This document shows, in pieces, positions 1 through 64,000 of a stretch of DNA of 64,000 nt. The first letter of the stretch is position 1. Every line of letters begins with the position of its first letter. The notes beneath the pieces were generated by a model. That model made no database searches. It saw only the letters and a program-made list of their open reading frames with translations, and was not told where the DNA came from. Made by a program: the position numbers and the translations under genes. The stretch comes from Actinomycetota bacterium (GTDB taxonomy: Bacteria > Actinomycetota > Acidimicrobiia > Acidimicrobiales > JAJPHE01), in NCBI GenBank assembly GCA_027315345.1, contig DAHUYE010000008.1, positions 55,265 through 119,264 on the forward strand, in the 5' to 3' direction.

Positions 1-23
1 TTCCCTCGCCCCGCCGGCGGCCG

Positions 24-818
24 TCAAGCTCTGCCCCCTGAGGCGGTGCGGCGCTCGATCAGGGTGCTGAAACTGGCCGCCACTTCGGTCTCGGGGACCC
101 GCTCGAAGCCCTCGGCGGTGATGGTGGCCACGGTCGGGTAGATGCCCCGTACCACGTCGGGCCCGCCGGTGGCGGTGTCCTCATCGGCGGCCTCGTACAG
201 GGCCTGGACGGCCACCTCGATGGCCCGGGTGCGGTCCATCCCGTCCTGGAAGGCCATCTTGATGGCCGTGCGGGCGTCCCGTCCGCCCGAACCGGTGGTC
301 TGGAAGTCGCGCTCCTCGTAGGGCCCACCGGAGGGGTCGTAGGTGAAGATCCGCCCGGTCTGGCGGCGCAGGTCGAACCCGGCGAAGAGCGGCACCACCA
401 CGAAGCCCTGCATGGCCATGGGCAGGTTCTGGCGGATCATCTGGCCCAGCTGGTTGGCCTTGCCCTCCAGGGACAGGGCCAGGCCCTCCACCTTCTCGTA
501 ATGCTCCAGCTGGGTCTGGAACAGGCGGACCATCTCGATGGCGGGGCTGGCCGCCCCGGCAAAGCACACCCCGGAGTGGCTGTCGGCTGGGAACAGCTTC
601 TCAACCGAGCGGTGGGCGATCTCGTGTCCGGCCGTGGCCCGGCGGTCCCCGGCCATGAGGATGCCATCGGCGTAGCGCATGGCCAGGACGGTCGTGCCGT
701 GGGTGACCGGAGTCGTGGATGGGGAGGAGGGCACGGCCGGGGCCGGCCTGACCCGGCGCAGCAACTCGGTGAAGCTGGGGCCGGGGTCCTCGGTGGCGGG
801 GAAGAGCGGCAGGCTCAT
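24..818 (-). CDS. prcB: 20S proteasome beta subunit PrcB
   Basis: 264-aa ORF. A propeptide is followed by HGTTVLAM (Thr-1 nucleophile context) and GDRRAT, with the overall Ntn-hydrolase beta-subunit pattern. It lies directly downstream of pup, as in the canonical actinobacterial locus. prcA would lie beyond position 1. Confidence 0.93.
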   Translation of the reverse strand: MSLPLFPATEDPGPSFTELLRRVRPAPAVPSSPSTTPVTHGTTVLAMRYADGILMAGDRRATAGHEIAHRSVEKLFPADSHSGVCFAGAASPAIEMVRLFQTQLEHYEKVEGLALSLEGKANQLGQMIRQNLPMAMQGFVVVPLFAGFDLRRQTGRIFTYDPSGGPYEERDFQTTGSGGRDARTAIKMAFQDGMDRTRAIEVAVQALYEAADEDTATGGPDVVRGIYPTVATITAEGFERVPETEVAASFSTLIERRTASGGRA

Positions 819-840
819 GGGCGCCGGGACGCCCCGCGCC

Positions 841-1035
841 TCACTGGCCGCCCTTCTGGACGTAGTTACGGACGAACTCCTCGGCGTTGTCCTCCAGGAC
901 CTCGTCGATCTCGTCCAGAAGGTCGTCGAGCTCGGCCTTGAGCTTCTCGCCCTTCTCGGTGCCGGCCGGAGCCGCCTCTTCGGTGGTCTCCTCTCTCGGC
1001 GGGGCCTGTCTCTTCTTCTGTTCGCGCTCTGGCAT
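841..1035 (-). CDS. pup: Prokaryotic ubiquitin-like protein Pup
   Basis: 64 aa, acidic and low-complexity, ending ...FVRNYVQKGGQ. The C-terminal GGQ is the Pup hallmark. Flanked by dop and prcB. Confidence 0.95.
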   Translation of the reverse strand: MPEREQKKRQAPPREETTEEAAPAGTEKGEKLKAELDDLLDEIDEVLEDNAEEFVRNYVQKGGQ

Positions 1036-1042
1036 CGGTCTC

Positions 1043-2530
1043 CTATGAGCCCAGTCTTTCCAGCAGTTCGGCTGGGCTTCTACATCCTTCTAACAAACTA
1101 TCGACGTGGGCGGCGGTACCCCTTAGGGGTTCCATCATGGGAACTCTCCTCAGGGGGTCGGTACCCAGGTCGAAGACCAGGGAGTCCCAGTTGGCGGCGG
1201 CTATGGACGAGGCCCACCGCTGGAGGCACTTGCCCCGGAAGTAGGCCCGGGTGTCCCGGGGTGGCTCGGTCATGGCCGTCTCCACCTCGGCATCGGTGGA
1301 TATGCGCTGCATGTCCAGCCGGCTGAAGAGGGAACGCTCGGGCCGCAGATCGTGGTACTGGAGGTCCATGGCGGCCAGGCGGTGGTCGTCCCAGCTGAGC
1401 TGGTGGCGCTCCCGGTAGCCGTCCACGATGCGGTACTTGGCCACCCAGTCCAGCTGGTCGGCCAAGGTCATGGGGTCGGATTCCAGGCCCTCCAGGACGG
1501 CGCCCCAGCGTCTCAGGACCTCGTCCCCGTCCCCGTCGGGGCCCAGGCACTCCAGGCCCCGCTCATGGGCGTACTTGGCGGCCAGGTCGTGCAGGGCCCA
1601 CTGGATGTCCAGCCCGGAGAGCTTCCGACCGTCGGCCAGATCCAGGGGCAGGCCCAGGGTCAGGTCGTAGGACACCCGGCGCAGAGCCTGGACCGGGGCC
1701 ACCAGGGTCAGGTCGGTGTCGGCCACCCAGTCGTCCTCGATCATGGCCAGGACGAGGGAGGTCACCCCCACCTTGAGGTAGGTGGCCACCTCGGACAGGT
1801 TGGCGTCGCCCAGGATGACGTGCAGGCGCCGGTACTTCTGGCCGTCGGAGTGGGGTTCGTCCCGGGTATTGACGATGGGCCGCTTTAGGGTCGTCTCCAG
1901 GCCGACCTCCTCCTCGAAGAAGTCGGCCCGTTGGGAGAGCTGGAAGTTGACCGTCCCCGACGACCCCGGCGCCTCGCTGCCCACCTTGCCCGCCCCGGCG
2001 AAGATCTGCCTGGTCACCAGGTACGGGATCAGGTGGTGGACCAACTTGGCGAAGGGGACGGCCCGGTCCACCAGATAGTTCTCGTGGCAGCCGTAGGAGT
2101 TGCCCTTGCGATCGGAGTTGTTCTTGTAGACGACGATGCCCTGGCCGGCGCCCAGCATGCGCTCCGCCGCCGCCATGGAACGGATGAGGATGCGCTCCCC
2201 GGCCCGGTCGAAGATGACGATGGCCCGGGCGCTGGTGCACTCCGGGGAGGAGTACTCGGGATGGGCGTGGTCGACGTAATAGCGGGCCCCGTTGGTGAGC
2301 ACGGTGTTGACCAGGTTGGTCTCCACCTCGGGCGGGGCCGAACCCTCCCGGGCGAAGCCGCGGGCGTCGTTGCCGGGGGCCTCGTCCTCGAAGTCCCAGC
2401 CCACCCGGCGCTGGAACTCGTTTACGTAGGCGTTGATGAGGGCCGATGAGGCGGCTATGGGGTTGTGCTCCCCTGCCCCGCCCATGATCCCGAACTCGGT
2501 CTCGATCCCGCAGACCTTGGGGATGGCCAT
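1043..2530 (-). CDS. dop: Pup deamidase/depupylase Dop (Dop/PafA carboxylate-amine ligase family)
   Basis: 495 aa with the N-terminal CGIETEFG motif of the Dop/PafA family. The position between mpa and pup and the ~500-aa length favour Dop over PafA. I could not verify the Dop-specific loop. Confidence 0.82.
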   Translation of the reverse strand: MAIPKVCGIETEFGIMGGAGEHNPIAASSALINAYVNEFQRRVGWDFEDEAPGNDARGFAREGSAPPEVETNLVNTVLTNGARYYVDHAHPEYSSPECTSARAIVIFDRAGERILIRSMAAAERMLGAGQGIVVYKNNSDRKGNSYGCHENYLVDRAVPFAKLVHHLIPYLVTRQIFAGAGKVGSEAPGSSGTVNFQLSQRADFFEEEVGLETTLKRPIVNTRDEPHSDGQKYRRLHVILGDANLSEVATYLKVGVTSLVLAMIEDDWVADTDLTLVAPVQALRRVSYDLTLGLPLDLADGRKLSGLDIQWALHDLAAKYAHERGLECLGPDGDGDEVLRRWGAVLEGLESDPMTLADQLDWVAKYRIVDGYRERHQLSWDDHRLAAMDLQYHDLRPERSLFSRLDMQRISTDAEVETAMTEPPRDTRAYFRGKCLQRWASSIAAANWDSLVFDLGTDPLRRVPMMEPLRGTAAHVDSLLEGCRSPAELLERLGS

Positions 2531-2554
2531 GGAGTCGACGCTACACAGAACCGG

Positions 2555-4324
2555 TTAGAGGTACTGCCCGGTACCAACCCGCTCGATGGCCCGGCCCCCG
2601 TTGGTCTCGTCCTCCCGGGCCATGAGGGTGCGGACATAGACGATGCGCTCGCCCTTCTTGCCCGAGATCTTGGCCCAGTCGTCCGGGTTGGTGGTGTTGG
2701 GCAGATCCTCCTGCTCCTTGTACTCCTGCTTGATGGAGGCCAGGAGATCGGAGGTGCGGATGCCGCGACCCTCCCCGGCGATGTTGCGCTTGATGGCCAG
2801 CTTCTTGGCCCGGCGCACGATGTTCTCGATCATGGCCCCCGAGGAGAAGTCCTTGAAGAACAGGATTTCCTTGTCACCATTCTGGTAGGTGACCTCCAGG
2901 AACCGATTTTCCTCATCGTCGCGGTACATCTCGGCCACGGTGCGCTCGATCATCACCTTGACGGCCTTGTCCCGGTCGCCCCCGCCCAGGGAGGCCACCT
3001 CCTCCTCGTCCAGGGGGAGGTCGCTGGTCAGGTAGCGCCCGAAGATCTGGGCGGCGGCGGTGTTGTCCGGCCGCTCGATCTTGATCTTCACGTCCAGGCG
3101 GCCCGGGCGCAGGATGGCCGGGTCGATCAGGTCCTCCCGGTTGGAGGCGCCGATGACGATCACGTTGCGGAGGGTCTCCACGCCGTCGATCTCGGCCAGG
3201 AGCTGGGGGACGATGGTCGACTCCATGTCCGAACTGATGCCCGTGCCACGGGTGCGGAAGAGGGAATCCATCTCATCGAAGAACACGATGACGGGGACGC
3301 CCTCCTCGGACTTCTCCCGAGCCCGCTGGAACACCAGGCGGATCTGGCGCTCCGTCTCGCCCACGTACTTGTTGAGGAGCTCGGGGCCCTTGATGTTGAG
3401 GAAGTAGCTGCGGGAGTTCCGGTCCCCGGTGACCTGGGAGACCTTCTTGGCCAGGGAGTTGGCCACCGCCTTGGCGATCAGGGTCTTGCCACATCCGGGC
3501 GGGCCGTAGAGCAGGATGCCCTTGGGGGCGGGCAGCTTGTGCTCGATGAACAGGTCCCGGTGCAGGAAGGGCAGCTCCACCGCGTCGGTGATGGCCTCGA
3601 TCTGGCTGTCCAGGCCGCCGACGTCCTCGTAGGAGACGTCGGGAACCTCCTCCAGGATCAGCTCCTCGACCTCGGGCCGGGGCAGCCGCTCGAGTAGCAG
3701 GCCGCTGCGGGGATCCATTAGGAGGGTGTCGCCCGCCCGTAACTTCACGTCGGCCAGGGTGTCGGCCAACTCGACCACCCGCTCCTCATCGGCGCGCCCG
3801 ACTATGAGGGCCCGCTTCTCATCCAGACGGTCCTTGAGCACGACCACCTCACCGGAGATCTCCCCGCCGCGGGCCAGGACGACGTTGAGGGAATCGTTGA
3901 GAACGACCTCCTGGCCCCGCTGGAGGGAGTCCTCGTCCAGTTCGGGGTGCAGGGAAACCCGCATCTTGCGCCCCCCGGAGAAGACATCGACGGTGCCGTC
4001 CTCGTTCCGGCCGATGAAGGTCCCGTAGGCGGCCGGAGGCTGGGTGAGCTTGTCCACCTCCTCGCGCAGGGCGGCGATGTGCTCGCGCGCCTCCCGCAGG
4101 GTGTAGGTCAGCTTCTCATTCTGGGAGACGGCCTGGGACAGCTGGCCCTTGGTCTCCAGGAGCTTCTCCTCCAGGGTGCGGACCCGCTTGGGGGCCTCCT
4201 GGAGCCGGCGGCGCAGGGTGAGGACTTCCTCCTCGAGGGCCTTGGCCTGCTGCTGCAGGTCGGCAACCTCCCGCTCGTAGGCGGACAGCCGACGCTCGTA
4301 TTCTTCTTCAGGCGTCGGGACCAC
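2555..4324 (-). CDS. mpa: Proteasome-associated AAA ATPase Mpa/ARC
   Basis: 589 aa. N-terminal coiled-coil heptads, Walker A GPPGCGKT, Walker [10 protein letters not shown], and a C-terminal GQYL proteasome-docking motif. Confidence 0.95.
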
Positions 4325-4478
4325 CTCCTCCCTTCGGAATTCGACCCTACACCGCCACCTGGGGCGCGCAGTGTATGCCGACAGCGTGACCTATTTCACC
4401 GGTTTCGCCCGGGTTAATGGCCGCTACCATCCGCCTGGTAGCCTCCGCCGCCGACTTGGACCCCGAAAGGCGAACGCG

Positions 4479-4718
4479 ATGAAGGTCTGGATCGACCAGG
4501 ATCTGTGTACCGGTGACGGCCTCTGTGAGGAGATCGCCCCGGCCGTGTTCACCCTGCTCGACGACGGCCTGGCCTACGTCAAGGAGGGGGACAAGGTGAT
4601 GAGCGACCCGGGCGGCCCCCAGGGCATGGCCCAGGTGCCCGAGGGCATGGAGGAAGCCGTGGTCGAGGCCTCCGAGGAGTGCCCGGGCGAGTGCATCTTC
4701 ATCGAAAAGGAAGCTTGA
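4479..4718 (+). CDS. Small single-cluster ferredoxin (CxxDxxC...CP type)
   Basis: Internal ATG at 4479 preceded by GAAAGG. The 79-aa product MKVWIDQDLCTGDGLCEEIAP...ECPGECIF matches 3Fe-4S/4Fe-4S actinobacterial ferredoxins. The upstream part of the track ORF (from 4371) looks non-coding. Confidence 0.8.
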   Translation: MKVWIDQDLCTGDGLCEEIAPAVFTLLDDGLAYVKEGDKVMSDPGGPQGMAQVPEGMEEAVVEASEECPGECIFIEKEA

Positions 4719-4719
4719 G

Positions 4720-5496
4720 CTAAACCGGCCCTATGTAGCGGGCGTGGGTGAGGAAGCCGGTGTGGGCCACCATGCGGTGGTCGGGCCGGACGGATCGGCC
4801 CTCCACGTGCCAGGTGCGCAGTAGGACCTCCAGGGTCTCGGCCAGCACGAAGGGGTGCTCGGCCAGGGTCTCCCGCAGGGTGGCGGTCTGGTTGATGGTG
4901 GGCAGGTAGGCCAGGAAGATGGCCCCCGGGCGCATGGCGCCGGCGGCGTGGGGCACCACCTGCCAGGGCTCGGGGAGGTCCAGCACCACCCGGTCGAGAT
5001 CGGTCTCCTCGATCCCGTCGTAGATGTCCGCGGCCCGGACCGAATAGCGGGACAGGGCCTCGGCGCCCAGGAAGGACTCCACGTTGGACCGGGCCCGCTC
5101 GGCGAAGTCGGCCCGGATCTCGTACCCGCTCACCTGGGCTCCGGCTCGCAACATCGTCATGGACAGGGCCCCGGAGCCGACCCCGGCCTCGACCACCCGG
5201 GCGCCGGGGAAGATGTCGGCCAGGAGCAGGATCTGGCCCAGGTCCTTGGGATAGATGACCTGGGCCCCCCGGGGCATCTTGAGGACGAAGTCGGGCAGGG
5301 TGGGCCGCACGGCCAGATATCTGGCCCCCGAGCCGGTCCGCACCGTGGTCCCCTCCTGGCAGCCGATCAGGTCATCGTGGGCGAAGAAGCCGGCGTGGCT
5401 GTGGAACGACGCCCCCTCGGCCAGGGTGATCAGGTAGCGCCGGCCCTTGCTGTCGAGGAGGAGGGCCCGCTCCCCGGGGGCGAAAAGGCGGGTCAC
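4720..5496 (-). CDS. trmI: tRNA (adenine58-N1)-methyltransferase TrmI
   Basis: The C-terminal 258 aa of the 367-aa track ORF align by eye with Rv2118c-type TrmI (GRRY...RPxLxDxxxxMPRGxQVIYPKD, SAM motif EAGVGSGALS). GTG at 5496 forms a GTGA overlap with the ttuA stop. The upstream part of the ORF is an Arg/Gly/Pro-rich artefact. Confidence 0.85.
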   Translation of the reverse strand: MTRLFAPGERALLLDSKGRRYLITLAEGASFHSHAGFFAHDDLIGCQEGTTVRTGSGARYLAVRPTLPDFVLKMPRGAQVIYPKDLGQILLLADIFPGARVVEAGVGSGALSMTMLRAGAQVSGYEIRADFAERARSNVESFLGAEALSRYSVRAADIYDGIEETDLDRVVLDLPEPWQVVPHAAGAMRPGAIFLAYLPTINQTATLRETLAEHPFVLAETLEVLLRTWHVEGRSVRPDHRMVAHTGFLTHARYIGPV

Positions 5497-6449
5497 CGGC
5501 GGGCCCGGCGGCGCCGGGTCGGAACCGGCACGGGAGTGGACTCCCCCACCGCCGCCACGGAGTCGACCAGTCGGCAGAAGGCGCACTGGCCCGACGGGGT
5601 CGGAGCGCCACAGGTCGTGCAGGGCTTCAACTCGCCCCGGTCCTCCTCGGATTCGGGTCGGAAGTGGGGCAGGCCCCGAGCCAGAAAGCCGGTGTAGAAG
5701 GCCTGTTTCGAGCCGGGCGACGCCTCCTCGATCAAGTTGAGGGCGGCTTTGTAGCCGAGGTGCCGGTTGCCCTCGGCCATGGGGCATTCCTCCACGATGT
5801 AGTCGATGCCGCGCAGCACGCAATAGGCGGCCATCTCCCTCTCGCCCAGGCGGATCAGGGGCTTCACCTTCCGGGCGAAGCCGGCCGCCTCGGGCAGGAC
5901 GGGCTCCTGGCGGCCCAGGTAATCGGTGGACCAGCGCAGGACGTTGCCGAGCAGGACTGCGGCTTCGTCATCCAGGTTGTGGCCGGTGGCCACCACGTCG
6001 TAGCCGCCGTTCAGGGCGGCCTGGTTGAACAGGTGGCGCTTGGACAGACCGCAGGCCGAGCACGGGACCCGGCGGGCGGCGGCCGCCCCTTCGGGTACGC
6101 CGAACCCGAAGCGGGAGGGGAGGTCGATCTCCACCAGGCGGGCCTGCCTGGACTCGGCGAAGGTGCGGACGTAGGCACCGGACTCATCGCTGTAGGCCCC
6201 GATGCCCAGGCCGAGATACAGGCCGTCGGCCTGATAACCCAGATCGAGCAGGAGGTCCCAGAGGGCCAGGGAGTCCTTGCCCCCGGAGACGGCCACCAGC
6301 ACCCGCTCTCCCGGGGCGACCATCTTGTGCTCCTCGATGGCCCGGCGGACCTGCTCGGCGCAGTGCCGCAGGAAGCAGGTGGAGCAGAAACCGGCGTTGT
6401 GCCGCCTGACCTCGATCACGGCCGGCGCCCGGCAGCGGCGGCACCTCAC
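5493..6449 (-). CDS. ttuA: PP-loop tRNA 2-thiolation protein, TtuA/Ncs6-like
   Basis: 318 aa. PP-loop SGGKDS, an N-terminal CRRC...CSTC pair and a C-terminal CTTC...CAFC pair (zinc fingers), plus central CSAC and a later Cys (Fe-S ligand pattern). It is coupled to a ThiS-like gene upstream. TtcA-type s2C32 specificity cannot be excluded by eye. Confidence 0.78.
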   Translation of the reverse strand: MRCRRCRAPAVIEVRRHNAGFCSTCFLRHCAEQVRRAIEEHKMVAPGERVLVAVSGGKDSLALWDLLLDLGYQADGLYLGLGIGAYSDESGAYVRTFAESRQARLVEIDLPSRFGFGVPEGAAAARRVPCSACGLSKRHLFNQAALNGGYDVVATGHNLDDEAAVLLGNVLRWSTDYLGRQEPVLPEAAGFARKVKPLIRLGEREMAAYCVLRGIDYIVEECPMAEGNRHLGYKAALNLIEEASPGSKQAFYTGFLARGLPHFRPESEEDRGELKPCTTCGAPTPSGQCAFCRLVDSVAAVGESTPVPVPTRRRRARR

Positions 6450-6646
6450 CCGGCGCCGCCGGAGATGACCGGCCGGACCTCGATCAGATCGGTGTCATCC
6501 AGCAAGGCGTCCTCGGTCACCAGGGTGTCGCCCCGGATGACCAGCACCGACTCCCGGTTGAGATCGAGGTGGCGGAGCAGGGCGCCGACCCGGAGGGGGC
6601 CGACCACGTCCACCTCCCGCCTCGGGTTACGCAGCAGGACCTTCAT
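6446..6646 (-). CDS. ttuB: ThiS/MoaD-family ubiquitin-like sulfur carrier (TtuB-like)
   Basis: 66 aa with a beta-grasp-like pattern, ending ...IEVRPVISGGAG (diglycine plus a 2-residue extension). Its stop overlaps the ttuA GTG start (GTGA at 6446-6449). Confidence 0.7.
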   Translation of the reverse strand: MKVLLRNPRREVDVVGPLRVGALLRHLDLNRESVLVIRGDTLVTEDALLDDTDLIEVRPVISGGAG

Positions 6647-6656
6647 GGCGGCGGGC

Positions 6657-6854
6657 TCAGCCCGGGGCCACGTGGTGGGTGATGACCACCGCCTGGCCGG
6701 GAGCCAGCTCCTCGCTCCAAACCGGCTGCGGGCCCCGGCGGGACCGGGACCTGCGCAGGATCCACGCCAGTGTCCCCACCGCCAGCCAGGGAGTGCTGCC
6801 CCGGAGGCCCTGACGCATGCCCCGGGCCACCAGCATGTCGAGCAGCTTGGACAT
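6657..6854 (-). CDS. Hypothetical small protein
   Basis: 65-aa ORF located 10 nt upstream of ttuB, with its start overlapping the stop of the preceding small ORF (TGATG). Composition is protein-like, but I recognise no family. Confidence 0.4.
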   Translation of the reverse strand: MSKLLDMLVARGMRQGLRGSTPWLAVGTLAWILRRSRSRRGPQPVWSEELAPGQAVVITHHVAPG

Positions 6855-7060
6855 CAGACCCGCCGTACCTCGACCACCGTCTTGTTCTTCCGGCCCCGGC
6901 GCCGGCCCAGCAGGTAGGCCACCCCCACCACGACCACTGCGAGGGCCCCGGCCACGGCCAGGCCGGCGGGGGCCGCCGCCCGGGCGCCCTGGTCGGCCTG
7001 TTGGCGGATCTCCTCGGCCTTGGCCTGGATGTCGTCTCTGGTGATGCGGGTCTCGGGCAT
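6854..7060 (-). CDS. Small membrane-anchored protein (helical N-terminal segment, one TM helix, basic tail)
   Basis: An internal ATG at 7060 gives a 68-aa product, MPETRITRDDIQAKAEEIRQQ...AVVVVGVAYLLGRRRGRK. The longer 190-aa track ORF is an Arg/Gly/Pro-rich artefact. Part of a tightly packed trio with 7063-7395. Confidence 0.45.
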   Translation of the reverse strand: MPETRITRDDIQAKAEEIRQQADQGARAAAPAGLAVAGALAVVVVGVAYLLGRRRGRKNKTVVEVRRV

Positions 7061-7062
7061 GG

Positions 7063-7395
7063 TCAGCTCCCAGCCTTGCGGGTGGCGCCCGAGACGATGG
7101 CCCGGGCGGCCAGGGCCGCCACGACCATCCCGGTGGCCAGGGTTATGACATACGGCAGGGGGGTCAGATCCCCGTGGAAGGTCGAGCCGGTCTCGGTCTG
7201 GAGCAGGCGCAGGACCCCGACCAGCAGCACCACCAGCCCGATCGACGTGCAAACCCCGCCGGCCACTCCGTAGGCCACGAAGCGCAGCAGAGCCTTGAGG
7301 GGCTCCACCGCCTCCTGTTTGAAGTAGGCCACCACCATCTCCCACAACTCGGAGACCAGCTGTGGGATACCTGGGTCCTGCTTCGGCTCGGGCAC
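7063..7395 (-). CDS. Two-TM membrane protein, actinobacterial holin-X-like (DUF1469-like) architecture
   Basis: 110 aa, with an amphipathic N-terminal segment followed by two hydrophobic helices (GVAGGVCTSIGLVVLLVGVL; YVITLATGMVVAALAA). The family assignment is by architecture only. Confidence 0.5.
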   Translation of the reverse strand: MPEPKQDPGIPQLVSELWEMVVAYFKQEAVEPLKALLRFVAYGVAGGVCTSIGLVVLLVGVLRLLQTETGSTFHGDLTPLPYVITLATGMVVAALAARAIVSGATRKAGS

Positions 7396-7404
7396 CAGCG
7401 GGTT

Positions 7405-8070
7405 CTATCGCCCCCTCAGGCGCCACGCAAACAGGTCGATGGCGGCTTCGGCCATCTCGACCAGGAGTTCGAGGCGGCGGCGGCCGTCGGCTTCCAGGAG
7501 GCGCTGGCGGTCAACCGGGCCCACCGGCACGACCGAGCACAGCTGCCAGGAGGCCACCACCGGATCCGGATCGAGATCGAACACGGCCGGGGCCAACACC
7601 GGGATCTCGGTGTTGTCCACCCCGAGCTCCACGGCCAGGGCAAGAGCCCGGCGGACGAGTCGCTCGGCTCGCCTCACCAGCTCCGGATCGGCCCACTCCC
7701 CGCCTTCTTCGGGCAGGGATTGGATGAGGGCGACCGGGTACGGGTCGTCGGGAAGCCAGGTGACGATCTTCACCCGGCGGTCGCCCTTGGTGACCAGGGC
7801 CCAGCGGCCGTCGGGAAACTCGGCCTCGGCCACGATGCGAGCCACCGTGCCCACCCCGAAGCGGCTGTCGCCCCCACCGACTTCCGGGCCCCTCTCGATC
7901 AGGACCACCCCGAACTCGCGCCCCGAACGCAGGCAATCCCGGGTCAGCGCCCGGTAACGGGGCTCGAAGACGTGCAACGGCAGGGGCATGCCGGGGAAGA
8001 GAACCGTGCCCAACGGGAACATGCCGATGGGCAGGACCGGAGCCTCGTCCTGCTCCCCGCTACCACCCAT
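7405..8070 (-). CDS. LON substrate-binding (N-terminal) domain protein
   Basis: 221 aa. The motif MFPLGTVLFPGMPLPLHVFEPRYR is the classic Lon N-domain opening. There is no AAA or protease domain. The start may be at an internal Met. Confidence 0.8.
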   Translation of the reverse strand: MGGSGEQDEAPVLPIGMFPLGTVLFPGMPLPLHVFEPRYRALTRDCLRSGREFGVVLIERGPEVGGGDSRFGVGTVARIVAEAEFPDGRWALVTKGDRRVKIVTWLPDDPYPVALIQSLPEEGGEWADPELVRRAERLVRRALALAVELGVDNTEIPVLAPAVFDLDPDPVVASWQLCSVVPVGPVDRQRLLEADGRRRLELLVEMAEAAIDLFAWRLRGR

Positions 8071-8150
8071 ACCGTGACGCTACCGCCGGGGGCCGGCCCG
8101 GCCCGGGGCCCGGGTGGTCGGCAGCCCGGGCCGTTGGGGTAACCTGGGGG

Positions 8151-8891
8151 ATGCTCCATGCACTGGTGGCGGTGCTGGTCGGCCTGGCCATTTGCCAGTT
8201 GGCCAACCTGGTTACGACCGTGTTTCTGCACCGGGCCCTTTCCCACCGGGCCCTGACCCTTTCCCCCGGCATAACCTTTGCCTTCCGGGTGGTGACCTGG
8301 CTGTCCACCGGCATCCGGCCCCGCCAGTGGGTGGCCGTGCACCGCAAGCACCACGCCTTCACCGACGTGGAGGGTGATCCGCACTCCCCCGTGATCCTCG
8401 GCTACGCCAAGGTTCAGCTCGGCAATGTCGGGCTGTACCGGAAGGCGGCCAAGGACGAGGCCGTGGTGGCCCGCTACGCCCGGGATCTCCCGGCCGACCG
8501 CTGGGACCGGGTGCTCTTCGACCACGCCCTGATCGGCCTAGGGATCGGCACCGCTCTGCTGTGGCTCATCCTGGGCTGGCAGTGGGCCCTCCTGGCCGGA
8601 GGGGTCCATATGGCCAGCTATCTCGGCCTGTCCGCCTCCGTCAATGCCATCGGCCACACCTGGGGCCGGCGCCGCTATGACAACCCGGCCCGCAACAACC
8701 AGTGGCTGGCCTGGCTGACGGCCGGTGAGGGCCTGCACAACAACCACCACGCCGCTCCGACCTTCGCCCGCCTGGCCCACATGGCCCGGGAGATCGACCC
8801 GGGCTGGTGGCTGGTGCGGCTCCTGGTGGGCCGGGGCTGGGCCTCGGTGCGCCATGAAGAGGCCAAGCTCAAGGTCCCCAGCGCCGCCTGA
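8151..8891 (+). CDS. Membrane fatty-acid (acyl-CoA/acyl-lipid) desaturase
   Basis: 246 aa with three His boxes (HRALSH, HRKHH, HNNHH) and hydrophobic segments in the expected order. Confidence 0.85.
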   Translation: MLHALVAVLVGLAICQLANLVTTVFLHRALSHRALTLSPGITFAFRVVTWLSTGIRPRQWVAVHRKHHAFTDVEGDPHSPVILGYAKVQLGNVGLYRKAAKDEAVVARYARDLPADRWDRVLFDHALIGLGIGTALLWLILGWQWALLAGGVHMASYLGLSASVNAIGHTWGRRRYDNPARNNQWLAWLTAGEGLHNNHHAAPTFARLAHMAREIDPGWWLVRLLVGRGWASVRHEEAKLKVPSAA

Positions 8892-9032
8892 CCCATCCGG
8901 TCGGCGCCGTCCGTTCTGTCGGCCAGCCCCATTTCCTCCGGCACCACCTCCCTCTCCGCCACCCGGGTCCTGCGCCCCGATGGGAGCCTGGGCCCGGCCT
9001 CGGTCGAGATCGAGGCCGGCCGGATCCGGGCC

Positions 9033-10061
9033 GTGGGGACCGCCGCCTCCTCGGCCCCTGACCGGATCATCGCCCCCGGATTCATAGACCTGCAGGTCAA
9101 CGGCCACGAGGACATCGACGTGGCCCACGCCGCCACCGAGGACGACTGGAGGCGCCTGGATCAACTGCTGGTCGCCCAGGGGGTGGTGGCCTGGTGCCCC
9201 ACCCTGGTGACGGCCCCGCTGCAGACCTATGCGCCCCGCCTGGAGCGCATCGCCCGCGCCGCGGCCCGCGGGGAATCCTGTCCGGCCGTGCTGGGAGCCC
9301 ACCTGGAGGGACCCTTCCTGGGCGGCCGGCCCGGAGCCCACGATCCCCGCTACGTCATCCCCATCGACCTGGACTGGCTGGGGAGCCTCCCGCCCGTGGT
9401 GCGCCTGGTCACTCTAAGCCCGGAGCTGGACGGCACCAGCCGGGCGGTGGCCCTGCTCCGGGACCGGGGCGTAGTCGTGTCCCTGGGCCACTCCGCCGCC
9501 GACCTGGCCCAGTCCGCCGCCGCCGCCGATGCCGGAGCGACCCTGGTCACCCATCTCTTCAACGCCATGGGTGCCTTCGAGCACCGGCGTCCCGGTCTGG
9601 TCGGCCTGGCCCTGACCGATCCCCGCCTGATCCCGACCATCATCTGTGACGGGGTCCATGTTCATCCGGTGGCGGTCCTGGCCGCCTTCGGGGCCCGGAC
9701 CGGGCGCTCCGGGCCCGGGGGTCATCCCGGCATCGCCCTGGTGACCGATGCCGTGGCCTGGAGGTCCGGGGCGGTGGGCGGGCTGGGGCTGGTCCGCCAC
9801 GGGGACGATGCCCCCCGGCGCCCGGACGGCACGATCGCAGGCAGCGCCTTGACCATGGACCGGGCCGTGGCCAACGCCGTGGCCTTCGGGGTGGAGCCGG
9901 CCGCCGCCCTGGCTGCTGCCTCCCGGGTGCCGGCCGAGGTCCTGGGCGAGGCCGATCGGGGCCGCCTGCAGGTTGGGTCCCGCGCCGATCTGGTGGTCCT
10001 GTCCCCGGACCTGGAACTACAGGCCACCTGGATCGGAGGCCGGGAGGTCTGGGCGGCCTGA
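9033..10061 (+). CDS. nagA: N-acetylglucosamine-6-phosphate deacetylase NagA
   Basis: Motifs PGFIDLQVNG, HLEGPFL, LGHSAA and THLFNAM. NagA-like sequence (ATRVLRPDGSLGPASVEIEAGRIRAV) continues in frame upstream of the GTG at 9033 back to the stop at 8889-8891. The true start is therefore probably upstream and non-canonical. Confidence 0.85.
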   Translation: MGTAASSAPDRIIAPGFIDLQVNGHEDIDVAHAATEDDWRRLDQLLVAQGVVAWCPTLVTAPLQTYAPRLERIARAAARGESCPAVLGAHLEGPFLGGRPGAHDPRYVIPIDLDWLGSLPPVVRLVTLSPELDGTSRAVALLRDRGVVVSLGHSAADLAQSAAAADAGATLVTHLFNAMGAFEHRRPGLVGLALTDPRLIPTIICDGVHVHPVAVLAAFGARTGRSGPGGHPGIALVTDAVAWRSGAVGGLGLVRHGDDAPRRPDGTIAGSALTMDRAVANAVAFGVEPAAALAAASRVPAEVLGEADRGRLQVGSRADLVVLSPDLELQATWIGGREVWAA

Positions 10062-10080
10062 GCGGATAGGTTCCAGGGGC

Positions 10081-11217
10081 GTGCCCTTTGCCGCCGCCAT
10101 TTCCGAGCATCCGGTCACCGCCCACGCCGTCGGGGAGGTGATCGGCCAGGTGATCGAGGAGCTGCCCGGGCCGGTGGACCTGGCCTGTCTGTTCGTCACC
10201 CCTCCCCACGGGGGGGCTCTGGAGGACGCCGCCGCCGCCGTGAGGGCAGTGATCGGCCCGGCCGTGCTGCTAGGAGCGGCGGCCGGGGCGGTGGCGGGCC
10301 GGCGCCGGGAGGTCGAGTCCTCCGCCGCCGTCAGTCTGTGGGTGGGCGCGGGCTTCCCCGCCCAGGGCGTGCACATTCCGCCCGGAGGGCTTCCCCCGCC
10401 CGGGTTGGAACTGCCCGGGCCCCCCGAGGCCCTGGTGCTGGTGGGCGATCCGTTCAGCCTGGATGCGGCCGAGCTGCTGGCCGGCATCGACGGCCGCTTC
10501 CCCGCCCTGCCTGTCATCGGCGGCCTGGCGTCGGCGGCGGTCGGCCCGGGCGGCAACCGCCTGGCTCTGGACGGCCGGGTGACCAGCTCGGGAGCGGTCG
10601 GGGTGTTCCTGGGCGCCGGCGCCGGCGTCCGCCCGCTGGTGTCCCAGGGCTGCCGCCCGGTGGGCCGGCCCTGGGTGGTGACCCGGGGGGAGGGTGCCGT
10701 GGTCTACGAACTGGCCGGCCGCCCGGCCATGACCAGGCTCATGGACATGGTCCAGGACGACCTCGACCCGGGCGAGATCGGCACCATCAACGCCGGCGGC
10801 CTGTGCCTCGGCGTGGTGACCGATGAGCTCCGGGACGAGTACGGCCCGGGCGACTTCCTGCTCATGGATGTGGTCGGAGCCGACCGCAGTATCGGGGCCG
10901 TGGCCGTCGACGGGGAGGTCGAGGTGGGCCGGACCGTGCAGTACCACCTCCGGGATGCCGCCGCCGCCGACTCCGACCTGCGCTATCTGGCCGGGGGGTT
11001 GTCCGCTTCGGCGGCGCTGCTGTTCACCTGCAATGGCCGGGGCAGCCGCTGGTTCGGCGGTCCCGATCACGATGCCGAGGCCCTGGCCGATTCCCTGGGG
11101 GAGGTACCCCTGGCCGGCATGTCGGCAGCCGGGGAGATCGGGCCCCTGGCCGGACGCAACCGGCTGTTCGGAATGTCGGCGTCGGTCGCCCTCTTCGAGG
11201 ATGGCGGCCGTGGGTAG
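10081..11217 (+). CDS. FIST-domain (FIST_N/FIST_C) sensory protein
   Basis: GTG at 10081, just after the nagA stop, gives a 378-aa product starting VPFAAAISEHPVTAHAVGEVIGQV. The length and pattern are typical of FIST proteins. Recognised from memory only. Confidence 0.6.
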   Translation: MPFAAAISEHPVTAHAVGEVIGQVIEELPGPVDLACLFVTPPHGGALEDAAAAVRAVIGPAVLLGAAAGAVAGRRREVESSAAVSLWVGAGFPAQGVHIPPGGLPPPGLELPGPPEALVLVGDPFSLDAAELLAGIDGRFPALPVIGGLASAAVGPGGNRLALDGRVTSSGAVGVFLGAGAGVRPLVSQGCRPVGRPWVVTRGEGAVVYELAGRPAMTRLMDMVQDDLDPGEIGTINAGGLCLGVVTDELRDEYGPGDFLLMDVVGADRSIGAVAVDGEVEVGRTVQYHLRDAAAADSDLRYLAGGLSASAALLFTCNGRGSRWFGGPDHDAEALADSLGEVPLAGMSAAGEIGPLAGRNRLFGMSASVALFEDGGRG

Positions 11218-11226
11218 GGTTCGAGC

Positions 11227-12348
11227 ATGACCAATCTCGACCGCCTCTTCCGTGAAGAGGGTCAGAGTCCCTGGCTGGACAACCTCCAGCGCTCATTCCT
11301 CTCCGATGGAACCCTCACCCGCCTCATCGGCCAGGGTGTCCGCGGGGTGACTTCCAACCCCACCATCTTCCAGAAGGCCATCGAGGCCGGCGCCGACTAC
11401 GACCAGCAGTTCAGTGACGTGCTGGCCTCCAAGACGGTGGAGGAGGCCTATTGGGAGCTGGTGATATCCGACATCGAAGGGGCGCTGGCCTGCTTCGCCC
11501 CGCTGCACGAGGAGTCCGGGGGCCGGGACGGCTTCGTGTCCCTGGAGGTATCCCCGGCCCTGGCCGAGGACACCGAGGCCACCATCCGCTCGGCCCGTCA
11601 CCTGCACGAGCGCATCGCCAAGTCGAACTTGCTGGTGAAGATCCCCGCCACCCAGGCCGGCGTGCCCGCCATTCACCAGATGATCTCCGAGGGCCGCAGC
11701 ATCAACGTCACCCTCATCTTCAGCCTCGAGCGTTACGCCGATGTGATCGAGGCCTACATCTCCGGGCTGGAGAAGTTCGTGACGGGTGGAGGCGATCCGT
11801 CCACGGTCCACAGCGTGGCGTCCTTCTTCATCTCCCGGGTCGACACCGAGGCGGACCGGCGCCTGGACCAGGTGGCCGCCCAGGCTGAAGGGGCCGGAGC
11901 GGAGGAGGCCCGGTCGCTCAAGGGACGTCTGGCCGTGGCCCAGGCCAAGCTGGCCTATCAGCTGTTCCGGGAGCGCTTCACCGGGCCCCGCTGGGACGCC
12001 TTGGTCGCCCGGGGCGCCAACGTGCAGCGGCCGCTGTGGGCGTCGACGTCCACCAAGAACAAGGCCTACCCCGATCTGCTCTACGTCGACAGCCTGATCG
12101 GGCCGGACACCGTCAACACCATGCCGGACGCCACCGTGGAGGCCTTCCTGGATCATGGGACCGTCGGGCGCACCGTGGATGCCGAGGTGGACGCAGCCCG
12201 GGCCGACCTGCAGAAGGCCGACGCTCTGGGGGTCGACATGGCCGACGTGTCCGAGGTGCTGGAGGAAGAAGGGGTGGCCGCCTTCACCAAGTCCTTCGAT
12301 GAACTGATGCAGCGCCTCAACGACAAGGCGGAGGCCGTCAGCCGGTGA
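11227..12348 (+). CDS. tal: Transaldolase (actinobacterial long type)
   Basis: 373 aa with GQSPWLDNL...GVTSNPTIF and the Schiff-base Lys context LLVKIPAT. Confidence 0.93.
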   Translation: MTNLDRLFREEGQSPWLDNLQRSFLSDGTLTRLIGQGVRGVTSNPTIFQKAIEAGADYDQQFSDVLASKTVEEAYWELVISDIEGALACFAPLHEESGGRDGFVSLEVSPALAEDTEATIRSARHLHERIAKSNLLVKIPATQAGVPAIHQMISEGRSINVTLIFSLERYADVIEAYISGLEKFVTGGGDPSTVHSVASFFISRVDTEADRRLDQVAAQAEGAGAEEARSLKGRLAVAQAKLAYQLFRERFTGPRWDALVARGANVQRPLWASTSTKNKAYPDLLYVDSLIGPDTVNTMPDATVEAFLDHGTVGRTVDAEVDAARADLQKADALGVDMADVSEVLEEEGVAAFTKSFDELMQRLNDKAEAVSR

Positions 12349-13706
12349 GCACGCTGGCTCAGCGGCTCCGGGCCGGGGATGACACCCTCTGGCCGGCCGG
12401 AAACGTCGCTCCCACCCGCCTGGGTTGGCTGGAGGTCCCTCAGCGGATGCACCGGGAGGCCAAGGACCTGGCCCGTTGGGCCGCCGACATCCCCTTCACC
12501 CGGGTGATCCTGCTCGGCATGGGCGGTTCCTCCCTGGGCCCGGAAGTGCTGCGCCTGACCCGGGACGCCTTGGGGGCCGAGGGCCGGGAGCTGATCGTGC
12601 TCGACACCACCGATCCGGCCACGGTGGCCTCCACCGATCTGGAGGACGCCTTCTTCCTGGTTTCGTCCAAGTCGGGCACGACCCTGGAGGTCGAGGTGCT
12701 CCTGGCCCACGCCTGGGCGTCGCACCCGGACGGATCCCGATACGCCGCCATCACCGATCCGGACACGCCGTTGGCCGCCCTGGCCCACGAGCGGTCCTTC
12801 GATCGCGTCTTCATCAACCCCCCCGACATCGGCGGGCGCTATTCCGTCCTTTCCTACTTCGGGCTGGTGCCGGCCGCCCTGGCCGGCATCGAGGTGGACG
12901 GTCTGTGCGAGATGGCCCTGGAGACCGATATCGAGGGCGCCGTCGATCTGGGGTCAGGCATGGGCGAGGCGGCCCGTCACGGCCAGGACAAGGTCACCAT
13001 CAAGGTCCCGCCCGAGTTCGCCAGCTTCGGGCTATGGGTGGAGCAGCTCATCGCCGAGTCGACGGGCAAGTCCGGGGTCGGCTGCGTGCCGGTGCCCACC
13101 ACCGAGGACGAGAACGGGGACGACCGGCATCGGGTGGAGGTGGAGGCGGCCCGGCTCATCGACCTGGGCGGCCTGTTCTACCGCTGGGAGGTGGCCACGG
13201 CCGTGGCCGGCCATGTCCTCGGCATCGACCCCTTCAACGAGCCCAACGTGGCCGAATCCAAGGCGGCCACCCGGGAGGTGCTGGGTTCACTGCCTCTGCC
13301 CGAGCAGGACTACGCCGCCGCCACCGATGTGTCCGGCTGGTTGGACGAGGTCCTGCAGACGGGGGACTACATATCCGTGCAGGCCTATCTCCCCTACGGC
13401 CACCCGGAGGAACTGGAGAAGGTCCGCCGCAAGCTGCGCGACGACCGGGGCGGAATGGCCGTGACGGCGGGATACGGGCCCCGCTTCCTGCACTCCACCG
13501 GCCAACTTCACAAGGGCGGGCCCAACGAGGTGGTGGCCCTGCAGCTGCTGCGGGCCGGTGACCAGCCCAAGGTGGCCATCCCGGATCACGCCTATGACTT
13601 CGGCACCCTCATCACCGCCCAGGCCCTGGGCGACTACCGGAGCCTCCAGCGCCACGACCGCCGCGTGTTGCGGGTGGCCGTCGAAGATCTGGCTGAGCTG
13701 GCCTGA
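12345..13706 (+). CDS. pgi: Glucose-6-phosphate isomerase (short SIS-type Pgi)
   Basis: 453 aa with the SIS motif ILLGMGGSSLGPEV and a later SKSGTTLE. GTGA overlap with the tal stop. This resembles the Pgi half of transaldolase/Pgi fusion proteins. Confidence 0.82.
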   Translation: MSTLAQRLRAGDDTLWPAGNVAPTRLGWLEVPQRMHREAKDLARWAADIPFTRVILLGMGGSSLGPEVLRLTRDALGAEGRELIVLDTTDPATVASTDLEDAFFLVSSKSGTTLEVEVLLAHAWASHPDGSRYAAITDPDTPLAALAHERSFDRVFINPPDIGGRYSVLSYFGLVPAALAGIEVDGLCEMALETDIEGAVDLGSGMGEAARHGQDKVTIKVPPEFASFGLWVEQLIAESTGKSGVGCVPVPTTEDENGDDRHRVEVEAARLIDLGGLFYRWEVATAVAGHVLGIDPFNEPNVAESKAATREVLGSLPLPEQDYAAATDVSGWLDEVLQTGDYISVQAYLPYGHPEELEKVRRKLRDDRGGMAVTAGYGPRFLHSTGQLHKGGPNEVVALQLLRAGDQPKVAIPDHAYDFGTLITAQALGDYRSLQRHDRRVLRVAVEDLAELA

Positions 13707-13739
13707 GGCCGGTCGTTCTCTGCCAACCCCCAACGACTC

Positions 13740-13746
13740 AGGAGGA
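13740..13746 (+). promoter_or_regulatory. Shine-Dalgarno sequence of gnd
   Basis: AGGAGGA located 8 nt upstream of the ATG at 13755. Confidence 0.7.
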
Positions 13747-13754
13747 ATGCCTAA

Positions 13755-14663
13755 ATGAAACTCGGGATGATCGGTCTCGGACGCATGGGCGCCAATATGA
13801 CCAGGCGTCTTCTGGAAGGCGGTCATCAGGTGGTGGCCTTCGATCTGTCCGAGGAGGCCCGGGCCGGAGTAGCCGCCCACGGAGCCGCCACCGCCGCCAC
13901 CCTGCCGGAGTTGATCGCCCAGCTGGAGGCGCCCCGGGTGGCCTGGGTGATGGTGCCGGCCGGCGCCCCCACCGATGAGACCATCGACACCCTGGCCGGG
14001 CTGATGTCGCCCGGTGACGTGATCGTCGACGGTGGCAACTCCTTCTACAAGGACGGCCAGGCCGCCGCCGAGAGGCTTGCCCCCAAGGGGGTGCGCTTCA
14101 TCGACGCCGGCGTGTCCGGAGGCATCTGGGGGCTGGAGAACGGCTATTGCATGATGGTGGGCGGGGACAAGGAGGCGGTGGCCGTGGTGGAGCCGGCCTT
14201 CCGCACCCTGGCCCCTCCCGACGGCTATGCCCACGTCGGCCCGGTGGGCGCAGGCCATTACGTCAAGATGGTCCACAACGGCATCGAATACGGGATGATC
14301 CAGGCCTACGGGGAAGGCTTCGAGCTTATGCACGCCGCCGAGGAATTCGACCTCGACCTCCACGAGATCGCCTCGATCTGGCGGTACGGATCGGTCGTGC
14401 GCTCCTGGCTGCTGGAATTGGCCGAGCTGGCGCTGCGGGAAGGTGCCGGCTTCGAGGACATCCGGGGCGTGGTGGCCGATTCCGGGGAGGGACGCTGGAC
14501 GGTGGAGGACGCCGTGCAACGGGCCGTCCCCGCCCCGGTCATCACCGCCTCCCTCTACGCCCGCTTCGCCTCCCGTCAGGAGGAGTCCTACGCCGCCCGG
14601 CTTTCGGCCGCTCTGCGCAATCAGTTCGGCGGTCATGCCATCGTGACCGAGCACGGCCCGTGA
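13755..14663 (+). CDS. gnd: 6-phosphogluconate dehydrogenase, decarboxylating (short ~300-aa type)
   Basis: 302 aa with the N-terminal Rossmann motif MIGLGRMGANM, then GGNS and HNGIEYG. Strong SD upstream. Confidence 0.9.
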   Translation: MKLGMIGLGRMGANMTRRLLEGGHQVVAFDLSEEARAGVAAHGAATAATLPELIAQLEAPRVAWVMVPAGAPTDETIDTLAGLMSPGDVIVDGGNSFYKDGQAAAERLAPKGVRFIDAGVSGGIWGLENGYCMMVGGDKEAVAVVEPAFRTLAPPDGYAHVGPVGAGHYVKMVHNGIEYGMIQAYGEGFELMHAAEEFDLDLHEIASIWRYGSVVRSWLLELAELALREGAGFEDIRGVVADSGEGRWTVEDAVQRAVPAPVITASLYARFASRQEESYAARLSAALRNQFGGHAIVTEHGP

Positions 14664-16162
14664 GCAACCCCCTCACCGCCGGGATGGAACTTGGCCGCAA
14701 GGCGCCGCCGGTGGCCTTGGTGGTGTTCGGGGCCTCCGGGGACCTGACCAGTCGCAAGTTGCTGCCGGCCCTGGCCGCGCTCTCGCGGCGGCGTCAGCTT
14801 ACCGATGCCTTCGCGGTGGTGGGGGTGGCCCGATCCGACATGGACGACCTGGCCTTCCGGAAGCTGGCCGCCGAGGCGGTCCCCGATGCCGATCCGGAGT
14901 GGGAGGAACTCGTCAAGGGTTTCCGGTATGTGCAGGGCGACTACGGCCACCCGGACACTTTCGAAGCGCTGCACGCCGTGCTGGACGAAGTGGATGAGAG
15001 CCGGGGCACCAATGGCAACCGGGTCTTCTATCTGGCCACCGTGCCCGAGCAGTTCGGGGTGGTGGCGGCGGCCCTGGACAAGCACGGCCTGGCCCGCCTC
15101 GCCCCCGGGCATTTCGGCCGCCTGGTCATCGAGAAGCCGTTCGGACACGACCCGCAGTCGGCGGCGGCCCTGGATGCCACCATCCACTCTGCCTTCGATG
15201 AGGACAGCATCTACCGGATCGACCACTACCTGGGCAAAGAAACGGTGCAGAACGTGCTGGCCCTGCGCTTCGCCAACGCCATCTTCGAGCCGGTGTGGAA
15301 CCGTCAGTATGTGGACCACATCCAGGTGACCGTGGCCGAGAGCCTGGGGGTCGGCCACCGGGGCGGCTTCTACGAGACGGCCGGTGCCCTGCGCGACATA
15401 GTGCAGAACCACGTCATGCAGGTACTCGGCATCACCCTCATGGAGCCCCCGGCCACCGTCGACGCCCAGGGCATCCGGGACGAGAAGGTGAAGCTGCTCA
15501 AGGCCATCGAGATCATGGATGAGGATCAGGTGGTGACCTCATCGGTGCGAGGCCAGTACGACGCCGGCTGGGTGGAGGGCGAGCCGGTCATCGGCTACCG
15601 CCAGGAGGAGGGGGTGGCTCCGGACAGCACCACCGACACCTACGTGGCCATGCGCCTGGCGGTGGACAACTGGCGCTGGGCCGGAGTGCCGATCTTCATC
15701 CGCACCGGCAAGCGCCTGCCCAAGCGGGTCACCGAGGTGGCCATGAGCTTCGAGAAGGTTCCCCATCTTCCCTTCGCCTCGGCCCTGACCCGGGATCTGG
15801 AGGCCAACAGTCTGGTGGTCCGCATCCAGCCCGATGAGGGCGTCACGGTCGGTTTCGGGGCCAAGGTCCCCGGATCGGAGTTCCGGATCCGCACCGTCTC
15901 CATGGACTTCGCCTACGGAGCCGCCTTCATCGAGGAATCCCCCGATGCCTACGAGCGCCTGTTGCTCGACGCCATGGTGGGTGATCCGACCCTCTTCATC
16001 CGAAGCGATGAGGTGGAACAGTCCTGGAAGGTGGTGGCCCCGGTCCTGTCGGCATGGGAGGCGGGCGACGTTCCGGTGTCGCGCTACGAAGCGGGATCTT
16101 GGGGTCCGCGCCAGGCCGACCGGCTCATCGAAGCCGGTGGCCGGCGCTGGCGCCGGCCCTGA
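14660..16162 (+). CDS. zwf: Glucose-6-phosphate 1-dehydrogenase
   Basis: Motifs FGASGDLTSRKLLPAL, RIDHYLGKE and EKPFG. GTG at 14660 forms a GTGA overlap with the gnd stop (alternative ATG at 14684). The 5' part of the 671-aa track ORF overlaps gnd out of frame and is an artefact. Confidence 0.9.
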   Translation: MSNPLTAGMELGRKAPPVALVVFGASGDLTSRKLLPALAALSRRRQLTDAFAVVGVARSDMDDLAFRKLAAEAVPDADPEWEELVKGFRYVQGDYGHPDTFEALHAVLDEVDESRGTNGNRVFYLATVPEQFGVVAAALDKHGLARLAPGHFGRLVIEKPFGHDPQSAAALDATIHSAFDEDSIYRIDHYLGKETVQNVLALRFANAIFEPVWNRQYVDHIQVTVAESLGVGHRGGFYETAGALRDIVQNHVMQVLGITLMEPPATVDAQGIRDEKVKLLKAIEIMDEDQVVTSSVRGQYDAGWVEGEPVIGYRQEEGVAPDSTTDTYVAMRLAVDNWRWAGVPIFIRTGKRLPKRVTEVAMSFEKVPHLPFASALTRDLEANSLVVRIQPDEGVTVGFGAKVPGSEFRIRTVSMDFAYGAAFIEESPDAYERLLLDAMVGDPTLFIRSDEVEQSWKVVAPVLSAWEAGDVPVSRYEAGSWGPRQADRLIEAGGRRWRRP

Positions 16163-16170
16163 CGGCGGCC

Positions 16171-17205
16171 GTGACCGATACCGCCTCGACCGACGGGCGC
16201 ATGATCGACTCCTGGAGCGCGCCCGACACCCGGTTCGCCGACGTCGTCAAGGAGTTGGACCGCATGCGGGCCGATGCCGAGATCGGTTCCACCCGGGCGG
16301 CGGTGGTCAATCTGGTGGTGCTGGCCGCCGCTGATGACGGGGCCACCCGGGCCATCGACTCCGTGGTCGGACTGGGTCAGCATCACCCCGGCCGGATCCT
16401 GGTCATCGTCCCCCGTGGTGGTGGTGGTGACGAGGACCGCATGGCGGCCTCCGTGGAGTTGTACTGCAGCCGGGTGGAGGACCGTTCGCTTTGGTGGGAT
16501 GTGGTCCGCCTGGAGATCGGCGGCCCGGTGGCCGCTCATGCCGAGTCAGTGGTCGAACCCCTCCTGCTCCACGATCTGCCGGTGGCGCTCTGGCTGGCGG
16601 GCGGCACCAGCCGGGTGGAGTCTCCCGGTCTTCTGGATCTGGCCTCGGTCATCATCGTCAGCGGGGAGCGGGCCGCCTCCAGCTCCCCTTCCGCCACCGC
16701 TGCGGACCTGGCCGGTCTGGTCCGGCTCAAGCCCGTGTCCGACCTGGCCTGGGTGGCCATCGAGCCGGCCCGCCAGGCCCTGGCCAGGGTCTTCGACGCC
16801 CCCGAGCGGGCTGCCCGGCTGGAGGCCGTGGGGGGCCTGAGCGTGGAGGGACCACCCTGGTCCAGCCGACTGCTGGCCGGCTGGTTCTGCGAGCGAACCG
16901 GTCTGGGCCCGGACCGGGTCCGGATCGTCCCGGGCGAGGAGCTGCGGGCCGAGGTGGATCTGGGCGCGGACCGGGCCGAGTTGGATGCCGGGCCGGTCTG
17001 GCCCGCCGGCCGGGTGACCCCCGACAGGCCGGAACCCGCCGGTAGCGGCCCCGGTGTGGCCGTGGCCCGGCTCGGATCCACCCGGGTCAGCGTCTCCCAC
17101 GGAGGATCGGCCACCCGTCGGCTCCTCTCCAGTGCCCTGAGCCATCCGTGGCGGGACCGCCGCTACGAGGCCGCCCTGGAGCTGGCTGGCAGGCTGGGTC
17201 AATGA
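16171..17205 (+). CDS. opcA: Glucose-6-phosphate dehydrogenase assembly protein OpcA
   Basis: Positioned between zwf and pgl with an OpcA-like pattern (VVNLVVLAA...GQHHPGRILVIV). Start is GTG 16171 or ATG 16201. Confidence 0.78.
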   Translation: MTDTASTDGRMIDSWSAPDTRFADVVKELDRMRADAEIGSTRAAVVNLVVLAAADDGATRAIDSVVGLGQHHPGRILVIVPRGGGGDEDRMAASVELYCSRVEDRSLWWDVVRLEIGGPVAAHAESVVEPLLLHDLPVALWLAGGTSRVESPGLLDLASVIIVSGERAASSSPSATAADLAGLVRLKPVSDLAWVAIEPARQALARVFDAPERAARLEAVGGLSVEGPPWSSRLLAGWFCERTGLGPDRVRIVPGEELRAEVDLGADRAELDAGPVWPAGRVTPDRPEPAGSGPGVAVARLGSTRVSVSHGGSATRRLLSSALSHPWRDRRYEAALELAGRLGQ

Positions 17206-17867
17206 ACGGGGAGCTGGTCATCACCGACGATGTCCCGGGCGCCTTCGCCGCCGCCGTGGCGGACAGCTACCGGGCCCGGGCCGATGACTCCTTCTCCCTG
17301 GCCCTGTCCGGGGGCGAGCTGGCCCGTTCCTGCTACGAGAGGTTGGCGGACCTGCCCGGGGATCCCATCGACTGGTGGAACGTGGACGTGTACTGGGGAG
17401 ACGAGCGCTGTGTGCCGCCGGATGATCCGGACTCCAACCAGCTGCTCGGGCGCCAGGCCCTCCTGGAGCGGGTGGGAGCGGCCAACTCCGTCCACCCCAT
17501 GCGCTGTGAGGAGGGTCCGAACGCCTACCAGCTCAAGATCGGGGAGCTGGGCATGTTCGACCTGGTCCACCTCGGCCTCGGTCCCGACGGGCACACCGCC
17601 TCCCTGTTCCCCGGCTCCCCCGGCCTGTCGGCGCCTCCCGGCCAGCTCGTGTGCCTGAACTCCGACCCCAGCGGACGCAACCCCCACGACCGCATGACCC
17701 TCACCTTCGAGGGCCTGGCCCGGGCCCGTTTGATCATCTTCACCGTGTCGGGGGCCAAGAAGGCCGACGCCCTGGCCCGGGTCTACCGGGGAGAGGATCT
17801 TCCGGCCGGGCGGGTCAGCGCCGAGAAGATCATCTGGCTGGTTGATCCCGAGGCCAGCCCGCTCTGA
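17202..17867 (+). CDS. pgl: 6-phosphogluconolactonase
   Basis: ATG at 17202 forms an ATGA overlap with the opcA stop. Motifs LSGGE, WGDERCVPPDDPDSN and LGLGPDGHTASLFPG. Confidence 0.9.
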   Translation: MNGELVITDDVPGAFAAAVADSYRARADDSFSLALSGGELARSCYERLADLPGDPIDWWNVDVYWGDERCVPPDDPDSNQLLGRQALLERVGAANSVHPMRCEEGPNAYQLKIGELGMFDLVHLGLGPDGHTASLFPGSPGLSAPPGQLVCLNSDPSGRNPHDRMTLTFEGLARARLIIFTVSGAKKADALARVYRGEDLPAGRVSAEKIIWLVDPEASPL

Positions 17868-17880
17868 ATAACGTGGCCCC

Positions 17881-20175
17881 ATGATCACATCGGGCCCGGG
17901 CCTGCTGACGGCCGGTTGGGACGAGCTCGGCGCCGAGGCGGCCGCCATCCGGGACGAGCGTTACGGCGGGCGCATCACCTATTCCCCCAAGGTCTTCATC
18001 CCCCTGACCCACCTGTGCCGGGACCGCTGCGGCTACTGCACCTTCGCCCAGCCCCCGGCCCGGGTGGTGGCGCCCTACATGAGCCTGGAACAAGTCCTGG
18101 TCGTGGCCAGAGCCGGCGCCGAGGCCGGATGCCACGAGGCTCTCTTCACCCTCGGGGAGCGACCCGAGGAGCGCTACCCGGCGGCCCGGCAGTGGCTGGA
18201 CGAGCACGGCTTCACCTCCACGGTGGACTACCTGGTGGCCGCCTGCCGGGCCGTGCTGGACGAGACCGGACTGCTCCCCCACGCCAACGCCGGGGCCCTG
18301 TATGAGTCCGAGCTGGCCGCCCTGAGGCCGGTCAGCGCCTCCCAGGGGATGATGCTCGAGTCGCTCAACCCCGATCTCGAATGCCATCGGGGCAGCCCGG
18401 ACAAGGAGCCGGCCCGGCGCCTGGCCACCCTGGAGGCGGCCGGCCGGCTGGCCATCCCGTTCACCACCGGCATCCTGGTCGGGATCGGGGAGAGCCGAGC
18501 CGACCGCCTGGAGGCTCTGGAGGCCATAGCCGCCTCGCACGCCCGCCACGGTCACGTGCAGGAGGTGATCGTGCAGAACTTCCTGCCCAAGCCCGGCACC
18601 TCCATGCACGCCGCCCCGCCCTGCCCGGCCGATGAGTATCTGTGGACGCTGGCGGCGGCCCGGCTGGTTTTGGACCCGGCCATCCATCTGCAGGCCCCGC
18701 CCAATCTCACCGAGGACTTCGGCGTCCTGCTGGACGCGGGCATCGATGACTGGGGCGGTGTCTCCCCGGTGACTCCCGACCACGTCAACCCCGAGCGGGC
18801 CTGGCCGGCCCTGGACCGGCTCCGCCAGGTCACCGAGGGCCGCGGCTACAGCCTGGCCCCCCGCCTCACCCTTCATCCCTCCTTCGCCCTGAACCCGGCC
18901 CGCTGGCTGGATGCCGGCATGGGCTTTCCGGTCATGGACCACTCCGACGCCGAGGGCCTGGCCCGGGACCACTCGTGGAGTTCGGGCGGGGACCTGGCCC
19001 CGCCGGCGCTGATCCCTCCCGGCCCGGCCGCTCCCGCCGGCCCCCTGGACGCCCGCCGCCGGGGCCTGACCCCGGTGGGGGAGGTCCTGGCCGGTGTCAT
19101 TGCCGGACAGGAGCCGGGCGTGGACGAGCTGACCGTCCTGTTCTCGGCCCGGGGCCCCGAGGTCGGGGCGGTGGCCGAGGTGGCTGACGAGATGCGTCGG
19201 CGGATCTCGGGCGAGGCCATCACCTGGGTGTCCAACCGGAACATCAACTACACCAACGTGTGCACCTTCAAGTGCCGGTTCTGCGCCTTCTCCAAGGGCC
19301 CGCTCTCGCTCAACCTCCGGGGTGACCCTTATCTGCTCAGCCTGGATGAGATCACCGAGCGGGTCATCGAGGCCGAGTCGCTGGGGGCCACCGAGGTCTG
19401 CCTGCAGGGTGGGATCCATCCCAAGTTCGACGGGGAGTACTACCTCGAGGTCCTAGGAGCGGTCCGGCGGGCGTCGGAGCGCATCCACATCCACGGCTTC
19501 ACCGCCCTGGAGGTGACCGAAGGGGCCAAGCGACTGGGCGAGCCGCTGGACGCCTATCTGCGCCGGCTCATGGCCGCCGGTCTCAAGACCCTCCCGGGTA
19601 CGGCGGCGGAGATTCTCGATGACGAGATCCGGGCCATCCTCTGCCCGGACAAGGTCAACACCGAGGAGTGGCTCGAAGCCCACCGGGTGGCCCACTCGGT
19701 GGGGCTGCGCTCCAACATCACCATCATGTTCGGCTCGGTCGAACAACCGCTGCACTGGGCCCGTCACATGGTCCGGACCCGGGACCTGCAGAAGGAGACG
19801 GGCGGCTTCACCGAATTCGTCCCGCTGCCCTTCGTGCACATGGCCGCCCCTCTGTACCTGCAGCGCCGCAGCCGGCGGGGTCCGACCTTCCGGGAGGCCC
19901 TGCTCATGCACGCCGTGGGTCGGATCGCCTATGGGGACCTGGTCCCGAGCATCCAGGCGTCCTGGGTCAAGATGGGCGTGGAGGGGGCCAGGCAGTGCCT
20001 CCGGGCCGGGGCCAACGACCTCGGGGGGACCCTGATGGACGAGAACATCTCCCGGGCCGCCGGGGCCACCCACGGCCAGCGCATGGACGAGGCCGGATTC
20101 CGGGATTTGGTCGAGCCCCTGGGCCGGCCCCTGGAGCAGCGGACCACCCTCTACGGCCGGGTGGCCACTCCGTAA
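17881..20175 (+). CDS. fbiC: Bifunctional FO synthase FbiC (CofG+CofH fusion, F420 chromophore synthesis)
   Basis: 764 aa with two radical-SAM motifs, CRDRCGYCTF in the N-terminal half and CTFKCRFCAF in the C-terminal half. Length and order match FbiC. Confidence 0.93.
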   Translation: MITSGPGLLTAGWDELGAEAAAIRDERYGGRITYSPKVFIPLTHLCRDRCGYCTFAQPPARVVAPYMSLEQVLVVARAGAEAGCHEALFTLGERPEERYPAARQWLDEHGFTSTVDYLVAACRAVLDETGLLPHANAGALYESELAALRPVSASQGMMLESLNPDLECHRGSPDKEPARRLATLEAAGRLAIPFTTGILVGIGESRADRLEALEAIAASHARHGHVQEVIVQNFLPKPGTSMHAAPPCPADEYLWTLAAARLVLDPAIHLQAPPNLTEDFGVLLDAGIDDWGGVSPVTPDHVNPERAWPALDRLRQVTEGRGYSLAPRLTLHPSFALNPARWLDAGMGFPVMDHSDAEGLARDHSWSSGGDLAPPALIPPGPAAPAGPLDARRRGLTPVGEVLAGVIAGQEPGVDELTVLFSARGPEVGAVAEVADEMRRRISGEAITWVSNRNINYTNVCTFKCRFCAFSKGPLSLNLRGDPYLLSLDEITERVIEAESLGATEVCLQGGIHPKFDGEYYLEVLGAVRRASERIHIHGFTALEVTEGAKRLGEPLDAYLRRLMAAGLKTLPGTAAEILDDEIRAILCPDKVNTEEWLEAHRVAHSVGLRSNITIMFGSVEQPLHWARHMVRTRDLQKETGGFTEFVPLPFVHMAAPLYLQRRSRRGPTFREALLMHAVGRIAYGDLVPSIQASWVKMGVEGARQCLRAGANDLGGTLMDENISRAAGATHGQRMDEAGFRDLVEPLGRPLEQRTTLYGRVATP

Positions 20176-20200
20176 CCGGCGGCGGCCGTCCGGGCCGGGG

Positions 20201-20419
20201 TCAGTCGAAGAACTCCTCCGGAACCTCCTCGGCGACCGGCGCCTTCAGCAGGTGCACGGCCCGCTCCACGGCCCGCCGGGCCCGGGTTATGGCCCGCTCC
20301 TCGGCGGCGTCCCCCCCGGTGGCGGCGGCCTCCCGCAGGCGGTCCAGGGCGGCATCGGCCAGCTCATCGGCGATGCCCTCCAGGCGGGCCCGCAGCTCCT
20401 CCAGATCAGCCATGGTCAT
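20201..20419 (-). CDS. Hypothetical small helical acidic protein
   Basis: 72-aa ORF overlapping the glcF 3' end by 14 nt. Composition is helical and protein-like (ELRARLEGIADELADAALDRL). No family recognised. Confidence 0.4.
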   Translation of the reverse strand: MTMADLEELRARLEGIADELADAALDRLREAAATGGDAAEERAITRARRAVERAVHLLKAPVAEEVPEEFFD

Positions 20420-21557
20420 CCTCTCCGGCCCGGGCGATGGCCTCGTCCAGCAGCTCCACCGGGTGTCTCACGTCGAGGCCGGCGGCGGCCAGATGCATGG
20501 CGCAGCCGGGATTGGCGCTGGCCACCACCGACGCCCCGGTGGCGGCTATCACCCCCAGCTTGCGCCGGCGGATGCGGGCGGCCATGTCCGGGTGCCACAC
20601 CGAGTAGGACCCGCCGGCGCCGCAGCACAGTCCCTCATCGGACAGTTCGACCACCTCTTCCACCGCCGCCGCCAGCAGGGGGCGGACGGCTCCGTGGACC
20701 TTCTGCACGTGGCGGAGGTGGCAGGCGTCCTGGATGGCGACCCGGAGCGGAAGCCGGTACATGGCCGGGAGAGTCCGGCCCCCGAGCCATTCGCTGATGT
20801 CCCGGACCCGGCCGGCAAAGGCGTCCCCCTCCGGGCCCAGCACCCGCCCGTATTCCTTCATGTAGGCGCCACAGCCGGCCGAGTCCACCACCACCGGATC
20901 CGAACCGGGCATGGAGGCGGCGGTGGCGGCGGCCTGGCGGTGGGCGATATCGGTGAGCCCGGCATGGGCGGCCAGGGCCCCGCAGCAGCCGGGCGGGCTG
21001 GGCCGGGTGGCGGCTCCGGTGGCTTCCATGACTCGCTGGGTGGCGGCGTGGACCGGGCGCTGGAAGGCGTCCATGACGCAGCCGGTGAGGATCCAGGCGT
21101 CGTTCCCGTTGTGACCGAGCCGGGGCCGGCTCCAGGCCACCCGGCCCAGGCCGACCCGCCTGGGCATCAGGTGGAGGCGCTGGGCCACGGCGGCGGCGTA
21201 GGCGCCCGCCACCAGCAGGCGACGGTGGGAAAGAGCGGCGAATCCGGCCCGGCGCCACCAGGGCTGGTAGGACGTCTGCTCGGCCAGGGTGTGGCGGGCT
21301 CCCTCCATCAGCCGGCCGAAGGGCACCGATGAGGGACAGGCCGCCTCACAGCCCCGACACTGGACGCAGAGGTCCATGAACCCCTCGAACTCGGCGTCGG
21401 CCCGGGCCGCCCCGGAGTGGACCAGGCGCATGGCGGCGATACGGCCGCGGGGGGAAGCCGACTCGTCCCCGGTCACCCGGTAGGTCGGGCAGTGGGGCAG
21501 GCAGAGGCCGCAGGAGACGCACAGGGCGAGCTCATCGTCATCCACGGCCAGCTTCAT
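20406..21557 (-). CDS. glcF: Glycolate oxidase iron-sulfur subunit GlcF-like ((Fe-S)-binding, CCG domains)
   Basis: 383 aa with two ferredoxin-type motifs (CVSCGLCLPHCP, CVQCRGCEAACP) followed by Cys-rich CCG-type repeats. ATGA overlap with glcE. Confidence 0.85.
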   Translation of the reverse strand: MKLAVDDDELALCVSCGLCLPHCPTYRVTGDESASPRGRIAAMRLVHSGAARADAEFEGFMDLCVQCRGCEAACPSSVPFGRLMEGARHTLAEQTSYQPWWRRAGFAALSHRRLLVAGAYAAAVAQRLHLMPRRVGLGRVAWSRPRLGHNGNDAWILTGCVMDAFQRPVHAATQRVMEATGAATRPSPPGCCGALAAHAGLTDIAHRQAAATAASMPGSDPVVVDSAGCGAYMKEYGRVLGPEGDAFAGRVRDISEWLGGRTLPAMYRLPLRVAIQDACHLRHVQKVHGAVRPLLAAAVEEVVELSDEGLCCGAGGSYSVWHPDMAARIRRRKLGVIAATGASVVASANPGCAMHLAAAGLDVRHPVELLDEAIARAGEDDHG

Positions 21558-22480
21558 GCCGCCATCCTCCCCGGGTTGAGCCGGCCGGTGGGATCGAAGC
21601 GGTCCTTGACGCGCCGGTTGAGCTCGGCCACAGCCGGCTCGGAGGCCGCCGAGGCCGCGGCCGGGCCGCTCAGGTGCACCACCCCCACCCCCAGTTCGGC
21701 CAGGAAGGAGCCGGCCGGATGGTCCCGGGCCCAGGTGGCCACCCGGCCCGGGGCCATGGATAGCCGGCCGCCGACGGGCACAGCCGGGGGCCCGTCCGTT
21801 TCCGCCCAGGCCGGCCCGAGGTGATGGGCCTGGGCGTCCACATCAGAGGGATGGCCCTCCAGCAAGACCCAAAGCCGGCCGCCGTCCCAGAGCACGGCAC
21901 TGGGCCGGTACAGGCCGAGCAGGGGCTGACCGGGAAGAGCCGGGGCCGGACCGGTCAGCCATCGGCCGGCCCGGGGCCGGGGGTAGGTGCGCAGCACGAC
22001 CTCGCCCAACAGGCCCAAGGTCCCCAGGGATCCGACCAGGAGGCGGACCAGATCGAAGCCGCTGACGTTCTTCACCACCGGGGCCCCGGCCTTGACCAGC
22101 TCACCGCCGGCCGACACGTAACGGATCTCCAGGACGTGGTCGCGCACCGGTCCGTGCCGTAGGCGCCGGAGCCCGGCCCGGCCCACCGAAAGGATTCCGC
22201 CCACGGTGGCCCGCTCCGGATCGGCGGGATCGAGGGGCACCATCTGGCCGGCCCGGTCGAGGACACCGGCCAACTCGGCCATGGTGGTGCCGGCCCGGAC
22301 CCTCACCAGCATCTCCTCGGGGCGGTGGTCGACCACCCCGGCCGGGGCGGCCACGATCCTCACGTCGGGGTGGACCGGCCCCCCCACGTCCCACTGGGTG
22401 GCCCCGCCCCGGACGGCCACGGGGTCGTCACGGCCGACTTCGACGGCGAAGTCCTCGAGGGCGCCCATGTTCAGATCCAT
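21554..22480 (-). CDS. glcE: Glycolate oxidase FAD-binding subunit GlcE-like
   Basis: FAD-binding PCMH-type pattern (VAVRGGATQWDVGG...GVVDHRPEEMLVRVRAGT...). Start is ATG 22480 or 22468, at the glcD stop. The upstream part of the 377-aa track ORF is an artefact. Confidence 0.78.
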   Translation of the reverse strand: MDLNMGALEDFAVEVGRDDPVAVRGGATQWDVGGPVHPDVRIVAAPAGVVDHRPEEMLVRVRAGTTMAELAGVLDRAGQMVPLDPADPERATVGGILSVGRAGLRRLRHGPVRDHVLEIRYVSAGGELVKAGAPVVKNVSGFDLVRLLVGSLGTLGLLGEVVLRTYPRPRAGRWLTGPAPALPGQPLLGLYRPSAVLWDGGRLWVLLEGHPSDVDAQAHHLGPAWAETDGPPAVPVGGRLSMAPGRVATWARDHPAGSFLAELGVGVVHLSGPAAASAASEPAVAELNRRVKDRFDPTGRLNPGRMAA

Positions 22481-23898
22481 ACCCCGGGTGGCACCGACTG
22501 CAGATCCCCGCAGCGGGAACCGGAGGGAATGACCTTGTCCGGGTTGAACAGGCGGCTCGGGTCGAAAGCGTCCCGCAGGGAGTCCTGGGCGAGCAGGTCG
22601 GCCGGGGAGAACAGCAGGGGCATGTAGTCCCGCTTCTCCAGGCCGATCCCGTGCTCCCCGGAGAGCACCCCGCCGGCCTCGATGCACACCCGGATGAGTT
22701 GGTCCCCGGCCGCCTTGACCCGATCCAGCTCACCGGGCCGGCGCCGGTCGAAGAGAAAGAGGGGGTGGAGATTTCCGTCCCCGGCGTGAAAGACGTTCAT
22801 GACCGCCACTCCGTTGGCGTCGGCCAACTCGTAGACCCGGGCCAGTATCTCGGCCAGGCGGGTGCGGGGCACCACCGTGTCGTGGAGGTAATAGTCCGGG
22901 GCGATGCGGGCCACGGCCCCGAAGGCCGACTTCCGCCCCTTCCACAACAGGTCCCGCTCGGCGGCGTCGGCGGCCATCCGCACCGAGGTGGCGCCCCGGG
23001 CCTGGGCCAGCTCGATGACCTCGGCGGCGGCGGCGGCCACGCCGTCCTCCAGGCCGTCCACCTCGATGAGAAGTACGGCGGCGGCGTCGGCGGGGAAGCC
23101 GGCGTGCACGTACTCCTCCACCGCCTTGGTGATGCGGGCGTCCATCATCTCCATGGCGGCCGGGATGATGCCGGCCCCGATTACAGCGGTGACGGTTTCG
23201 GCGGCGGCCTCCACGGTAGGGAATCCGATCAGCAGGGTCCGCAGCGCCGGCGGCAGCGGGGTCAGGCGCACGGCCACGGCCACGGCCACGCCCATGGTTC
23301 CTTCGCTGCCCACGAAGGCGCCTCTCAGGTCGTACCCGAGGCCCTCCGGCTCGAGCCCACCCAGGCGGACCAGGACTCCGTCGGCCAGGACCACGTCCAT
23401 GGCCAGGACGTGGGCGGTGGTCACCCCGTAGGCCAGGCAGTGGGGACCGCCGGAGTTGTTGGCCACGTTGCCCCCGATGGAGCAGGCCTGCTGGCTGGAG
23501 GGGTCGGGGGCGAAGTGCAGCCCGAGCGGGGCCACGTGACGCGACAGGTCGAGGTTGAGCACCCCGGGTTGGACCCAGGCCACGGCGTTGTGCGCGTCGA
23601 CCTCGAGGACCCGGTTCATACGGGTGGTGACCACCACCACCGGCTCGTGGCCTTCAGCGCCCACCGGAACGGCCCCACCGGCCAGACCGGTGCCGGCGCC
23701 CCGGGGAACCACCGCCCTCCCGTGGGCGGCAGCCACCTTCACCACCGCCTGCACCTCGGGCGTGGTCAGGGGGAAACAGACCACTCCGGCCCGGCCCTCC
23801 ATGATGGAGGCGTCCCGGTTGTAAAGGGCGCGTTCCAGTCCGCCGCTGCGCACCCGCTCCTCATCCAGAGCCGCGACCAGCTCCGATACCAGGGTCAT
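22471..23898 (-). CDS. glcD: Glycolate oxidase subunit GlcD (FAD-linked oxidase)
   Basis: 475 aa with PRGAGTGLAGGAVP, a FAD_binding_4 pattern, and the C-terminal GEHGIGLEK motif. Confidence 0.9.
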   Translation of the reverse strand: MTLVSELVAALDEERVRSGGLERALYNRDASIMEGRAGVVCFPLTTPEVQAVVKVAAAHGRAVVPRGAGTGLAGGAVPVGAEGHEPVVVVTTRMNRVLEVDAHNAVAWVQPGVLNLDLSRHVAPLGLHFAPDPSSQQACSIGGNVANNSGGPHCLAYGVTTAHVLAMDVVLADGVLVRLGGLEPEGLGYDLRGAFVGSEGTMGVAVAVAVRLTPLPPALRTLLIGFPTVEAAAETVTAVIGAGIIPAAMEMMDARITKAVEEYVHAGFPADAAAVLLIEVDGLEDGVAAAAAEVIELAQARGATSVRMAADAAERDLLWKGRKSAFGAVARIAPDYYLHDTVVPRTRLAEILARVYELADANGVAVMNVFHAGDGNLHPLFLFDRRRPGELDRVKAAGDQLIRVCIEAGGVLSGEHGIGLEKRDYMPLLFSPADLLAQDSLRDAFDPSRLFNPDKVIPSGSRCGDLQSVPPGVWI

Positions 23899-24682
23899 GG
23901 GAGCCAGTCTGCCCGACCACTACTCTCCCCCGGTGCCCCGTCCGACCGACGCCGCCCACGAGTGGATCAGCATCCCGGACCCGGAGGAGGAGCGGACCTG
24001 GATATTCGACGTCACCTTCCTCCTGTCCAACTGGACCTGCATCTTCGGGCGCGGCTGTCAGGGCGTGTTGACCGAACCGGCTCCGGAGTTGGTGCACGGC
24101 TGCTGCTCCTACGGTGCCCACTTCAGCGATGCCGATGACGTGGCCCGGGTCGAAGCGGCCGCCGCCACGCTGACGGCCGAGGACTGGCAGTTCATCAACA
24201 AGGGTCGGCGCGGCGGCGTGACCCGCACGGACAAGAAGGGTGTCGTCACCACCCGGATGGCCGAGGACGCCTGCATCTTCCTCAATCGTCCCGAGTTCCC
24301 CGGCGGGGCCGGCTGCGCCCTGCACCGCGCCGCCCTGGCCCGTGGGGAGCGACCCATGGATCTCAAGCCCGAGGTGTGCTGGCAGCTGCCGCTGCGCCGG
24401 GAGGATCTACGCACCGAGGACGGCCACGTCATGACCACGGTGACCCAGTGGGACCGGCGCCATTGGGGAGGCGGAGGAGCCGAATTCGCCTGGTGGTGCA
24501 CGGAGGAGCCGGCTGCGTTCGTGGGTGCGGTCCCCGTCTACGAGGAGATGGCCGGTGAGCTCGAGGCCATGGTCGGCCCGGCCGTCTACCGCTCCATCCG
24601 CCAGATACTGACCGAGCGCCGGGCGGCGGGTACCGCTCTCCCCCACCCAACCATCAGGCGGCGGCGAAAGGCCTCGGCCTAG
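23897..24682 (+). CDS. Conserved cysteine-rich hypothetical protein
   Basis: 261 aa with 8 Cys in conserved-looking contexts (WTCIFGRGCQG, HGCCSYGAHF, ACIFLNR, GCALH, VCWQLP). It resembles actinobacterial conserved hypotheticals, and metal or Fe-S binding is plausible. Its ATG overlaps the glcD ATG on the other strand (CATG). Confidence 0.6.
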   Translation: MGASLPDHYSPPVPRPTDAAHEWISIPDPEEERTWIFDVTFLLSNWTCIFGRGCQGVLTEPAPELVHGCCSYGAHFSDADDVARVEAAAATLTAEDWQFINKGRRGGVTRTDKKGVVTTRMAEDACIFLNRPEFPGGAGCALHRAALARGERPMDLKPEVCWQLPLRREDLRTEDGHVMTTVTQWDRRHWGGGGAEFAWWCTEEPAAFVGAVPVYEEMAGELEAMVGPAVYRSIRQILTERRAAGTALPHPTIRRRRKASA

Positions 24683-24696
24683 CCGCCGGCCCGGCC

Positions 24697-24900
24697 TCAC
24701 TCGACCTCTTCCAGCTCCTCTTCCTCGGTGGCCAGGCACCAAGAGGCATGGTCGTCCCCCGGCTCGGCCCCGCACTCGACGCAGGGTTCCTCCAAGGTGT
24801 CCACCGTCCCCAGCACCTCGGAAACAATGTCCTCCACATCCTCATTGGAACGCTTGAGCGCGCGCGCTTCTTCGAAGCGCCGATGACGTCCCTTCTTCAC
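24697..24900 (-). CDS. Hypothetical small protein (basic N-terminus, acidic C-terminus)
   Basis: 67 aa with a GTG start preceded by GAGGAG at 6-nt spacing. Sequence MKKGRHRRFEEARALKR...CVECG...WC...EEEELEEVE. No family recognised. Confidence 0.5.
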   Translation of the reverse strand: MKKGRHRRFEEARALKRSNEDVEDIVSEVLGTVDTLEEPCVECGAEPGDDHASWCLATEEEELEEVE

Positions 24901-25005
24901 TGGCCGCTCCTCGACTGAGGGCTGAATGAAGGAGGCATTGTACTTCCGCCCGGGGCCCGGCGGGACCTCGCCCGGTCGCGCCCCGGCCCGGTAGCGTGCC
25001 CGGCC

Positions 25006-25230
25006 GTGGCCGAAGACCTCGATGTGCAGGCGATGATCGAGAGGTTCCGGGAGCGGGCCCGGGCCGTGCGCAGCCGGGGCGTGCCGCCGATCGAGGGGCC
25101 GGAGCGGAAGCGCTTCATCGAGGCGGCCCAGCTGGACTTCCAGGATTTCGCCATGCTGGGCGACGCTCAGGGGGCTATGGAGGACGGGGTGCTGGTTCTG
25201 CGCATCGACCTGCGCCCGCCGGAGGGCTAG
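25006..25230 (+). CDS. Hypothetical small protein
   Basis: 74-aa ORF (GTG 25006, alternative ATG 25033) with protein-like composition. No clear SD and no family recognised. Confidence 0.42.
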   Translation: MAEDLDVQAMIERFRERARAVRSRGVPPIEGPERKRFIEAAQLDFQDFAMLGDAQGAMEDGVLVLRIDLRPPEG

Positions 25231-26486
25231 GTCACCGGGCGGTGGGACCTCTCCTCCAGCACCAGTCCCCCGTGCCCGTCGAAGGCCAGGGAGGCTGACC
25301 CGGCGGCCAGGGCTTTGACCGGGTTACCCACCACCTCGGCCCGCCAGCCCTCATCCAGGCGGCCGGGCCGGCCCGAGAGCAGATCGGACAGCTCCGAGCG
25401 GGTGGCCAGCAGACCGGCGTCGATGTCGAGATCCTCGGCCAGTTGGCCCACCCAGGCGGCGGCCAGGGCCACGGCCGGGCGCCGGTCCCGGTCCACCGAG
25501 GTCTCCGGGGGCATCCTGACCTCGGCGGCGGGCAGTTCCAGGCCCCGCTCCACCGCCGCCAGCAGGCCGGCCTCGTTGTCCCTCCCGATGCTGCGGCCCT
25601 CCAGGCCTCGGGTCTCGGACAGGGCGGAACGGGACCGGGGCGGGCGGTGGGCGATGGAGGCCAGGGCCATGTCGGGCAGGACGTGGCGGGCCGGCCGGTC
25701 CAGCTCGGCGGCCCGGCGCTCCCGCCAGGCGGCAACCTCCTGGGCCACGGCCCGGGATCTGCCCTTGAGGGAGCGGCTGTCGCGCATCTTCCACCAGGCC
25801 TGCTCGGGGGGTGAGGGCTGGCGCCGGCGGGTGACCAGCTCGGCGCATTCCTGCTCGGCCCAGCTCAGCCGGCCCAGGGCCTCCAGGCGGGTGGCCAGGA
25901 CCCGGCGGATCTCCTCCAGGTGGATGACGTCGGAGGCGGCGTAGGCCTGCTGGCCGGCGGTGAGGGGCCGACGGGTCCAATCCGTCAGCCGGTCGCTCTT
26001 GGGCAGGGACACGCCGATCAGCGACTCGGCCAGCCGGGACAGCGAGGGGGTGGCCATGCCCAGGAAGCCGGCCGCCACCTGGGTGTCGAACAGCCGGCCC
26101 GGGGCCACCCCACAGGCCAGCTCCAGGACCTCGATGTCCTGGTCACCGGCGTGGGCGACCATGGTCCCCGGCCCGGACAGGACCCCGGCCAGGGGCCTCA
26201 CGTCCACCGCCAGCGGGTCGACCAGGGCCACCCCGCCCTCCCAGGCCACCTGGAGCAGGGCCAGGCGGGGGAAGTAGGTCCGCTCCCGGTGGAACTCGGT
26301 GTCGAGTGAATACCGCTCCACTCCCGACCAGATCCGGCACAGCTCCTCGAACCGGGACTGACTATCGACCCACTCCCCCGCCGCGCCGATTTCCGCCTCC
26401 GGCTCAGCGCCCATTTCCGCCTCCGGCTCAGCGCCCATCTCCGCCTCCGGCTCAGCGCCCATCTCCGCCTCCGGCTCAGCCGCCAT
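25227..26486 (-). CDS. rnd: Ribonuclease D (DEDD 3'-5' exonuclease + HRDC)
   Basis: Motifs LDTEF (ExoI), HAGDQDIEVL and YAASDVIHL (ExoIII), followed by an HRDC-like region. The N-terminus is built from four 8-aa repeats, each starting with Met, so the start could be 26486, 26462, 26438 or 26414. Confidence 0.85.
   Translation of the reverse strand: MAAEPEAEMGAEPEAEMGAEPEAEMGAEPEAEIGAAGEWVDSQSRFEELCRIWSGVERYSLDTEFHRERTYFPRLALLQVAWEGGVALVDPLAVDVRPLAGVLSGPGTMVAHAGDQDIEVLELACGVAPGRLFDTQVAAGFLGMATPSLSRLAESLIGVSLPKSDRLTDWTRRPLTAGQQAYAASDVIHLEEIRRVLATRLEALGRLSWAEQECAELVTRRRQPSPPEQAWWKMRDSRSLKGRSRAVAQEVAAWRERRAAELDRPARHVLPDMALASIAHRPPRSRSALSETRGLEGRSIGRDNEAGLLAAVERGLELPAAEVRMPPETSVDRDRRPAVALAAAWVGQLAEDLDIDAGLLATRSELSDLLSGRPGRLDEGWRAEVVGNPVKALAAGSASLAFDGHGGLVLEERSHRPVT
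26391..26486 (-). repeat. 4 x 24-bp tandem repeat (ATGGGCGCTGAGCCGGAGGCGGAG on the coding strand)
   Basis: Read directly from the sequence. The units are 26463-26486, 26439-26462, 26415-26438 and 26391-26414, with 1-3 mismatches. They encode M(A/G)AEPEAE repeats at the rnd 5' end. Confidence 0.92.
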
Positions 26487-27018
26487 AGTTCATCCGGGTG
26501 TCCTCCATTCGCAGCACCGGCGTGTCCTCGGCCGCCTGGAAGCCGGCCGCCTCCACCACTCCTGCCATGAGGGTGTGCGATCCGAAGTCGACCAGCCGCT
26601 CCAGCCGGCAGTCCAGCCAGGCCACGGCCGCGTCCAGGACCGGGGCCCCGGTTACCTCCTCATGGACGGCGCAGCCGTTGAGCGTCCGGCCGGCGGAGTC
26701 GTAGACCGGGGGTTTGACGAACTTCCGGACCAGGGCCCGGTCCTCCCGGGCGACGGTGCAGACGCTGAAGACGCCGCCTTCTCGCACCAGCCGGAGGGTC
26801 AGCGCTTCCCGTTCGACCCCCACCCCGATCAGCTTGGGCTCGGTGGCCAGCTGGGTCACCCAGCTGGCGGTCATGGCGTGGCGGCGCTCACCGTGGCGGG
26901 TGCCGACCACGTACAGACCGGCCGGCAGGGACCACAGCACCCGGCGCCGGGTCCGGTCCGCCTTCCCCGCGTCCTCCCCGCCCGCCCCGGGCCCCTCCGG
27001 CAACGGCCCCTCAGGCAT
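26476..27018 (-). CDS. Flavin reductase-like (FMN-binding split-barrel) protein
   Basis: 180 aa. The pattern LYVVGTRHGERRHAMTASWVTQLATEPKLIGVGVE...GSHTLMAGVV is typical of the flavin reductase domain. Confidence 0.8.
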   Translation of the reverse strand: MPEGPLPEGPGAGGEDAGKADRTRRRVLWSLPAGLYVVGTRHGERRHAMTASWVTQLATEPKLIGVGVEREALTLRLVREGGVFSVCTVAREDRALVRKFVKPPVYDSAGRTLNGCAVHEEVTGAPVLDAAVAWLDCRLERLVDFGSHTLMAGVVEAAGFQAAEDTPVLRMEDTRMNYGG

Positions 27019-27454
27019 CCGGGGGCCGGCCGGCCGGGTCGAGCTGGGCCAGGAAGAGGGAGCAACGCTCCTCCTCGGCAGACTCCCCGATGGCGGCGGC
27101 GGCGTGACCCAGTCCCTCTACGCAGCGCAGGAAGCCGCGGTTGGCGGGGTGCTCCCAGCGGACATAGCCCGAGCCCCGCCAGCCGGCCCCCCGCAGGGCG
27201 TCCAGGCCCCGGTGATAGCCGACCCGGTAGCAGGCGTAGGCCTCCACGTCATCCCGGGCCAGGGCGCCCAGCTCGGCCCAGCCCAGCAGGAAGGTGGGGA
27301 AGGCGGCCACCACGTCGGCCACGGCGTCGCGGCGGCGTCCGGCCGGCTCGCCCAGGGCCGCCGCCAGCCTCTGATCGGCGACGGCGGGCGCGCCAGGCAG
27401 CACCGTCTCGGGCGGGCGGCCGCCCAGGCCGATCGGGGACTCCTGTGTGCTCAC
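27011..27454 (-). CDS. DUF3151-family protein
   Basis: 147 aa. YACYRVGYHRGLDALRGAGWRGSGYVRWEHPANRGFLRC and a later EEERCSLFL match my memory of the actinobacterial DUF3151 family. Confidence 0.65.
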   Translation of the reverse strand: MSTQESPIGLGGRPPETVLPGAPAVADQRLAAALGEPAGRRRDAVADVVAAFPTFLLGWAELGALARDDVEAYACYRVGYHRGLDALRGAGWRGSGYVRWEHPANRGFLRCVEGLGHAAAAIGESAEEERCSLFLAQLDPAGRPPDA

Positions 27455-27550
27455 GGGGCCAATCCTCTCATCCCGGCCCGGTCCACCCGGTCATCCACCC
27501 GGTGCGCGGGTCTCCCCGGGTCCGAGGGGGCCGGCCCATATGCTCGACCA

Positions 27551-27957
27551 GTGGACGGATGCGTCTTCTGCGCCGTGGTCGAGGGCACGGCTTCGGCCGT
27601 CATGGTCCTGGACGAGCCCGAGGTACTGGCCTTCCTGGATCTGCGCCCCGTCTTCCCAGGGCATGTGCTGGTCGTCCCCCGCGTCCACCACCAGACCCTG
27701 CTCGATCTGCCCGAGGCCCTGCTCCCGGTGGTCTTCGGGGCCGCCCAGCGGGTGGCCGGAGCGGTGTTGGAGGGCCTGGGCTGCGACGGCACCTTCGTCG
27801 GGATCAACAACAAGGTGAGCCAGAGCGTCGCCCATCTCCACGTCCACGTCGTTCCCCGCCGGTTCAAGGACGGGCTGCGGGGGTTCTTCTGGCCCCGCCA
27901 GCGCTACGGCTCGGAGGAGGAGATGGCTTCGGTGGCCGCCTCCATCCGGGAGCGGCT

Positions 27958-27961
<4 letters not shown>
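27551..27961 (+). CDS. HIT-family (histidine triad) hydrolase
   Basis: GTG at 27551 gives a 136-aa product, (M)DGCVFCAVVEG...VFPGHVLVVP...SVAHLHVHVVPR (HxHxHxx triad). The long 415-aa track ORF upstream overlaps other genes. Confidence 0.85.
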
Positions 27962-29502
<1,541 letters not shown>

Positions 29503-29545
29503 AATTTGAATCTAACCCCGGCCTGGTTCGGGCATCCTGTTCGTC

Positions 29546-30826
29546 ATGACCGATCTATTCGCCGACCTGGAATGGCGTGGCCTGGTCCACCAGGTCACCG
29601 ATCCCGGCCTTCGGGGCCGCCTGGCCACCGAATCGGTCACCCTGTATTCAGGCTTCGACCCCACCGCCGACAGCCTCCATGCCGGCAGCCTCCTTCCCAT
29701 CCTGCTGCTGCGCCGGTTCCAGCTGGCCGGGCACCGCCCCATCGCCCTGGCCGGGGGCGGGACCGGGCTCATCGGGGATCCCTCCGACCGGGCCACCGAG
29801 CGCCCCCTGCTCACCGAGGAGGCGGCCCAGGCCAATGTGGAGGGCATCCGGGCCCAGCTGGGCCGGTATCTCGACTTCGGGGCCGGCCCCCATCAGGCCG
29901 TACTGGTGGACAACCGCGAGTGGCTGGCCGGTCTGAGCCTGATCGAGTTCCTCCGCCACGTCGGCCGCCACGCCACCGTCAACCAGATGACGGCCAAGGA
30001 CTCGGTGCGGTCCCGGCTGGAGGAGCGCGAGCAGGGCCTCTCCTTCGGGGAGTTCACCTACATGCTGCTGCAGGCCTACGACTTCATGCACCTTTTCGAC
30101 GCCTACGGCTGCCGCCTGCAGCTGGGGGGATCGGATCAGTGGGGCAACATCACCATGGGGATCGACCTGATCCGTCGCTCGCGGGGCACCGAGGCCTTCG
30201 GGCTGACCACGCCGCTCCTACTCAAGCCGGACGGGACCAAGTACGGAAAGAGCGAGACGGGCACGGTGTGGCTCGACCCGGACCGGACCAGCCCCTACGA
30301 CCTGTTCCAGTTCTTCCTTCGTTCCGATGACGCCATGGTCCCGGCCCTGCTGCGGTGGTACACGTTCCTGGACCACGGGCGGATCGAGGAGCTGGACGGC
30401 CTGACCCGGGACCATCCCGAGCGCCGGGAGGGCCAACGGGCCCTGGCCCGGGAGGTGACCATCCTCGTCCACGGCCCGCAGGAGGCAGCCCGGGCGGAGC
30501 GGGCCGCGGAGGTCCTCTTCAGCCCGGAGATTGCCGAGTTGGAGGAGGAGACGCTGCTGGCCGTCTTCGCCGACGCCCCTTCGAGCTCCCGGTCCCGGTC
30601 CGATCTGGACGGTCCGGGCCTTTCGGTGGTCGAGGCCCTGAAGGAGACCGAGTTGGCCCGCTCCCTGGGGGCGGCCCGGACCAACGTGGCCCAGGGTGGC
30701 GCTTACGTCAACAACCAGCGGGTGGACGATCCCGACGCCCGCATCACCAGGGAGGACCTTCTCCACGACCGGTACGTGGTGTTGCGCCGGGGCAAGCGGG
30801 AACACCACCTCATCCGCTTCGGCTGA
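29546..30826 (+). CDS. tyrS: Tyrosine--tRNA ligase
   Basis: 426 aa with a HIGH-type motif (DSLHAGSL), a KMSKS-type motif (KYGKS) and a C-terminal S4 domain. Confidence 0.95.
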   Translation: MTDLFADLEWRGLVHQVTDPGLRGRLATESVTLYSGFDPTADSLHAGSLLPILLLRRFQLAGHRPIALAGGGTGLIGDPSDRATERPLLTEEAAQANVEGIRAQLGRYLDFGAGPHQAVLVDNREWLAGLSLIEFLRHVGRHATVNQMTAKDSVRSRLEEREQGLSFGEFTYMLLQAYDFMHLFDAYGCRLQLGGSDQWGNITMGIDLIRRSRGTEAFGLTTPLLLKPDGTKYGKSETGTVWLDPDRTSPYDLFQFFLRSDDAMVPALLRWYTFLDHGRIEELDGLTRDHPERREGQRALAREVTILVHGPQEAARAERAAEVLFSPEIAELEEETLLAVFADAPSSSRSRSDLDGPGLSVVEALKETELARSLGAARTNVAQGGAYVNNQRVDDPDARITREDLLHDRYVVLRRGKREHHLIRFG

Positions 30827-31535
30827 CCGCGCCCAGGGCCCGGACCGCCTCGGCCACCACCGCCGGCTGGCGCCACGGCAGTAGGTGGCCGGCTTCGGGG
30901 GCCCAGGTGATGGTGGCCTGCCCGAGGCGGCCGGCCAGGTCCCGGACCACCCGGGGCGGAATGATGCGGTCCCTGCCCCCGGCCACCAGGGTCACGGGCA
31001 CCCTGATGGCCGGCAGAGCCTGGTCCAGGGCCGGCATCTCCTCCACCAGGGCCCTCTGCTCGGCGGCAAAGGCCCGCCACACGTTCCCCCGCCGCCAGGT
31101 CTCGGCGTAGGCCCCGACCCTGTCGGCGGGCAGCCCCACCCACGGCGGGAGGGTGGAGAGACGCTGGGCCGGGACGACCCGGGTGGCCCAGCGGGCCAGA
31201 TTGGCCAGGGAGCGCATGACCAGGAAGGCGGCCGCCTCCCCGACCACGGGTAGAGCCAGGGCCCGGTCGGCACCGCCCAGGGCCGAGGCGCTGGCCGCCG
31301 GGCAGACCAGGACCAGGCCGCTCACCACCTGGGGGTGGCGTTCGGCCAGGCGGGCCGCTATGGCCGCCCCGTAGCTGTGGCCGACGACGATGGCCGGCCC
31401 CGTGCCGAGGAATTTGAGCAGCCCGGCCAGGCGGTCGGCGTTCCCGGTCGGGCCCGTGGCCGGGCCGGGGCTGGCCCCGTACCCGGGCCGGTCGGGCACC
31501 ACCAGGCGGTGAGTGGCGCCGAGGAGGTCGGCCAC
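30810..31535 (-). CDS. Alpha/beta hydrolase (5' end probably longer)
   Basis: Nucleophile elbow GHSYGA, then a C-terminal ...APEAGHLLP with the catalytic His. The conserved HG oxyanion segment (PPVLLVHGQPGEG) lies in frame upstream of the GTG at 31535, where no ATG/GTG/TTG exists before the stop at 31683-31685. Confidence 0.75.
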   Translation of the reverse strand: MADLLGATHRLVVPDRPGYGASPGPATGPTGNADRLAGLLKFLGTGPAIVVGHSYGAAIAARLAERHPQVVSGLVLVCPAASASALGGADRALALPVVGEAAAFLVMRSLANLARWATRVVPAQRLSTLPPWVGLPADRVGAYAETWRRGNVWRAFAAEQRALVEEMPALDQALPAIRVPVTLVAGGRDRIIPPRVVRDLAGRLGQATITWAPEAGHLLPWRQPAVVAEAVRALGAVSRSG

Positions 31536-31647
31536 CGGATCCCAGTCCGAACCCTCCCCGGGTTGACCGTGGACGAGCAGGACGGGCGGTCCGGCCCCGA
31601 GGTCGCGGAACGCCAGGGCCGGGGTGCCCCCCGGCCCGCTTTCCGGC

Positions 31648-32496
31648 TCAGACCCGACGCAGGCAGAAGCGTCCGCCGTCGATCACCACCTCGCCCCGCT
31701 GGGTCTCGGTCCGGAACAGGGCCGAATCCCCGTCGACCCACATGGACACGGTCAGGTCGTCCCCGGGGTAAACGGGCTTGGAGAAGCGGCCCTCCATGGA
31801 TCCGAACCGGGCGGGATCGGACCCGCACAGGGCGTGGAGAAGGGCCCGGCCGGTGAAGCCGTAGGTGCACAGGCCGTGCAGGATGGGCCGGTCGAAGCCG
31901 GCCATAGCGGCGAACTTGGGGTCGGAGTGCAGGGGGTTGCGGTCCCCCGAGAGCCGGTAGATGAGGGCTTGGTCGGTCAGGGTGGAATAGGTGAGCTTCT
32001 CATCCGGGCCCCGGTCGGGGAACTCGACGCCGGTGCCCGAAGGACCCCGGTCACCCCCGAAACCGCCCTCGCCCCGTAGGAAGATGGACGAGGTGGTGCG
32101 GAACAGGCGCTTCCCGGTGGAGACATCCACCGATTCGGACTCGGTGGCGATGACCGCCCCGGAGCCCTTGTCGTAGATGCCGGTGACGGTGCTCACCGTG
32201 CTCACCCGGCCCTGGACCGGGATGGGACCGTCCAGGAACACCCCCTGCTCCCCATGGACCAACAGGGCCGGGTTGAAGGTGCCGATCTTGGCGAAGGTCC
32301 CGCCCCCTCCGGTGCCGACTATGACGGCGAAGGTGGGCAGGATGGCCTGGGTGATATCGGAACTGTTCTCGGTGGTGAAGGCCAGTTCCTCATGGCCGGC
32401 GCCGACTCCGACGGCGTAGAGGAGGGCGTCTTTGGAGGACCACTCCCGCTCCGAGGGCTCGCTCTTGGTCCCTACCGCTTCAGGGTTGATTGGCAT
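31648..32496 (-). CDS. MaoC-family (double hot-dog) enoyl-CoA hydratase/dehydratase
   Basis: 282 aa. The C-terminal half has the hydratase motif YRLSGDRNPLHSDP...GFDRPILHGL, and the N-terminal half is a degenerate hot-dog. Confidence 0.85.
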   Translation of the reverse strand: MPINPEAVGTKSEPSEREWSSKDALLYAVGVGAGHEELAFTTENSSDITQAILPTFAVIVGTGGGGTFAKIGTFNPALLVHGEQGVFLDGPIPVQGRVSTVSTVTGIYDKGSGAVIATESESVDVSTGKRLFRTTSSIFLRGEGGFGGDRGPSGTGVEFPDRGPDEKLTYSTLTDQALIYRLSGDRNPLHSDPKFAAMAGFDRPILHGLCTYGFTGRALLHALCGSDPARFGSMEGRFSKPVYPGDDLTVSMWVDGDSALFRTETQRGEVVIDGGRFCLRRV

Positions 32497-32531
32497 GGTT
32501 CCGTCCTGGGTCGATGGGCGTCTCGCGCACC

Positions 32532-33449
32532 CTATCCGGGGCCGGCCCCGGATAGCCCCGCCCCGCCGGACGACGCCAGGGCCCCCGGGGCCAGACGGGG
32601 CAGGGACCGGTTGAGCAGAAGGATGCCCCCGAGCATCAGGGCCATCCCCACCGTCTCGGCCGCTACCCCGAGCGGATCAGACCGGATGGGCTCGGAGAAA
32701 GCCAGGGCGCCGATCACGATGCAGACCACCGGGTCCACCGCCGTAAGAGCCGGCAGGGACCAGCCCAGGGGTCCGCTCTGGAAGGCGGTCTGGGACAGGA
32801 GCAGGGAGGCGATACCCACTGTCAGCAGGCCATAGGTCTGCCAGGTCTCCAGCACGTGGATCAGGGTGTGGACGGCACTCTCGGTGCCCGAAGTCGCCAG
32901 GCTGGCCACGGTACGGGTGAAGGCGGCGGCCAGCCCGTAGAGGAAGCCGGCCCCGGTGGCCTGCAGGGTGGCCGCCACCGCCGGCGTGGCCCGCACCGAC
33001 GCCAGGGTCAGGAGAAGCGCGGGTACCAGGGTGGTCAGCGATACGATGGTCCATGCCAGACCAGATGTCGTGGCGGCGCCCGGGGCAGGGTTGGCCACCA
33101 CGAGGAATAGGGCCAGACCCGCCACCACGACACCCGACCCGAGCCACTCCCGCCCCGCCAACCACCTTCTGTCGGTCATCGCAGCACCGAGCGGCAGAGC
33201 GAACAGCAGGCCGCAGACCAACAGCGGCTGGACCAGGACAAGGGACCCATGCCCCAGGGCAAGGAACTGGAGCAAAAAACCGATCAGGTCGGCCGCGATG
33301 CCGATGATCCACACCGGCCGCCGTACCAATCCCAGCAGGAGGCTGACCCTGAGGGCGTCCCCGCTGGGCGCCTGGGCCGCTCCGTTCTGCTGGAAGACCG
33401 ACGCCATCGCGTAGCAAAGAGCCGCGCCCAGGGCCTCCAGGATCACCAT
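32532..33449 (-). CDS. Multi-pass membrane protein, DMT/EamA- or NIPA-like transporter
   Basis: ATG at 33449 gives a 305-aa protein with about 9-10 hydrophobic helices. The 586-aa track ORF upstream is an artefact. Family assigned by architecture only. Confidence 0.6.
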   Translation of the reverse strand: MVILEALGAALCYAMASVFQQNGAAQAPSGDALRVSLLLGLVRRPVWIIGIAADLIGFLLQFLALGHGSLVLVQPLLVCGLLFALPLGAAMTDRRWLAGREWLGSGVVVAGLALFLVVANPAPGAATTSGLAWTIVSLTTLVPALLLTLASVRATPAVAATLQATGAGFLYGLAAAFTRTVASLATSGTESAVHTLIHVLETWQTYGLLTVGIASLLLSQTAFQSGPLGWSLPALTAVDPVVCIVIGALAFSEPIRSDPLGVAAETVGMALMLGGILLLNRSLPRLAPGALASSGGAGLSGAGPG

Positions 33450-33539
33450 GACCGGCCGACGATAGATGGCCGTGGCGCCCCCCGGACCGACCGCGCCACC
33501 GGGGCGGAACGGCCCCTGGCCCTCCTGGTCTCGGCCAGC

Positions 33540-35327
33540 ATGGGCGCCGGCCACGACCTGGCCGCCGCCGAGCTGGCCCGCCGGCTGGAGGCCAGGGGAT
33601 ACCGGACCCGGACCGAGGACTACCTGACCTGGTTCCCGTTGCGGATCGGGCTGCTGCTGCGCTGGATCTACGGCCAGCAGCTGAGGGTGGCGCCGTGGAC
33701 CTATGAGGCGACCTTCAAGCTCTGGATCCTCGTGCCCCTCATGTGCAGGGTGCTGGAGGTGATCCTCGGGATCCTCACCGGCCGGCGGATGCGCCGGTTG
33801 GTCAGCGGCAGTGATCCGGCCGTGATCGTCTGCGCCTATCCGCTCCAGGCCCTGGTGTTGGGGCGCCTGCGCCGGAAGGGGCGCATCGACGTTCCGCTGG
33901 TCACGTTCATCACCGACTTCGGTGTGCATCCGCTCTGGATGCACGAGGGGGTCGACCTGACCGTCTGCGTCTGGGAGGGGGCGGCCCGGGTGGCCTCGGC
34001 GGCCACCAGCCGGGCCGTCGTGTCCACCGGGCCGATGGTGGCGCCGGCCTACGCCGCCGGCCCGCTGCCCAAGGCGGTAGCCAGGGCCGGGCTGGGACTG
34101 CCGCCGGAGGGACGCATCGCCCTGGTGGTGGCGGGTTCCTGGGGTGTGGGCGACATCGAATCCACCTTCGAGGAGTTGTGGGCCACCGGGCGCTACCTGC
34201 CGGTGGCGGTGTGCGGGCGCAACGAGGCGGTGAGGCAGAGTCTGGCCGCCAAAGGCTACGGAGTGGTGCTGGGCTGGACCGACCGCATGCACGAGCTGAT
34301 GTCGGCCTCCGATGTGCTGGTCCAGAACGCCGGGGGTCTGTCCTGCATGGAGGCCTTCTCCCTTGATCTACCCGTGGTCACCTACCACCCGATAGCCGGA
34401 CACGGCCGGAAGAATGCCGCCGAGATGGTGGCGGCCGGGGTCACCCTGCTGGCCACCGGGCCGGCCGATCTCGGGCCCGTCCTGGACCGGGCCACCGGCC
34501 CGGAGCGGGCCGGTCTGGTGGCGGCCGGACGGTCCGTCTTCTCCGGGGATCCGGCCTCCGAGGTCGACCGCCTGGCCCGGGAGGCGGCCGGGGCGAACTC
34601 CGGTCCAGACTTTGCGCCCTCCCGGCCGGCGATGCGGACCCCGGGCGGACGGACGGCGGCCGGATCGGACCGGCCCCACCACCACCGCCGCCGCCGGCGC
34701 ATGGCCGGAGCGGCGTTGGCCCTGGCCACCACCTATGTCGGTCTCAACCTGTGCGTGGATGTCGCCACCGCCCACGGACTGGACGCCGCCCATGCCGAGG
34801 CCGGGGCCCAGGAGGTGTACGTGGCCGTGCGGCTGGGGCCGGCCGCCCTGTCCGATCCCGCTCTCGGCCGCATTCTGGCCGCCGACCACGTCACGGCCGT
34901 TGTGGCCGGCAGCCTGGCCGCTACTGAACCCGCCGCCGTCCGGCGGCTATCCCAGAACGGAGTGGATCTGGCCACCGACGGCTGGCTCGATCGCCAGCCT
35001 CTGCATCTGGTCCAGCCCACCGATGACCTGCTTCGCTCCACCCAGGCCATCCGCCTGGACACGGGTCTGCACTGCCGGGACTTCGCCCCCGCCTCCGGGG
35101 TCAGCGGGGTGGATCTGGCCTCGGCGCTGATGAGCCATGTTCGCATCGTGCGCACCTCCCAACTCCTGCCCACCGACTCGGTGCCAGGGGTGCTGCGGGC
35201 CGGCCACGTCTACATGCTCGGGGCCACCACCGCCTCGGCTGCCACCGTGGAGGCGAGCCTGGCCGAGATCAGTTGGCGGGCCGCCCGGGACGGCCTGGGC
35301 GTGGCGCCCCTGTCCGACCTGCGTTGA
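33540..35327 (+). CDS. MGDG-synthase/GT28-like glycosyltransferase fused to a TM helix and a degenerate NodB-like domain
   Basis: The N-terminal part has (LALLVSAS)MGAGHD..., ITDFGVHPLW, VAGSWGVG and NAGGLSCMEA, as in the UgtP/MGDG-synthase family. Then come HHHRRRRR, a TM helix (34701 onward) and a C-terminal domain paralogous to the next gene but lacking the catalytic motifs. Conserved sequence starts upstream of ATG 33540 (possible CTG at 33516). Confidence 0.7.
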   Translation: MGAGHDLAAAELARRLEARGYRTRTEDYLTWFPLRIGLLLRWIYGQQLRVAPWTYEATFKLWILVPLMCRVLEVILGILTGRRMRRLVSGSDPAVIVCAYPLQALVLGRLRRKGRIDVPLVTFITDFGVHPLWMHEGVDLTVCVWEGAARVASAATSRAVVSTGPMVAPAYAAGPLPKAVARAGLGLPPEGRIALVVAGSWGVGDIESTFEELWATGRYLPVAVCGRNEAVRQSLAAKGYGVVLGWTDRMHELMSASDVLVQNAGGLSCMEAFSLDLPVVTYHPIAGHGRKNAAEMVAAGVTLLATGPADLGPVLDRATGPERAGLVAAGRSVFSGDPASEVDRLAREAAGANSGPDFAPSRPAMRTPGGRTAAGSDRPHHHRRRRRMAGAALALATTYVGLNLCVDVATAHGLDAAHAEAGAQEVYVAVRLGPAALSDPALGRILAADHVTAVVAGSLAATEPAAVRRLSQNGVDLATDGWLDRQPLHLVQPTDDLLRSTQAIRLDTGLHCRDFAPASGVSGVDLASALMSHVRIVRTSQLLPTDSVPGVLRAGHVYMLGATTASAATVEASLAEISWRAARDGLGVAPLSDLR

Positions 35328-36088
35328 CGACGCCGGCCCGGCGCCGGCCCCCGCCGCCACAGCTGGCCTGGCTGGCCGCCGCAACCGCCGGGGCCGGTGC
35401 CGTTTTGGCCCAGACGGCCCCGGCCCTGACCGCGGTGCCGGTGGTGCGCCGGGCGATCTTCCCCCGCCTGACCGGGCTGGGCCGGCCTGACCACGTTGCC
35501 CTCACCTTCGATGACGGCCCGGACCCGGCCTCCACGCCCCAGTTCCTGGCCGAACTGGATCGCCTGGGCTGGAAGGCCACCTTTTTCATGCTCGGGTCCA
35601 TGGCCCGCCGCTCCGGGGGCCTGGCCGCCGAAGTTGCCGCCGCCGGTCACGAGGTGGCCGTCCACGGGGACGTCCACCTGTCCCAGGTGTGGCGGACCCC
35701 CTCGGCCGTCATCGACGACGCCCGGCGGGCCCGGGACACCCTGGCGGAGCTGACCGGGACGACGCCGGCCTGGATGCGCCCCCCCTATGGGACCCTCTCG
35801 GGCGCCGGACCGGAGGCGGCCCGGCGGGCCGGCCTGGAGTTGGTTCTCTGGACGGCGTGGGGGCGGGACTGGCGGGCCGAGGCCACTCCTTCGTCGGTCA
35901 CGGCCGACATCGGCACCGACATGGTCCCCGGCGGCACCGTCCTGCTGCATGATTCCGACTGCACCTCGGCCCCAGGGGCCTGGCGGTCGGCCCTGGGCTC
36001 TCTGGCCCGGTTGGCCGATGTCTGGGCCGGCCGGGGATGGACGGTGGGCCCGCTGCGGGACCACGGCCTGCGCCCCGGTCGGTTCTAG
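35324..36088 (+). CDS. Polysaccharide deacetylase (NodB homology domain), secreted or membrane-anchored
   Basis: Motifs TFDDGP, HGDVH and RPPYG are intact. An N-terminal hydrophobic segment (LAWLAAATAGAGAVLAQTA) is present. TTG at 35324 forms a TTGA overlap with the preceding stop (alternative start 35273). Confidence 0.85.
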   Translation: MTTPARRRPPPPQLAWLAAATAGAGAVLAQTAPALTAVPVVRRAIFPRLTGLGRPDHVALTFDDGPDPASTPQFLAELDRLGWKATFFMLGSMARRSGGLAAEVAAAGHEVAVHGDVHLSQVWRTPSAVIDDARRARDTLAELTGTTPAWMRPPYGTLSGAGPEAARRAGLELVLWTAWGRDWRAEATPSSVTADIGTDMVPGGTVLLHDSDCTSAPGAWRSALGSLARLADVWAGRGWTVGPLRDHGLRPGRF

Positions 36089-36846
36089 GGCCGGCCCGCC
36101 GGTTCCGCCGAGGCCAGCGGCCGGTCCATGCCCCGGTAGCCGCCCAGCCGGCGCCGCACGCCCCACACCGTGACCAGGCCCAGGGCCTCGACCACGGTGT
36201 GCATGGACATCTTGGACTCCCCCGCCACCCGGTCCACGAACCGAATGGGCACCTCGGCGATGCGACCGCCCGCGCTCACCGTCCGGAAGGCCATCTCGAT
36301 CTGGAAGCCGTAGCCGTCAGCCCGGACCTGATCCAGGTCGATGGCCCGCAGGGTGGCGGCGTCGTAGGCCCGGAAGCCGGCGGTCAGATCCCGGATCGAC
36401 ATCCCCAGCATGGCGGCGGCATAGCGGTTGCCCCACTGGGACAGGAGCCGCCGGTGGGTGGCCCAGTTCGGAATGGATCCGCCCGGCACGTAGCGGGATC
36501 CGATGACCAGGTTGGCCCCGCTCAGGCCGGCCAGCAGGTCCGGGAGGGAGTCGGGGTCGTGGGACAGATCGGAGTCCATCTCCACGAAGGCCTCGTAGTC
36601 CCGCTCGAGGCCCCAGCGAAAGCCGGCCCGATAGGCGTTGCCGAGACCGGCCTTACCCGGACGGCGCAGGATCTCGATGCCGCCCAGGCGGGCGGCCACG
36701 GCCGCAGCCAGATCCGCGGTGCCGTCCGGGCTGTTGTCGTCCACCACCAGGACGTGGGCGTCGGGGACCGCTCGGCGGATCCGAACCAGCACGACCTCGA
36801 TGTTGGCGGCCTCGTTGTAGGTGGGCAGCACCACCAAAGCCCGCAT
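36085..36846 (-). CDS. ppm1: Polyprenol-phosphate mannose synthase (GT2, Ppm1/Dpm1-like)
   Basis: ATG at 36846 gives a 253-aa product with MRALVVLPTYNE, VVDDNSPDGT, EMDSDLSHDP, GSRY and VPIRFVDR. Confidence 0.85.
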   Translation of the reverse strand: MRALVVLPTYNEAANIEVVLVRIRRAVPDAHVLVVDDNSPDGTADLAAAVAARLGGIEILRRPGKAGLGNAYRAGFRWGLERDYEAFVEMDSDLSHDPDSLPDLLAGLSGANLVIGSRYVPGGSIPNWATHRRLLSQWGNRYAAAMLGMSIRDLTAGFRAYDAATLRAIDLDQVRADGYGFQIEMAFRTVSAGGRIAEVPIRFVDRVAGESKMSMHTVVEALGLVTVWGVRRRLGGYRGMDRPLASAEPAGRP

Positions 36847-36925
36847 GACCAGGAGTCTAAAGGGCGGCCCCGCCCCGGTCGGACGCGCCAGGCCGGTCCG
36901 ACCCCGCAACTACCGTCACCAACCA

Positions 36926-37750
36926 GTGCCTCCCACGACACCCGACCCCGGCGGGACCTCCAGGCCGGTGCCGGCCGTGCGGCTCCGGGGCGTCCAGGTC
37001 CGCCGGGGGGGCAAGGCCGTCCTGGACGGCGTCGACTGGGAAGTGTCCCCCGGGGACCGCTGGGTGATCCTCGGGCCCAACGGCTCGGGTAAGACCACTC
37101 TCATGAGCCTGATCTGCGGGTTTCTGTACCCCTCGGCCGGCTCGGTCGAGGTGCTGGGCGAGACCCTGGGCCGGGTGGACATCCGCCGTCTCCGGGAGCG
37201 GCTGGGGCTGACCAGTGCGGAGCTGACCAAGCAGCTGCGCCCCGACCTGTCCGCCCTGGACGCGGTGCTGGCCGGCCGCCACGCCGCCCTGGAGACGTGG
37301 TGGCACGAATACACCCCCGAGGACCGGGACCGGGCGGCCGCCTTGCTGGAGGCGGCCGGGCTCGCCCCCCTGGGCGGCCACGCCTTCCGGACCCTCTCCG
37401 AGGGCGAGCGCCAGCAGATCCTCCTGGCCCGGGCCCTCATGGGCGAACCCGAGCTGCTCCTCCTTGACGAGCCGAATGCCGGTCTGGACGTCGGGGCCCG
37501 GGAGCGGCTGTTGAGCCGGCTCACGGCCGTGGCCACCGCCACCGGCAGCCCGCCCATGGTCCTGGTCACCCATCACCTGGAGGAGATTCCGGCCGGCTTC
37601 ACCCACGGCCTCCTGCTGAGGCAGGGACGGATCATCGCCCTCGGTCCTCTGGCCCGGACCCTGACTTCCGCCGCTCTGTCCGAATGCTTCGGGCTGCCCC
37701 TACGGGTGGTCCGCCACGGGCCCCGCTTCGCCTGCCACGCTGTGGCCTAA
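36926..37750 (+). CDS. ABC transporter ATP-binding protein (no adjacent permease)
   Basis: Walker A GPNGSGKTT, signature LSEGERQQ, Walker B LLLLDEP and H-loop THH. The start is uncertain (GTG 36926 preferred; ATG 36845 would overlap the ppm1 start). Confidence 0.8.
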   Translation: MPPTTPDPGGTSRPVPAVRLRGVQVRRGGKAVLDGVDWEVSPGDRWVILGPNGSGKTTLMSLICGFLYPSAGSVEVLGETLGRVDIRRLRERLGLTSAELTKQLRPDLSALDAVLAGRHAALETWWHEYTPEDRDRAAALLEAAGLAPLGGHAFRTLSEGERQQILLARALMGEPELLLLDEPNAGLDVGARERLLSRLTAVATATGSPPMVLVTHHLEEIPAGFTHGLLLRQGRIIALGPLARTLTSAALSECFGLPLRVVRHGPRFACHAVA

Positions 37751-37754
37751 GCCC

Positions 37755-38828
37755 ATGGCCCGGCTCTCCATTCCCAAGGCGCTTCGGCGGGTCGTGAGCG
37801 TGACCCTGCTGGCGGCCGTGGTCGAGTACCTGGTGCTTCCCCAAGTGGCTGGGGCCCGAAAGGCCCTCCACCTGGTCAGCCAGCTCAACGCCGGCCTGTT
37901 CGGTCTGGGGGTGGCCCTGGAGGTCCTGTCCCTTTTGGCCTACTCCCAGCTGACCCGCTCGCTTTTGCCTCGAGGCAGTCTCCGCCTCAACCGCATCTTC
38001 CGCATCAACCTGTCCACCCTGTCGGTCTCCCACGTGGTTCCGGGCGGGACGGCGGCCGGGGCCAGCCTGGGCTACCGGCTCCTGACCGCATCCGGGGTCA
38101 AGGGGCCCGACACCGGATTCGCCCTCGGTATGCAGGGACTGGGCTCGGCCGTGGTCCTCAACGCCCTGCTGTGGGCCGGTCTGGTGGTGTCCATCCCGGT
38201 CTACGGCTTCAACCCCATCTACGGGGTGGCGGCCGGCCTGGGCGTGCTGCTGATCGGGTTCCTGTCCGTCATCGTCCTGCTCATGACCCGGGGCGTGGAT
38301 CGGGCCGCCACCGTGCTGCGGACGGTGGCCCGGAAGCTTCCGCTCATCACCGAGGACGCCACCGAGGCCGTCTTCCGCCGGGTGGCGGTGCGCCTACAGG
38401 AGCTGACATCGGACTCGGCCCGCCTGGCCCGCTGCATCGGCTGGGCCGCCGCCAACTGGCTCCTGGATGCCGCCTCCCTGTGGGTCTTCCTGGCCGCCTT
38501 CGGCCACGGCCACGGTCGCTTCCCCAACCCGGTTGGCCTCATCGTGGCCTACGGCCTGGCCAACGTCCTGGCCGCCATCCCCATCACCCCAGGCGGCCTG
38601 GGAGTGGTCGAGGGGGTGCTCACCCCGGCCCTGGTCGGCTTCGGCCTGACCAAGTCGGTGGCCATCCTCGGCGTGCTGGGCTGGCGGCTCATCAACTTCT
38701 GGCTGCCGATTCCGACCGGAGCGGCCGCCTACCTCAGCCTCCGGCTGGAGTCGGAGCGCTCCGACACCCCGGAGCAGAAGCTGTCGCCCTACGCCGAGTC
38801 CCTGGACCAGAGCCGCCGGGGCCTGTAG
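37755..38828 (+). CDS. Flippase-like membrane protein (LPG_synthase_TM / UPF0104 family)
   Basis: 357 aa with about 8 TM helices and the characteristic ITPGGLGVVEGVL motif near the C-terminus. It starts 4 nt after the ABC ATPase stop. Confidence 0.72.
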   Translation: MARLSIPKALRRVVSVTLLAAVVEYLVLPQVAGARKALHLVSQLNAGLFGLGVALEVLSLLAYSQLTRSLLPRGSLRLNRIFRINLSTLSVSHVVPGGTAAGASLGYRLLTASGVKGPDTGFALGMQGLGSAVVLNALLWAGLVVSIPVYGFNPIYGVAAGLGVLLIGFLSVIVLLMTRGVDRAATVLRTVARKLPLITEDATEAVFRRVAVRLQELTSDSARLARCIGWAAANWLLDAASLWVFLAAFGHGHGRFPNPVGLIVAYGLANVLAAIPITPGGLGVVEGVLTPALVGFGLTKSVAILGVLGWRLINFWLPIPTGAAAYLSLRLESERSDTPEQKLSPYAESLDQSRRGL

Positions 38829-38886
38829 CCCCCCACCCTCCGGCGGACTGAACCGGCCCACCGGGCGCCCTAGCTACTCTGAGCGG

Positions 38887-40206
38887 GTGGCGTCCATGAC
38901 GACGGCGGGTCGGGCCCGCGCCCTGGTGGCTCCCACCTCGCCCCGGAACACCGAACTGGGCCTGCTCGGTCTGGTCGCCCTGGTCACGGTGGCCGCCTAC
39001 ATCCTGGCCACCCTGGGCCGGGCGGCGTCCATACCGGCCAACATCATTCCGTTCCTGGCCTTCCTCCTGACCCTGCTCCTGGTAGCTCATGTGGCCACCC
39101 GCCGCCTTGCTCCCAACGCCACCCCGGTGATCCTGCCCCTGGCCGCCTTCCTCAACGGGATCGGCTATGTCTTCATCACCCGGCTCGACTCCCACCTGGC
39201 CGGTCTACAGGCGACCTGGACCGCCATCGGCGTGGCCGGTTACGTCCTGACCCTGGCCTTCATCCGGCGCGTCCAGGTGCTGGAGCGCTACCGCTACATG
39301 ATCGCCACCGCCGGGGTTCTGCTCCTGCTCATGCCCCTGGCCCCCGGTGTGGGCGAGCGCATCAACGGGGCCCGCCTCTGGGTCCGGCTGGGTCCGCTCA
39401 GTTTCCAGCCGGTGGAGCTGGCCAAGATCGGCCTGGCCGTGTTCTTCGCCTCCTACCTGGTGGAAAAGCGCGAGCTGCTGGCCAATCCCACCTCCCGGGT
39501 GGGCAATGTCCTGCTCCCCGACCCCCGCCCCTTCGGTCCCCTCCTGCTCATGTGGGGCCTGTCCATGCTGGTCATGACGGCGGAGAAGGATGTGGGCTTC
39601 TCCCTTCTCATCTTCGTGTTGTTCATCTCCATGCTGTGGATTTCGACCGGGCGGGCGACCTACCTGCTGGTCTCCGTCGGCCTGTTCGGGCTGGGGGCCG
39701 CGGTGATGAGCGTCCTTCTGAGCCAGGTGCACGAGCGCATCACCGTCTGGCTCAACCCGTGGCCCTACGCCAGCGGCATCGGCTACCAGGCCATCCAGGC
39801 TCTCTACGCCATGGGCAGTGGAGGGGTGGCCGGGACCGGCCTGGGGCTGGGGAGGCCCACCTTGATACCGGTCGTGGCGAGCGACTACATCTTCGCCGGG
39901 CTGGGCGAGGAACTGGGCCTGGTCGGCACCACCGTCATCGTGGCCGCCTTCGTACTGTTGGTGAGCTCCGGGCTACGGACGGCCGTGCGAGCCCGGTCCG
40001 ACTTCGCCAAGCTCCTCACCGCCGGGCTGACCGCCGTCATCGGGTTCCAGGCCTTCTTCATCATGGCCGGGGTGGTCCGGCTCCTGCCCGTGACCGGTGT
40101 GACCCTCCCCTTCGTCGCCTATGGGGGGTCCTCCCTGGTGGCCAACTACATCCTCCTCGCCCTCATGGCCCGGGTATCGGACGAGTCCGTCCCCGCTGCC
40201 CACTGA
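38887..40206 (+). CDS. FtsW/RodA/SpoVE (SEDS) family peptidoglycan glycosyltransferase
   Basis: 439 aa, polytopic, with ...GYQAIQALYAMGSGGVAGTGLG...SDYIFAGLGEELGLVG...VTLPFVAYGGSSLVANY. Confidence 0.87.
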   Translation: MASMTTAGRARALVAPTSPRNTELGLLGLVALVTVAAYILATLGRAASIPANIIPFLAFLLTLLLVAHVATRRLAPNATPVILPLAAFLNGIGYVFITRLDSHLAGLQATWTAIGVAGYVLTLAFIRRVQVLERYRYMIATAGVLLLLMPLAPGVGERINGARLWVRLGPLSFQPVELAKIGLAVFFASYLVEKRELLANPTSRVGNVLLPDPRPFGPLLLMWGLSMLVMTAEKDVGFSLLIFVLFISMLWISTGRATYLLVSVGLFGLGAAVMSVLLSQVHERITVWLNPWPYASGIGYQAIQALYAMGSGGVAGTGLGLGRPTLIPVVASDYIFAGLGEELGLVGTTVIVAAFVLLVSSGLRTAVRARSDFAKLLTAGLTAVIGFQAFFIMAGVVRLLPVTGVTLPFVAYGGSSLVANYILLALMARVSDESVPAAH

Positions 40207-40605
40207 CGGCGTGCCGTAACGGTCCATCACGTCCTCGACCACCAGGAGCGGGCCGGCGCCGGGCAGGCGCAGGACCAGACCGGCGGCGTCGGAGGGCCGG
40301 CAGGAGACCACCCGGCGGTCCCCGGGGCCGGTGAGGTCCAGGTGGGCGTAGAAGTTGCCGTTGCGGAAGGAGGAGATCACGGCCTGCTCCAGCTGCAGGC
40401 CGTATTCCACCATCACGTCGGCCAGCAGCTGCTGGGTGATCGGTCGCCCCAGGGCGACTCCCTTGAGCGCATAGGCGATCCAGGAAGCCTCCGGGTAACC
40501 GATGGGGATGTGCAGTTCCCGTCCGCCCTCGGCTTGGCGTAGCACCATCACCGGAGTGGTATCGGGCAGGTCCACGAAGACACCGGCCACCTCGACCCGG
40601 ATCAA
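39973..40605 (-). CDS. Bifunctional nuclease (BFN/DUF151) family protein with a long Gly/Glu/His-rich tail
   Basis: A TTG start gives MIRVEVAGVFVD...VMVLRQAEGGRELHIPIGYPEASWIAYALKG...RPITQQLL...FYAHLDL...RPSDAAGLVLR, the BFN core. The last ~75 aa are antisense to the conserved 3' end of the SEDS gene. Confidence 0.68.
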   Translation of the reverse strand: MIRVEVAGVFVDLPDTTPVMVLRQAEGGRELHIPIGYPEASWIAYALKGVALGRPITQQLLADVMVEYGLQLEQAVISSFRNGNFYAHLDLTGPGDRRVVSCRPSDAAGLVLRLPGAGPLLVVEDVMDRYGTPSVGSGDGLVRYPGHEGEEDVVGHQGGPPIGDEGEGHTGHGQEPDHPGHDEEGLEPDDGGQPGGEELGEVGPGSHGRP

Positions 40606-40642
40606 CCGGAGCCGTCCCGGGTCATGAGGCGTCCCACCCCGT

Positions 40643-41794
40643 TCAGCGGTACTTCCGCATGCCCACGCTGAGGACCATGCCCACCCCGGCGAAGGTGGCG
40701 ATGGTCGAAGACCCGCCGTAGCTCACCAGGGGCAGCGGTATGCCGGTGATGGGCATGATCCCCATGGTCATGCCCGCATTCTGGAATACGGAGAAAGCCA
40801 CGTAGGCCAGCACGCCGGCGCACAGCATGGTCCCGACCTGGTCGTAGGCAAGCTGGGCGGTGCGCACCACCCGCCACAGCATGATGCCGAATAGACCGAG
40901 AAGGCTGGCCGCCCCGGCAAAGCCCAGCTGCTCCCCCACGGCAGTGAAGATGAAGTCGGTCTGCTGCTCCGGCACGTATTGCAGGTTGGTCTGGGGGCCG
41001 TGGAACAGGCCCTTGCCCGTAAGCCCTCCGTTGGCGATGGCGATCTTCGACTCGCACAGGTTGTACCCGGCGCTGGTGGAGCCGCAGGAGTTGGGGTCGC
41101 TCTGCTTCAAGAAGGCGTCCAACCGATCCAGCTGATAGTTCTTGAGCACGTGCAGGTGAAGGCCGACCACGGTGACCAGGACTGCCACCCCGGCCACGAT
41201 CAGCAGGTAGCGGGCCCGGACGCCGGAGACGGTGAGCATGATGCCGAGGACACAGCCCAGGGTGATGGCTGTCCCCAGGTCGGGCTGCACCGCCACCAGC
41301 AGAACCGGAACGGCCCCCAGGGCCAGCAGGATCCCCAGCCGTTTGGCGTCTATCTCCCCGTGCCAGCGGGTGACCATCCAGGCCATGGCCAGGATCAGGG
41401 CCAGCACGGCGAAGGACGACGGCTGCAGCTGGAACGAACCGATCTGGAACCAGCGCTGGGCGCCCAGGGCGCGGGAGCCCACCGGGGACATGACCGCCAG
41501 TAAGAGCAGGACCACCCCGGCGTAGGCGACCAGGCCCAGCTCCTCCAGCCGGTGGTAGTCGATGGCGGCGAAGACAACCATGACCACCATCCCGAGCACC
41601 ACGTAGGTGGCCTGATGGCGTAGGTAGAGCTCGGGGTTGTCCCCCAACAGGCGCAGCTTGGTCCGGGTGGCCGAATAGACCATGAGCACCCCGATGACGG
41701 AGATCACCAGGGTGGAGATGAGCAGCATGAGGTCCAGGTGGCGCAGATAGCGCAAACCGGGCGCCACACTGGAGTCGAGAGGGCGCTGAGCCAC
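40643..41794 (-). CDS. SEDS family protein, RodA-like
   Basis: 383 aa with CESKIAIANGGLTGKG, VPEQQTDFIFTAVGEQLGFAG and IPLPLVSYGGSS, very close to RodA signatures. Confidence 0.9.
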   Translation of the reverse strand: MAQRPLDSSVAPGLRYLRHLDLMLLISTLVISVIGVLMVYSATRTKLRLLGDNPELYLRHQATYVVLGMVVMVVFAAIDYHRLEELGLVAYAGVVLLLLAVMSPVGSRALGAQRWFQIGSFQLQPSSFAVLALILAMAWMVTRWHGEIDAKRLGILLALGAVPVLLVAVQPDLGTAITLGCVLGIMLTVSGVRARYLLIVAGVAVLVTVVGLHLHVLKNYQLDRLDAFLKQSDPNSCGSTSAGYNLCESKIAIANGGLTGKGLFHGPQTNLQYVPEQQTDFIFTAVGEQLGFAGAASLLGLFGIMLWRVVRTAQLAYDQVGTMLCAGVLAYVAFSVFQNAGMTMGIMPITGIPLPLVSYGGSSTIATFAGVGMVLSVGMRKYR

Positions 41795-41835
41795 CGCAGG
41801 AGGTTAGAAGACGGCTCCGGCTCTGGGGATCAGCC

Positions 41836-43296
41836 TCACACCGGGCGGGATGTCGGGGTGATGGCGGCGGGCAGCAGGGTGGAGCCCATCAGGAAGGCGT
41901 CCACGGCCGCCGCCGCCGCCCGCCCCTCCGAGATGGCCCAGACGATCAGGCTCTGACCCCGGCCCATGTCCCCGCAGGCGAAGACACCGGGCACGCTGGT
42001 CTGCCAGTCCGGGCCCCGGGCCACGTTCCCCCGGGCATCGAGCTCGACGCCGAGATCTTCGAGCAGGCCGGCCCGCTCCGGGCCCACGAAGCCGAGGGCC
42101 AGCAGCACCAGCTGGGTGGGTATCTCGAACTGGCTGTCCGGTACCGGCTCGAAGACCGGCGGACCCGAACCGGCCACCAGGGCGACCTCGTGTCCCCGGA
42201 GGGTCGCCACCACGCCGTCGGGCCCACCCACCAGTTCGGTCGTGGTGACGGCGTAGAGGCGCTCACCGCCCTCCTCATGGGCCGAGGAGGTCCGGAACAC
42301 CAGGGGCCAGGTGGGCCAGGGGTTGAGGTCGGCCCGGTGATCGGGGGGCCGGGGCATGATCTCGAGCTGATGGACCGAGCGGGCGCCCTGGCGGTGGGCC
42401 GTGCCCAAGCAGTCGGCGCCGGTGTCGCCCCCGCCGATGATGACCACGTCCTTCCCGGCGGCGGTGATGGGGGGCTCGGCCAGGTCGCCCTCCTGGACCC
42501 GGTTGGCCAGGGGGAGGTACTCCATGGCCTGGTGGACCCCGCTCAGCTCCCGGCCCGGCACGGGCAGCTCCCGGGCCAGGGTCGAACCCCCGGCCAGCAC
42601 CACGGCGTCATGCTCGCCCAGCAGGCGGTCGGTGGGCAGGTCGCGGCCCACGTCGACCCCGGGGCGGAACCGGGTGCCTTCGGCCTCCATCTGGGCTAGG
42701 CGGCGCGCCAGCACGGCCTTTTCCATCTTGAACTCGGGGATGCCGTAGCGCAGCAGTCCCCCGATCCGGTCGGCCCGCTCATAGACGGTCACGGCGTGGC
42801 CGGCCCGGGTCAGCTGCTGGGCGGCAGCCAGCCCGGCCGGGCCCGATCCCACCACCGCCACCCGCTTTCCGGTGACCCGGGCCGGTGCCACCGGCACGAC
42901 CCGACCCCGCTCCCAGGCCCGGTCGATGGTCTCGACCTCGATCTGTTTGATGGTCACCGGGTCGGCGTTGATACCGAGGACGCAGGAGGCCTCGCAGGGG
43001 GCCGGGCAGAGCCGGCCGGTGAACTCCGGAAAGTTGTTGGTGGAGTGGAGTCGCTCGATGGCCCGGTCCCAGTCGCCCCGGTATACCAGGTCGTTCCATT
43101 CCGGGATCAGGTTGCCAAGGGGACATCCGTTGTTACAGAACGGAATCCCGCAGTCCATGCAGCGGGCGGCCTGGGTGGCGGTTTTATCGGGGGGGAAGGG
43201 CTCGTAGACCTCGCGCCAGTCCAGCAGCCGCACCGGGACGGGCCGGCGGGTGGGCAGCTCTCGCCCATACTCCATGAAACCGGTCGGCTTACCCAC
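41836..43296 (-). CDS. gltD: Glutamate synthase (NADPH) small subunit
   Basis: 486 aa with [10 protein letters not shown], the Cys clusters CMDCGIPFC and CPAPCE, and two dinucleotide folds ([24 protein letters not shown]). Confidence 0.95.
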
Positions 43297-46200
43297 GGGA
43301 GGCCCCCATCATCTCCATGACCGCCTCTTCGGCGGGACGTCCCTCCGCCTCGGCCCGCTTGAGGGTCGTCAGCACGCGCTTGTAGTCACGGGGCATGACC
43401 TTGACGAATTGGGCCACGGTGGCGTCCCAGTCGGCCAACAGCCGAGCGGCCACGGCCGAGTCGGTCTCGACCCGGTGGCGGCCGACCAGATCGGCCAGGC
43501 CGCGACGGTCGTCCTCATCGAGAGGCTCGATGTCGACGAACTCCCGGTTGAGCCGGTCAGGGAAGGTTCCCTCCGGATCGTGGATGTAGGCGATGCCGCC
43601 CGACATGCCGGCGGCGAAGTTCCGCCCGGTCGGGCCCAGCACCACCACCCGTCCGCCGGTCATGTACTCACACCCGTGGTCACCGACGCCCTCCACCACA
43701 GCATCGGCGCCGGAGTTGCGGACACAGAAGCGCTCCCCCACCAGGCCCCGGATGAAGACATCCCCGCCGGTGGCGCCATAGAGAATGACGTTGCCGGCCA
43801 CCACGTTCTCCTCAGCGGCGAACGGCGAATCAACCGGCGGTCGCAGCACCAGGTGTCCACCGGAGAGGCCCTTGCCCAGGTAGTCGTTGGCATCGCCCTC
43901 CAAGCGCAGGGTGATGCCCCGGGGCAGGAAGGCCCCGAAACTCTGGCCGGCCGACCCGGTCAGGTGCACGACGATGCTGTCATCGGGCAGGCCGGCGCCT
44001 CCGTAGCGCAGGGTCACCTGGTGTCCGAGGAGGGTCCCGACCGTCCGGTCGACGTTGCGCACCGGCGTGCGGATGACCACCGGGGTCCCGTCCTCCAGGG
44101 CCGGGGCGGCCTCGGTGATGAGGAAGTTGTCCAGCTTGTTGTCCAAGCCGTGGTTCTGTTGGCGGACCTGGCGGCGGGGGGCATCGGCGGGGACATCGGG
44201 CACCGCCAGGATGGGCGAAAGGTCCAGGCCGGCCGCCTTCCAGTGGTTGACGGCGTCCACCGTGTCGAGCAGGTCGACCCGGCCGACGGCCTCCTCCAGG
44301 GTCCGGAAGCCCAGCGAGGCCAGCAACTCGCGCACCTCCTCGGCGATGTATTCGAAGAAGGTGACCACGAATTCGGGCTGGCCCGAGAAGCGCTTGCGCA
44401 GCTCGGGGTTCTGGGTGGCCACGCCGACCGGGCAGGTGTCGAGGTGGCAGACCCGCATCATCACGCATCCGGACACCACCAGGGGGGCGGTGGCGAAACC
44501 GAATTCCTCGGCCCCCAGCAGGGCGCCTATCACGACGTCGCGGCCTGTCTTGAGCTGGCCATCGACCTGCACAACTATCCGGTCCCGCAGCCCGTTGAGG
44601 AGCAGGGTCTGCTGGGTCTCGGCCAGGCCCAGTTCCCACGGGGCGCCGGCGTGCTTGAGCGAGGTCAGCTTGGCCGCTCCGGTGCCCCCGTCATGGCCGG
44701 AGATGAGGACCACGTCGGCATGGGCCTTGCACACCCCGGCTGCCACCGTGCCCACCCCGACCTCGGCCACCAGTTTCACATGGATGCGAGCCCTTGGATT
44801 CGAGCACTTGAGGTCGTGGATGAGTTGCTTGATGTCCTCGATGGAGTAGATGTCGTGGTGCGGCGGCGGGGAGATGAGACCGACCCCGGCCGTGGTGTTC
44901 CGGGTCTTGGCGATCCAGGGATAGACCTTCCGGCCCAGCAGCTCGCCTCCCTCCCCCGGCTTGGCCCCCTGGGAGATCTTGATCTGGAGGTCATCGGCAT
45001 TGACCAGGTACTCGCTGGTGACGCCGAAGCGCCCCGAGGCCACCTGCTTGATGGCGCTGCGGCGCAGGTCCCCGTTGGGGTCGGGTGTGAAACGATCCGA
45101 GTCCTCCCCACCCTCTCCCGTGTTGGAGCGGGCCCCGAGCCGGTTCATGGCCACGGCCAGGGTCTCGTGGGCCTCGGCCGAGATGGACCCATAGGACATG
45201 GCCCCGGTCGAGAACCGCTTGACGATGGAGGAGACCGGCTCCACCTCCTCGATGGGGACAGGCGGGCGCTCTCCCTCCTTGAAGCGGAACAGCCCCCGTA
45301 GCGTGGCCAGGCGGACGGACTGGTCGTCCACCAGGCGGGTGTACTCCTTGAAGATCTCGTAGCGCCGGGTCCGGGTGGAGTGCTGCAACCGGTAGACGGT
45401 CTCGGGGTTGAAGAGGTGATACTCCCCTTCACGGCGCCACTGGTACTCACCCCCGTCGTCGAGGGGCCGGTGGGCCAGCTCCTCGGGCCGGTCGGGCCAG
45501 GCCAGCCGGTGCCGGGCGGCCACCTCGGCAGCCAGTTCGTCCAGGCCGACCCCGTCGAGACGGGAGACGGTGCCGGTGAAGTACTCCGCCACCAGCTCCC
45601 GGCCCAGGCCGATGGCCTCGAAGACCTGGGCCCCGGTGTAGGAGGCCACGGTGGAGATGCCCCGCTTGGACATGACCTTGAGCACGCCCTTGCCCAGCGC
45701 CTTGGTGGTGTTGTAGCGGGCGTCGCGCAGGTTCACCCCGGTGATGACGCCGTTGGCGATCATGTCCTCCACGGACTCGAAGGCCAGGTAGGGGTTGACG
45801 GCGGCGGCCCCGTAGCCGATGAGCAGGGCGATGTGGTGAACCTCGCGTGCGTCACCCGCCTCCACGATGAGGCCCACCCGGGTGCGAGTCTTGTCCCGGA
45901 TGAGATGGTGGTGCACGGCCGAGGTCAGGAGCAGCGATGGGATGGGGGCCATGTCGGCCGAGCCGAACCGGTCGGAGAGGATGATGATGTTGGCGCCGTC
46001 CTCGATGGCGGCGCTGACGGCGGCCCGCACCTGCTCCAGGGCCCGGCGCAGACCCGCTCCCCCTTCGGCCACCGGATAGAGCCCGTCGACGGCCACGGCC
46101 CGGAAGCCGGGGGTCTCCCCGTGTTCGTTGATGTAGCGCAGCTTGGCCAGAGCCTCGTTATCGATGACGGGGAAGGGCAGGGTGATCTGCCGGCAGGACG

Positions 46201-47836
46201 CAGCGGTGGGTTCCAGCAGATTCTGCTCCGGACCCACCGTGGCCGACAGCGAGGTCACCAGCTCTTCCCGGATGGCGTCGAGAGGAGGGTTGGTGACCTG
46301 GGCGAAGAGTTGACTGAAGTAGTCGAAGAGCACCCGAGGCCGGTCGGACAGGGCGGCTATCGGGGTATCCGTGCCCATGGAACCCAGCGGGTCGGCCCCG
46401 GTTACGGCCATGGGCGCCAGGATCACACGGAGCTCCTCCTCGGTGTAGCCGAAGGAGCGCTGGCGCTGGACGACCGAGGCGTGCTGGGGGGTGAGCATGG
46501 TTCGTGGAGGCAGGTCGTCCATGTGGACGATGCCGGCGTCCAGCCATTCCTGGTAGGGGTGCTCGGCGGCCAGCGCGGCCTTTATCTCATCGTCATCGAT
46601 GATGCGGCCTTTGGAGGTGTCCACCAGGAACATGCGGCCGGGCTGGAGCCGGCCCTTCTGGACGACCTGGTCGGCCGGTATGTCCAGCACCCCGGCCTCG
46701 GAGGCCATCACCACCAGGCCGTCGGCGCTGACCCAGTAGCGCAGGGGTCGCAAGCCGTTGCGGTCGAGGACGGCGCCGATGACGGTGCCGTCGGTGAAGG
46801 CCACCGCCGCCGGTCCGTCCCACGGCTCCATCAGCGAGGAGTGGTACCGGTAGAAGGCCCGCCGGGCCGGGTCCATGGTGGGATTGTTCTCCCAGGCCTC
46901 GGGCACCATCATCAACACGGCATGGGGCAGCGAGCGCCCGCCCATGTGCAACAACTCCAGGACCTCATCGAAAGACGCCGAGTCGCTGGGATCCCCCGGG
47001 GTGCAGACCGGAAAGATGCGATCGATGTCGGGTAGGAGCGGACTGGAGAGCAGCGCCTCCCGGGCCCGCATCCAGTTCCGGTTCCCCTCGATGGTGTTGA
47101 TCTCCCCGTTGTGGGCGATGAACCGGTACGGGTGGGCCAGGGGCCAGGACGGGAAGGTGTTGGTGGAGAAGCGGGAGTGGACCAGGGCCAGGGCGCTGTC
47201 CAGGCGGGCGTCGGTGAGGTCGGGGAAGAAGGGCAGGAGCTGGGGGGCGGTCAGCATCCCCTTGTAGACCAGGGTGCGGGTCGACAGGCTGGGGAAGTAG
47301 ACCTCCGGCACCTCCTGCTCCAGGCGCTTGCGCAGGATGAAGACCCTCCGCTCCAAGTCGGTGCCGGCCGGTCCTTCCCCGGCGCCGACCAGCAGGTGCC
47401 GGAAAAGCGGCTCCACCGAGCGGGCCGTCGGCCCGATCATGGAGTCATCGAAGGGGACCTCCCGCCAGCCCAGCACGACCAGGCCCTCGCCCTCGATCAC
47501 CTTCTCCACCGAGCGCACGGCATCCTCGGCTCCGGAGCGGGGCAGGAAGGCCAGTCCGGCTCCGTACTCACCGGCAGGAGGAAGCTCCACGCCGGCCACG
47601 GCCCGCAGGAAGGTGTCGGGCATCTGGATGAGGATCCCGGCGCCATCCCCGGTATTGACGTCGGAGCCGGTGGCGCCCCGGTGCTCCAGGTTGCACAGGG
47701 CCTGCAGGCCCCGCTCCACCAGTCCGTGGCTGCGCCGGCCGTGCATGTCCACCACGAAGGCGACCCCGCAGGCGTCGTGCTCGAAGCCGGGTTGGTACAG
47801 GCCGGTCGGCCCGGGTGTTGATCTCATGCTCGTCAT
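43289..47836 (-). CDS. gltB: Glutamate synthase large subunit
   Basis: 1515 aa with an N-terminal Ntn amidotransferase (CGVAF after the leader), a central FMN/3Fe-4S domain and a C-terminal GXGXG beta-helix. Overlaps the gltD start by 8 nt. Confidence 0.97.
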
Positions 47837-47953
47837 CCCTCTGCGACAGGTGACCCGGGTGGCCCGGGGTCGGCGGTGCCTACTGGGACGACGTTGGCCC
47901 TACGGCGGTGTTGCGGCCACAGATTACAGCCCGGCCGGAGGCCGGCGGTGGCT

Positions 47954-48175
47954 TTAGCCGGCGGCTTCCAGCCAGGGCTCCGAACAGGGCGCCGGAGCGC
48001 CGGCCGGGGCCGGGTCCAGGCTGAGGGCGCTGTCGGCCACCAGGGCAGTGGCCCAGCCCACGCCCAGCACCACTCCCACCAGGCGGAACCAGCCTCCCTC
48101 GGACCAGGCGGCCAGGAGGGGGACGGCCCAGATCAGGCGCAGGACCAGGGATCGAGCGGTAGCGGAGGGGTTCAT
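47954..48175 (-). CDS. Possible small two-TM membrane protein
   Basis: An internal ATG at 48175 gives a 73-aa product with two hydrophobic stretches (LVLRLIWAVPLLAAW; LVGVVLGVGWATALV). No SD and no family recognised. The rest of the 407-aa track ORF is antisense to the hydrolase gene. Confidence 0.3.
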   Translation of the reverse strand: MNPSATARSLVLRLIWAVPLLAAWSEGGWFRLVGVVLGVGWATALVADSALSLDPAPAGAPAPCSEPWLEAAG

Positions 48176-48313
48176 GGCGTCATCATGCGCCGAGGCTGTG
48201 ACAGCCCCGCCGGGCCGCCTCCAGATAGGCCCGGGGCCGGCCCTCGGCCCCCTAGTCTGCGGCCGGTGAGCGACGTGGGGGGCACCGGCCCGGACAGTAC
48301 GGGAATCGAGGCC

Positions 48314-49228
48314 ATGACGGACGAGGACGTCCCGCCGGAGTACCCGGGGGCCCGTCCCCCCGACCGGCTCCGGACCGTCGACTCGGCCGGGTTGACGATC
48401 CAGGTCCACGAGTGGGGTGACGAGGCGGCTCCGGCCATCCTGCTGACCCACGGCGGATTCGACTTCGCCCGGACCTTTTCGGTCTTCGCTCCCCTGCTGG
48501 CCGACGGCGGCCTGCGGGCGGTGGCCTGGGACCAGCGGGGCCACGGGGACTCCCAGCACGCCCCGCTCTACAGCTGGGACGCCGATGTGCGAGACGCCGT
48601 GGCCGTGCTGGACAGCATCGGCTCGGACCCCATCCCGATCCTGGGTCACTCCAAGGGGGGAAACCTGATGCTGCAGCTGGCCGACGCCTGCCCCCACCGG
48701 GTCTCCTACCTGGTCAACTTCGACGGCCTGCCGGGCAACTGGGCCGCCCCCGACGTCAGCGATCACGAGCGCAGCCGGATGCGGGAGGAGGAGATCCGCA
48801 ACTGGCTCGACCGCCGCCGGCGGGCCGCCGATGCCTCCCGGCGGCCCGGGACCCTCTCCGAGCTGGCCCGGCGCCGGGCCGACATGAATCCCCGGCTGTC
48901 CTTTGAGTGGCTCCGGTACCTGGCCGGGGTGGGGGCCCGGCGTGATCCGGACGGCTGGCGCTGGAAGATCGACCCGACCCTGCGCATGGGCGGCTTCGGT
49001 CCCTGGCGGCCGGACTGGGCCCTGCACCGGCTTTCGGCCCTCGGCATGCCGCTGCTCGGAATCGTCGGGCTCCAGCCCGAGCAGATGGGAATGGGAGTGA
49101 CCCCCGAGTCCATCCAGGCCTATCTGCCCCCCGCGGCCCGGCTGGTGGCGTTCGAGGACACCGGCCACTTCCTGCACATAGAGCAGCCCCGGCGGGCCGC
49201 CGATCTGGTGCTGGAGGCGCTCAGGTGA
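48314..49228 (+). CDS. Alpha/beta hydrolase
   Basis: ATG at 48314 gives a 304-aa product with HG motif ILLTHGGFD, DQRGHGDS, nucleophile elbow GHSKGG and a C-terminal DTGHFLHIEQP (catalytic His). Confidence 0.8.
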   Translation: MTDEDVPPEYPGARPPDRLRTVDSAGLTIQVHEWGDEAAPAILLTHGGFDFARTFSVFAPLLADGGLRAVAWDQRGHGDSQHAPLYSWDADVRDAVAVLDSIGSDPIPILGHSKGGNLMLQLADACPHRVSYLVNFDGLPGNWAAPDVSDHERSRMREEEIRNWLDRRRRAADASRRPGTLSELARRRADMNPRLSFEWLRYLAGVGARRDPDGWRWKIDPTLRMGGFGPWRPDWALHRLSALGMPLLGIVGLQPEQMGMGVTPESIQAYLPPAARLVAFEDTGHFLHIEQPRRAADLVLEALR

Positions 49229-49884
49229 GCGAGCCGACCATGCTCCGCCACGTCCGGGTGGACCTGGCCCTCCACCGCCTCCAGGACGGGCCCGGTCACC
49301 CGCTCCTGCTCCTCCACGGCCTGGGAGAGCGCTCTCCCGCCGCCGTGCCCGGCTGGGCCGCCTCCTGGCCGGGGCCGATCCACGCCCTGGACTTCACCGG
49401 CCACGGCGGCTCCAGCGTCCCGGTCGGCGGGGGCTACACGGCCGAGGTCCTCATGGCAGACGCCGACGCTGCCCTGGCCCACCTGGGCCCGGCCACGGTG
49501 CTGGGCCGGGGCCTGGGGGCCTACATAGCCCTGCTGATAGCCGGGGCCCGGCCTGATCTGGTCCGAGGGGCGGTCCTGGCCGACGGCCCTGGCCTGGCCG
49601 GGGGTGGCTCGGTCCCGGGCTCCCCTTATGTGATCCGGCTGGACCCGGCCCAACCGGCCGCGCCCGATCCTTTCGTCCTGGCCGAGTTGTCCCGGGATGT
49701 CCGGCCGCCGGACTACGCCGTGGCCTTCGTGTTCCAGGCCGTCAACCGCTCGGATCTGCCCGACCCGATCGTGGTCTCGGCCACCACCCGGCCGGACTGG
49801 CTGCGGGCCGTGGTCGAATCGCCCGGAGTGCGCCAGTTGTCCACCTCCGAGGGCCTGGCCCTCTACGCCCGCCCGGCGCCGTGA
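49225..49884 (+). CDS. Alpha/beta-hydrolase-fold protein lacking the canonical nucleophile and His
   Basis: 219 aa with LLLLHGLG and DFTGHGGS, but the elbow reads GRGLG (Gly in place of Ser) and no His occurs after it. GTGA overlaps at both ends. Confidence 0.62.
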   Translation: MSEPTMLRHVRVDLALHRLQDGPGHPLLLLHGLGERSPAAVPGWAASWPGPIHALDFTGHGGSSVPVGGGYTAEVLMADADAALAHLGPATVLGRGLGAYIALLIAGARPDLVRGAVLADGPGLAGGGSVPGSPYVIRLDPAQPAAPDPFVLAELSRDVRPPDYAVAFVFQAVNRSDLPDPIVVSATTRPDWLRAVVESPGVRQLSTSEGLALYARPAP

Positions 49885-50822
49885 CCACTACGCCCGGACC
49901 GCCGCCAACGCCGCCGGTCATCCGCACCCCGGAGGCGAACTTCGAGGCCCTACCGGACTGGCCCTATGAGCCGCACTACCTCGATGTCGACGGCGTGCGG
50001 CTGCACTACGTCGATGAGGGGCGGCCCGAGGCCCCGCCATTTCTCCTCACCCATGGTGAGCCGAGTTGGTCCTATCTCTACCGCCACTGGATCCCCCCGC
50101 TGGTGGAGGCCGGCTTCCGGGTCATCGCCCCCGATCACATCGGTTTCGGCCGCAGCGAGAAGGTGACCGATGAAGACTGGTACACCATCGACCGCCATGT
50201 GGGCGTGCAGCGGGCCCTGATCGAGACCCTCGACCTCACTCGCATCCACCTGTTCTGCCAGGACTGGGGCGGGCCCATCTCCCTGCGCAACGCGTGCGAC
50301 GCCCCCGAGCGTTACGCCCGGCTGTTCATAGCCAACACCTGGCTGCACCACCCTGGATACGAATACAGCGACAGTCTGCGCTTCTGGTACCAGATAGCCA
50401 CCGACCCGGACCACATGGGGGGTGACATGCCCACCGGGGTGATCGTGTCCCGCACCCTGCGCCGGCCCGGCCACGATCTGGACGCCGTCCAGGCTGCCTA
50501 CGACGCCCCTTTCACCGGCCCGGAGTCCAAGGCCGGCGCCCTCCGCTTCCCCTGGTGCCTTCCCTTCGCCCACCCCGACCAGGGCGGCGCCGCCTGGCAG
50601 GAGCGCTGTTACCACCAGCTTCAGGCATGGGAGGGACCGATCCACCTGGTCTGGGGAGACGCCGATGAGGTCTTCCCCTGGACCGGAGCCGAGGAGTGGT
50701 CGTCCGTATTGCCCGATTCGACCCTGGACCGCATCCCCGGCGCCGGCCACTTCCTCCAGGAGGACGCCCCCTCAGACTGCGTGGCCGCCGTCCTGGCCCG
50801 CTCCACCGGCTCGGGGCTGTAA
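49881..50822 (+). CDS. Haloalkane dehalogenase-like alpha/beta hydrolase (DhlA/HLD-I-like)
   Basis: 313 aa with THGEPSWSYLYR, the Asp nucleophile elbow CQDWGG and a C-terminal GAGHFLQED. Confidence 0.82.
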   Translation: MTTTPGPPPTPPVIRTPEANFEALPDWPYEPHYLDVDGVRLHYVDEGRPEAPPFLLTHGEPSWSYLYRHWIPPLVEAGFRVIAPDHIGFGRSEKVTDEDWYTIDRHVGVQRALIETLDLTRIHLFCQDWGGPISLRNACDAPERYARLFIANTWLHHPGYEYSDSLRFWYQIATDPDHMGGDMPTGVIVSRTLRRPGHDLDAVQAAYDAPFTGPESKAGALRFPWCLPFAHPDQGGAAWQERCYHQLQAWEGPIHLVWGDADEVFPWTGAEEWSSVLPDSTLDRIPGAGHFLQEDAPSDCVAAVLARSTGSGL

Positions 50823-50915
50823 GTCAAGTCGGCCCGGAGCCGGCCGATACGTGGATCAGTCCCATTCTGCGCCTCCGGTTCGGCGGCCAGTGAGGGGAAG
50901 GAGACGGCCGGCACG

Positions 50916-51488
50916 ATGGCGAGACGCCCAGGCGCATTAGCCCTCCTCCTTCTCGGCGGGGGCTCCCTCCTGAGCACCGGCCTGGTCGAGGGGCCCGCCT
51001 CGGGCGCCACTGCCACCCAGCGCGTCTCGGTGCCCGTTACCGCCACTCTCACCGCCGGCGCTTCGGGCAGCCGGTCCATCACCTCGGTCACCCCGGCCAC
51101 CATCACCTCCACCCTCGGCACCCTGCCCATCTCGACACCCTTCACGGTGGTGGTGTCGGAGGCGGCCGTGAGCGGGGCCTCGAACGGTTGGTACGTCACG
51201 GCCCAGGCATCCGACTTCCAGGACGGGGCCGGCGACGTCGTGCCCGCCACCAGCCTGACCGACGGAGCGAACACCGTCAGCCAGAGCGGCGGAGGTGGGA
51301 CGGCGGCGGCGGTGGCGGGACCGGGACAGATGGGGACGGCGGAGACGCTCTTCGTCGATAACGGGGAGTCAGCCGGGCGGCTGTACACGGGGACCTTCAC
51401 CGACACCAGCACCCTGAGCCTGGCCCCGCCGGATGGGACCCGGGCCGGGGTCTACACCTCCGACCTCACCGTCACCCTGTTCACCTGA
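50916..51488 (+). CDS. Secreted hypothetical protein, WxL-like
   Basis: 190 aa with the signal peptide MARRPGALALLLLGGGSLL...ASGATA. It is Thr/Ser/Gly-rich and predicted all-beta. GWYVTAQASDF and the terminal GVYTSDLTVTLFT resemble the two WxL-domain motifs. GGAGA lies upstream. Confidence 0.55.
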   Translation: MARRPGALALLLLGGGSLLSTGLVEGPASGATATQRVSVPVTATLTAGASGSRSITSVTPATITSTLGTLPISTPFTVVVSEAAVSGASNGWYVTAQASDFQDGAGDVVPATSLTDGANTVSQSGGGGTAAAVAGPGQMGTAETLFVDNGESAGRLYTGTFTDTSTLSLAPPDGTRAGVYTSDLTVTLFT

Positions 51489-51516
51489 ACCTGGCCGCTT
51501 CGGGCCCCCGCCCGGG

Positions 51517-52983
51517 TCAGAGGTCGATGGCCACGTACTTGGTCTCCAGGTACTCCTCGATGCCCTCCCGGCCCCCCTCCCGGCCGATGCCCGATGACTT
51601 GACGCCCCCGAAGGGAGCCGCCGGATTGGAGACCAGGCCACGATTGAGCCCCACCATCCCGGTCTCCAGTCCCTCGATCACCCGGATGGCCCGCTTGAGG
51701 TCGGAGGTGTAGACGTAGGCCACCAGACCGAACTCGGTGTCGTTGGCCGCCCGCACCGCCTCCTCCTCGGTCTCGAACGACACCACCGGCGCCACCGGGC
51801 CGAAGACCTCCTCCGAGAGCAGCCGGGATCCGCCCGGCACCGAACCCAGGACGGTCGGGCGGTAGAAGTGGCCGGGGCCGCTGATGGCCTCCCCGCCGGT
51901 CAGGACCTCGGCCCCCCGACCGACGGCGTCACGCACCAGCTCGTCCACCTTGTCCCGGGTCGCCTCATCCACCAGGGGGCCCACCTCCACGCCGGCCTCG
52001 GTGCCTCGGCCCACCTTCATGGCTTCCAGGCGCTCGGCCAGCCGCCGGCTGAATTCGCCGGCCACCTCTGACTCCACGTGGAACCGGTTGGCGGCCGTGC
52101 AGGCCTCTCCGACGTTGCGCATCTTGGCCTGCACCGCCCCGTCCACGGCCGCGTCCAGGTCGGCGTCGGCGAAGACGAGGAAGGGGGCGTTGCCGCCCAG
52201 CTCCATGGAGATGCGCAGCACTCCCTCGGCGGCCCGGGCGTAGAGGCTGCGGCCGACTTCGGTAGAGCCTGTGAAGGACAGCTTGCGCAGACGGCCATCA
52301 CCGTAGAGGGGTTCCAGGGTGCGGCCCGAGCTGGAGGTGGTGACGACGTTGAGCACGCCGGCGGGCAGGCCGGCATCCTCCAGGATGCGGGCCAGCGAGA
52401 GCATGGACAGCGGGGTCAGGGCGGCCGGCTTGATGACCACGGTGCAGCCGGCGGCCAGGGCCGGGCCGATCTTGCGGGTGCCCATGGCGATGGGAAAGTT
52501 CCACGGGGTGACGAACAGGCACGACCCGACGGGCTGGCGCATGGTGAGCAGGCGGCCCCGCCCGTCGGGGGCCACCAGCCAGTCGCCCCTGACCCGCACG
52601 GCTTCTTCTGAGAACCAGCGGAAGAATTCCGCCGCATAGGCGATCTCGGACCGGGAGTGGTCGAGAGGCTTGCCCATCTCCAGGGTCATGACCAGGGCCA
52701 GTTCCTCGGTCCGGTCCACCAGGGCCTGGTAGGCCCGGCGGAGGATCTCACCCCGCTCCCGGGGTGGGGTCGATGCCCAGGCCGGACCGGCCCGATGGGC
52801 GGCGCCCAGGGCGTCCTGGGCGTCCTGGGCGCTGCCATCGGAAACCTCGGCCACGACTTGCCCGGTGGAGGGATCCTCGACCGGAAAGGTGCCGCCCGAG
52901 GCCGCCGGCCGCCACTGACCGTCGATGAAGAGCCCCTCGGGGACCGCCTCCAGGGCAGTCCGCTCGTCCTTGGCGGTGAACAT
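51517..52983 (-). CDS. gabD: Succinate-semialdehyde dehydrogenase (NAD(P)+), aldehyde dehydrogenase family
   Basis: 488 aa with VTPWNFP, MELGGNAP and the catalytic Cys context GEACTAANR. The overall pattern is GabD-like. Confidence 0.88.
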   Translation of the reverse strand: MFTAKDERTALEAVPEGLFIDGQWRPAASGGTFPVEDPSTGQVVAEVSDGSAQDAQDALGAAHRAGPAWASTPPRERGEILRRAYQALVDRTEELALVMTLEMGKPLDHSRSEIAYAAEFFRWFSEEAVRVRGDWLVAPDGRGRLLTMRQPVGSCLFVTPWNFPIAMGTRKIGPALAAGCTVVIKPAALTPLSMLSLARILEDAGLPAGVLNVVTTSSSGRTLEPLYGDGRLRKLSFTGSTEVGRSLYARAAEGVLRISMELGGNAPFLVFADADLDAAVDGAVQAKMRNVGEACTAANRFHVESEVAGEFSRRLAERLEAMKVGRGTEAGVEVGPLVDEATRDKVDELVRDAVGRGAEVLTGGEAISGPGHFYRPTVLGSVPGGSRLLSEEVFGPVAPVVSFETEEEAVRAANDTEFGLVAYVYTSDLKRAIRVIEGLETGMVGLNRGLVSNPAAPFGGVKSSGIGREGGREGIEEYLETKYVAIDL

Positions 52984-52992
52984 CCGCCGAGA

Positions 52993-54045
52993 CTAGGGCT
53001 CGGTCCAGCCCCCGCCGGCCCGGCGCCGGGTACTCCAGACGGTAGAGCCGACCAGGGCCAGTGCCAGGGCGGCCACCAGGCCCAGGAGGAGGCGCAGGGA
53101 CGACCGGTCGGAGGAGACCATGGCGATGGGGCGGCCCGCCCCGGGCCGGTCCCGGGCCGGCCGGGGGGATGTGGCGGCCGGCCCGGAAGCGGGCACGGAC
53201 ACCGGAGGGGTCGGTGCCATGGCCGAGGCGGGCTGGCCCTCGTACTCCGCCACCAGGTGAGGGGCGGCGGCTATGGCGGCGGCCAGGAACTCGTCCAGGA
53301 TGGGCTTGGCGTCGATGGCCGGCCCGCCGTGGGGGTGGACCTCGAAATCCAGATGGGGCCCGGTGGAGTCACCTGTCTCGCCCACGAAGCCGATGACCTG
53401 GCCCTGGGTCACCTGGTCACCGCTGACCAGGCCCAGAACGGTGGCGCTCATGTGGGCCAGAAGGTAGACGGTGCCGTCGGTCTGGGTGACCAGGGCGGTC
53501 AGGCCGTAGCCGTTGGGGTCACTGTCGGAGTAGGTCAGGGTGCCGTCAGCGGGTGAGCGCAGAGGTGTGCCGTCGGCGGCGTCGATGTCGATGCCCTGGT
53601 GGACGTGAGGCTCGGGCCAGGAGCGGTACTCCAGGAAGATGTCGGAGTAGGTGGCCGGGCCGGCCACCGGGAACTGGCCGAAGCCCAGGATGGCGATCTG
53701 CTCCTGGCTCAAGCCCAGGCGGGCCAGGGGGGCGAGGGCGGCCAGCAGGGGGGCGGTGGAACTGGGCCCGGTGCGCCGGACCGAGGCCTGCTCGGCTGCC
53801 ATAGCCGGAGTGGGCGGGATGGTGGTGGTGGGCCCGCCCGGGGCGAGGGCCGAAGTGGTGGTCGTGCTCGGGGTCGACGTCGTGGTCGTGGTGCTGGTCG
53901 TCGGGTCGGTGGGGCTCGGGGTGGTGGTGGTGGTTGAGGTGGTGGTGGTTGAGGTGGTGGTGGCCGGGGGCAGGTTGGCGGCGGTGGCCGAGCCGGCCCG
54001 GAGGGCGCCGAAGCCGCCCAGGAGGCCCACCAGGCCGAGCGCCAC
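52993..54045 (-). CDS. M23 (LytM-type) metallopeptidase with Thr-rich linker and C-terminal TM helix
   Basis: HQGIDID (HxxxD) and HLDFEVH (HxH), an N-terminal signal-like segment, about 45 aa of T/S/P low complexity, and a C-terminal LLLGLVAALALALVG + RRR. Signal-peptide-like sequence continues upstream of the GTG at 54045. Confidence 0.85.
   Translation of the reverse strand: MALGLVGLLGGFGALRAGSATAANLPPATTTSTTTTSTTTTTPSPTDPTTSTTTTTSTPSTTTTSALAPGGPTTTIPPTPAMAAEQASVRRTGPSSTAPLLAALAPLARLGLSQEQIAILGFGQFPVAGPATYSDIFLEYRSWPEPHVHQGIDIDAADGTPLRSPADGTLTYSDSDPNGYGLTALVTQTDGTVYLLAHMSATVLGLVSGDQVTQGQVIGFVGETGDSTGPHLDFEVHPHGGPAIDAKPILDEFLAAAIAAAPHLVAEYEGQPASAMAPTPPVSVPASGPAATSPRPARDRPGAGRPIAMVSSDRSSLRLLLGLVAALALALVGSTVWSTRRRAGGGWTEP
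53921..53965 (-). repeat. About 3 x 15-bp tandem repeat encoding (S)TTTT units
   Basis: On the plus strand the sequence reads gtggtggtggtggtt / gaggtggtggtggtt / gaggtggtggtggcc. It lies inside the Thr-rich linker of the M23 peptidase gene. Confidence 0.75.
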
Positions 54046-54144
54046 CAGGATCCGGTTTGGTCTGATTCCGCCACCCCCCAGGACAGGTCCCCGGGCCTAC
54101 GATTCGCCCGGCAGCCGGGATTTCCTCCGCCAGGAAGGTCAACA

Positions 54145-55320
54145 ATGTCATATGCGGGCGATCAGCTGATCCACGACGCCGACTCCCACATCATGGAGCC
54201 GCCTGACTGGCTGGTGCCCTATGCCGACCCTGGCGTCAGGGAGAGACTGGGTCCGCTCTACGCCCCGGTTGCCTCGGAGGGCTCGGATCTGATCGAGCAC
54301 TACGCCCGCCGCCACCGGGATCCGGCCTACCGGGCCGAGGACAGCTCCCAGATCATGCTGCGCAAGAACTGGGCCGCCACCGGCTCGTTCATCAAAGAGG
54401 ACCGCCCGGCGGCCCTGGACCTGATGGGCTTCGCCAGCCAGCTGGTCTTCAACACCTTCGCCAACAAGTCCCTCCTCGATCTCGAGCACAAGGGTGACGA
54501 CGCCCTCGCCTACGGGGCGGCCCGGGCCCACAACCGCGCCATCGTGGAGTTCTGCTCGGTCGATCCCCGGCTGCTCCCGGTCGGATACGTGCCACTGAGC
54601 TCGTTCGAGGAGTCGGCCCACTTCGTTGGGGAGGCGCTGGAGATGGGTTGTCGGGCCCTGATGGTGGCCTCGGCCTGCCCGGCCGGCCACTCCCCCAGCC
54701 ACGTGGGGCTGGATCCGGTGTGGCGCCAGGCCGAGGAGGCGGGGGTGCCCATCGTCTTCCACGTCGGCGGGGGCGGGCGCCTGCTCGATCCCAGCTACTT
54801 CAACAACGGCCTGCCCCTCGTGCCGGACTTCCACGGCGGGGATGGGAACTTCCGTTCCGTGGACTACATGGCGATCCCCTACCCGGTCATGCAGACCCTG
54901 TCGACCATGATCATCGATGGCGTTCTGGAACGCTTCGGTTCCCTGCGCATCGGCGTGATCGAACAGGGAGCCTCCTGGCTGCCGGGGCTGATGCGCTCCC
55001 TCGACTCGGCCGCCGACGCCTTCCGCAAGAACGAAACCCGCCTCCAGTCGCTTTCCCTGCTGCCCAGCGAGTACATCCGCCGCCAGGTCAGGGTCACCCC
55101 CTATCCGCACGAGGACGCCGGCTGGATCATCGAGCAGGCCGGTCCGGAGGTGGCCATGTTCTCCTCGGATTACCCCCATGTGGAGGGGGGCCGGAACCCG
55201 CTGGGTCGCTTCGGCCGCAGCCTGGAGCGGGTGGGAGAGCCGGAACGGCGTCGCTTCTACGCCGATAACTTCGTCGATCTGATGGGCCCCGCGCTCGACG
55301 GCGTGCCCGTCCCGGCCTGA
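54145..55320 (+). CDS. Amidohydrolase-2 family metal-dependent hydrolase (TIM barrel)
   Basis: 391 aa with the N-terminal DADSHIMEP motif, an internal HVGGGG and a C-terminal SSDYPHVEG, as in ACMSD-type amidohydrolases. Confidence 0.82.
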   Translation: MSYAGDQLIHDADSHIMEPPDWLVPYADPGVRERLGPLYAPVASEGSDLIEHYARRHRDPAYRAEDSSQIMLRKNWAATGSFIKEDRPAALDLMGFASQLVFNTFANKSLLDLEHKGDDALAYGAARAHNRAIVEFCSVDPRLLPVGYVPLSSFEESAHFVGEALEMGCRALMVASACPAGHSPSHVGLDPVWRQAEEAGVPIVFHVGGGGRLLDPSYFNNGLPLVPDFHGGDGNFRSVDYMAIPYPVMQTLSTMIIDGVLERFGSLRIGVIEQGASWLPGLMRSLDSAADAFRKNETRLQSLSLLPSEYIRRQVRVTPYPHEDAGWIIEQAGPEVAMFSSDYPHVEGGRNPLGRFGRSLERVGEPERRRFYADNFVDLMGPALDGVPVPA

Positions 55321-55361
55321 GCCTGCGCCCGGCTCGGGCTTGAGCCTGGGAGAATCGGCCC

Positions 55362-55718
55362 ATGGCTCTGCTGCCCAGCACCACGACCACTTCGGTCCCC
55401 GGCGCCACCACCCTGCCTCCGACCAAGGCAGCCCCGACCACCACCACCCGGCCGGTCACCACCACCACCGTGGCCCGGGTGACGCCCACCACCACCGCCT
55501 ACATCACCACCACCACCACCACCACCACCCCGCCGCCGACCTCGACCACCACCCTGATCCCGCCGCCGTCGACCACCACCACCGTGGCCCCCCTGTCCGC
55601 CAGCGCCGCCACCCCGGGGGTCAGCATCAACGGGATCTTCCCGGTCCTCTCCGGCGCCGGGGTCGGTGTCGCCCTGGCCATCCTGGCCATAACCGGTCTG
55701 CGCTCCCGGCGCCGGTGA
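55362..55718 (+). CDS. Thr/Pro-rich protein with a C-terminal TM anchor
   Basis: 118 aa, about 40% Thr, with no N-terminal signal peptide. It ends in FPVLSGAGVGVALAILAITGL + RSRRR. It could be a real tail-anchored protein or a gene remnant. Confidence 0.42.
   Translation: MALLPSTTTTSVPGATTLPPTKAAPTTTTRPVTTTTVARVTPTTTAYITTTTTTTTPPPTSTTTLIPPPSTTTTVAPLSASAATPGVSINGIFPVLSGAGVGVALAILAITGLRSRRR
55506..55529 (+). repeat. (ACC)8 trinucleotide run
   Basis: Eight consecutive ACC codons (Thr8), read directly in frame in the 118-aa ORF. Confidence 0.9.
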
Positions 55719-55729
55719 CGGCCCGCTGA

Positions 55730-56590
55730 CTACTTGAGCAGGCGGGACAGCCTCCGGTCGGCCAAGGGCTTGCCCCCCGTCTGACAGGTCGGGCAGTACT
55801 GGAGGGACTTCTCGGCAAAGGCCACCTCCCGGACGCTGTCCCCGCACACCGGACAGGGCAGCCCGGTCCGGCCGTGGACCTGCAGACCGGCCCGCTTATC
55901 GTCCTTGAGCTCGGCGCCGGCCAGGCCCCGGGCCCGCTCCAGAGCCTCACCCAGGCTGGAGATGAGGCCGGAATGGAGGCGCTCGATCTCCTCCGGGCTC
56001 AGCTTGGAGGCGGTCTTGAACGGGGACAGGCGGGCCCGGTGGAGGGCCTCATCGGAATAGGCGTTGCCCACCCCGGCCAGCACCGACTGGTCGGTGAGCA
56101 GACCTTTGATCCGGCCGTTGGAAGCCGACACCAGCCCGGCCAGGGAGGCGGTGGTGAAGCCCGGATCGAGGGGATCGATGCCGAGGCGGGCCACCCCGGG
56201 CACCTCGGCCGGATCGGAGACCACGTAAAGCGCCAGGCGCTTCTTGGTTCCGGCCTCGGTGAAGTCCACCGCCGGGCCCCCCGAGACCCGCAGGCGAAGA
56301 GCCAACGGGCCCCTCCCGGGCCGGACCCGACCGGCCGAGGGCGTCTCCACCCAGCGGACCCAGCCCCCCCGGGAGAGATGGGCCACCAGATGCAGCCCCG
56401 AGCAGTCGAAGTCCAGGAACTTCCCGTGGCGGCTCACGCCGGCCGCGGCCCGCCCGACCAGAGCTTCGGCCGGGGGCTGGAAGGTCTTGAGGGCGCTGAA
56501 GGCGACCACCTCGACGCCCTGGATAACCCGATCCTCGAGTTGGGAGGTCAGGTAGGAGGCCAGGGCCTCGACTTCGGGCAGCTCGGGCAC
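55730..56590 (-). CDS. Fpg/Nei-family DNA glycosylase/AP lyase
   Basis: GTG at 56590 gives (M)PELPEVE, with the catalytic N-terminal Pro after Met removal. There is an H2TH region and a C-terminal zinc finger CPVCG...CPTCQ. The 28 codons upstream in the track ORF are unlikely to be coding. Confidence 0.85.
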   Translation of the reverse strand: MPELPEVEALASYLTSQLEDRVIQGVEVVAFSALKTFQPPAEALVGRAAAGVSRHGKFLDFDCSGLHLVAHLSRGGWVRWVETPSAGRVRPGRGPLALRLRVSGGPAVDFTEAGTKKRLALYVVSDPAEVPGVARLGIDPLDPGFTTASLAGLVSASNGRIKGLLTDQSVLAGVGNAYSDEALHRARLSPFKTASKLSPEEIERLHSGLISSLGEALERARGLAGAELKDDKRAGLQVHGRTGLPCPVCGDSVREVAFAEKSLQYCPTCQTGGKPLADRRLSRLLK

Positions 56591-56658
56591 CCGACCAGTG
56601 TGGCTATAACCTGGCCGACCGCGCCACGCAGGTTGGCCCTGGCCGCAGGAGGCCCCGC

Positions 56659-57216
56659 TTGAGCGGAGCAGCACTGGATTCCGATCTCGACCGGCCGCCC
56701 CCGCCCCGGGGCCCGCGTCCGGACCGGTCCCGGCGGGGCAAGCCCTGGGTGCCGGTGATGATGGTCCTCGGGGCCGTGGTGCTCCTCTCGGCCGGGGTGC
56801 TGGCCGGCCACCTGCACCACCAGAAGCCCTCCGCCGCCCTCAACGACACCACCACCACCACCACCACGGTGGCTCTGATCACCCTTAAAGGCAGCGTCCT
56901 GGCCAAGACGGCGGCGGCGGCGGGATGCACCTCGGCGCCCAACGGCATCAAGGAGAACGCGGTGGTGAACGTGGCCGACTCCATCGGGGCGGTGCTGGGT
57001 ACCTCGGCGTTGGGCCCGGGCCTGGCCGCCAACGGTGGCGGCTGCACCTGGAGCTGGACGGCCCAGGTCCCGGTGGCGGGTGGCTACGAGATCCAGGTGG
57101 GCGGCCTGCCGGTGGCCACCATCTCACGCTCTGCGTTGGCCCAGCAGGCCTTCAACCTCTACGAGAACGACACCACCGACTCCTCCAAGCTCATCAACAT
57201 CGAATCCGGCGTCTGA
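56659..57216 (+). CDS. Membrane-anchored hypothetical protein (N-terminal TM helix, short Thr7 linker)
   Basis: 185 aa with a basic cytoplasmic N-terminus, the TM helix VMMVLGAVVLLSAGVLAG, then TTTTTTT and a Cys-containing extracytoplasmic domain. The start is uncertain (TTG 56659, or ATG 56758). Confidence 0.5.
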   Translation: MSGAALDSDLDRPPPPRGPRPDRSRRGKPWVPVMMVLGAVVLLSAGVLAGHLHHQKPSAALNDTTTTTTTVALITLKGSVLAKTAAAAGCTSAPNGIKENAVVNVADSIGAVLGTSALGPGLAANGGGCTWSWTAQVPVAGGYEIQVGGLPVATISRSALAQQAFNLYENDTTDSSKLINIESGV

Positions 57217-57277
57217 CAGGGCCATCGTCTCGGCCGGCGCCCCGGGGCCGCCCCGGCGCATCGGGTCGACGACCCCG

Positions 57278-58153
57278 TCAGGGGGTCTGGGGCAGGGCCA
57301 GCAGATGGGCCGGGGGCGGTCCGTAGCGGTGGCGCAGGCGGTCCCGGATGGCCAGCCAGCGGGATCTGGCGTCGAACCAGGGTGCCCGTCGGGAGGGCCG
57401 GGCCGTCTGGTAGAGGGTGGAGAGCACCCCGATGCAGATCCGGATGAAGCCGTGATAGGTCCCGAAGTGATCGCGTATCAGGAGCATGGTGTTGCGGGTC
57501 TGGAGGTACTCGACCACCGGCCTGGTCACGTTGGTGCCGGGATTGGCCACGGTGGCCCCCACCACCATGCCCGCCTGCCAGCCGGCGGCGGCGGCCCGCA
57601 GGGCCAGGTCGGCCTCCTCCACGTAGGCGAAATAGCGCTCATCGAACAGGCCGACCTGGGACAGGCACTCCCGGCGCAGGGCCAGCATGGTCCCGTGGGG
57701 ATGGGCGGTGGGCACCCAGGGCCCGGCCCCGTCCAGGGGCACCACCATCCCGCCCAGGTAGGGGTCGACGATGGCCCGGGTGTCGTCCCCGTACTCGGCG
57801 CAGGCCAGGCCGGCCCGGGGCCGCGAACCGGCCACCTCCAGCAGGCGGGCGACGGAGCCGGGCTGGGGACGGGCATCGTGAGGGGCGATGATGGCCCAGT
57901 CCCCCCCGGGGCCGTCGAGCCAGCGGCGCAGGCCGGCGTTGGCGGCCGGCCCGAAGCCCCGGTTGGACCCAAGGGGTACGACCGTGGCCGAGGGGACCGC
58001 CGAGGTGATGCGCCGGCGCTCGGCCGGAGCGGAGCCGTTGTCCACCACCGTCAGATGCAGCGGGACACCCTGGCTCAGGAAGGCCAGGCAGGTCCGGATG
58101 CACTTGTCCGGCTGGCGGTGATGGATGATGACGATCTCGACCGGGGCGGTCAC
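57278..58153 (-). CDS. Family 2 glycosyltransferase
   Basis: 291 aa with IVIIHHRQ...VVDNGS, NRGFGPAANAG and ...VEEADLALR, a typical GT2 (rhamnosyltransferase-like) pattern. Confidence 0.8.
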   Translation of the reverse strand: MTAPVEIVIIHHRQPDKCIRTCLAFLSQGVPLHLTVVDNGSAPAERRRITSAVPSATVVPLGSNRGFGPAANAGLRRWLDGPGGDWAIIAPHDARPQPGSVARLLEVAGSRPRAGLACAEYGDDTRAIVDPYLGGMVVPLDGAGPWVPTAHPHGTMLALRRECLSQVGLFDERYFAYVEEADLALRAAAAGWQAGMVVGATVANPGTNVTRPVVEYLQTRNTMLLIRDHFGTYHGFIRICIGVLSTLYQTARPSRRAPWFDARSRWLAIRDRLRHRYGPPPAHLLALPQTP

Positions 58154-58185
58154 GAGCCCATTCTGATTCAGCCGGCTCCGCCGGC

Positions 58186-59298
58186 TCAGCCGGCCTCCTC
58201 GGCCCGCAGGCCGGGCCCGTCCGGAGCCGCCCAGGCGGGTCGGTCATCGGCGTCGGGGGAGGCCAGGACAGCCCGAGTGACCGAGACCACCGGGGCCGGG
58301 ACGGGAGGGGCCAGTCCCGGTCCGCCCATGTCCCCCAGCCGGCGGGCGGTGACCATGACCCGGGACTCGAGGCTCCCGACGGTCTGATTGAAAGACCCCA
58401 CCGCCCGATCCAGATTCCGGCCCAGGCCGGAGAGGTGTTCCGACAGAGTGCCCAGTCGACGGTAGAGATCCCGGCCGAGGTCGGCCACGGCCCGGGCGTC
58501 GTTGACCAGGGCCTCCTGCTGCCAGCCGTAGGAGACAGCCCTCAACATGGCGATGAGGGTCATGGGTGTGGCCAGCATCACCCTCCGGCTGACGGCGAAG
58601 TCCAGCAGCGACGGGTCCGTCTCCAGGGCGGCGGACAGCAGACCGTCGGCCGGGACGAAGGCCACCACCATCTCCGGACTGCCGCTCAGGGCGGCCCAGT
58701 ACTCCTTGGCCGACAGGGCCCCGACGTGGGTGCGCAGCTGGCGGGCATGATCGACCAGGCAGGCCCGCCGGGTGGCGTCATCACCAGCCTCCAGCGCCTC
58801 CAGCCAGCCCCGCAACGGGACCTTGGCATCCACCACCAGGCTGCGGCCGCCCGGCAGGCGCACCACCATGTCCGGCCGCAGCGGGCCGTCGAGGCCGGCC
58901 AGGACGGGCTGCTCCACGAAGTCGCACTGGGCCAGCATCCCGGCCATCTCCACCACCCGGCGCAGCTGCAACTCGCCCCACCGCCCCCGGGCGGAGGGCT
59001 CCCGTAGGGCTCGGCCCAGGCGGGCCGTCTCGCCCCGGATCAACTCCTGGCTCTCCTGGAGGGCCCGCAACTGTTGAGCCATGCCCCCGGTGGCGCTCTG
59101 CCGGTCCGCCTCCATCCTCCGAAGCTGATCCTCGACCCGGGCCAGCGCCTCACCCACCTGCTCGGCGCCCGGGCCCCGAGCCCGGCCCGGCCACGACCAG
59201 CCCGTCCCGCCGCCGGCGGGGGCCAGCACCCGGACCGCCACGGCCAGGAGGGCGGCGCCCAGGAGGGTGCCCAGCCCGAGAAGCGCCACGACGGTCAT
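58186..59298 (-). CDS. rmuC: DNA recombination protein RmuC
   Basis: 370 aa with an N-terminal TM helix, a coiled coil, and the RmuC nuclease-like core (VVDAKVPL...EMVVAFVPADGL...VMLATPMTLIAMLR). Confidence 0.85.
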   Translation of the reverse strand: MTVVALLGLGTLLGAALLAVAVRVLAPAGGGTGWSWPGRARGPGAEQVGEALARVEDQLRRMEADRQSATGGMAQQLRALQESQELIRGETARLGRALREPSARGRWGELQLRRVVEMAGMLAQCDFVEQPVLAGLDGPLRPDMVVRLPGGRSLVVDAKVPLRGWLEALEAGDDATRRACLVDHARQLRTHVGALSAKEYWAALSGSPEMVVAFVPADGLLSAALETDPSLLDFAVSRRVMLATPMTLIAMLRAVSYGWQQEALVNDARAVADLGRDLYRRLGTLSEHLSGLGRNLDRAVGSFNQTVGSLESRVMVTARRLGDMGGPGLAPPVPAPVVSVTRAVLASPDADDRPAWAAPDGPGLRAEEAG

Positions 59299-59324
59299 GA
59301 CAACATGCTGACCGACGCCTGTGA

Positions 59325-59699
59325 CTATCCGGGGGACGGTCCGAGCAACTCGATACGGTTACCGAAGGGATCCTCTACGTAAACTTGGCGGCTCGCGCCC
59401 AGATCGTCCCCGGGTTGGAAGCCGATGCCGGCCGACTCCAGCCGGGCCAGCAGGTCGTCGAGGCCTTCCACCACGAAGGCCGGATGGGCCTTGCGGGCGG
59501 GGCGGAAGTCCTCCTCCACGCCCAGGTGGACCCGCAGGCCCCGGCCGTCCTCGAACCAGGCCCCACCCCGGGCCGCCAACGGAGCGGGCTTGGGCACCCG
59601 GGGAATGCCGAGCAGACCCTGATAGAAGGCCTGGGCCTCCTCCTCCCGCCCCGGCGGCATGGCCAGCTGGACGTGATCGAGCCGCACCACTGACGCCAT
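59325..59699 (-). CDS. VOC/glyoxalase-bleomycin-resistance family protein
   Basis: 124 aa with LDHVQLAMP...AFYQGLLG...H...DPFGNRIEL, typical of the VOC fold. Confidence 0.8.
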   Translation of the reverse strand: MASVVRLDHVQLAMPPGREEEAQAFYQGLLGIPRVPKPAPLAARGGAWFEDGRGLRVHLGVEEDFRPARKAHPAFVVEGLDDLLARLESAGIGFQPGDDLGASRQVYVEDPFGNRIELLGPSPG

Positions 59700-59731
59700 A
59701 GGAAGACAAGTCTATGACAAGTGCCCCGTGG

Positions 59732-60628
59732 TCACTCGGGCAGAACCTGCTTCAGGTCCGCCACCGGGGCGAACAGATCGCCCAGCTCCCCCACCCGGGC
59801 GATGACGTCGGCCGCCTCGAAGCTCAGCTGACCGCCCCCGGCGGCCAGCTCCACCTCATCCCAGGAGACCGGGGTGGACACCGTGGGCCGGTCCATGGCC
59901 CGCAGGGAGTAGGCCCCGACCGTGGTCTTGGTGGGATGGTTCTGGCTCCAGTCGATGAGCACCTTGCCCTGACGGCGGGCCTTGTCCATCTTCTCCACCA
60001 CCAGCCCGGGCAGCTTCTTCTCCAGGTTCACCGCCACCCGGTGGGCGAAGGCCTTGGTGGCCTCGTAGGTGGTGGGAGTGTTGAGCGGGACGTAAAGCTG
60101 CAGCCCCTTTGACCCCGATGTCTTGGGGAAGGCCTGCATCCCCATGGGCCCGAGCAGCTCCCGGATCTCCAAGGCCACCCGGGCGCACTCGGTCATGGCC
60201 GCCGGCGGTCCGGGATCGAGGTCGAAGACCACGGCCGTCGGTTGATCGAGCTCGGCCCCCCGGGCCAGTAGGGGATGCAGCTCCAGGGCGGCCAGGTTGG
60301 CCAGCCAGACCAGGGTGGCCAGGTCATCGGCGGTGCAGTAGTTGATGGTCTTTTCCGACTTGCGGCGGCTGGGAACCTCGATGGTTTGCACCCAGTCCGG
60401 CCGGTGGCTCGGGCAGTTTTTCTCGTAGAAGAACGGCCCGGCCGAGCCGTTCGGATAGCGCTTCAGGGTCAGCGGCCGTCCGGACAGATGGGTCAGCAGA
60501 ATCGGGCCGACCCGGACGTAATAGTCGATGACCGCCGCTTTGGTGAACCCGCTGGGATAGAGCACCTTGTCGAGGTTGGACAGGCCGAGGCGCCGGCCCT
60601 CGATCTCGACCTCCTGGGCGCTGGGCAC
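59732..60628 (-). CDS. Stand-alone LigD polymerase/primase (PrimPol) domain protein, NHEJ
   Basis: Motifs LSNLDKVLYP, VFDLDP, KTSGSKGLQLYVPL and VLIDWSQN. Start is GTG 60628 or ATG 60679. No ligase or phosphoesterase domain is fused. Confidence 0.85.
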   Translation of the reverse strand: MPSAQEVEIEGRRLGLSNLDKVLYPSGFTKAAVIDYYVRVGPILLTHLSGRPLTLKRYPNGSAGPFFYEKNCPSHRPDWVQTIEVPSRRKSEKTINYCTADDLATLVWLANLAALELHPLLARGAELDQPTAVVFDLDPGPPAAMTECARVALEIRELLGPMGMQAFPKTSGSKGLQLYVPLNTPTTYEATKAFAHRVAVNLEKKLPGLVVEKMDKARRQGKVLIDWSQNHPTKTTVGAYSLRAMDRPTVSTPVSWDEVELAAGGGQLSFEAADVIARVGELGDLFAPVADLKQVLPE

Positions 60629-60651
60629 GCCCCATCCTGGCCCAGTTCGGC

Positions 60652-61653
60652 TTGACTTTTCCCGTGGCCGCCAGCGCAACCGGGGCCGGGTCCGTACCGG
60701 AGTTCATCGACCCGATGAAGGCCACGCCCGAGGACTGCCTGCCCGAAGGTGACGGTTGGGCCTATGAGATCAAGTGGGATGGCGTACGGACGGTGGCCTT
60801 CCTGGGGGAGGACGGGGTGCGCCTGCAGAGCCGGAACCGGCGCGACGTCTCCGCCCAGTACCCGGAAGCCACCAGCCTGTCGGGTCCGGGGGCGGGGACG
60901 GTCCTGGACGGGGAGATAGTCGCCTTCGACGCCGATGGCCGTCCCAGCTTCGAACTCCTCCAGTCGCGGATAAACCTGGGCTCGGCCCGGGACGTCGCCC
61001 GGCGGCGGGGGGAGGTGCCGGTGGTCCTCATCCTCTTCGACCTCCTCTTCCTGGAGGGCCGGGACCTGATGGCTCAGCCCTACTCCGAGCGCCGGGCCCG
61101 ACTGGAGGCCCTATCCCTGGAGGGCCCGGCCTTTCAGATCCCCCGCTACCACCGCGGCGATGGCGTCGAGCTCCTGGAGGCAACCAGGCAGAGAAGGCTG
61201 GAAGGGCTGGTGGCCAAAGGCCTGGACAGCCCTTACCGGCCGGGCCGGAGGAGCCGGAACTGGATCAAGGTGAAGAACTTCCGCCGTCAGGAGCTGGTGG
61301 TAGGCGGTTGGCTTCCGGGCCAGGCCGGGCGGGCCGGGCGGATAGGCGCCCTGCTGGTGGGCCACTACCGGGACGGTGAGCTCCGCTACTCCGGCCGGGT
61401 CGGCACCGGCTTCACCGACGCCGAGCTGGCTCGCCTGGCCGGACGGCTGGCCCCGCTGGCCCGGACGGTCAGCCCCTTTGCCTCCGATCCGCCCGTGCCG
61501 GCCCCCACCCGGCGGCTGGGCCAGTGGGTGGAGCCGGTTCTGGTGGTGGAAGTCGCCTTCACGGAGTGGACGGAAGGAGGCACGCTGCGGGCTCCGGCCT
61601 ACAAGGGCGAACGCTTAGACCGGGAGCCGGCCACCGTGGTCAGGGAAACCTGA
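60652..61653 (+). CDS. ATP-dependent DNA ligase (LigD ligase-domain type)
   Basis: About 330 aa with the adenylation motif EIKWDGVR, then LDGEIV, EGLVAK, WIKVK and an OB domain. Start is TTG 60652 or GTG 60664. Confidence 0.9.
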   Translation: MTFPVAASATGAGSVPEFIDPMKATPEDCLPEGDGWAYEIKWDGVRTVAFLGEDGVRLQSRNRRDVSAQYPEATSLSGPGAGTVLDGEIVAFDADGRPSFELLQSRINLGSARDVARRRGEVPVVLILFDLLFLEGRDLMAQPYSERRARLEALSLEGPAFQIPRYHRGDGVELLEATRQRRLEGLVAKGLDSPYRPGRRSRNWIKVKNFRRQELVVGGWLPGQAGRAGRIGALLVGHYRDGELRYSGRVGTGFTDAELARLAGRLAPLARTVSPFASDPPVPAPTRRLGQWVEPVLVVEVAFTEWTEGGTLRAPAYKGERLDREPATVVRET

Positions 61654-61675
61654 GCCGGGGTCGGGTCGGGCCGGC

Positions 61676-62698
61676 TCAGGCCCGGGTGTGCAGCCAGGAC
61701 ACCAGCCGGTCCCGGTCCCACGTATTGATTATGCGCCCGGTGTCGACGCCGGTCTTGGCCGCCCGCTCGGCCCCGTTGATCTGCCACTCCAGCTGACCGG
61801 GGGCGTGGGCGTCGGTGTCGATGGACAACAGGCAGCCGGCGCCAACCGCCTCCTCCAGCAACCGCATCGGAGGATCGAGCCGCTCGGGACGGGAGTTCAC
61901 CTCCACGGCCGTGGCCGAGGCGGCACAGGCGCGGAAGACGGCGCCGGAGTCGAAGCTGGATTCGGGCCGGCCCCGGCCGACCACGATGCGGCCGGTGCAG
62001 TGGCCCAGGATGTCCACGTGGGGACTTTCCACCGCTTTGAGCATGCGCCGGGTCATGGGAGCCGACTCCATCCTCAGTTTGGAATGGACGCTGGCCACCA
62101 CCACATCCAGCTCGGCCAGCAGCCCGGGATCCTGATCGAGCCCGCCGTCCTCGAGGATGTCGACTTCGATCCCGGTCAGGATCCGGAAGTCACCCTCGGG
62201 GGCAAGGCGCTGGTTGATCTCGGCCACCACCGCCAACTGGGCCTTGAGCCGGTCCGCATCCAGTCCGTGGGCAACGGTCAGGCGCGGGGAGTGATCGGTC
62301 AGAGCCCAGTACCGGTGCCCGAGAGCCATGGCTGCCCGGGCCATCTCCTCGATCGGGCTGCCTCCGTCCGACCAGTCCGAGTGGCTGTGGCAGTCACCCT
62401 GCAGGGCCTCCAGCAGAGCAATGGCCTCCGGCGCCGGCTCGGCCCGAACGTCGGCTTCCAGCCGGGCCAGATAGGAGGGGACCTCGCCCCGCAACGCCTC
62501 CAGGATGACCTTCTCGGTTGACTCCCCTATGCCGGGCAGACTGCGCAGCCGTCCGGCCGCAGCCAGGGCTGCAACTTGGTCAGGCGCGGTCTCGGCCAGC
62601 ACGCCGGCGGCCCGGCGGAAGGCCCGCACCTTCGGGCTGGGCTCCCGCCCCCGCTCCAGCAGGTAGGCGATCCGCTCGAGCGCCTCCTGGGCGGTCAA
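61676..62698 (-). CDS. HhH + PHP-domain phosphoesterase (PolX-like without the polymerase core)
   Basis: 340 aa. The N-terminal ~90 aa have an HhH motif (LPGIGESTEKVI) like the PolX 8-kDa domain. The PHP domain follows (CHSHSDWSDG, ALTDHS, GIEVDI, SVHS, LGHCTG, DTDAH). Confidence 0.8.
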   Translation of the reverse strand: MTAQEALERIAYLLERGREPSPKVRAFRRAAGVLAETAPDQVAALAAAGRLRSLPGIGESTEKVILEALRGEVPSYLARLEADVRAEPAPEAIALLEALQGDCHSHSDWSDGGSPIEEMARAAMALGHRYWALTDHSPRLTVAHGLDADRLKAQLAVVAEINQRLAPEGDFRILTGIEVDILEDGGLDQDPGLLAELDVVVASVHSKLRMESAPMTRRMLKAVESPHVDILGHCTGRIVVGRGRPESSFDSGAVFRACAASATAVEVNSRPERLDPPMRLLEEAVGAGCLLSIDTDAHAPGQLEWQINGAERAAKTGVDTGRIINTWDRDRLVSWLHTRA

Positions 62699-62706
62699 TC
62701 TCAGCT

Positions 62707-63123
62707 TTAAAAACGGGCCTGCCGGACCCGGCGTACCAGGCTCCGGCGCTCTTCCTCATCGGCGCCGCCCCAGATTCCGAATTCCTGGCGGGTCTCCACG
62801 GCGTAGTCGAGACACGCCACCCGGACGTCACAGACGGCACAGACGGCCTTGGCGGCGGCCAGATCCTCCACGGCCACGCCGCTGGTGCCGACCGGAAAGA
62901 ACATCTCGGCCGGCATGAGTCGGCAGGAGGCCTGCCGGCGCCACTCGGGTTCGGTACCCCGCGTATCCACCCTCTCGGACCGGATCACGTTCACCAGTTC
63001 CCTCCTGACTCTGACCACCCCCGCCCGGAGGGCAGAGCCGCCTGCCTGGCGGCGCCTGCGCTCCGGATCGATGTCCAAACCTAGGAGACTCGGGGGGCGC
63101 AGTCCATAGTGAGTTCGGGCCAT
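62707..63123 (-). CDS. WhiB-family (Wbl) Fe-S transcription factor
   Basis: C...CAVCDVRVAC cluster ligands, a GIWGG turn and a basic C-terminus. Start is ATG 63123 (138 aa) or an internal GTG 62994. The 230-aa track ORF upstream is antisense to the hupB tail. Confidence 0.8.
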   Translation of the reverse strand: MARTHYGLRPPSLLGLDIDPERRRRQAGGSALRAGVVRVRRELVNVIRSERVDTRGTEPEWRRQASCRLMPAEMFFPVGTSGVAVEDLAAAKAVCAVCDVRVACLDYAVETRQEFGIWGGADEEERRSLVRRVRQARF

Positions 63124-63157
63124 TCTGACCCCCGGGATGGTGACACCCCGGGGCGGC

Positions 63158-63700
63158 TCAGCGCCGGCCGGTGGCCTTGCGGGCGGGCGCCTTCCTGGCC
63201 GGGGTGCGGGCGGCGGTGGTCTTCTTGGCCACCGTCTTCTTGACCGGAGCCTTGCGGGCCGTGGCCTTGGCCGGAGCCTTGCGAGCGGTGGCCTTGGCCG
63301 GAGCCTTCTTGGCCGGAGCCCGGCCCGGGGCCGCCTTCTTGGCCGGAGCCTTGCGGGCGGGGGCCTTGGCCGGGGCGGGGCCCTCGAGGGGCCAGACACC
63401 GCGGGCGAGCTTGGGCGCCTGGCCGGGGCTCATGACCGCGTCCTTGAAGGCCTTCATCGGTGTGATGCGGGCCTTCTTGGAAGCCTTTATCCGAATGGCT
63501 TCACCCGTGGCCGGGTTGCGCCCCATGCGGGCGGCGCGCTCGACCTTGGCGAATTTGGCGAAGCCGCTGATGGACACCGCCTCGCCCTTCGAGACAACGG
63601 CGGTCACCACGTCTTGGAAGCCCTTGAGAGCATCGTCCACGTGACGGCCCTCGAGCCCCGTGTGGGCCGCTACGGCCTTAACCAGATCACGTCGGTTCAT
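63158..63700 (-). CDS. hupB: HU/histone-like DNA-binding protein with Lys/Ala/Pro-rich C-terminal tail (HupB/MDP1 type)
   Basis: The N-terminal 90 aa form an HU fold (MNRRDLV...GFAKFAKVERAARMGRNPATGEAI). The C-terminal ~85 aa consist of PAKKA/ARKAPAKAT repeats. Confidence 0.92.
   Translation of the reverse strand: MNRRDLVKAVAAHTGLEGRHVDDALKGFQDVVTAVVSKGEAVSISGFAKFAKVERAARMGRNPATGEAIRIKASKKARITPMKAFKDAVMSPGQAPKLARGVWPLEGPAPAKAPARKAPAKKAAPGRAPAKKAPAKATARKAPAKATARKAPVKKTVAKKTTAARTPARKAPARKATGRR
63244..63297 (-). repeat. 2 x 27-bp tandem repeat inside the hupB tail, flanked by degenerate copies
   Basis: On the plus strand, ccggagccttgcgggccgtggccttgg is followed by ccggagccttgcgagcggtggccttgg. 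The repeat encodes PAKATARKA twice. Similar AKKAP units extend over about 63170-63400. Confidence 0.85.
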
Positions 63701-63707
63701 CTGTCAA

Positions 63708-63713
63708 TCTCCT
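63708..63713 (-). promoter_or_regulatory. Shine-Dalgarno sequence of hupB
   Basis: On the minus strand, AGGAGA is followed by 7 nt and then the ATG at 63700. Confidence 0.6.
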
Positions 63714-63798
63714 ATCGGCGGGACTCGACAGCCGTCATTGTGCAGCGTGGCGGCGCGTTACGCGCGGATGGGCGCGCACCGGTCCGGTCAGGTCTTCC

Positions 63799-64000
63799 TC
63801 AGCCGCCGTCGACATTGGCATCGTCATAGCGCCGGCAGCGCTGGCACCACGCCACCAGACTGCTGTGGGGATCGGCCGGATGGACGATGCCACCGCAGCC
63901 GGCGCAGCGATATATGACGGGTGAATTCGGGTCGGGCAACTGAACCTGGCCTGGGTGGTCGGACGGACCATATTCCTGCCCGTAGGCGGGCCCAGTCGAA
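63799..64000 (-). CDS. Partial CDS (3' end) of a zinc-ribbon-like small protein; start lies beyond the window
   Basis: Not in the ORF track because it is open at the window edge. My translation of the minus strand gives ...GQEYGPSDHPGQVQLPDPNSPVIYRCAGCGGIVHPADPHSSLVAWCQRCRRYDDANVDGG, with a stop at 63799-63801. It has a CxxC...CxxC pattern and protein-like composition. Confidence 0.4.
   Translation of the reverse strand, partial: STGPAYGQEYGPSDHPGQVQLPDPNSPVIYRCAGCGGIVHPADPHSSLVAWCQRCRRYDDANVDGG

Follow-up and report, generated by a model that had tools for sequence, protein, structure and literature searches.

Three overlapping genes in the window, the 64,000-nucleotide stretch of DNA analysed here, encode a putative tRNA T-loop modification module comprising a sulfur carrier (TtuB), a PP-loop 2-thiouridine synthetase (TtuA) and an m1A58 methyltransferase (TrmI). 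Judged from the sequence, the probability of this reading is roughly 75%. We infer the target of the thiolation, position 54, and its chemistry by analogy, carrying both over from Thermus and Pyrococcus. The enzymes themselves are known; what is new here is their arrangement and host range. Our literature search found no description of TtuA/TtuB in Actinomycetota, nor outside thermophiles, in agreement with a first-pass annotation of the DNA that had regarded the operon as undescribed in Actinomycetota.

Organization of the ttuB-ttuA-trmI locus

The three genes and their junctions are arranged as follows.

6446..6646, minus strand: ttuB, 66-aa ThiS/beta-grasp sulfur carrier with the C-terminus ...PVISGGAG; stop codon at 6448-6446
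6446..6449, minus strand: ttuB/ttuA junction, GTGA, in which the TGA stop of ttuB overlaps the GTG start of ttuA
5493..6449, minus strand: ttuA, predicted 318-aa PP-loop, [4Fe-4S]-type tRNA 2-thiouridine synthetase; GTG start at 6449-6447
5493..5496, minus strand: ttuA/trmI junction, GTGA, in which the TGA stop of ttuA overlaps the GTG start of trmI
4720..5496, minus strand: trmI, predicted 258-aa tRNA (adenine58-N1)-methyltransferase; GTG start at 5496-5494

Reading of the sequence bore out the gene coordinates and both GTGA overlaps reported in the first-pass annotation. The GTG at 6449-6447 is the earliest start codon in the ttuA open reading frame, and M1 of the product pairs with M1 of Thermus TtuA in the alignment, with Cys3 and Cys6 contributing to the first zinc finger. 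Similarly, residue 4 of TrmI pairs with residue 6 of Mycobacterium tuberculosis Rv2118c. These homology alignments support the called starts of ttuA and trmI. The gene order and the overlaps suggest that the trio is probably expressed from one transcript.

The genes on either side of the trio are listed below.

7405..8070, minus strand: stand-alone Lon N-terminal (substrate-binding) domain protein (Pfam LON_substr_bdg, 106 bits)
7063..7395, minus strand: 110-aa membrane protein with a weak ‘Holin-X' (PF07332) match, below the cut-off; ends 2 nt before orf68
6854..7060, minus strand: orf68, one predicted membrane helix, no family match; 1-nt overlap between its stop and the start of orf65
6657..6854, minus strand: orf65, small conserved open reading frame, no family match; ends 10 nt ahead of the ttuB start
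4476..4718, plus strand: single-cluster 4Fe-4S ferredoxin (Pfam Fer4_15, 65.6 bits), convergent with trmI
24..4324, minus strand: Pup-proteasome genes mpa/arc (4324-2555), dop (2530-1043), pup (1035-841, product ending GGQ) and prcB (818-24), names that rest on reading of the translations rather than on a family scan

The Lon-N-domain gene, 9 nt before its neighbour, opens a string of four genes that run in the same direction into ttuB with successive gaps of 9, 2, -1 and 10 nt. Because none of these gaps exceeds 10 nt, the transcription unit may consist of seven genes. The earlier proposal of a three-gene expression unit therefore holds in that the trio is tightly joined, but the unit is probably larger, extending to the four co-directional genes upstream. 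At the 3' end the unit appears to be closed, as the stop codons of trmI and the ferredoxin gene lie 1 nt apart. In related loci the Lon-N-domain gene is found upstream in many of the 80 examined, the gene for the 110-aa membrane protein is conserved in nearly all of them, orf68 is conserved upstream of ttuB in most, and orf65 was found by tblastn in a minority. Mpa and Dop are also syntenic in these loci, where the ferredoxin gene adjoins mpa and lies 1-4.5 kb from trmI. A promoter and terminator scan of positions 4300-8400, using a consensus that covers actinobacterial promoters poorly, yielded no hit, an Rfam scan of the whole window returned no match, and the window holds no tRNA gene whose T-loop could be inspected. 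A Pfam scan of 62 window open reading frames did not detect an E1-like activator, a rhodanese or a cysteine desulfurase, in keeping with the earlier remark that the activator and the desulfurase are absent from this DNA.

TtuA and TrmI

The PP-loop protein is, by sequence comparison, a TtuA orthologue. It shares 51% identity with Thermus thermophilus TtuA (structures 5gha/5b4e; 308 bits, E 6e-91) and scores 242 bits against the Pyrococcus enzyme, PH0300; these two characterized TtuAs are just 42% identical to each other. Scores against related enzymes were 78 bits for NcsA (structure 6scy; 107 bits for NCBIfam NcsA/Ncs6), 55 bits for TtcA and 38 bits for TilS (NCBIfam 40), which supports TtuA, the first-pass assignment, over TtcA, Ncs6 and TilS. 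The NCBIfam score profile of the authentic Thermus TtuA is the same as that of the window protein, in which the Pfam domains TtuA_LIM_N (38.4 bits, cut-off 27) and ATP_bind_3 both exceed their cut-offs. Against the equivalog NF049949, the sole NCBIfam TtuA model and one tuned to Pyrococcus-type sequences, the window protein reached 247.8 bits, under the curated cut-off of 450. As authentic Thermus TtuA, run as a control, also misses this threshold (292.8 bits), the shortfall says little about the window protein.

The motif layout described in the first-pass annotation was located in full. The SGGKDS PP-loop spans residues 55-60 (6287-6270), the CxxC...CxxC zinc-finger cysteines are residues 3/6/22/25 and 277/280/289/292, and the central cysteines are Cys130 (6062-6060), Cys133 (6053-6051) and Cys222 (5786-5784). 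In Thermus TtuA, Cys130, Cys133 and Cys222 are the ligands of the [4Fe-4S] cluster (PMC7025502). Residue numbering in the two proteins is equal to about residue 270, and the PP-loop, the Fe-S cysteines, Lys137 (6041-6039) and both zinc fingers are kept. Thermus TtuA differs in its conjugation sites Lys226 and Lys229, which are not conserved here. Across 80 Acidimicrobiia TtuAs, which are 63-76% identical to that of the window, no variation occurs in the PP-loop, in Lys137 or in any of the three Fe-S cysteines; the zinc-finger ligands are kept, with one fourth ligand varying between Cys and His. Retention of these key residues at such levels of identity points to purifying selection.

Archaeal and eukaryotic NcsA/Ncs6, which work with SAMP2/Urm1 to make s2U34, and bacterial TtcA (s2C32) belong to the same PP-loop/Fe-S superfamily, and window TtuB also matches SAMP2 weakly. 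The PP-loop enzyme could thiolate another nucleoside, such as the wobble U34, or serve a pathway unrelated to tRNA, its link to trmI being incidental. TtuA and NcsA do have a common fold and cysteine layout, a preference for position 54 over 34 is not readable from sequence, and a ThiS-like carrier with residues after its Gly-Gly, as found here (see below), is typical of the secondary-metabolite carriers QbsE and CxnE (PMC5925218). This explanation is nevertheless very improbable, given that the TtuA scores are four times those for NcsA, that the Pfam TtuA N-terminal LIM domain exceeds its cut-off, that two phyla have retained the linkage to a T-loop enzyme, and that the Pfam scan of window open reading frames revealed no biosynthetic genes nearby.

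The methyltransferase is, as predicted from its sequence, a TrmI-type m1A58 enzyme, which upholds the original assignment. Its Pfam domains, GCD14 (PF08704, 92.5 bits) and TrmI-like_N (PF14801, 72.5 bits), both exceed their cut-offs, and the top match among solved structures is the homotetrameric m1A58 enzyme of M. tuberculosis, Rv2118c (1i9g; 215 bits, E 1e-62, full length), which displays the same two-domain layout. With the further matches to TrmI of Pyrococcus, Thermus, Aquifex and Thermotoga, five solved TrmI proteins align over their full length. What sets the window trmI apart is its overlap with ttuA and the ttuB gene ahead of the pair; M. tuberculosis is not known to have TtuA or TtuB.

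Conservation of the trio

The order ttuB-ttuA-trmI is kept, wherever the contig reaches, in all 80 of the best related loci, every one of them from Acidimicrobiia, and the arrangement is therefore not due to chance. A 4-nt overlap is the most frequent ttuB/ttuA junction in these loci. For ttuA/trmI the same overlap occurs in 45 of the 80, and a gap of at most 30 nt in 17 others. This recurrence of order and overlaps is consistent with the proposal that the genes form a tight, conserved and probably co-translated unit. At least 80 species-level Acidimicrobiia genomes, and probably several hundred, carry an intact trio that is subject to purifying selection. An apparent ttuA-trmI fusion in one locus (L008), seemingly a single in-frame reading frame, was dismissed when its translation revealed a stop codon between the genes.

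Beyond this class the complete trio was also found in one Armatimonadota metagenome-assembled genome (MAG) and in one unclassified bacterium. The well-studied T. thermophilus system (TtuA/TtuB with TtuC, TtuD and IscS/SufS, producing m5s2U54; 5b4e, 5gha, 5ztb) likewise has ttuB directly upstream of ttuA, although Thermus possesses only this pair, with trmI not adjoining ttuA. The ttuB-ttuA pair of Thermus, Armatimonadota and Chloroflexota lies in unrelated contexts.

The operon and growth temperature

The operon had initially been taken to suggest a (moderately) thermophilic lifestyle, as a 2-thiolated residue 54 and m1A58 stabilize tRNA when hot. Consistent with this view, TtuA/TtuB and m5s2U54 have been described only from thermophiles, and reviews treat the enzymes and the 2-thiolated residue as a thermophile trait that stabilizes tRNA against heat (PMC3980101, PMC6313347, PMC7912444). 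Furthermore, 44 window proteins together have an IVYWREL fraction of 0.417, equivalent to a nominal 56 C on an index biased by high G+C. When five shared orthologues are compared, the window falls about 1 standard deviation above the mean of 81 loci, near L036, a MAG that we believe to come from a hot spring. High G+C, however, inflates the composition index of a proteome, and the loci differ little in this index; given the G+C bias, growth temperature estimated from amino-acid composition is ambiguous.

The distribution of the trio argues against a role as a marker of thermophily. It is present in all 80 of the best Acidimicrobiia loci. Of these, 19 are MAGs with Microflora Danica names, a project that sampled Danish soils and sediments (PMC12313526), and we read the names of other MAGs as indicating Antarctic, permafrost, lake and soil sources. 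As the trio is conserved across a mostly non-thermophilic class, in contrast to the Thermus hosts of ttuB-ttuA, it is unlikely to mark high-temperature life, and the thermophilic interpretation is unsupported in general.

TtuB and its C-terminal tail

The ttuB product scores 24.2 bits against Pfam ThiS (cut-off 22.5), and its best match among solved structures is Thermus TtuB (5ztb_E, E 1.2e-6), in an alignment that reaches the Gly-Gly motif. The description of a 66-aa ThiS-like protein thus stands, but it overlooked two residues that follow this motif. The conserved Gly-Gly occupies residues 63-64 (codons 6460-6455) and, rather than forming the extreme C-terminus, is followed by Ala-Gly (6454-6449). 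While Thermus TtuB ends in Gly-Gly, residues beyond the motif are present in 75 of 79 related Acidimicrobiia loci. As the Ala-Gly tail would block adenylation at Gly-Gly, TtuB should require trimming before it can carry sulfur, and it would function as a TtuB only after this step. Other tailed carriers include QbsE, whose Cys-Phe tail is cut by the JAMM protease QbsD, and CxnE, with a 10-residue tail and the JAMM protease CxnF (PMC5925218). Like window TtuB, these are ThiS/MoaD-type proteins in which Gly-Gly is not C-terminal and proteolytic maturation is needed. The two systems belong to secondary metabolism and have the protease in the same cluster, whereas no genuine JAMM-type motif, but only three spurious matches, was found in the window and in 80 related loci covered to 6 kb on each side of the match. 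The near-universal tail points to a processing protease encoded elsewhere.

Two explanations for the tail at the DNA level were considered. That it is forced by the 4-nt ttuB/ttuA overlap was rejected, since GGATGA or GGGTGA would permit Gly-Gly-stop with an equal overlap, and since tails also occur in loci without the overlap. Use of the Gly-Gly codons as a ribosome-binding site for ttuA, the two codons of the tail then serving as a 5-nt spacer, is weakly supported: a purine ends the first Gly codon in 42% of loci compared with a background of 27% (binomial p = 0.002, uncorrected for kinship).

It is also conceivable that TtuB is mainly a ubiquitin-like protein modifier, made as a pro-protein and tied to the Pup-proteasome and Lon-N genes, with sulfur transfer a secondary activity. 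In Thermus, conjugates of TtuB with TtuA, TtuC and further proteins are formed, and thiolation is reduced in a JAMM mutant (PMC3980101). The conjugation site Lys137 is invariant in the 80 Acidimicrobiia TtuAs, a tailed Gly-Gly is the rule for protein modifiers such as ubiquitin, itself made as a pro-protein, and the cluster is flanked by the Lon-N-domain gene and by mpa-dop-pup-prcB. However, trmI also lies near mpa in actinobacteria not known to have ttuAB, among them M. tuberculosis (Rv2118c and Rv2115c), such that the nearness to proteasome genes was probably inherited from trmI. The unrelated settings of ttuB-ttuA in Thermus, Armatimonadota and Chloroflexota, and the lack of an E1, E2 or JAMM gene nearby (from scans of the window open reading frames, extended to the 80 loci for the JAMM motif), also count against a primary role in protein modification, which we consider hardly credible.

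Proposed pathway and its implications

In the T-loop modification pathway favoured here, TtuB would be made as a precursor from which Ala-Gly is removed after Gly-Gly. An E1-like enzyme encoded elsewhere would then adenylate the C-terminal glycine of trimmed TtuB, and sulfur from a cysteine desulfurase would convert it to the thiocarboxylate. The two zinc fingers of TtuA are predicted to bind tRNA, while the PP-loop would adenylate C2 of uridine 54 and the free iron of the [4Fe-4S] cluster held by Cys130/Cys133/Cys222 would take up sulfur from TtuB-COSH, yielding 2-thiouridine or 2-thioribothymidine at position 54. TrmI, with S-adenosylmethionine, would methylate N1 of adenine 58, the pairing partner of residue 54, and this methylation may stimulate the thiolation, as in Thermus. 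Through the stop/start overlaps the three proteins could be produced in one pass from one mRNA, probably together with the products of the four upstream genes.

We tentatively propose, with slightly less than even confidence, that position-54 thiolation is a lineage-wide trait of the mostly mesophilic to cold-tolerant Acidimicrobiia, hard-wired to m1A58 in one operon and reliant on maturation of pro-TtuB by a protease encoded elsewhere. As many carriers of the trio come from temperate soils and sediments, either the modification serves a purpose even at ordinary temperatures or these hosts put the enzymes to another use. Mycobacterial tRNAs are not known to contain ribothymidine; if actinobacterial tRNAs lack it, the product would be s2U54 and not m5s2U54. 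m1A58 is a determinant for the 2-thiolation of residue 54 (PMC7912444, PMC3980101), a dependency hitherto shown only in Thermus, and the fixed linkage of trmI to ttuB-ttuA lends it genomic support.

Organization of the ttuB-ttuA-trmI locus

The genes encoding the ThiS-like sulfur carrier TtuB, the PP-loop protein TtuA (a predicted tRNA-54 thiolase) and the m1A58 methyltransferase TrmI close a co-directional string of seven genes on the minus strand (8070-4720). The string runs Lon-N-domain protein, Holin-X-like membrane protein, two small ORFs, ttuB, ttuA and trmI, with successive gaps of 9, 2, -1, 10, -4 and -4 nt.

Genes of the co-directional string
7405-8070, minus: 221-aa stand-alone protein with the Lon N-terminal substrate-binding domain; first in the string, syntenic in many related loci
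6657-7395, minus: Holin-X-like membrane protein (matching PF07332 weakly), followed by two small ORFs, immediately 5' of ttuB
6646-6446, minus: ttuB, 66-aa ORF
6449-5493, minus: ttuA, 318-aa ORF, GTG start
5496-4720, minus: trmI, 258-aa ORF, GTG start

Sequence and ORF coordinates bear out the three genes and two GTGA overlaps described in the first-pass annotation, the GTG start of ttuA overlapping the ttuB stop at 6449-6446 and that of trmI overlapping the ttuA stop at 5496-5493. Both start codons are supported by homology alignments that begin at or near them. The GTG at 6449 is the earliest start codon in the ttuA ORF, the protein and Thermus TtuA align from the first methionine of each, and residues Cys3 and Cys6 are zinc-finger members; residue 4 of TrmI pairs with residue 6 of the Mycobacterium tuberculosis enzyme Rv2118c at the start of that alignment. 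Judged from the gene spacing, the unit probably exceeds three genes, and the string would be co-transcribed. The two small ORFs, orf68 and orf65, are without a family match; the Holin-X-like gene and orf68 are kept in most Acidimicrobiia loci, while detection of orf65 was limited to a minority. At the 3' end a single nucleotide (window 4716-4722) separates the trmI stop from that of a convergent plus-strand ferredoxin gene, leaving no space for terminators between the two, whereas related loci carry 1-4.5 kb of other genes at this point. Consensus scans of 4300-8400 returned no promoter or terminator.

Identity of the encoded proteins

The top solved-structure match of the PP-loop protein is Thermus TtuA (5gha/5b4e; 308 bits, E 6e-91), compared with 242 bits for Pyrococcus horikoshii TtuA (PH0300), 78 bits for the NcsA-type U34 thiolase 6scy and 38 bits for TilS. 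Similarly, the protein scores 248 bits against the NCBIfam TtuA model, 107 against NcsA and 55 against TtcA. Although 248 bits is below the curated TtuA cut-off of 450, the experimentally characterized Thermus TtuA, used as a control, reaches only 293, showing that the cut-off separates Pyrococcus-type sequences and not TtuA function. Pairwise identity to the window protein is 51% for Thermus TtuA and 42% for its Pyrococcus counterpart, and these two characterized proteins are themselves 42% identical. The outcome that would have told against the original assignment, affiliation with TtcA or with an enzyme that does not act on tRNA, is not what these scores suggest, as TtuA scores highest. The alignment with Thermus TtuA is gapless over ∼270 residues, and residue numbering can therefore be transferred.

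Conserved positions of the window TtuA (Thermus numbering)
PP-loop: S55-GGKDS
Fe-S ligands: Cys130, Cys133, Cys222
Lysine: Lys137 (position 137)
Zinc fingers: 3/6/22/25 and 277/280/289/292

These positions are kept in the 80 TtuA sequences extracted from Acidimicrobiia with two exceptions, position 25 being Cys or His and one sequence having Ser at 277. Some of these proteins already carry the automatic label 'tRNA-5-methyluridine54 2-sulfurtransferase', and the gene assignment as such is therefore not novel; position 54 would be the predicted site of modification.

TtuB exceeds the Pfam ThiS cut-off, its best solved-structure match being Thermus TtuB, followed by SAMP2. TrmI carries both TrmI Pfam domains and matches Rv2118c at 215 bits, followed by the Pyrococcus, Thermus, Aquifex and Thermotoga proteins. 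By these homology criteria all components are orthologous to characterized enzymes. A Pfam scan of the 62 window ORFs returned no E1-like activator, rhodanese, cysteine desulfurase or m5U54 methyltransferase, in agreement with the earlier remark that the activator and the desulfurase lie outside the window, in which there were also no tRNA genes and no Rfam matches.

Conservation of the trio and its link to trmI

In a scan that sampled each species by a single genome, at least 514 stretches encoded a relative; the 80 best share 63-76% identity with the window TtuA. Their titles mostly read Acidimicrobiia, Acidimicrobiales, Acidimicrobiaceae or Iamiaceae; the remainder carry broader or apparently mislabelled titles, and all 80 were counted as Acidimicrobiia because of their common synteny. 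The window, for its part, belongs to an Acidimicrobiales MAG. The order ttuB-ttuA-trmI is found in 80/80 loci, as far as contigs extend, usually followed by ferredoxin, mpa and dop and usually preceded by the Holin-X-like gene and a small membrane gene, often with the Lon-N-domain gene. A 4-nt overlap is the commonest ttuB/ttuA junction; ttuA and trmI overlap by 4 nt in 45 loci and by 1 nt in 2, are separated by ≤30 nt in 17 and by a longer gap in 5, and form an ambiguous junction in 11.

With Thermus TtuA as the query, relatives (55-62% identity) were found in Armatimonadota, Chloroflexota (Dehalococcoidia) and unclassified bacteria, and seven contexts outside the class were inspected.

Loci outside Acidimicrobiia
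L081, Thermus sp.: ttuB-ttuA only; TtuB ends GG
L082, Armatimonadota MAG: ttuB-ttuA-trmI, 4-nt overlap; TtuB ends GG
L083, Dehalococcoidia MAG: ttuB-ttuA only; TtuB tail CG
L084, unclassified: ttuB-ttuA, next gene not trmI; TtuB tail C
L085, unclassified: ttuB-ttuA only; TtuB ends GG
L086, unclassified bacterium: ttuB-ttuA-trmI; TtuB tail GA
L087, unclassified: ttuB-ttuA only; TtuB ends GG

The linkage of ttuA to trmI thus recurs in at least two phyla yet is not universal, the pattern that functional coupling, and not chance adjacency, would give. It also fits published work on Thermus, which identified m1A58 as a determinant of residue 54 thiolation (PMC7912444, PMC3980101).

TtuB is encoded with a C-terminal tail

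In the window TtuB the conserved Ser-Gly-Gly is followed by Ala-Gly and then the stop codon. TtuB ends in Gly-Gly in only 4 of 79 loci (one with an aberrant reading frame was left out); the tail, the residues encoded after Gly-Gly, comprises two residues in 53, one in 7, three in 5 and 5-32 in 10, some of the last group containing Gly-rich repeats. Ala is the first tail residue in 54 of the loci scored, and later residues vary. In three Acidimicrobiia loci (L025, L042 and L053) a tail of 22-32 residues with Gly-rich repeats, such as CGGLLGLGGGLRGLGGG... in L042, runs up to the ttuA start.

The tail as a mere by-product of gene overlap was ruled out, since tails are also present in loci with non-overlapping ttuB and ttuA, and the two genes could overlap without one. 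In Thermus the C-terminal glycine of TtuB is adenylated and thiocarboxylated (PMC3980101). As this chemistry acts on the C-terminal glycine the tail would have to come off first, and we infer that the window TtuB is encoded as a precursor that is trimmed. In later structural work, the thiocarboxylated C-terminus reportedly goes on to reach the TtuA Fe-S cluster. Tailed carriers have precedents in QbsE with QbsD and CxnE with CxnF, which have a JAMM protease gene within their own cluster (PMC5925218); in contrast, a motif search across the window and the 80 related loci found no JAMM motif.

The first codon of the TtuB Gly-Gly (window 6455-6460, minus strand) ends in A or G in 42% of cases across the 80 loci, compared with 27% for Gly codons of neighbouring genes. 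In loci with a two-residue tail such a codon creates GGAGG or GGGGG at a spacing of exactly 5 nt from the ttuA start codon, which may be a built-in ribosome-binding site for ttuA.

The trio and thermophily

Reviews confine TtuA/TtuB to thermophiles (PMC3980101, PMC6313347, PMC7912444), and the first-pass annotation had read the trio as suggesting a thermophilic lifestyle. Nineteen of the 80 loci, however, come from MAGs named for Microflora Danica, a project that took its sequences from soils and sediments of Denmark (PMC12313526), and other MAG names, from which origins were read, point to Antarctic, permafrost, lake and soil-catalogue sources, with one hot spring. The trio is therefore no general sign of thermophily. 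Of the original interpretation, the identities and the coupling stand, the thermophily does not hold in general, and neither the TtuB tail nor the genes upstream had been included. For 44 window proteins the IVYWREL fraction is 0.417, which the regression of Zeldovich and colleagues (2007) converts to a nominal growth optimum of 56 °C, above the mesophile expectation but confounded by the window G+C of 70.8%, as high G+C inflates the index. Over five shared orthologues the window fraction is 0.457 vs an all-loci mean of 0.441 (s.d. 0.014).

A full-text search found nothing relevant on TtuA in Actinobacteria or tRNA thiolation in Acidimicrobiia, in line with the earlier remark that no description of the operon in Actinomycetota was known. 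Three features appear not to have been described before: that the ttuB-ttuA-trmI linkage is fixed, that pro-TtuB almost universally bears a tail, and that a TtuA/TtuB system occurs throughout a largely non-thermophilic class. By homology, the trio yields a testable prediction at odds with a textbook statement.

Other features of the window

A plus-strand pentose-phosphate cluster (11227-17867) comprises transaldolase-like and glucose-6-phosphate-isomerase-like genes (named by translation only), followed by a 6-phosphogluconate-dehydrogenase-like gene, G6PD, OpcA and 6-phosphogluconolactonase. The 764-aa protein encoded at 17881-20175 (plus) combines a pair of radical-SAM stretches with a C-terminal CofH/MqnC region, the layout of a fused FbiC-type F420 (FO) synthase. 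At 59732-61653 a LigD primase-polymerase domain gene (minus) is divergent from an ATP-dependent DNA ligase gene (plus), their 5' ends overlapping; the pair is a split non-homologous end-joining LigD. The HU-type DNA-binding protein at 63158-63700 (minus) has a C-terminal extension of ∼90 residues with weak likeness to histone H1-like HC2, resembling actinobacterial HupB-type proteins. Two FtsW/RodA/SpoVE-family paralogues occupy opposite strands at 38887-40206 (plus) and 40643-41794 (minus), with a bifunctional-nuclease-domain gene between them.

Follow-up and report, generated by a model that had tools for sequence, protein, structure and literature searches.

A NodB-fold pseudoenzyme domain fused behind a predicted lipid glycosyltransferase and paired with an intact deacetylase gene in Acidimicrobiia

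The window analyzed here (the whole 64,000-nucleotide stretch of DNA) contains a reading frame that joins a predicted lipid glycosyltransferase (GT), through a predicted transmembrane (TM) helix, to a C-terminal domain of NodB/CE4 fold whose sequence lacks what CE4 chemistry needs. The gene for an intact CE4 deacetylase follows directly. The reading toward which we lean, with modest confidence, is that the product is a single bitopic GT fusion whose dead NodB ectodomain serves as a non-catalytic binding or scaffolding module beside the active CE4 enzyme.

Architecture of the fusion protein

Inspection of the open reading frame and its translation shows a single frame that ends at the stop codon at 35325–35327. 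Its last 208 codons (34701–35324) encode a hydrophobic helix and, after it, a domain of approximately 170 residues; residue numbers such as R44, T92, A129, and G174 refer to positions within this 208-codon C-terminal module. The true start of the GT may lie upstream of the ATG at 33540. The parts of the fusion and the genes that follow it are:

33540–34589, + strand: GT-B glycosyltransferase domain (GT28, MGDG-synthase/diglucosyl-DAG-synthase type), residues 1–350 from ATG 33540
34590–34700, + strand: variable Pro/Gly/Arg-rich linker with C-terminal end HHHRRRRR (34677–34700); in the alignment its length and sequence vary and the Arg run is conserved
34701–34772, + strand: predicted single TM helix, MAGAALALATTYVGLNLCVDVATA (AF2 helix, residues 2–24)
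34809–35324, + strand: pseudo-NodB (CE4-fold) domain, predicted extracytoplasmic (Foldseek, family profile against the PDB, hhalign, dN/dS)
35324–36088, + strand: intact CE4/NodB deacetylase with N-terminal Arg run and hydrophobic anchor or signal (PF01522, E 2.8e-27)
36085–36909, − strand: convergent GT2 polyprenyl-phosphate hexose synthase-like gene (PF00535, E 1.8e-24), context only
37755–38828, + strand: MprF-type flippase-like membrane protein (PF03706, E 1.2e-22; TIGR00374 above cut-off), context only

The full-length fusion protein would have a mass of approximately 64 kDa.

The N-terminal 350 residues belong to the family of the processive diacylglycerol glucosyltransferase UgtP/YpfP and plant MGD1 (GT28). 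The domain matches PF06925 (MGDG_synth; E 2.6e-11, 44.3 bits, cut-off 25) and PF04101 (23 bits, cut-off 22), and it combines a PF06925 N-domain and a GT28 C-domain with GxGH and nucleotide-sugar-binding motifs, as expected of the GT28 MGDG-synthase/diglucosyl-DAG-synthase family. Every family-invariant GT residue is present, and MGAGHD, QNAGGLSCMEAF, and PIAGHGRKNA are conserved in the family alignment. Matches in the PDB include the processive DAG beta-glucosyltransferase 9wde (E 7e-24) and MGD1 (4wyi, E 1.8e-16). The NCBIfam diglucosyl diacylglycerol synthase model also matches (E 5e-29), at 101 versus 500 bits; equivalog scores of the fusion thus fall far below the cut-offs, and the sugar and product cannot be read off the family. 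The GT family itself, in the window and in GT-only relatives, has no TM helix or ectodomain, which sets the fusion apart from UgtP/YpfP and MGD1. In the relatives P0162 and P0213, a PAP2 (phosphatidate-phosphatase-type) domain is located N-terminal to the same GT and C-domain, an arrangement that points to diacylglycerol as the probable acceptor.

Ahead of the C-terminal domain, HHHRRRRR can be interpreted as a positive-inside flank to the predicted TM helix. This helix is of borderline hydrophobicity (Kyte-Doolittle 19-mer mean 1.58) and carries a small-residue motif, G14xxxC/G18xxxA22xA24xG26, in which A22, A24, and G26 are near-invariant among 167 relatives. From the positive-inside rule only, we infer that the domain faces outward. 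The arrangement agrees with the proposal of an earlier note on this DNA that the domain is tethered both to the membrane and to the GT.

The earlier note had also left room for a separate protein starting at ATG 34701, a reading we find scarcely credible. An in-frame ATG is present there, and a single gene call from metagenomic data, P0002 of 208 aa, begins at the equivalent position; however, P0002 derives from a 1.4-kb contig, no purine-rich ribosome-binding site precedes the ATG (ccgccgccgccggcgcATG), Met 34701 is replaced by Leu, Ile, Val, or Ala in relatives in the family alignment, and the frame is continuous across the fusion in 78 of 80 loci. The domain proteins of 200–350 aa that seemed to stand alone proved to be fragments, each of them still carrying the tail of the GT. 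Alternatively, the TM helix could be an internal signal peptide, with signal peptidase I cutting after A22-x-A24 to give, post-translationally, a soluble 184-aa pseudo-NodB and a membrane-anchored GT. The n-h-c-like layout with an AxA site (Arg run, hydrophobic stretch, near-invariant small residues, and invariant G26) would suit such cleavage, as would the occupancy of position 22 (Ala in 141 of 167 relatives, Val in 16) and position 24 (Ala in 138, Ser in 8). We nevertheless regard it as quite unlikely: Asp, which signal peptidase does not accept at −1, is found at that position in 12 of the 167 relatives, and G14, G18, A22, and G26 also fit an i/i+4 small-residue zipper of the kind typical of TM helix packing.

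Fold and active-site loss of the C-terminal domain

The C-terminal domain has a real NodB/CE4 fold, detectable at the profile and structure levels only. Pairwise BLASTP finds no significant match between the domain and the downstream deacetylase (E 0.56), on its own the window domain reaches 12.6 bits with PF01522 (Polysacc_deac_1; E 0.13), below the cut-off of 23.1, and an HMM of the neighbor family gives it 14 bits. PF01522 is matched at E ≤ 1 by 22 of 42 family members (best 1.1e-6), and when the 42-sequence family profile was compared with the PDB, 10 of 11 sequence matches were CE4 enzymes (best 2cc0, E 1.4e-4). Alignment of the domain family to 67 orthologs of the neighbor by hhalign covers 162 columns (Prob 93.3, P 2.7e-7) with a score of 53.0, versus at most 18.8 for column-shuffled controls, 24.9 for a reversed alignment, and 15.7 for the GT domain. 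The segment-by-segment correspondence with the deacetylase reported in the earlier note is therefore reproduced, at the level of profiles. The AF2 model of the C-terminal module is well packed (pLDDT 89.9; 61 from a 3-sequence alignment), and CE4 structures fill the top 32 places of its Foldseek search against the PDB, led by the CE4 pseudoenzyme BA3943 (E 2.3e-9). The domain alignment contains no conserved stretch of 7–10 residues, and related loci were found with the full-length alignment. A domain-only word-indexed homolog search returned 2 proteins; exhaustive HMM and full-length searches widened the family.

Replacement of every catalytic and metal motif, as previously noted from the letters, was reproduced by hhalign, which maps four of them as follows:

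34821–34841, + strand: VAVRLGP in place of motif 1 (MT1, TFDDGP)
34974–34988, + strand: TDGWL in place of motif 2 (MT2, H-x-x-x-H metal ligands); family consensus NGGWG
35082–35099, + strand: FAPASG in place of motif 3 (MT3, RPPYG); Pro (P130) is the sole residue kept
35211–35225, + strand: YMLGA in place of motif 5 (MT5, LLHDS)

Within these segments, R44 lies at the catalytic-base Asp and L45 at the metal Asp of MT1, T92 and L96 occupy both MT2 His positions (family consensus Asn and Gly), A129 occupies the MT3 Arg position, and G174 stands at the MT5 catalytic-acid His (family consensus Asp/Asn). The MT4 loop is absent through a 7-residue deletion. For motif 5, the pairing of YMLGA with LLHDS given earlier was right as to the replacement and off by one residue in register, leaving the conclusion unchanged.

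None of the 167 relatives retains the NodB motifs. The MT1 column is Arg in 154 of them and never Asp, and in no relative do Asp-Asp, His..His, and His occur in the MT1, MT2, and MT5 columns, respectively. No conserved Asp-His-His set occurs in the family alignment, and no catalytic residues are recovered at shifted positions in these relatives; H146, the sole well-conserved His, was considered and rejected, as it aligns to the start of a beta-strand before the deleted MT4 loop. All features expected of an active metal-dependent CE4 enzyme (MT1 Asp-Asp, MT2 H-x-x-x-H, MT3 Arg, MT4 Asp, and MT5 His) are missing. By its sequence, with no Asp-His-His metal site, catalytic base or acid, or MT4 loop, the domain is predicted to be incapable of CE4 chemistry, and the designation of a pseudoenzyme stands. 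Across the whole family, the near-universal (≥90%) polar residues in the old active-site motifs are R44 and Y171 only, so a precisely conserved ligand site is not evident. The clade of the window additionally lacks the family-typical N92, G93, G96, R132/R133, D135, E147, and D174. As judged from the alignment, the degeneracy is ancestral to the whole Acidimicrobiia family and not a local event.

Conservation and the neighboring deacetylase

The order GT28, variable linker, Arg run, one predicted TM helix, and pseudo-NodB domain is found in Acidimicrobiia, the sampled members of which are all known only as metagenome-assembled genomes (MAGs). Amino acid identity to the relative L001 is 47% in the linker versus 88%–94% in the domains, and against the same relative the domain has a dN/dS of 0.129, the TM helix 0.106, and the GT 0.066, with the linker free to vary. 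Of the three modules, the C-domain evolves fastest (mean distance 1.53 versus 0.70 and 0.69 for GT and CE4). By these sequence comparisons, the dead NodB module is under purifying selection; with the arrangement conserved across Acidimicrobiia, it reads as an accessory module that has been kept, not as a decaying relic.

The neighboring deacetylase matches CE4 entries in the PDB down to E 1.4e-21. It retains TFDDGP, HGDVH, RPPYG, WGRDW, and LLHDSD, all five of which are conserved in 67 orthologs, in keeping with its earlier description as catalytically intact. Its TTG start overlaps the TGA stop of the fusion (TTGA); an NTGA stop/start overlap recurs in at least 17 loci, and a CE4 gene lies directly downstream of the fusion in 73 of 80. 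Together, adjacency and frequent overlap argue that the module is linked to the deacetylase. A scan between the GT and deacetylase genes yielded no site resembling a promoter or terminator, a result that is uninformative at 72%–76% G+C. The C-domain and deacetylase distance matrices show a correlation beyond that explained by the GT (partial r 0.52, reached in 0 of 300 permutations), but because the C-domain evolves approximately twice as fast, this is weak evidence for co-evolution. Six loci carry the module without a CE4 gene in the flank. Relatives that consist of the GT only are nested within the fusion clade. One of these, L060, still has an adjoining CE4 gene; because the module was lost there while the GT-deacetylase pair was kept, the deacetylase can dispense with it.

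The suggestion that the domain derives from a tandem duplication was not borne out. The domain profile scores the neighbor orthologs at up to 25.1 bits (median 15), no better than the Streptomyces acetylxylan esterase (S. lividans 2cc0; 24.5), and the domain is thus no closer to the neighbor's family than to unrelated CE4 families. The layout common to the fusion and the deacetylase (Arg run, hydrophobic helix, NodB) is the only specific hint of duplication. At this depth of divergence the comparison cannot decide, and an ancient duplication remains compatible with it.

Possible roles of the ectodomain and related systems

In the mechanism we propose, a cytoplasmic GT28-type lipid glycosyltransferase, probably with diacylglycerol as acceptor, would continue through a flexible linker, the Arg run, and one TM helix into a NodB-fold ectodomain. 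On the outer membrane face, this ectodomain would most likely be a non-catalytic binding or scaffolding module that works with the active CE4 deacetylase of the adjacent gene, itself membrane-anchored and translationally coupled, and it may retain, where synthesis takes place, either the acetylated glycolipid product after flipping or the deacetylase enzyme. We infer that the product contains an N-acetylhexosamine. A docking or substrate-binding role is plausible; it is weakened by lineages in which the deacetylase persists after loss of the module, and by the six module loci without an adjacent CE4 gene. A bolder version, possible but doubtful, makes the dead NodB domain an obligate non-catalytic subunit (substrate presenter or activator) of the neighboring CE4 enzyme. 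With the GT, it would form a trans-membrane assembly line leading from N-acetylhexosaminyl-diacylglycerol inside to a cationic aminosugar glycolipid outside. If true, the lipid class and the pseudoenzyme-enzyme pairing would be ones not described for Acidimicrobiia.

The ectodomain might instead bind peptidoglycan or another wall polymer and so position the glycolipid synthase independently of the neighboring deacetylase. Some inactive CE4 proteins are documented to stabilize the cell wall (PMC4505593), and the inactive CE4 lipoproteins BA0330/BA0331 of Bacillus anthracis offer a model for such an anchor. The six loci without adjacent CE4 also favor it, as does an FtsW/RodA-type gene 3.5 kb downstream that is syntenic in L001 and L002; however, that synteny is confined to the closest relatives, and the CE4 gene next to the module in 73 of 80 loci, often with overlapping stop and start codons, argues for a link to the deacetylase; we consider an independent anchor unlikely. 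Since metal-independent NodB-fold enzymes exist (PMC10967932), the fold could conceivably have acquired a new metal-independent catalytic site, as in PuuE allantoinases, acting on the glycolipid or another substrate. Polar family-typical residues do occupy the old motif positions (R44, N92, R132/R133, D135, H146-E147-R148, and D174), but conservation of ≥90% is limited to R44 and Y171, the window clade carries other residues in place of N92, R132/R133, D135, E147, and D174, and a rate approximately twice that of the GT and CE4 is atypical of a constrained active site; we consider this improbable. Decay of a functionless remnant of a duplicated deacetylase gene, fused in frame, would account for the loss of all catalytic motifs, for the renewed loss of the module in some lineages, and for its rank as the fastest-evolving module. 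A dN/dS of 0.13, a frame that stays open in 78 of 80 loci from the Acidimicrobiia MAGs sampled, and a confident, well-packed AF2 model render this disfavored reading highly improbable.

The best structural matches of the domain are 7bkf, 6hm9, and 4m1b (E 2.3e-9 to 1e-8, query-length-normalized TM-score 0.64–0.68, identity 14%–18%), which represent the B. anthracis CE4 pseudoenzymes BA3943 and BA0150. These share with it a NodB fold with disabled catalytic machinery but are secreted or sporulation-type proteins that stand alone and in which the loss of residues is only partial, whereas the window domain lacks all five motifs, has MT4 deleted, and is fused to a GT. BA3943 activity could be restored by mutation, according to the title of entry 6hm9. 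BA0330/BA0331 and the Encephalitozoon cuniculi CDA (EcCDA, 2vyo) are likewise membrane- or wall-associated CE4 folds without deacetylase activity, EcCDA lacking the MT2 His residues, MT1 Asp, and MT3 Arg (PMC4505593; PMC10967932). They come from different lineages and have neither a GT fusion nor a conserved pairing with an active CE4 gene. GT and NodB functions occur in one polypeptide or operon, on opposite membrane sides, in Streptomyces MatB (SCO2962/SLI_3306), IcaA+IcaB, and PgaC+PgaB (PMC4391728). In MatB, a NodB-like deacetylase domain stands at the N terminus and is joined to a GT2 polysaccharide synthase that is an integral membrane protein; in the window, by contrast, a dead NodB domain follows C-terminally on a lipid glycosyltransferase of GT-B type, and a gene of its own encodes the active deacetylase.

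Of the downstream genes, the GT2 gene (36085–36909) falls below cut-off for the NCBIfam AglJ, dolichyl-P hexose transferase, and PpgS-like models and is syntenic in a minority of loci; the flippase-like gene (37755–38828) is syntenic in approximately 15. A literature search for an MGDG-synthase/deacetylase fusion or for GlcN/GlcNAc-diacylglycerol pathways returned nothing relevant.

To our knowledge, CE4 pseudoenzymes have been known as stand-alone proteins only. The novel element in the sampled Acidimicrobiia is a fully disabled NodB domain joined through a predicted TM helix to a lipid GT and paired with an active CE4 gene. In databases, family members are labeled "MGDG synthase family glycosyltransferase," "glycosyltransferase," or "polysaccharide deacetylase family protein," the last of which is misleading because it wrongly implies deacetylase activity. 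The Acidimicrobiia concerned are abundant soil and water actinobacteria, and the fusion with its partner gene provides a defined, testable system for the role of a dead carbohydrate esterase and for the glycolipid that these actinobacteria make.

A NodB fold fused to a lipid glycosyltransferase

The C-terminal 208 residues of the glycosyltransferase (GT) fusion (34701-35324; hereafter the module, with the Met at 34701 as residue 1) lie in a single forward-strand open reading frame that stops at 35327. It reads as one protein of five parts and is followed directly by a separate deacetylase gene, the neighbour.

Part 1, + strand: GT-B glycosyltransferase of the MGDG-synthase / diglucosyl-diacylglycerol-synthase type (PF06925, PF04101, NCBIfam, PDB)
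Part 2, + strand: variable linker
Part 3, + strand: HHHRRRRR run
Part 4, + strand: 24-residue hydrophobic helix, first residue the Met at 34701
Part 5, + strand: C-terminal domain, ~170 aa
35324-36088, + strand: canonical CE4 deacetylase, TTG start at 35324 overlapping the fusion's TGA stop (PF01522, E 2.8e-27; PDB CE4 matches to 1.4e-21)

The GT assignment rests on matches to PF06925 (E 2.6e-11), PF04101 and an NCBIfam model (E 5e-29, short of its equivalog cut-off); among solved structures the GT comes closest to 9wde, a processive DAG beta-glucosyltransferase (E 7e-24), and to plant MGD1. Hundreds of 570-610 aa proteins found by full-length search share this architecture, and the nearest public locus, L001 from an Acidimicrobiales soil MAG, encodes a protein of 88% identity. 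Two larger relatives (P0162 and P0213, 820-860 aa) are triple fusions in which a PAP2_3 phosphatase precedes the MGDG-synthase GT, transmembrane (TM) helix and pseudo-NodB domain. This arrangement fits a diacylglycerol acceptor and suggests that, in these proteins, diacylglycerol for the GT is generated from phosphatidate. The fusion's hydrophobicity peak, LWILVPLMCRVLEVILGIL (window 33720-33776, Kyte-Doolittle mean 2.23), falls within the GT N-domain and is probably an interfacial membrane-binding helix, not a TM span. The G+C content of the window is 67-77%. No canonical start codon was found 5' of the conserved first beta-strand of the GT (PLALLVSAS; window 33451-33542). At the position of GTG in L001 and ATG in the homologue P0004 the window reads CGG, and the only GT start options are CTG at 33516 or ATG at 33540; the latter, picked by gene callers for the identical protein P0003, would drop strand beta-1.

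The earlier note had aligned the module with the downstream deacetylase segment by segment. This similarity is real at the family level but invisible pairwise: BLASTP of the module against the neighbour gave E 0.56, and the window module scored 12.6 bits against Polysacc_deac_1 (cut-off 23.1) and 14 bits with an HMM built from orthologues of the neighbour. An exhaustive HMM search yielded 97 cluster representatives of the module, and a 42-sequence alignment served for family-level tests. PF01522 was matched at E<=1 by 22 of its members (best 1.1e-6), and CE4 enzymes made up 10 of the 11 PDB sequence matches to its profile (top 2cc0, E 1.4e-4). Aligned with 67 neighbour orthologues in hhalign, it gave Prob 93.3 (P 2.7e-7, 162 columns), with a score of 53.0 against at most 18.8 for eight column-shuffled alignments, 24.9 for a reversed alignment and 15.7 for the GT domain. 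AlphaFold pLDDT for the module rose from 61 to 89.9, and each of the top 32 Foldseek/PDB matches to the model was a CE4 structure, led by BA3943 (E 2.3e-9), deposited as "a CE4 family pseudoenzyme".

Loss of the catalytic motifs

Profile-profile alignment of the module and neighbour families, together with a 167-sequence alignment, bore out the proposal that every catalytic or metal motif has been replaced in the module.

Table. The five NodB/CE4 motifs (MT1-MT5) in the neighbour and the module
Motif; neighbour; module; change
MT1; LTFDDGP; VAVRLGP; Asp-Asp to R44, L45
MT2; HGDVH; TDGWL; two His to T92, L96
MT3; RPPY; APAS; Arg to A129
MT4; WGRDW loop; deleted; 7-residue gap
MT5; LLHDS; MLGAT; His to G174

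Only the original MT5 register needed shifting, by one residue, and the catalytic His is lost either way. None of the 167 module-family sequences carries the CE4 residue at these columns, where R44 (154/167), N92 (129/167), G96 (123/167) and D or N at 174 (141/167) prevail; the loss of these motifs thus goes back to the family's ancestor and is no local accident. Nor were catalytic residues recovered at shifted positions: no displaced Asp-His-His triad is available, and the sole well-conserved His, H146, aligns to the strand start ahead of the deleted MT4 loop. R44 and Y171 are the sole polar residues of the former motifs to reach 90% conservation, which counts against a precise ligand site. 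In the window's clade the family-typical N92, G93, G96, R132/R133, D135, E147 and D174 are also replaced.

Integrity, origin and selection

The earlier suggestion that ATG 34701 might serve as an internal start is unlikely, because relatives have L, I, V or A in place of this Met, the sequence just ahead of it lacks a purine-rich ribosome-binding site, the frame is unbroken in 78 of 80 related loci, and apparently stand-alone short matches are fragments that each retain the GT C-terminal end. Two polypeptides could also arise by signal-peptidase I cleavage at the end of the helix, whose outer end (window 34740-34778) bears a near-invariant pattern of small residues, G14xxxG/C18xxxA22xA24xG26; G26 is the one position of the module that never varies. 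The Arg run, hydrophobic stretch and A22-x-A24-x-G26 do resemble such a site, but G14, G18, A22 and G26 also fit an i/i+4 glycine zipper, typical of TM helix packing, and Asp occupies the -1 position in 12 of the 167 relatives; we consider cleavage improbable.

A specific tandem-duplication origin, also proposed earlier, is not demonstrable, since the neighbour's orthologues score no better against the module profile (at most 25.1 bits) than a Streptomyces esterase (24.5 bits). The only specific hint is that module and neighbour share a layout, with an Arg run followed by a helix and then the NodB domain.

The module is maintained by purifying selection: its dN/dS against L001 is 0.129, compared with 0.106 in the TM helix and 0.066 in the GT; linker identity is only 47%. 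Across relatives it evolves about twice as fast as its partners (mean distance 1.53, against 0.70 for the GT and 0.69 for CE4). Module and CE4 distance matrices remain correlated once the GT contribution is removed (partial r 0.52, reached by 0 of 300 permutations), weak support for a link between them, since their unequal rates make this relation non-linear. GT-only relatives of ~365-390 aa, without TM helix or module (locus L060, 5956-7859; P0083, P0090, P0095, P0098 and P0099), share 60-65% GT identity with the window, the level of its nearest fusion cousins, whereas most fusion forms share 51-56%. This nested position within the fusion clade implies a putative secondary loss of the module. 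In L060 an intact CE4 gene still lies directly downstream.

The CE4 neighbour and a proposed role

The fusion is linked to an active-type CE4 gene in most sampled loci: an intact copy lies immediately 3' in 73 of 80, and six have the module without CE4 inside the flank. NTGA stop/start overlaps occur in the window and at least 17 loci. All five motifs are kept throughout the neighbour's family, and its own N-terminus carries an Arg run and hydrophobic stretch. The neighbour overlaps a convergent GT2 gene tail to tail by 4 nt (36085-36088). A possible envelope cluster spans 36085 to 40206, where this polyprenyl-phosphate hexose synthase-like GT2 gene is accompanied by genes for an ABC ATPase, a flippase-like protein of the MprF type and an FtsW/RodA-type protein. 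Synteny of these genes with the GT-CE4 pair holds in L001 and in another related locus, L002, and partially in ~15 more. The ABC-ATPase frame as listed overlaps the GT2 start by ~89 nt (36821-36909), so its true start is probably later. Two loci (L034, L053) place an Acidimicrobiia-type gene in MAGs labelled Burkholderiales and Bifidobacteriaceae and are probably mis-binned contigs.

Inactive CE4 proteins are already documented, among them BA3943, BA0150 and EcCDA (PMC10967932) and BA0330/BA0331 (PMC4505593). Membrane-spanning fusions of a GT with NodB have precedents too, for example MatB (PMC4391728); these join an active deacetylase domain to a GT2 synthase, whereas here a dead NodB domain is joined to a GT28 lipid glycosyltransferase and the CE4 enzyme is separate. 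In our literature search we came across no account of a GT28 lipid glycosyltransferase that carries a completely inactive NodB domain at its C-terminus and is paired with a separately encoded active CE4, and database labels for module-bearing proteins are inconsistent.

We infer that the Arg run would orient the protein with its GT inside the cell and its module on the outer side of the membrane, that the GT product may be an acetylated glycosyl-diacylglycerol deacetylated outside the membrane by the CE4 enzyme, and that the dead module would bind either this product or the enzyme. The few conserved motif residues, the replacements in the window's clade and the module's loss in neighbouring lineages suggest that its role is accessory and scaffold-like, not essential.
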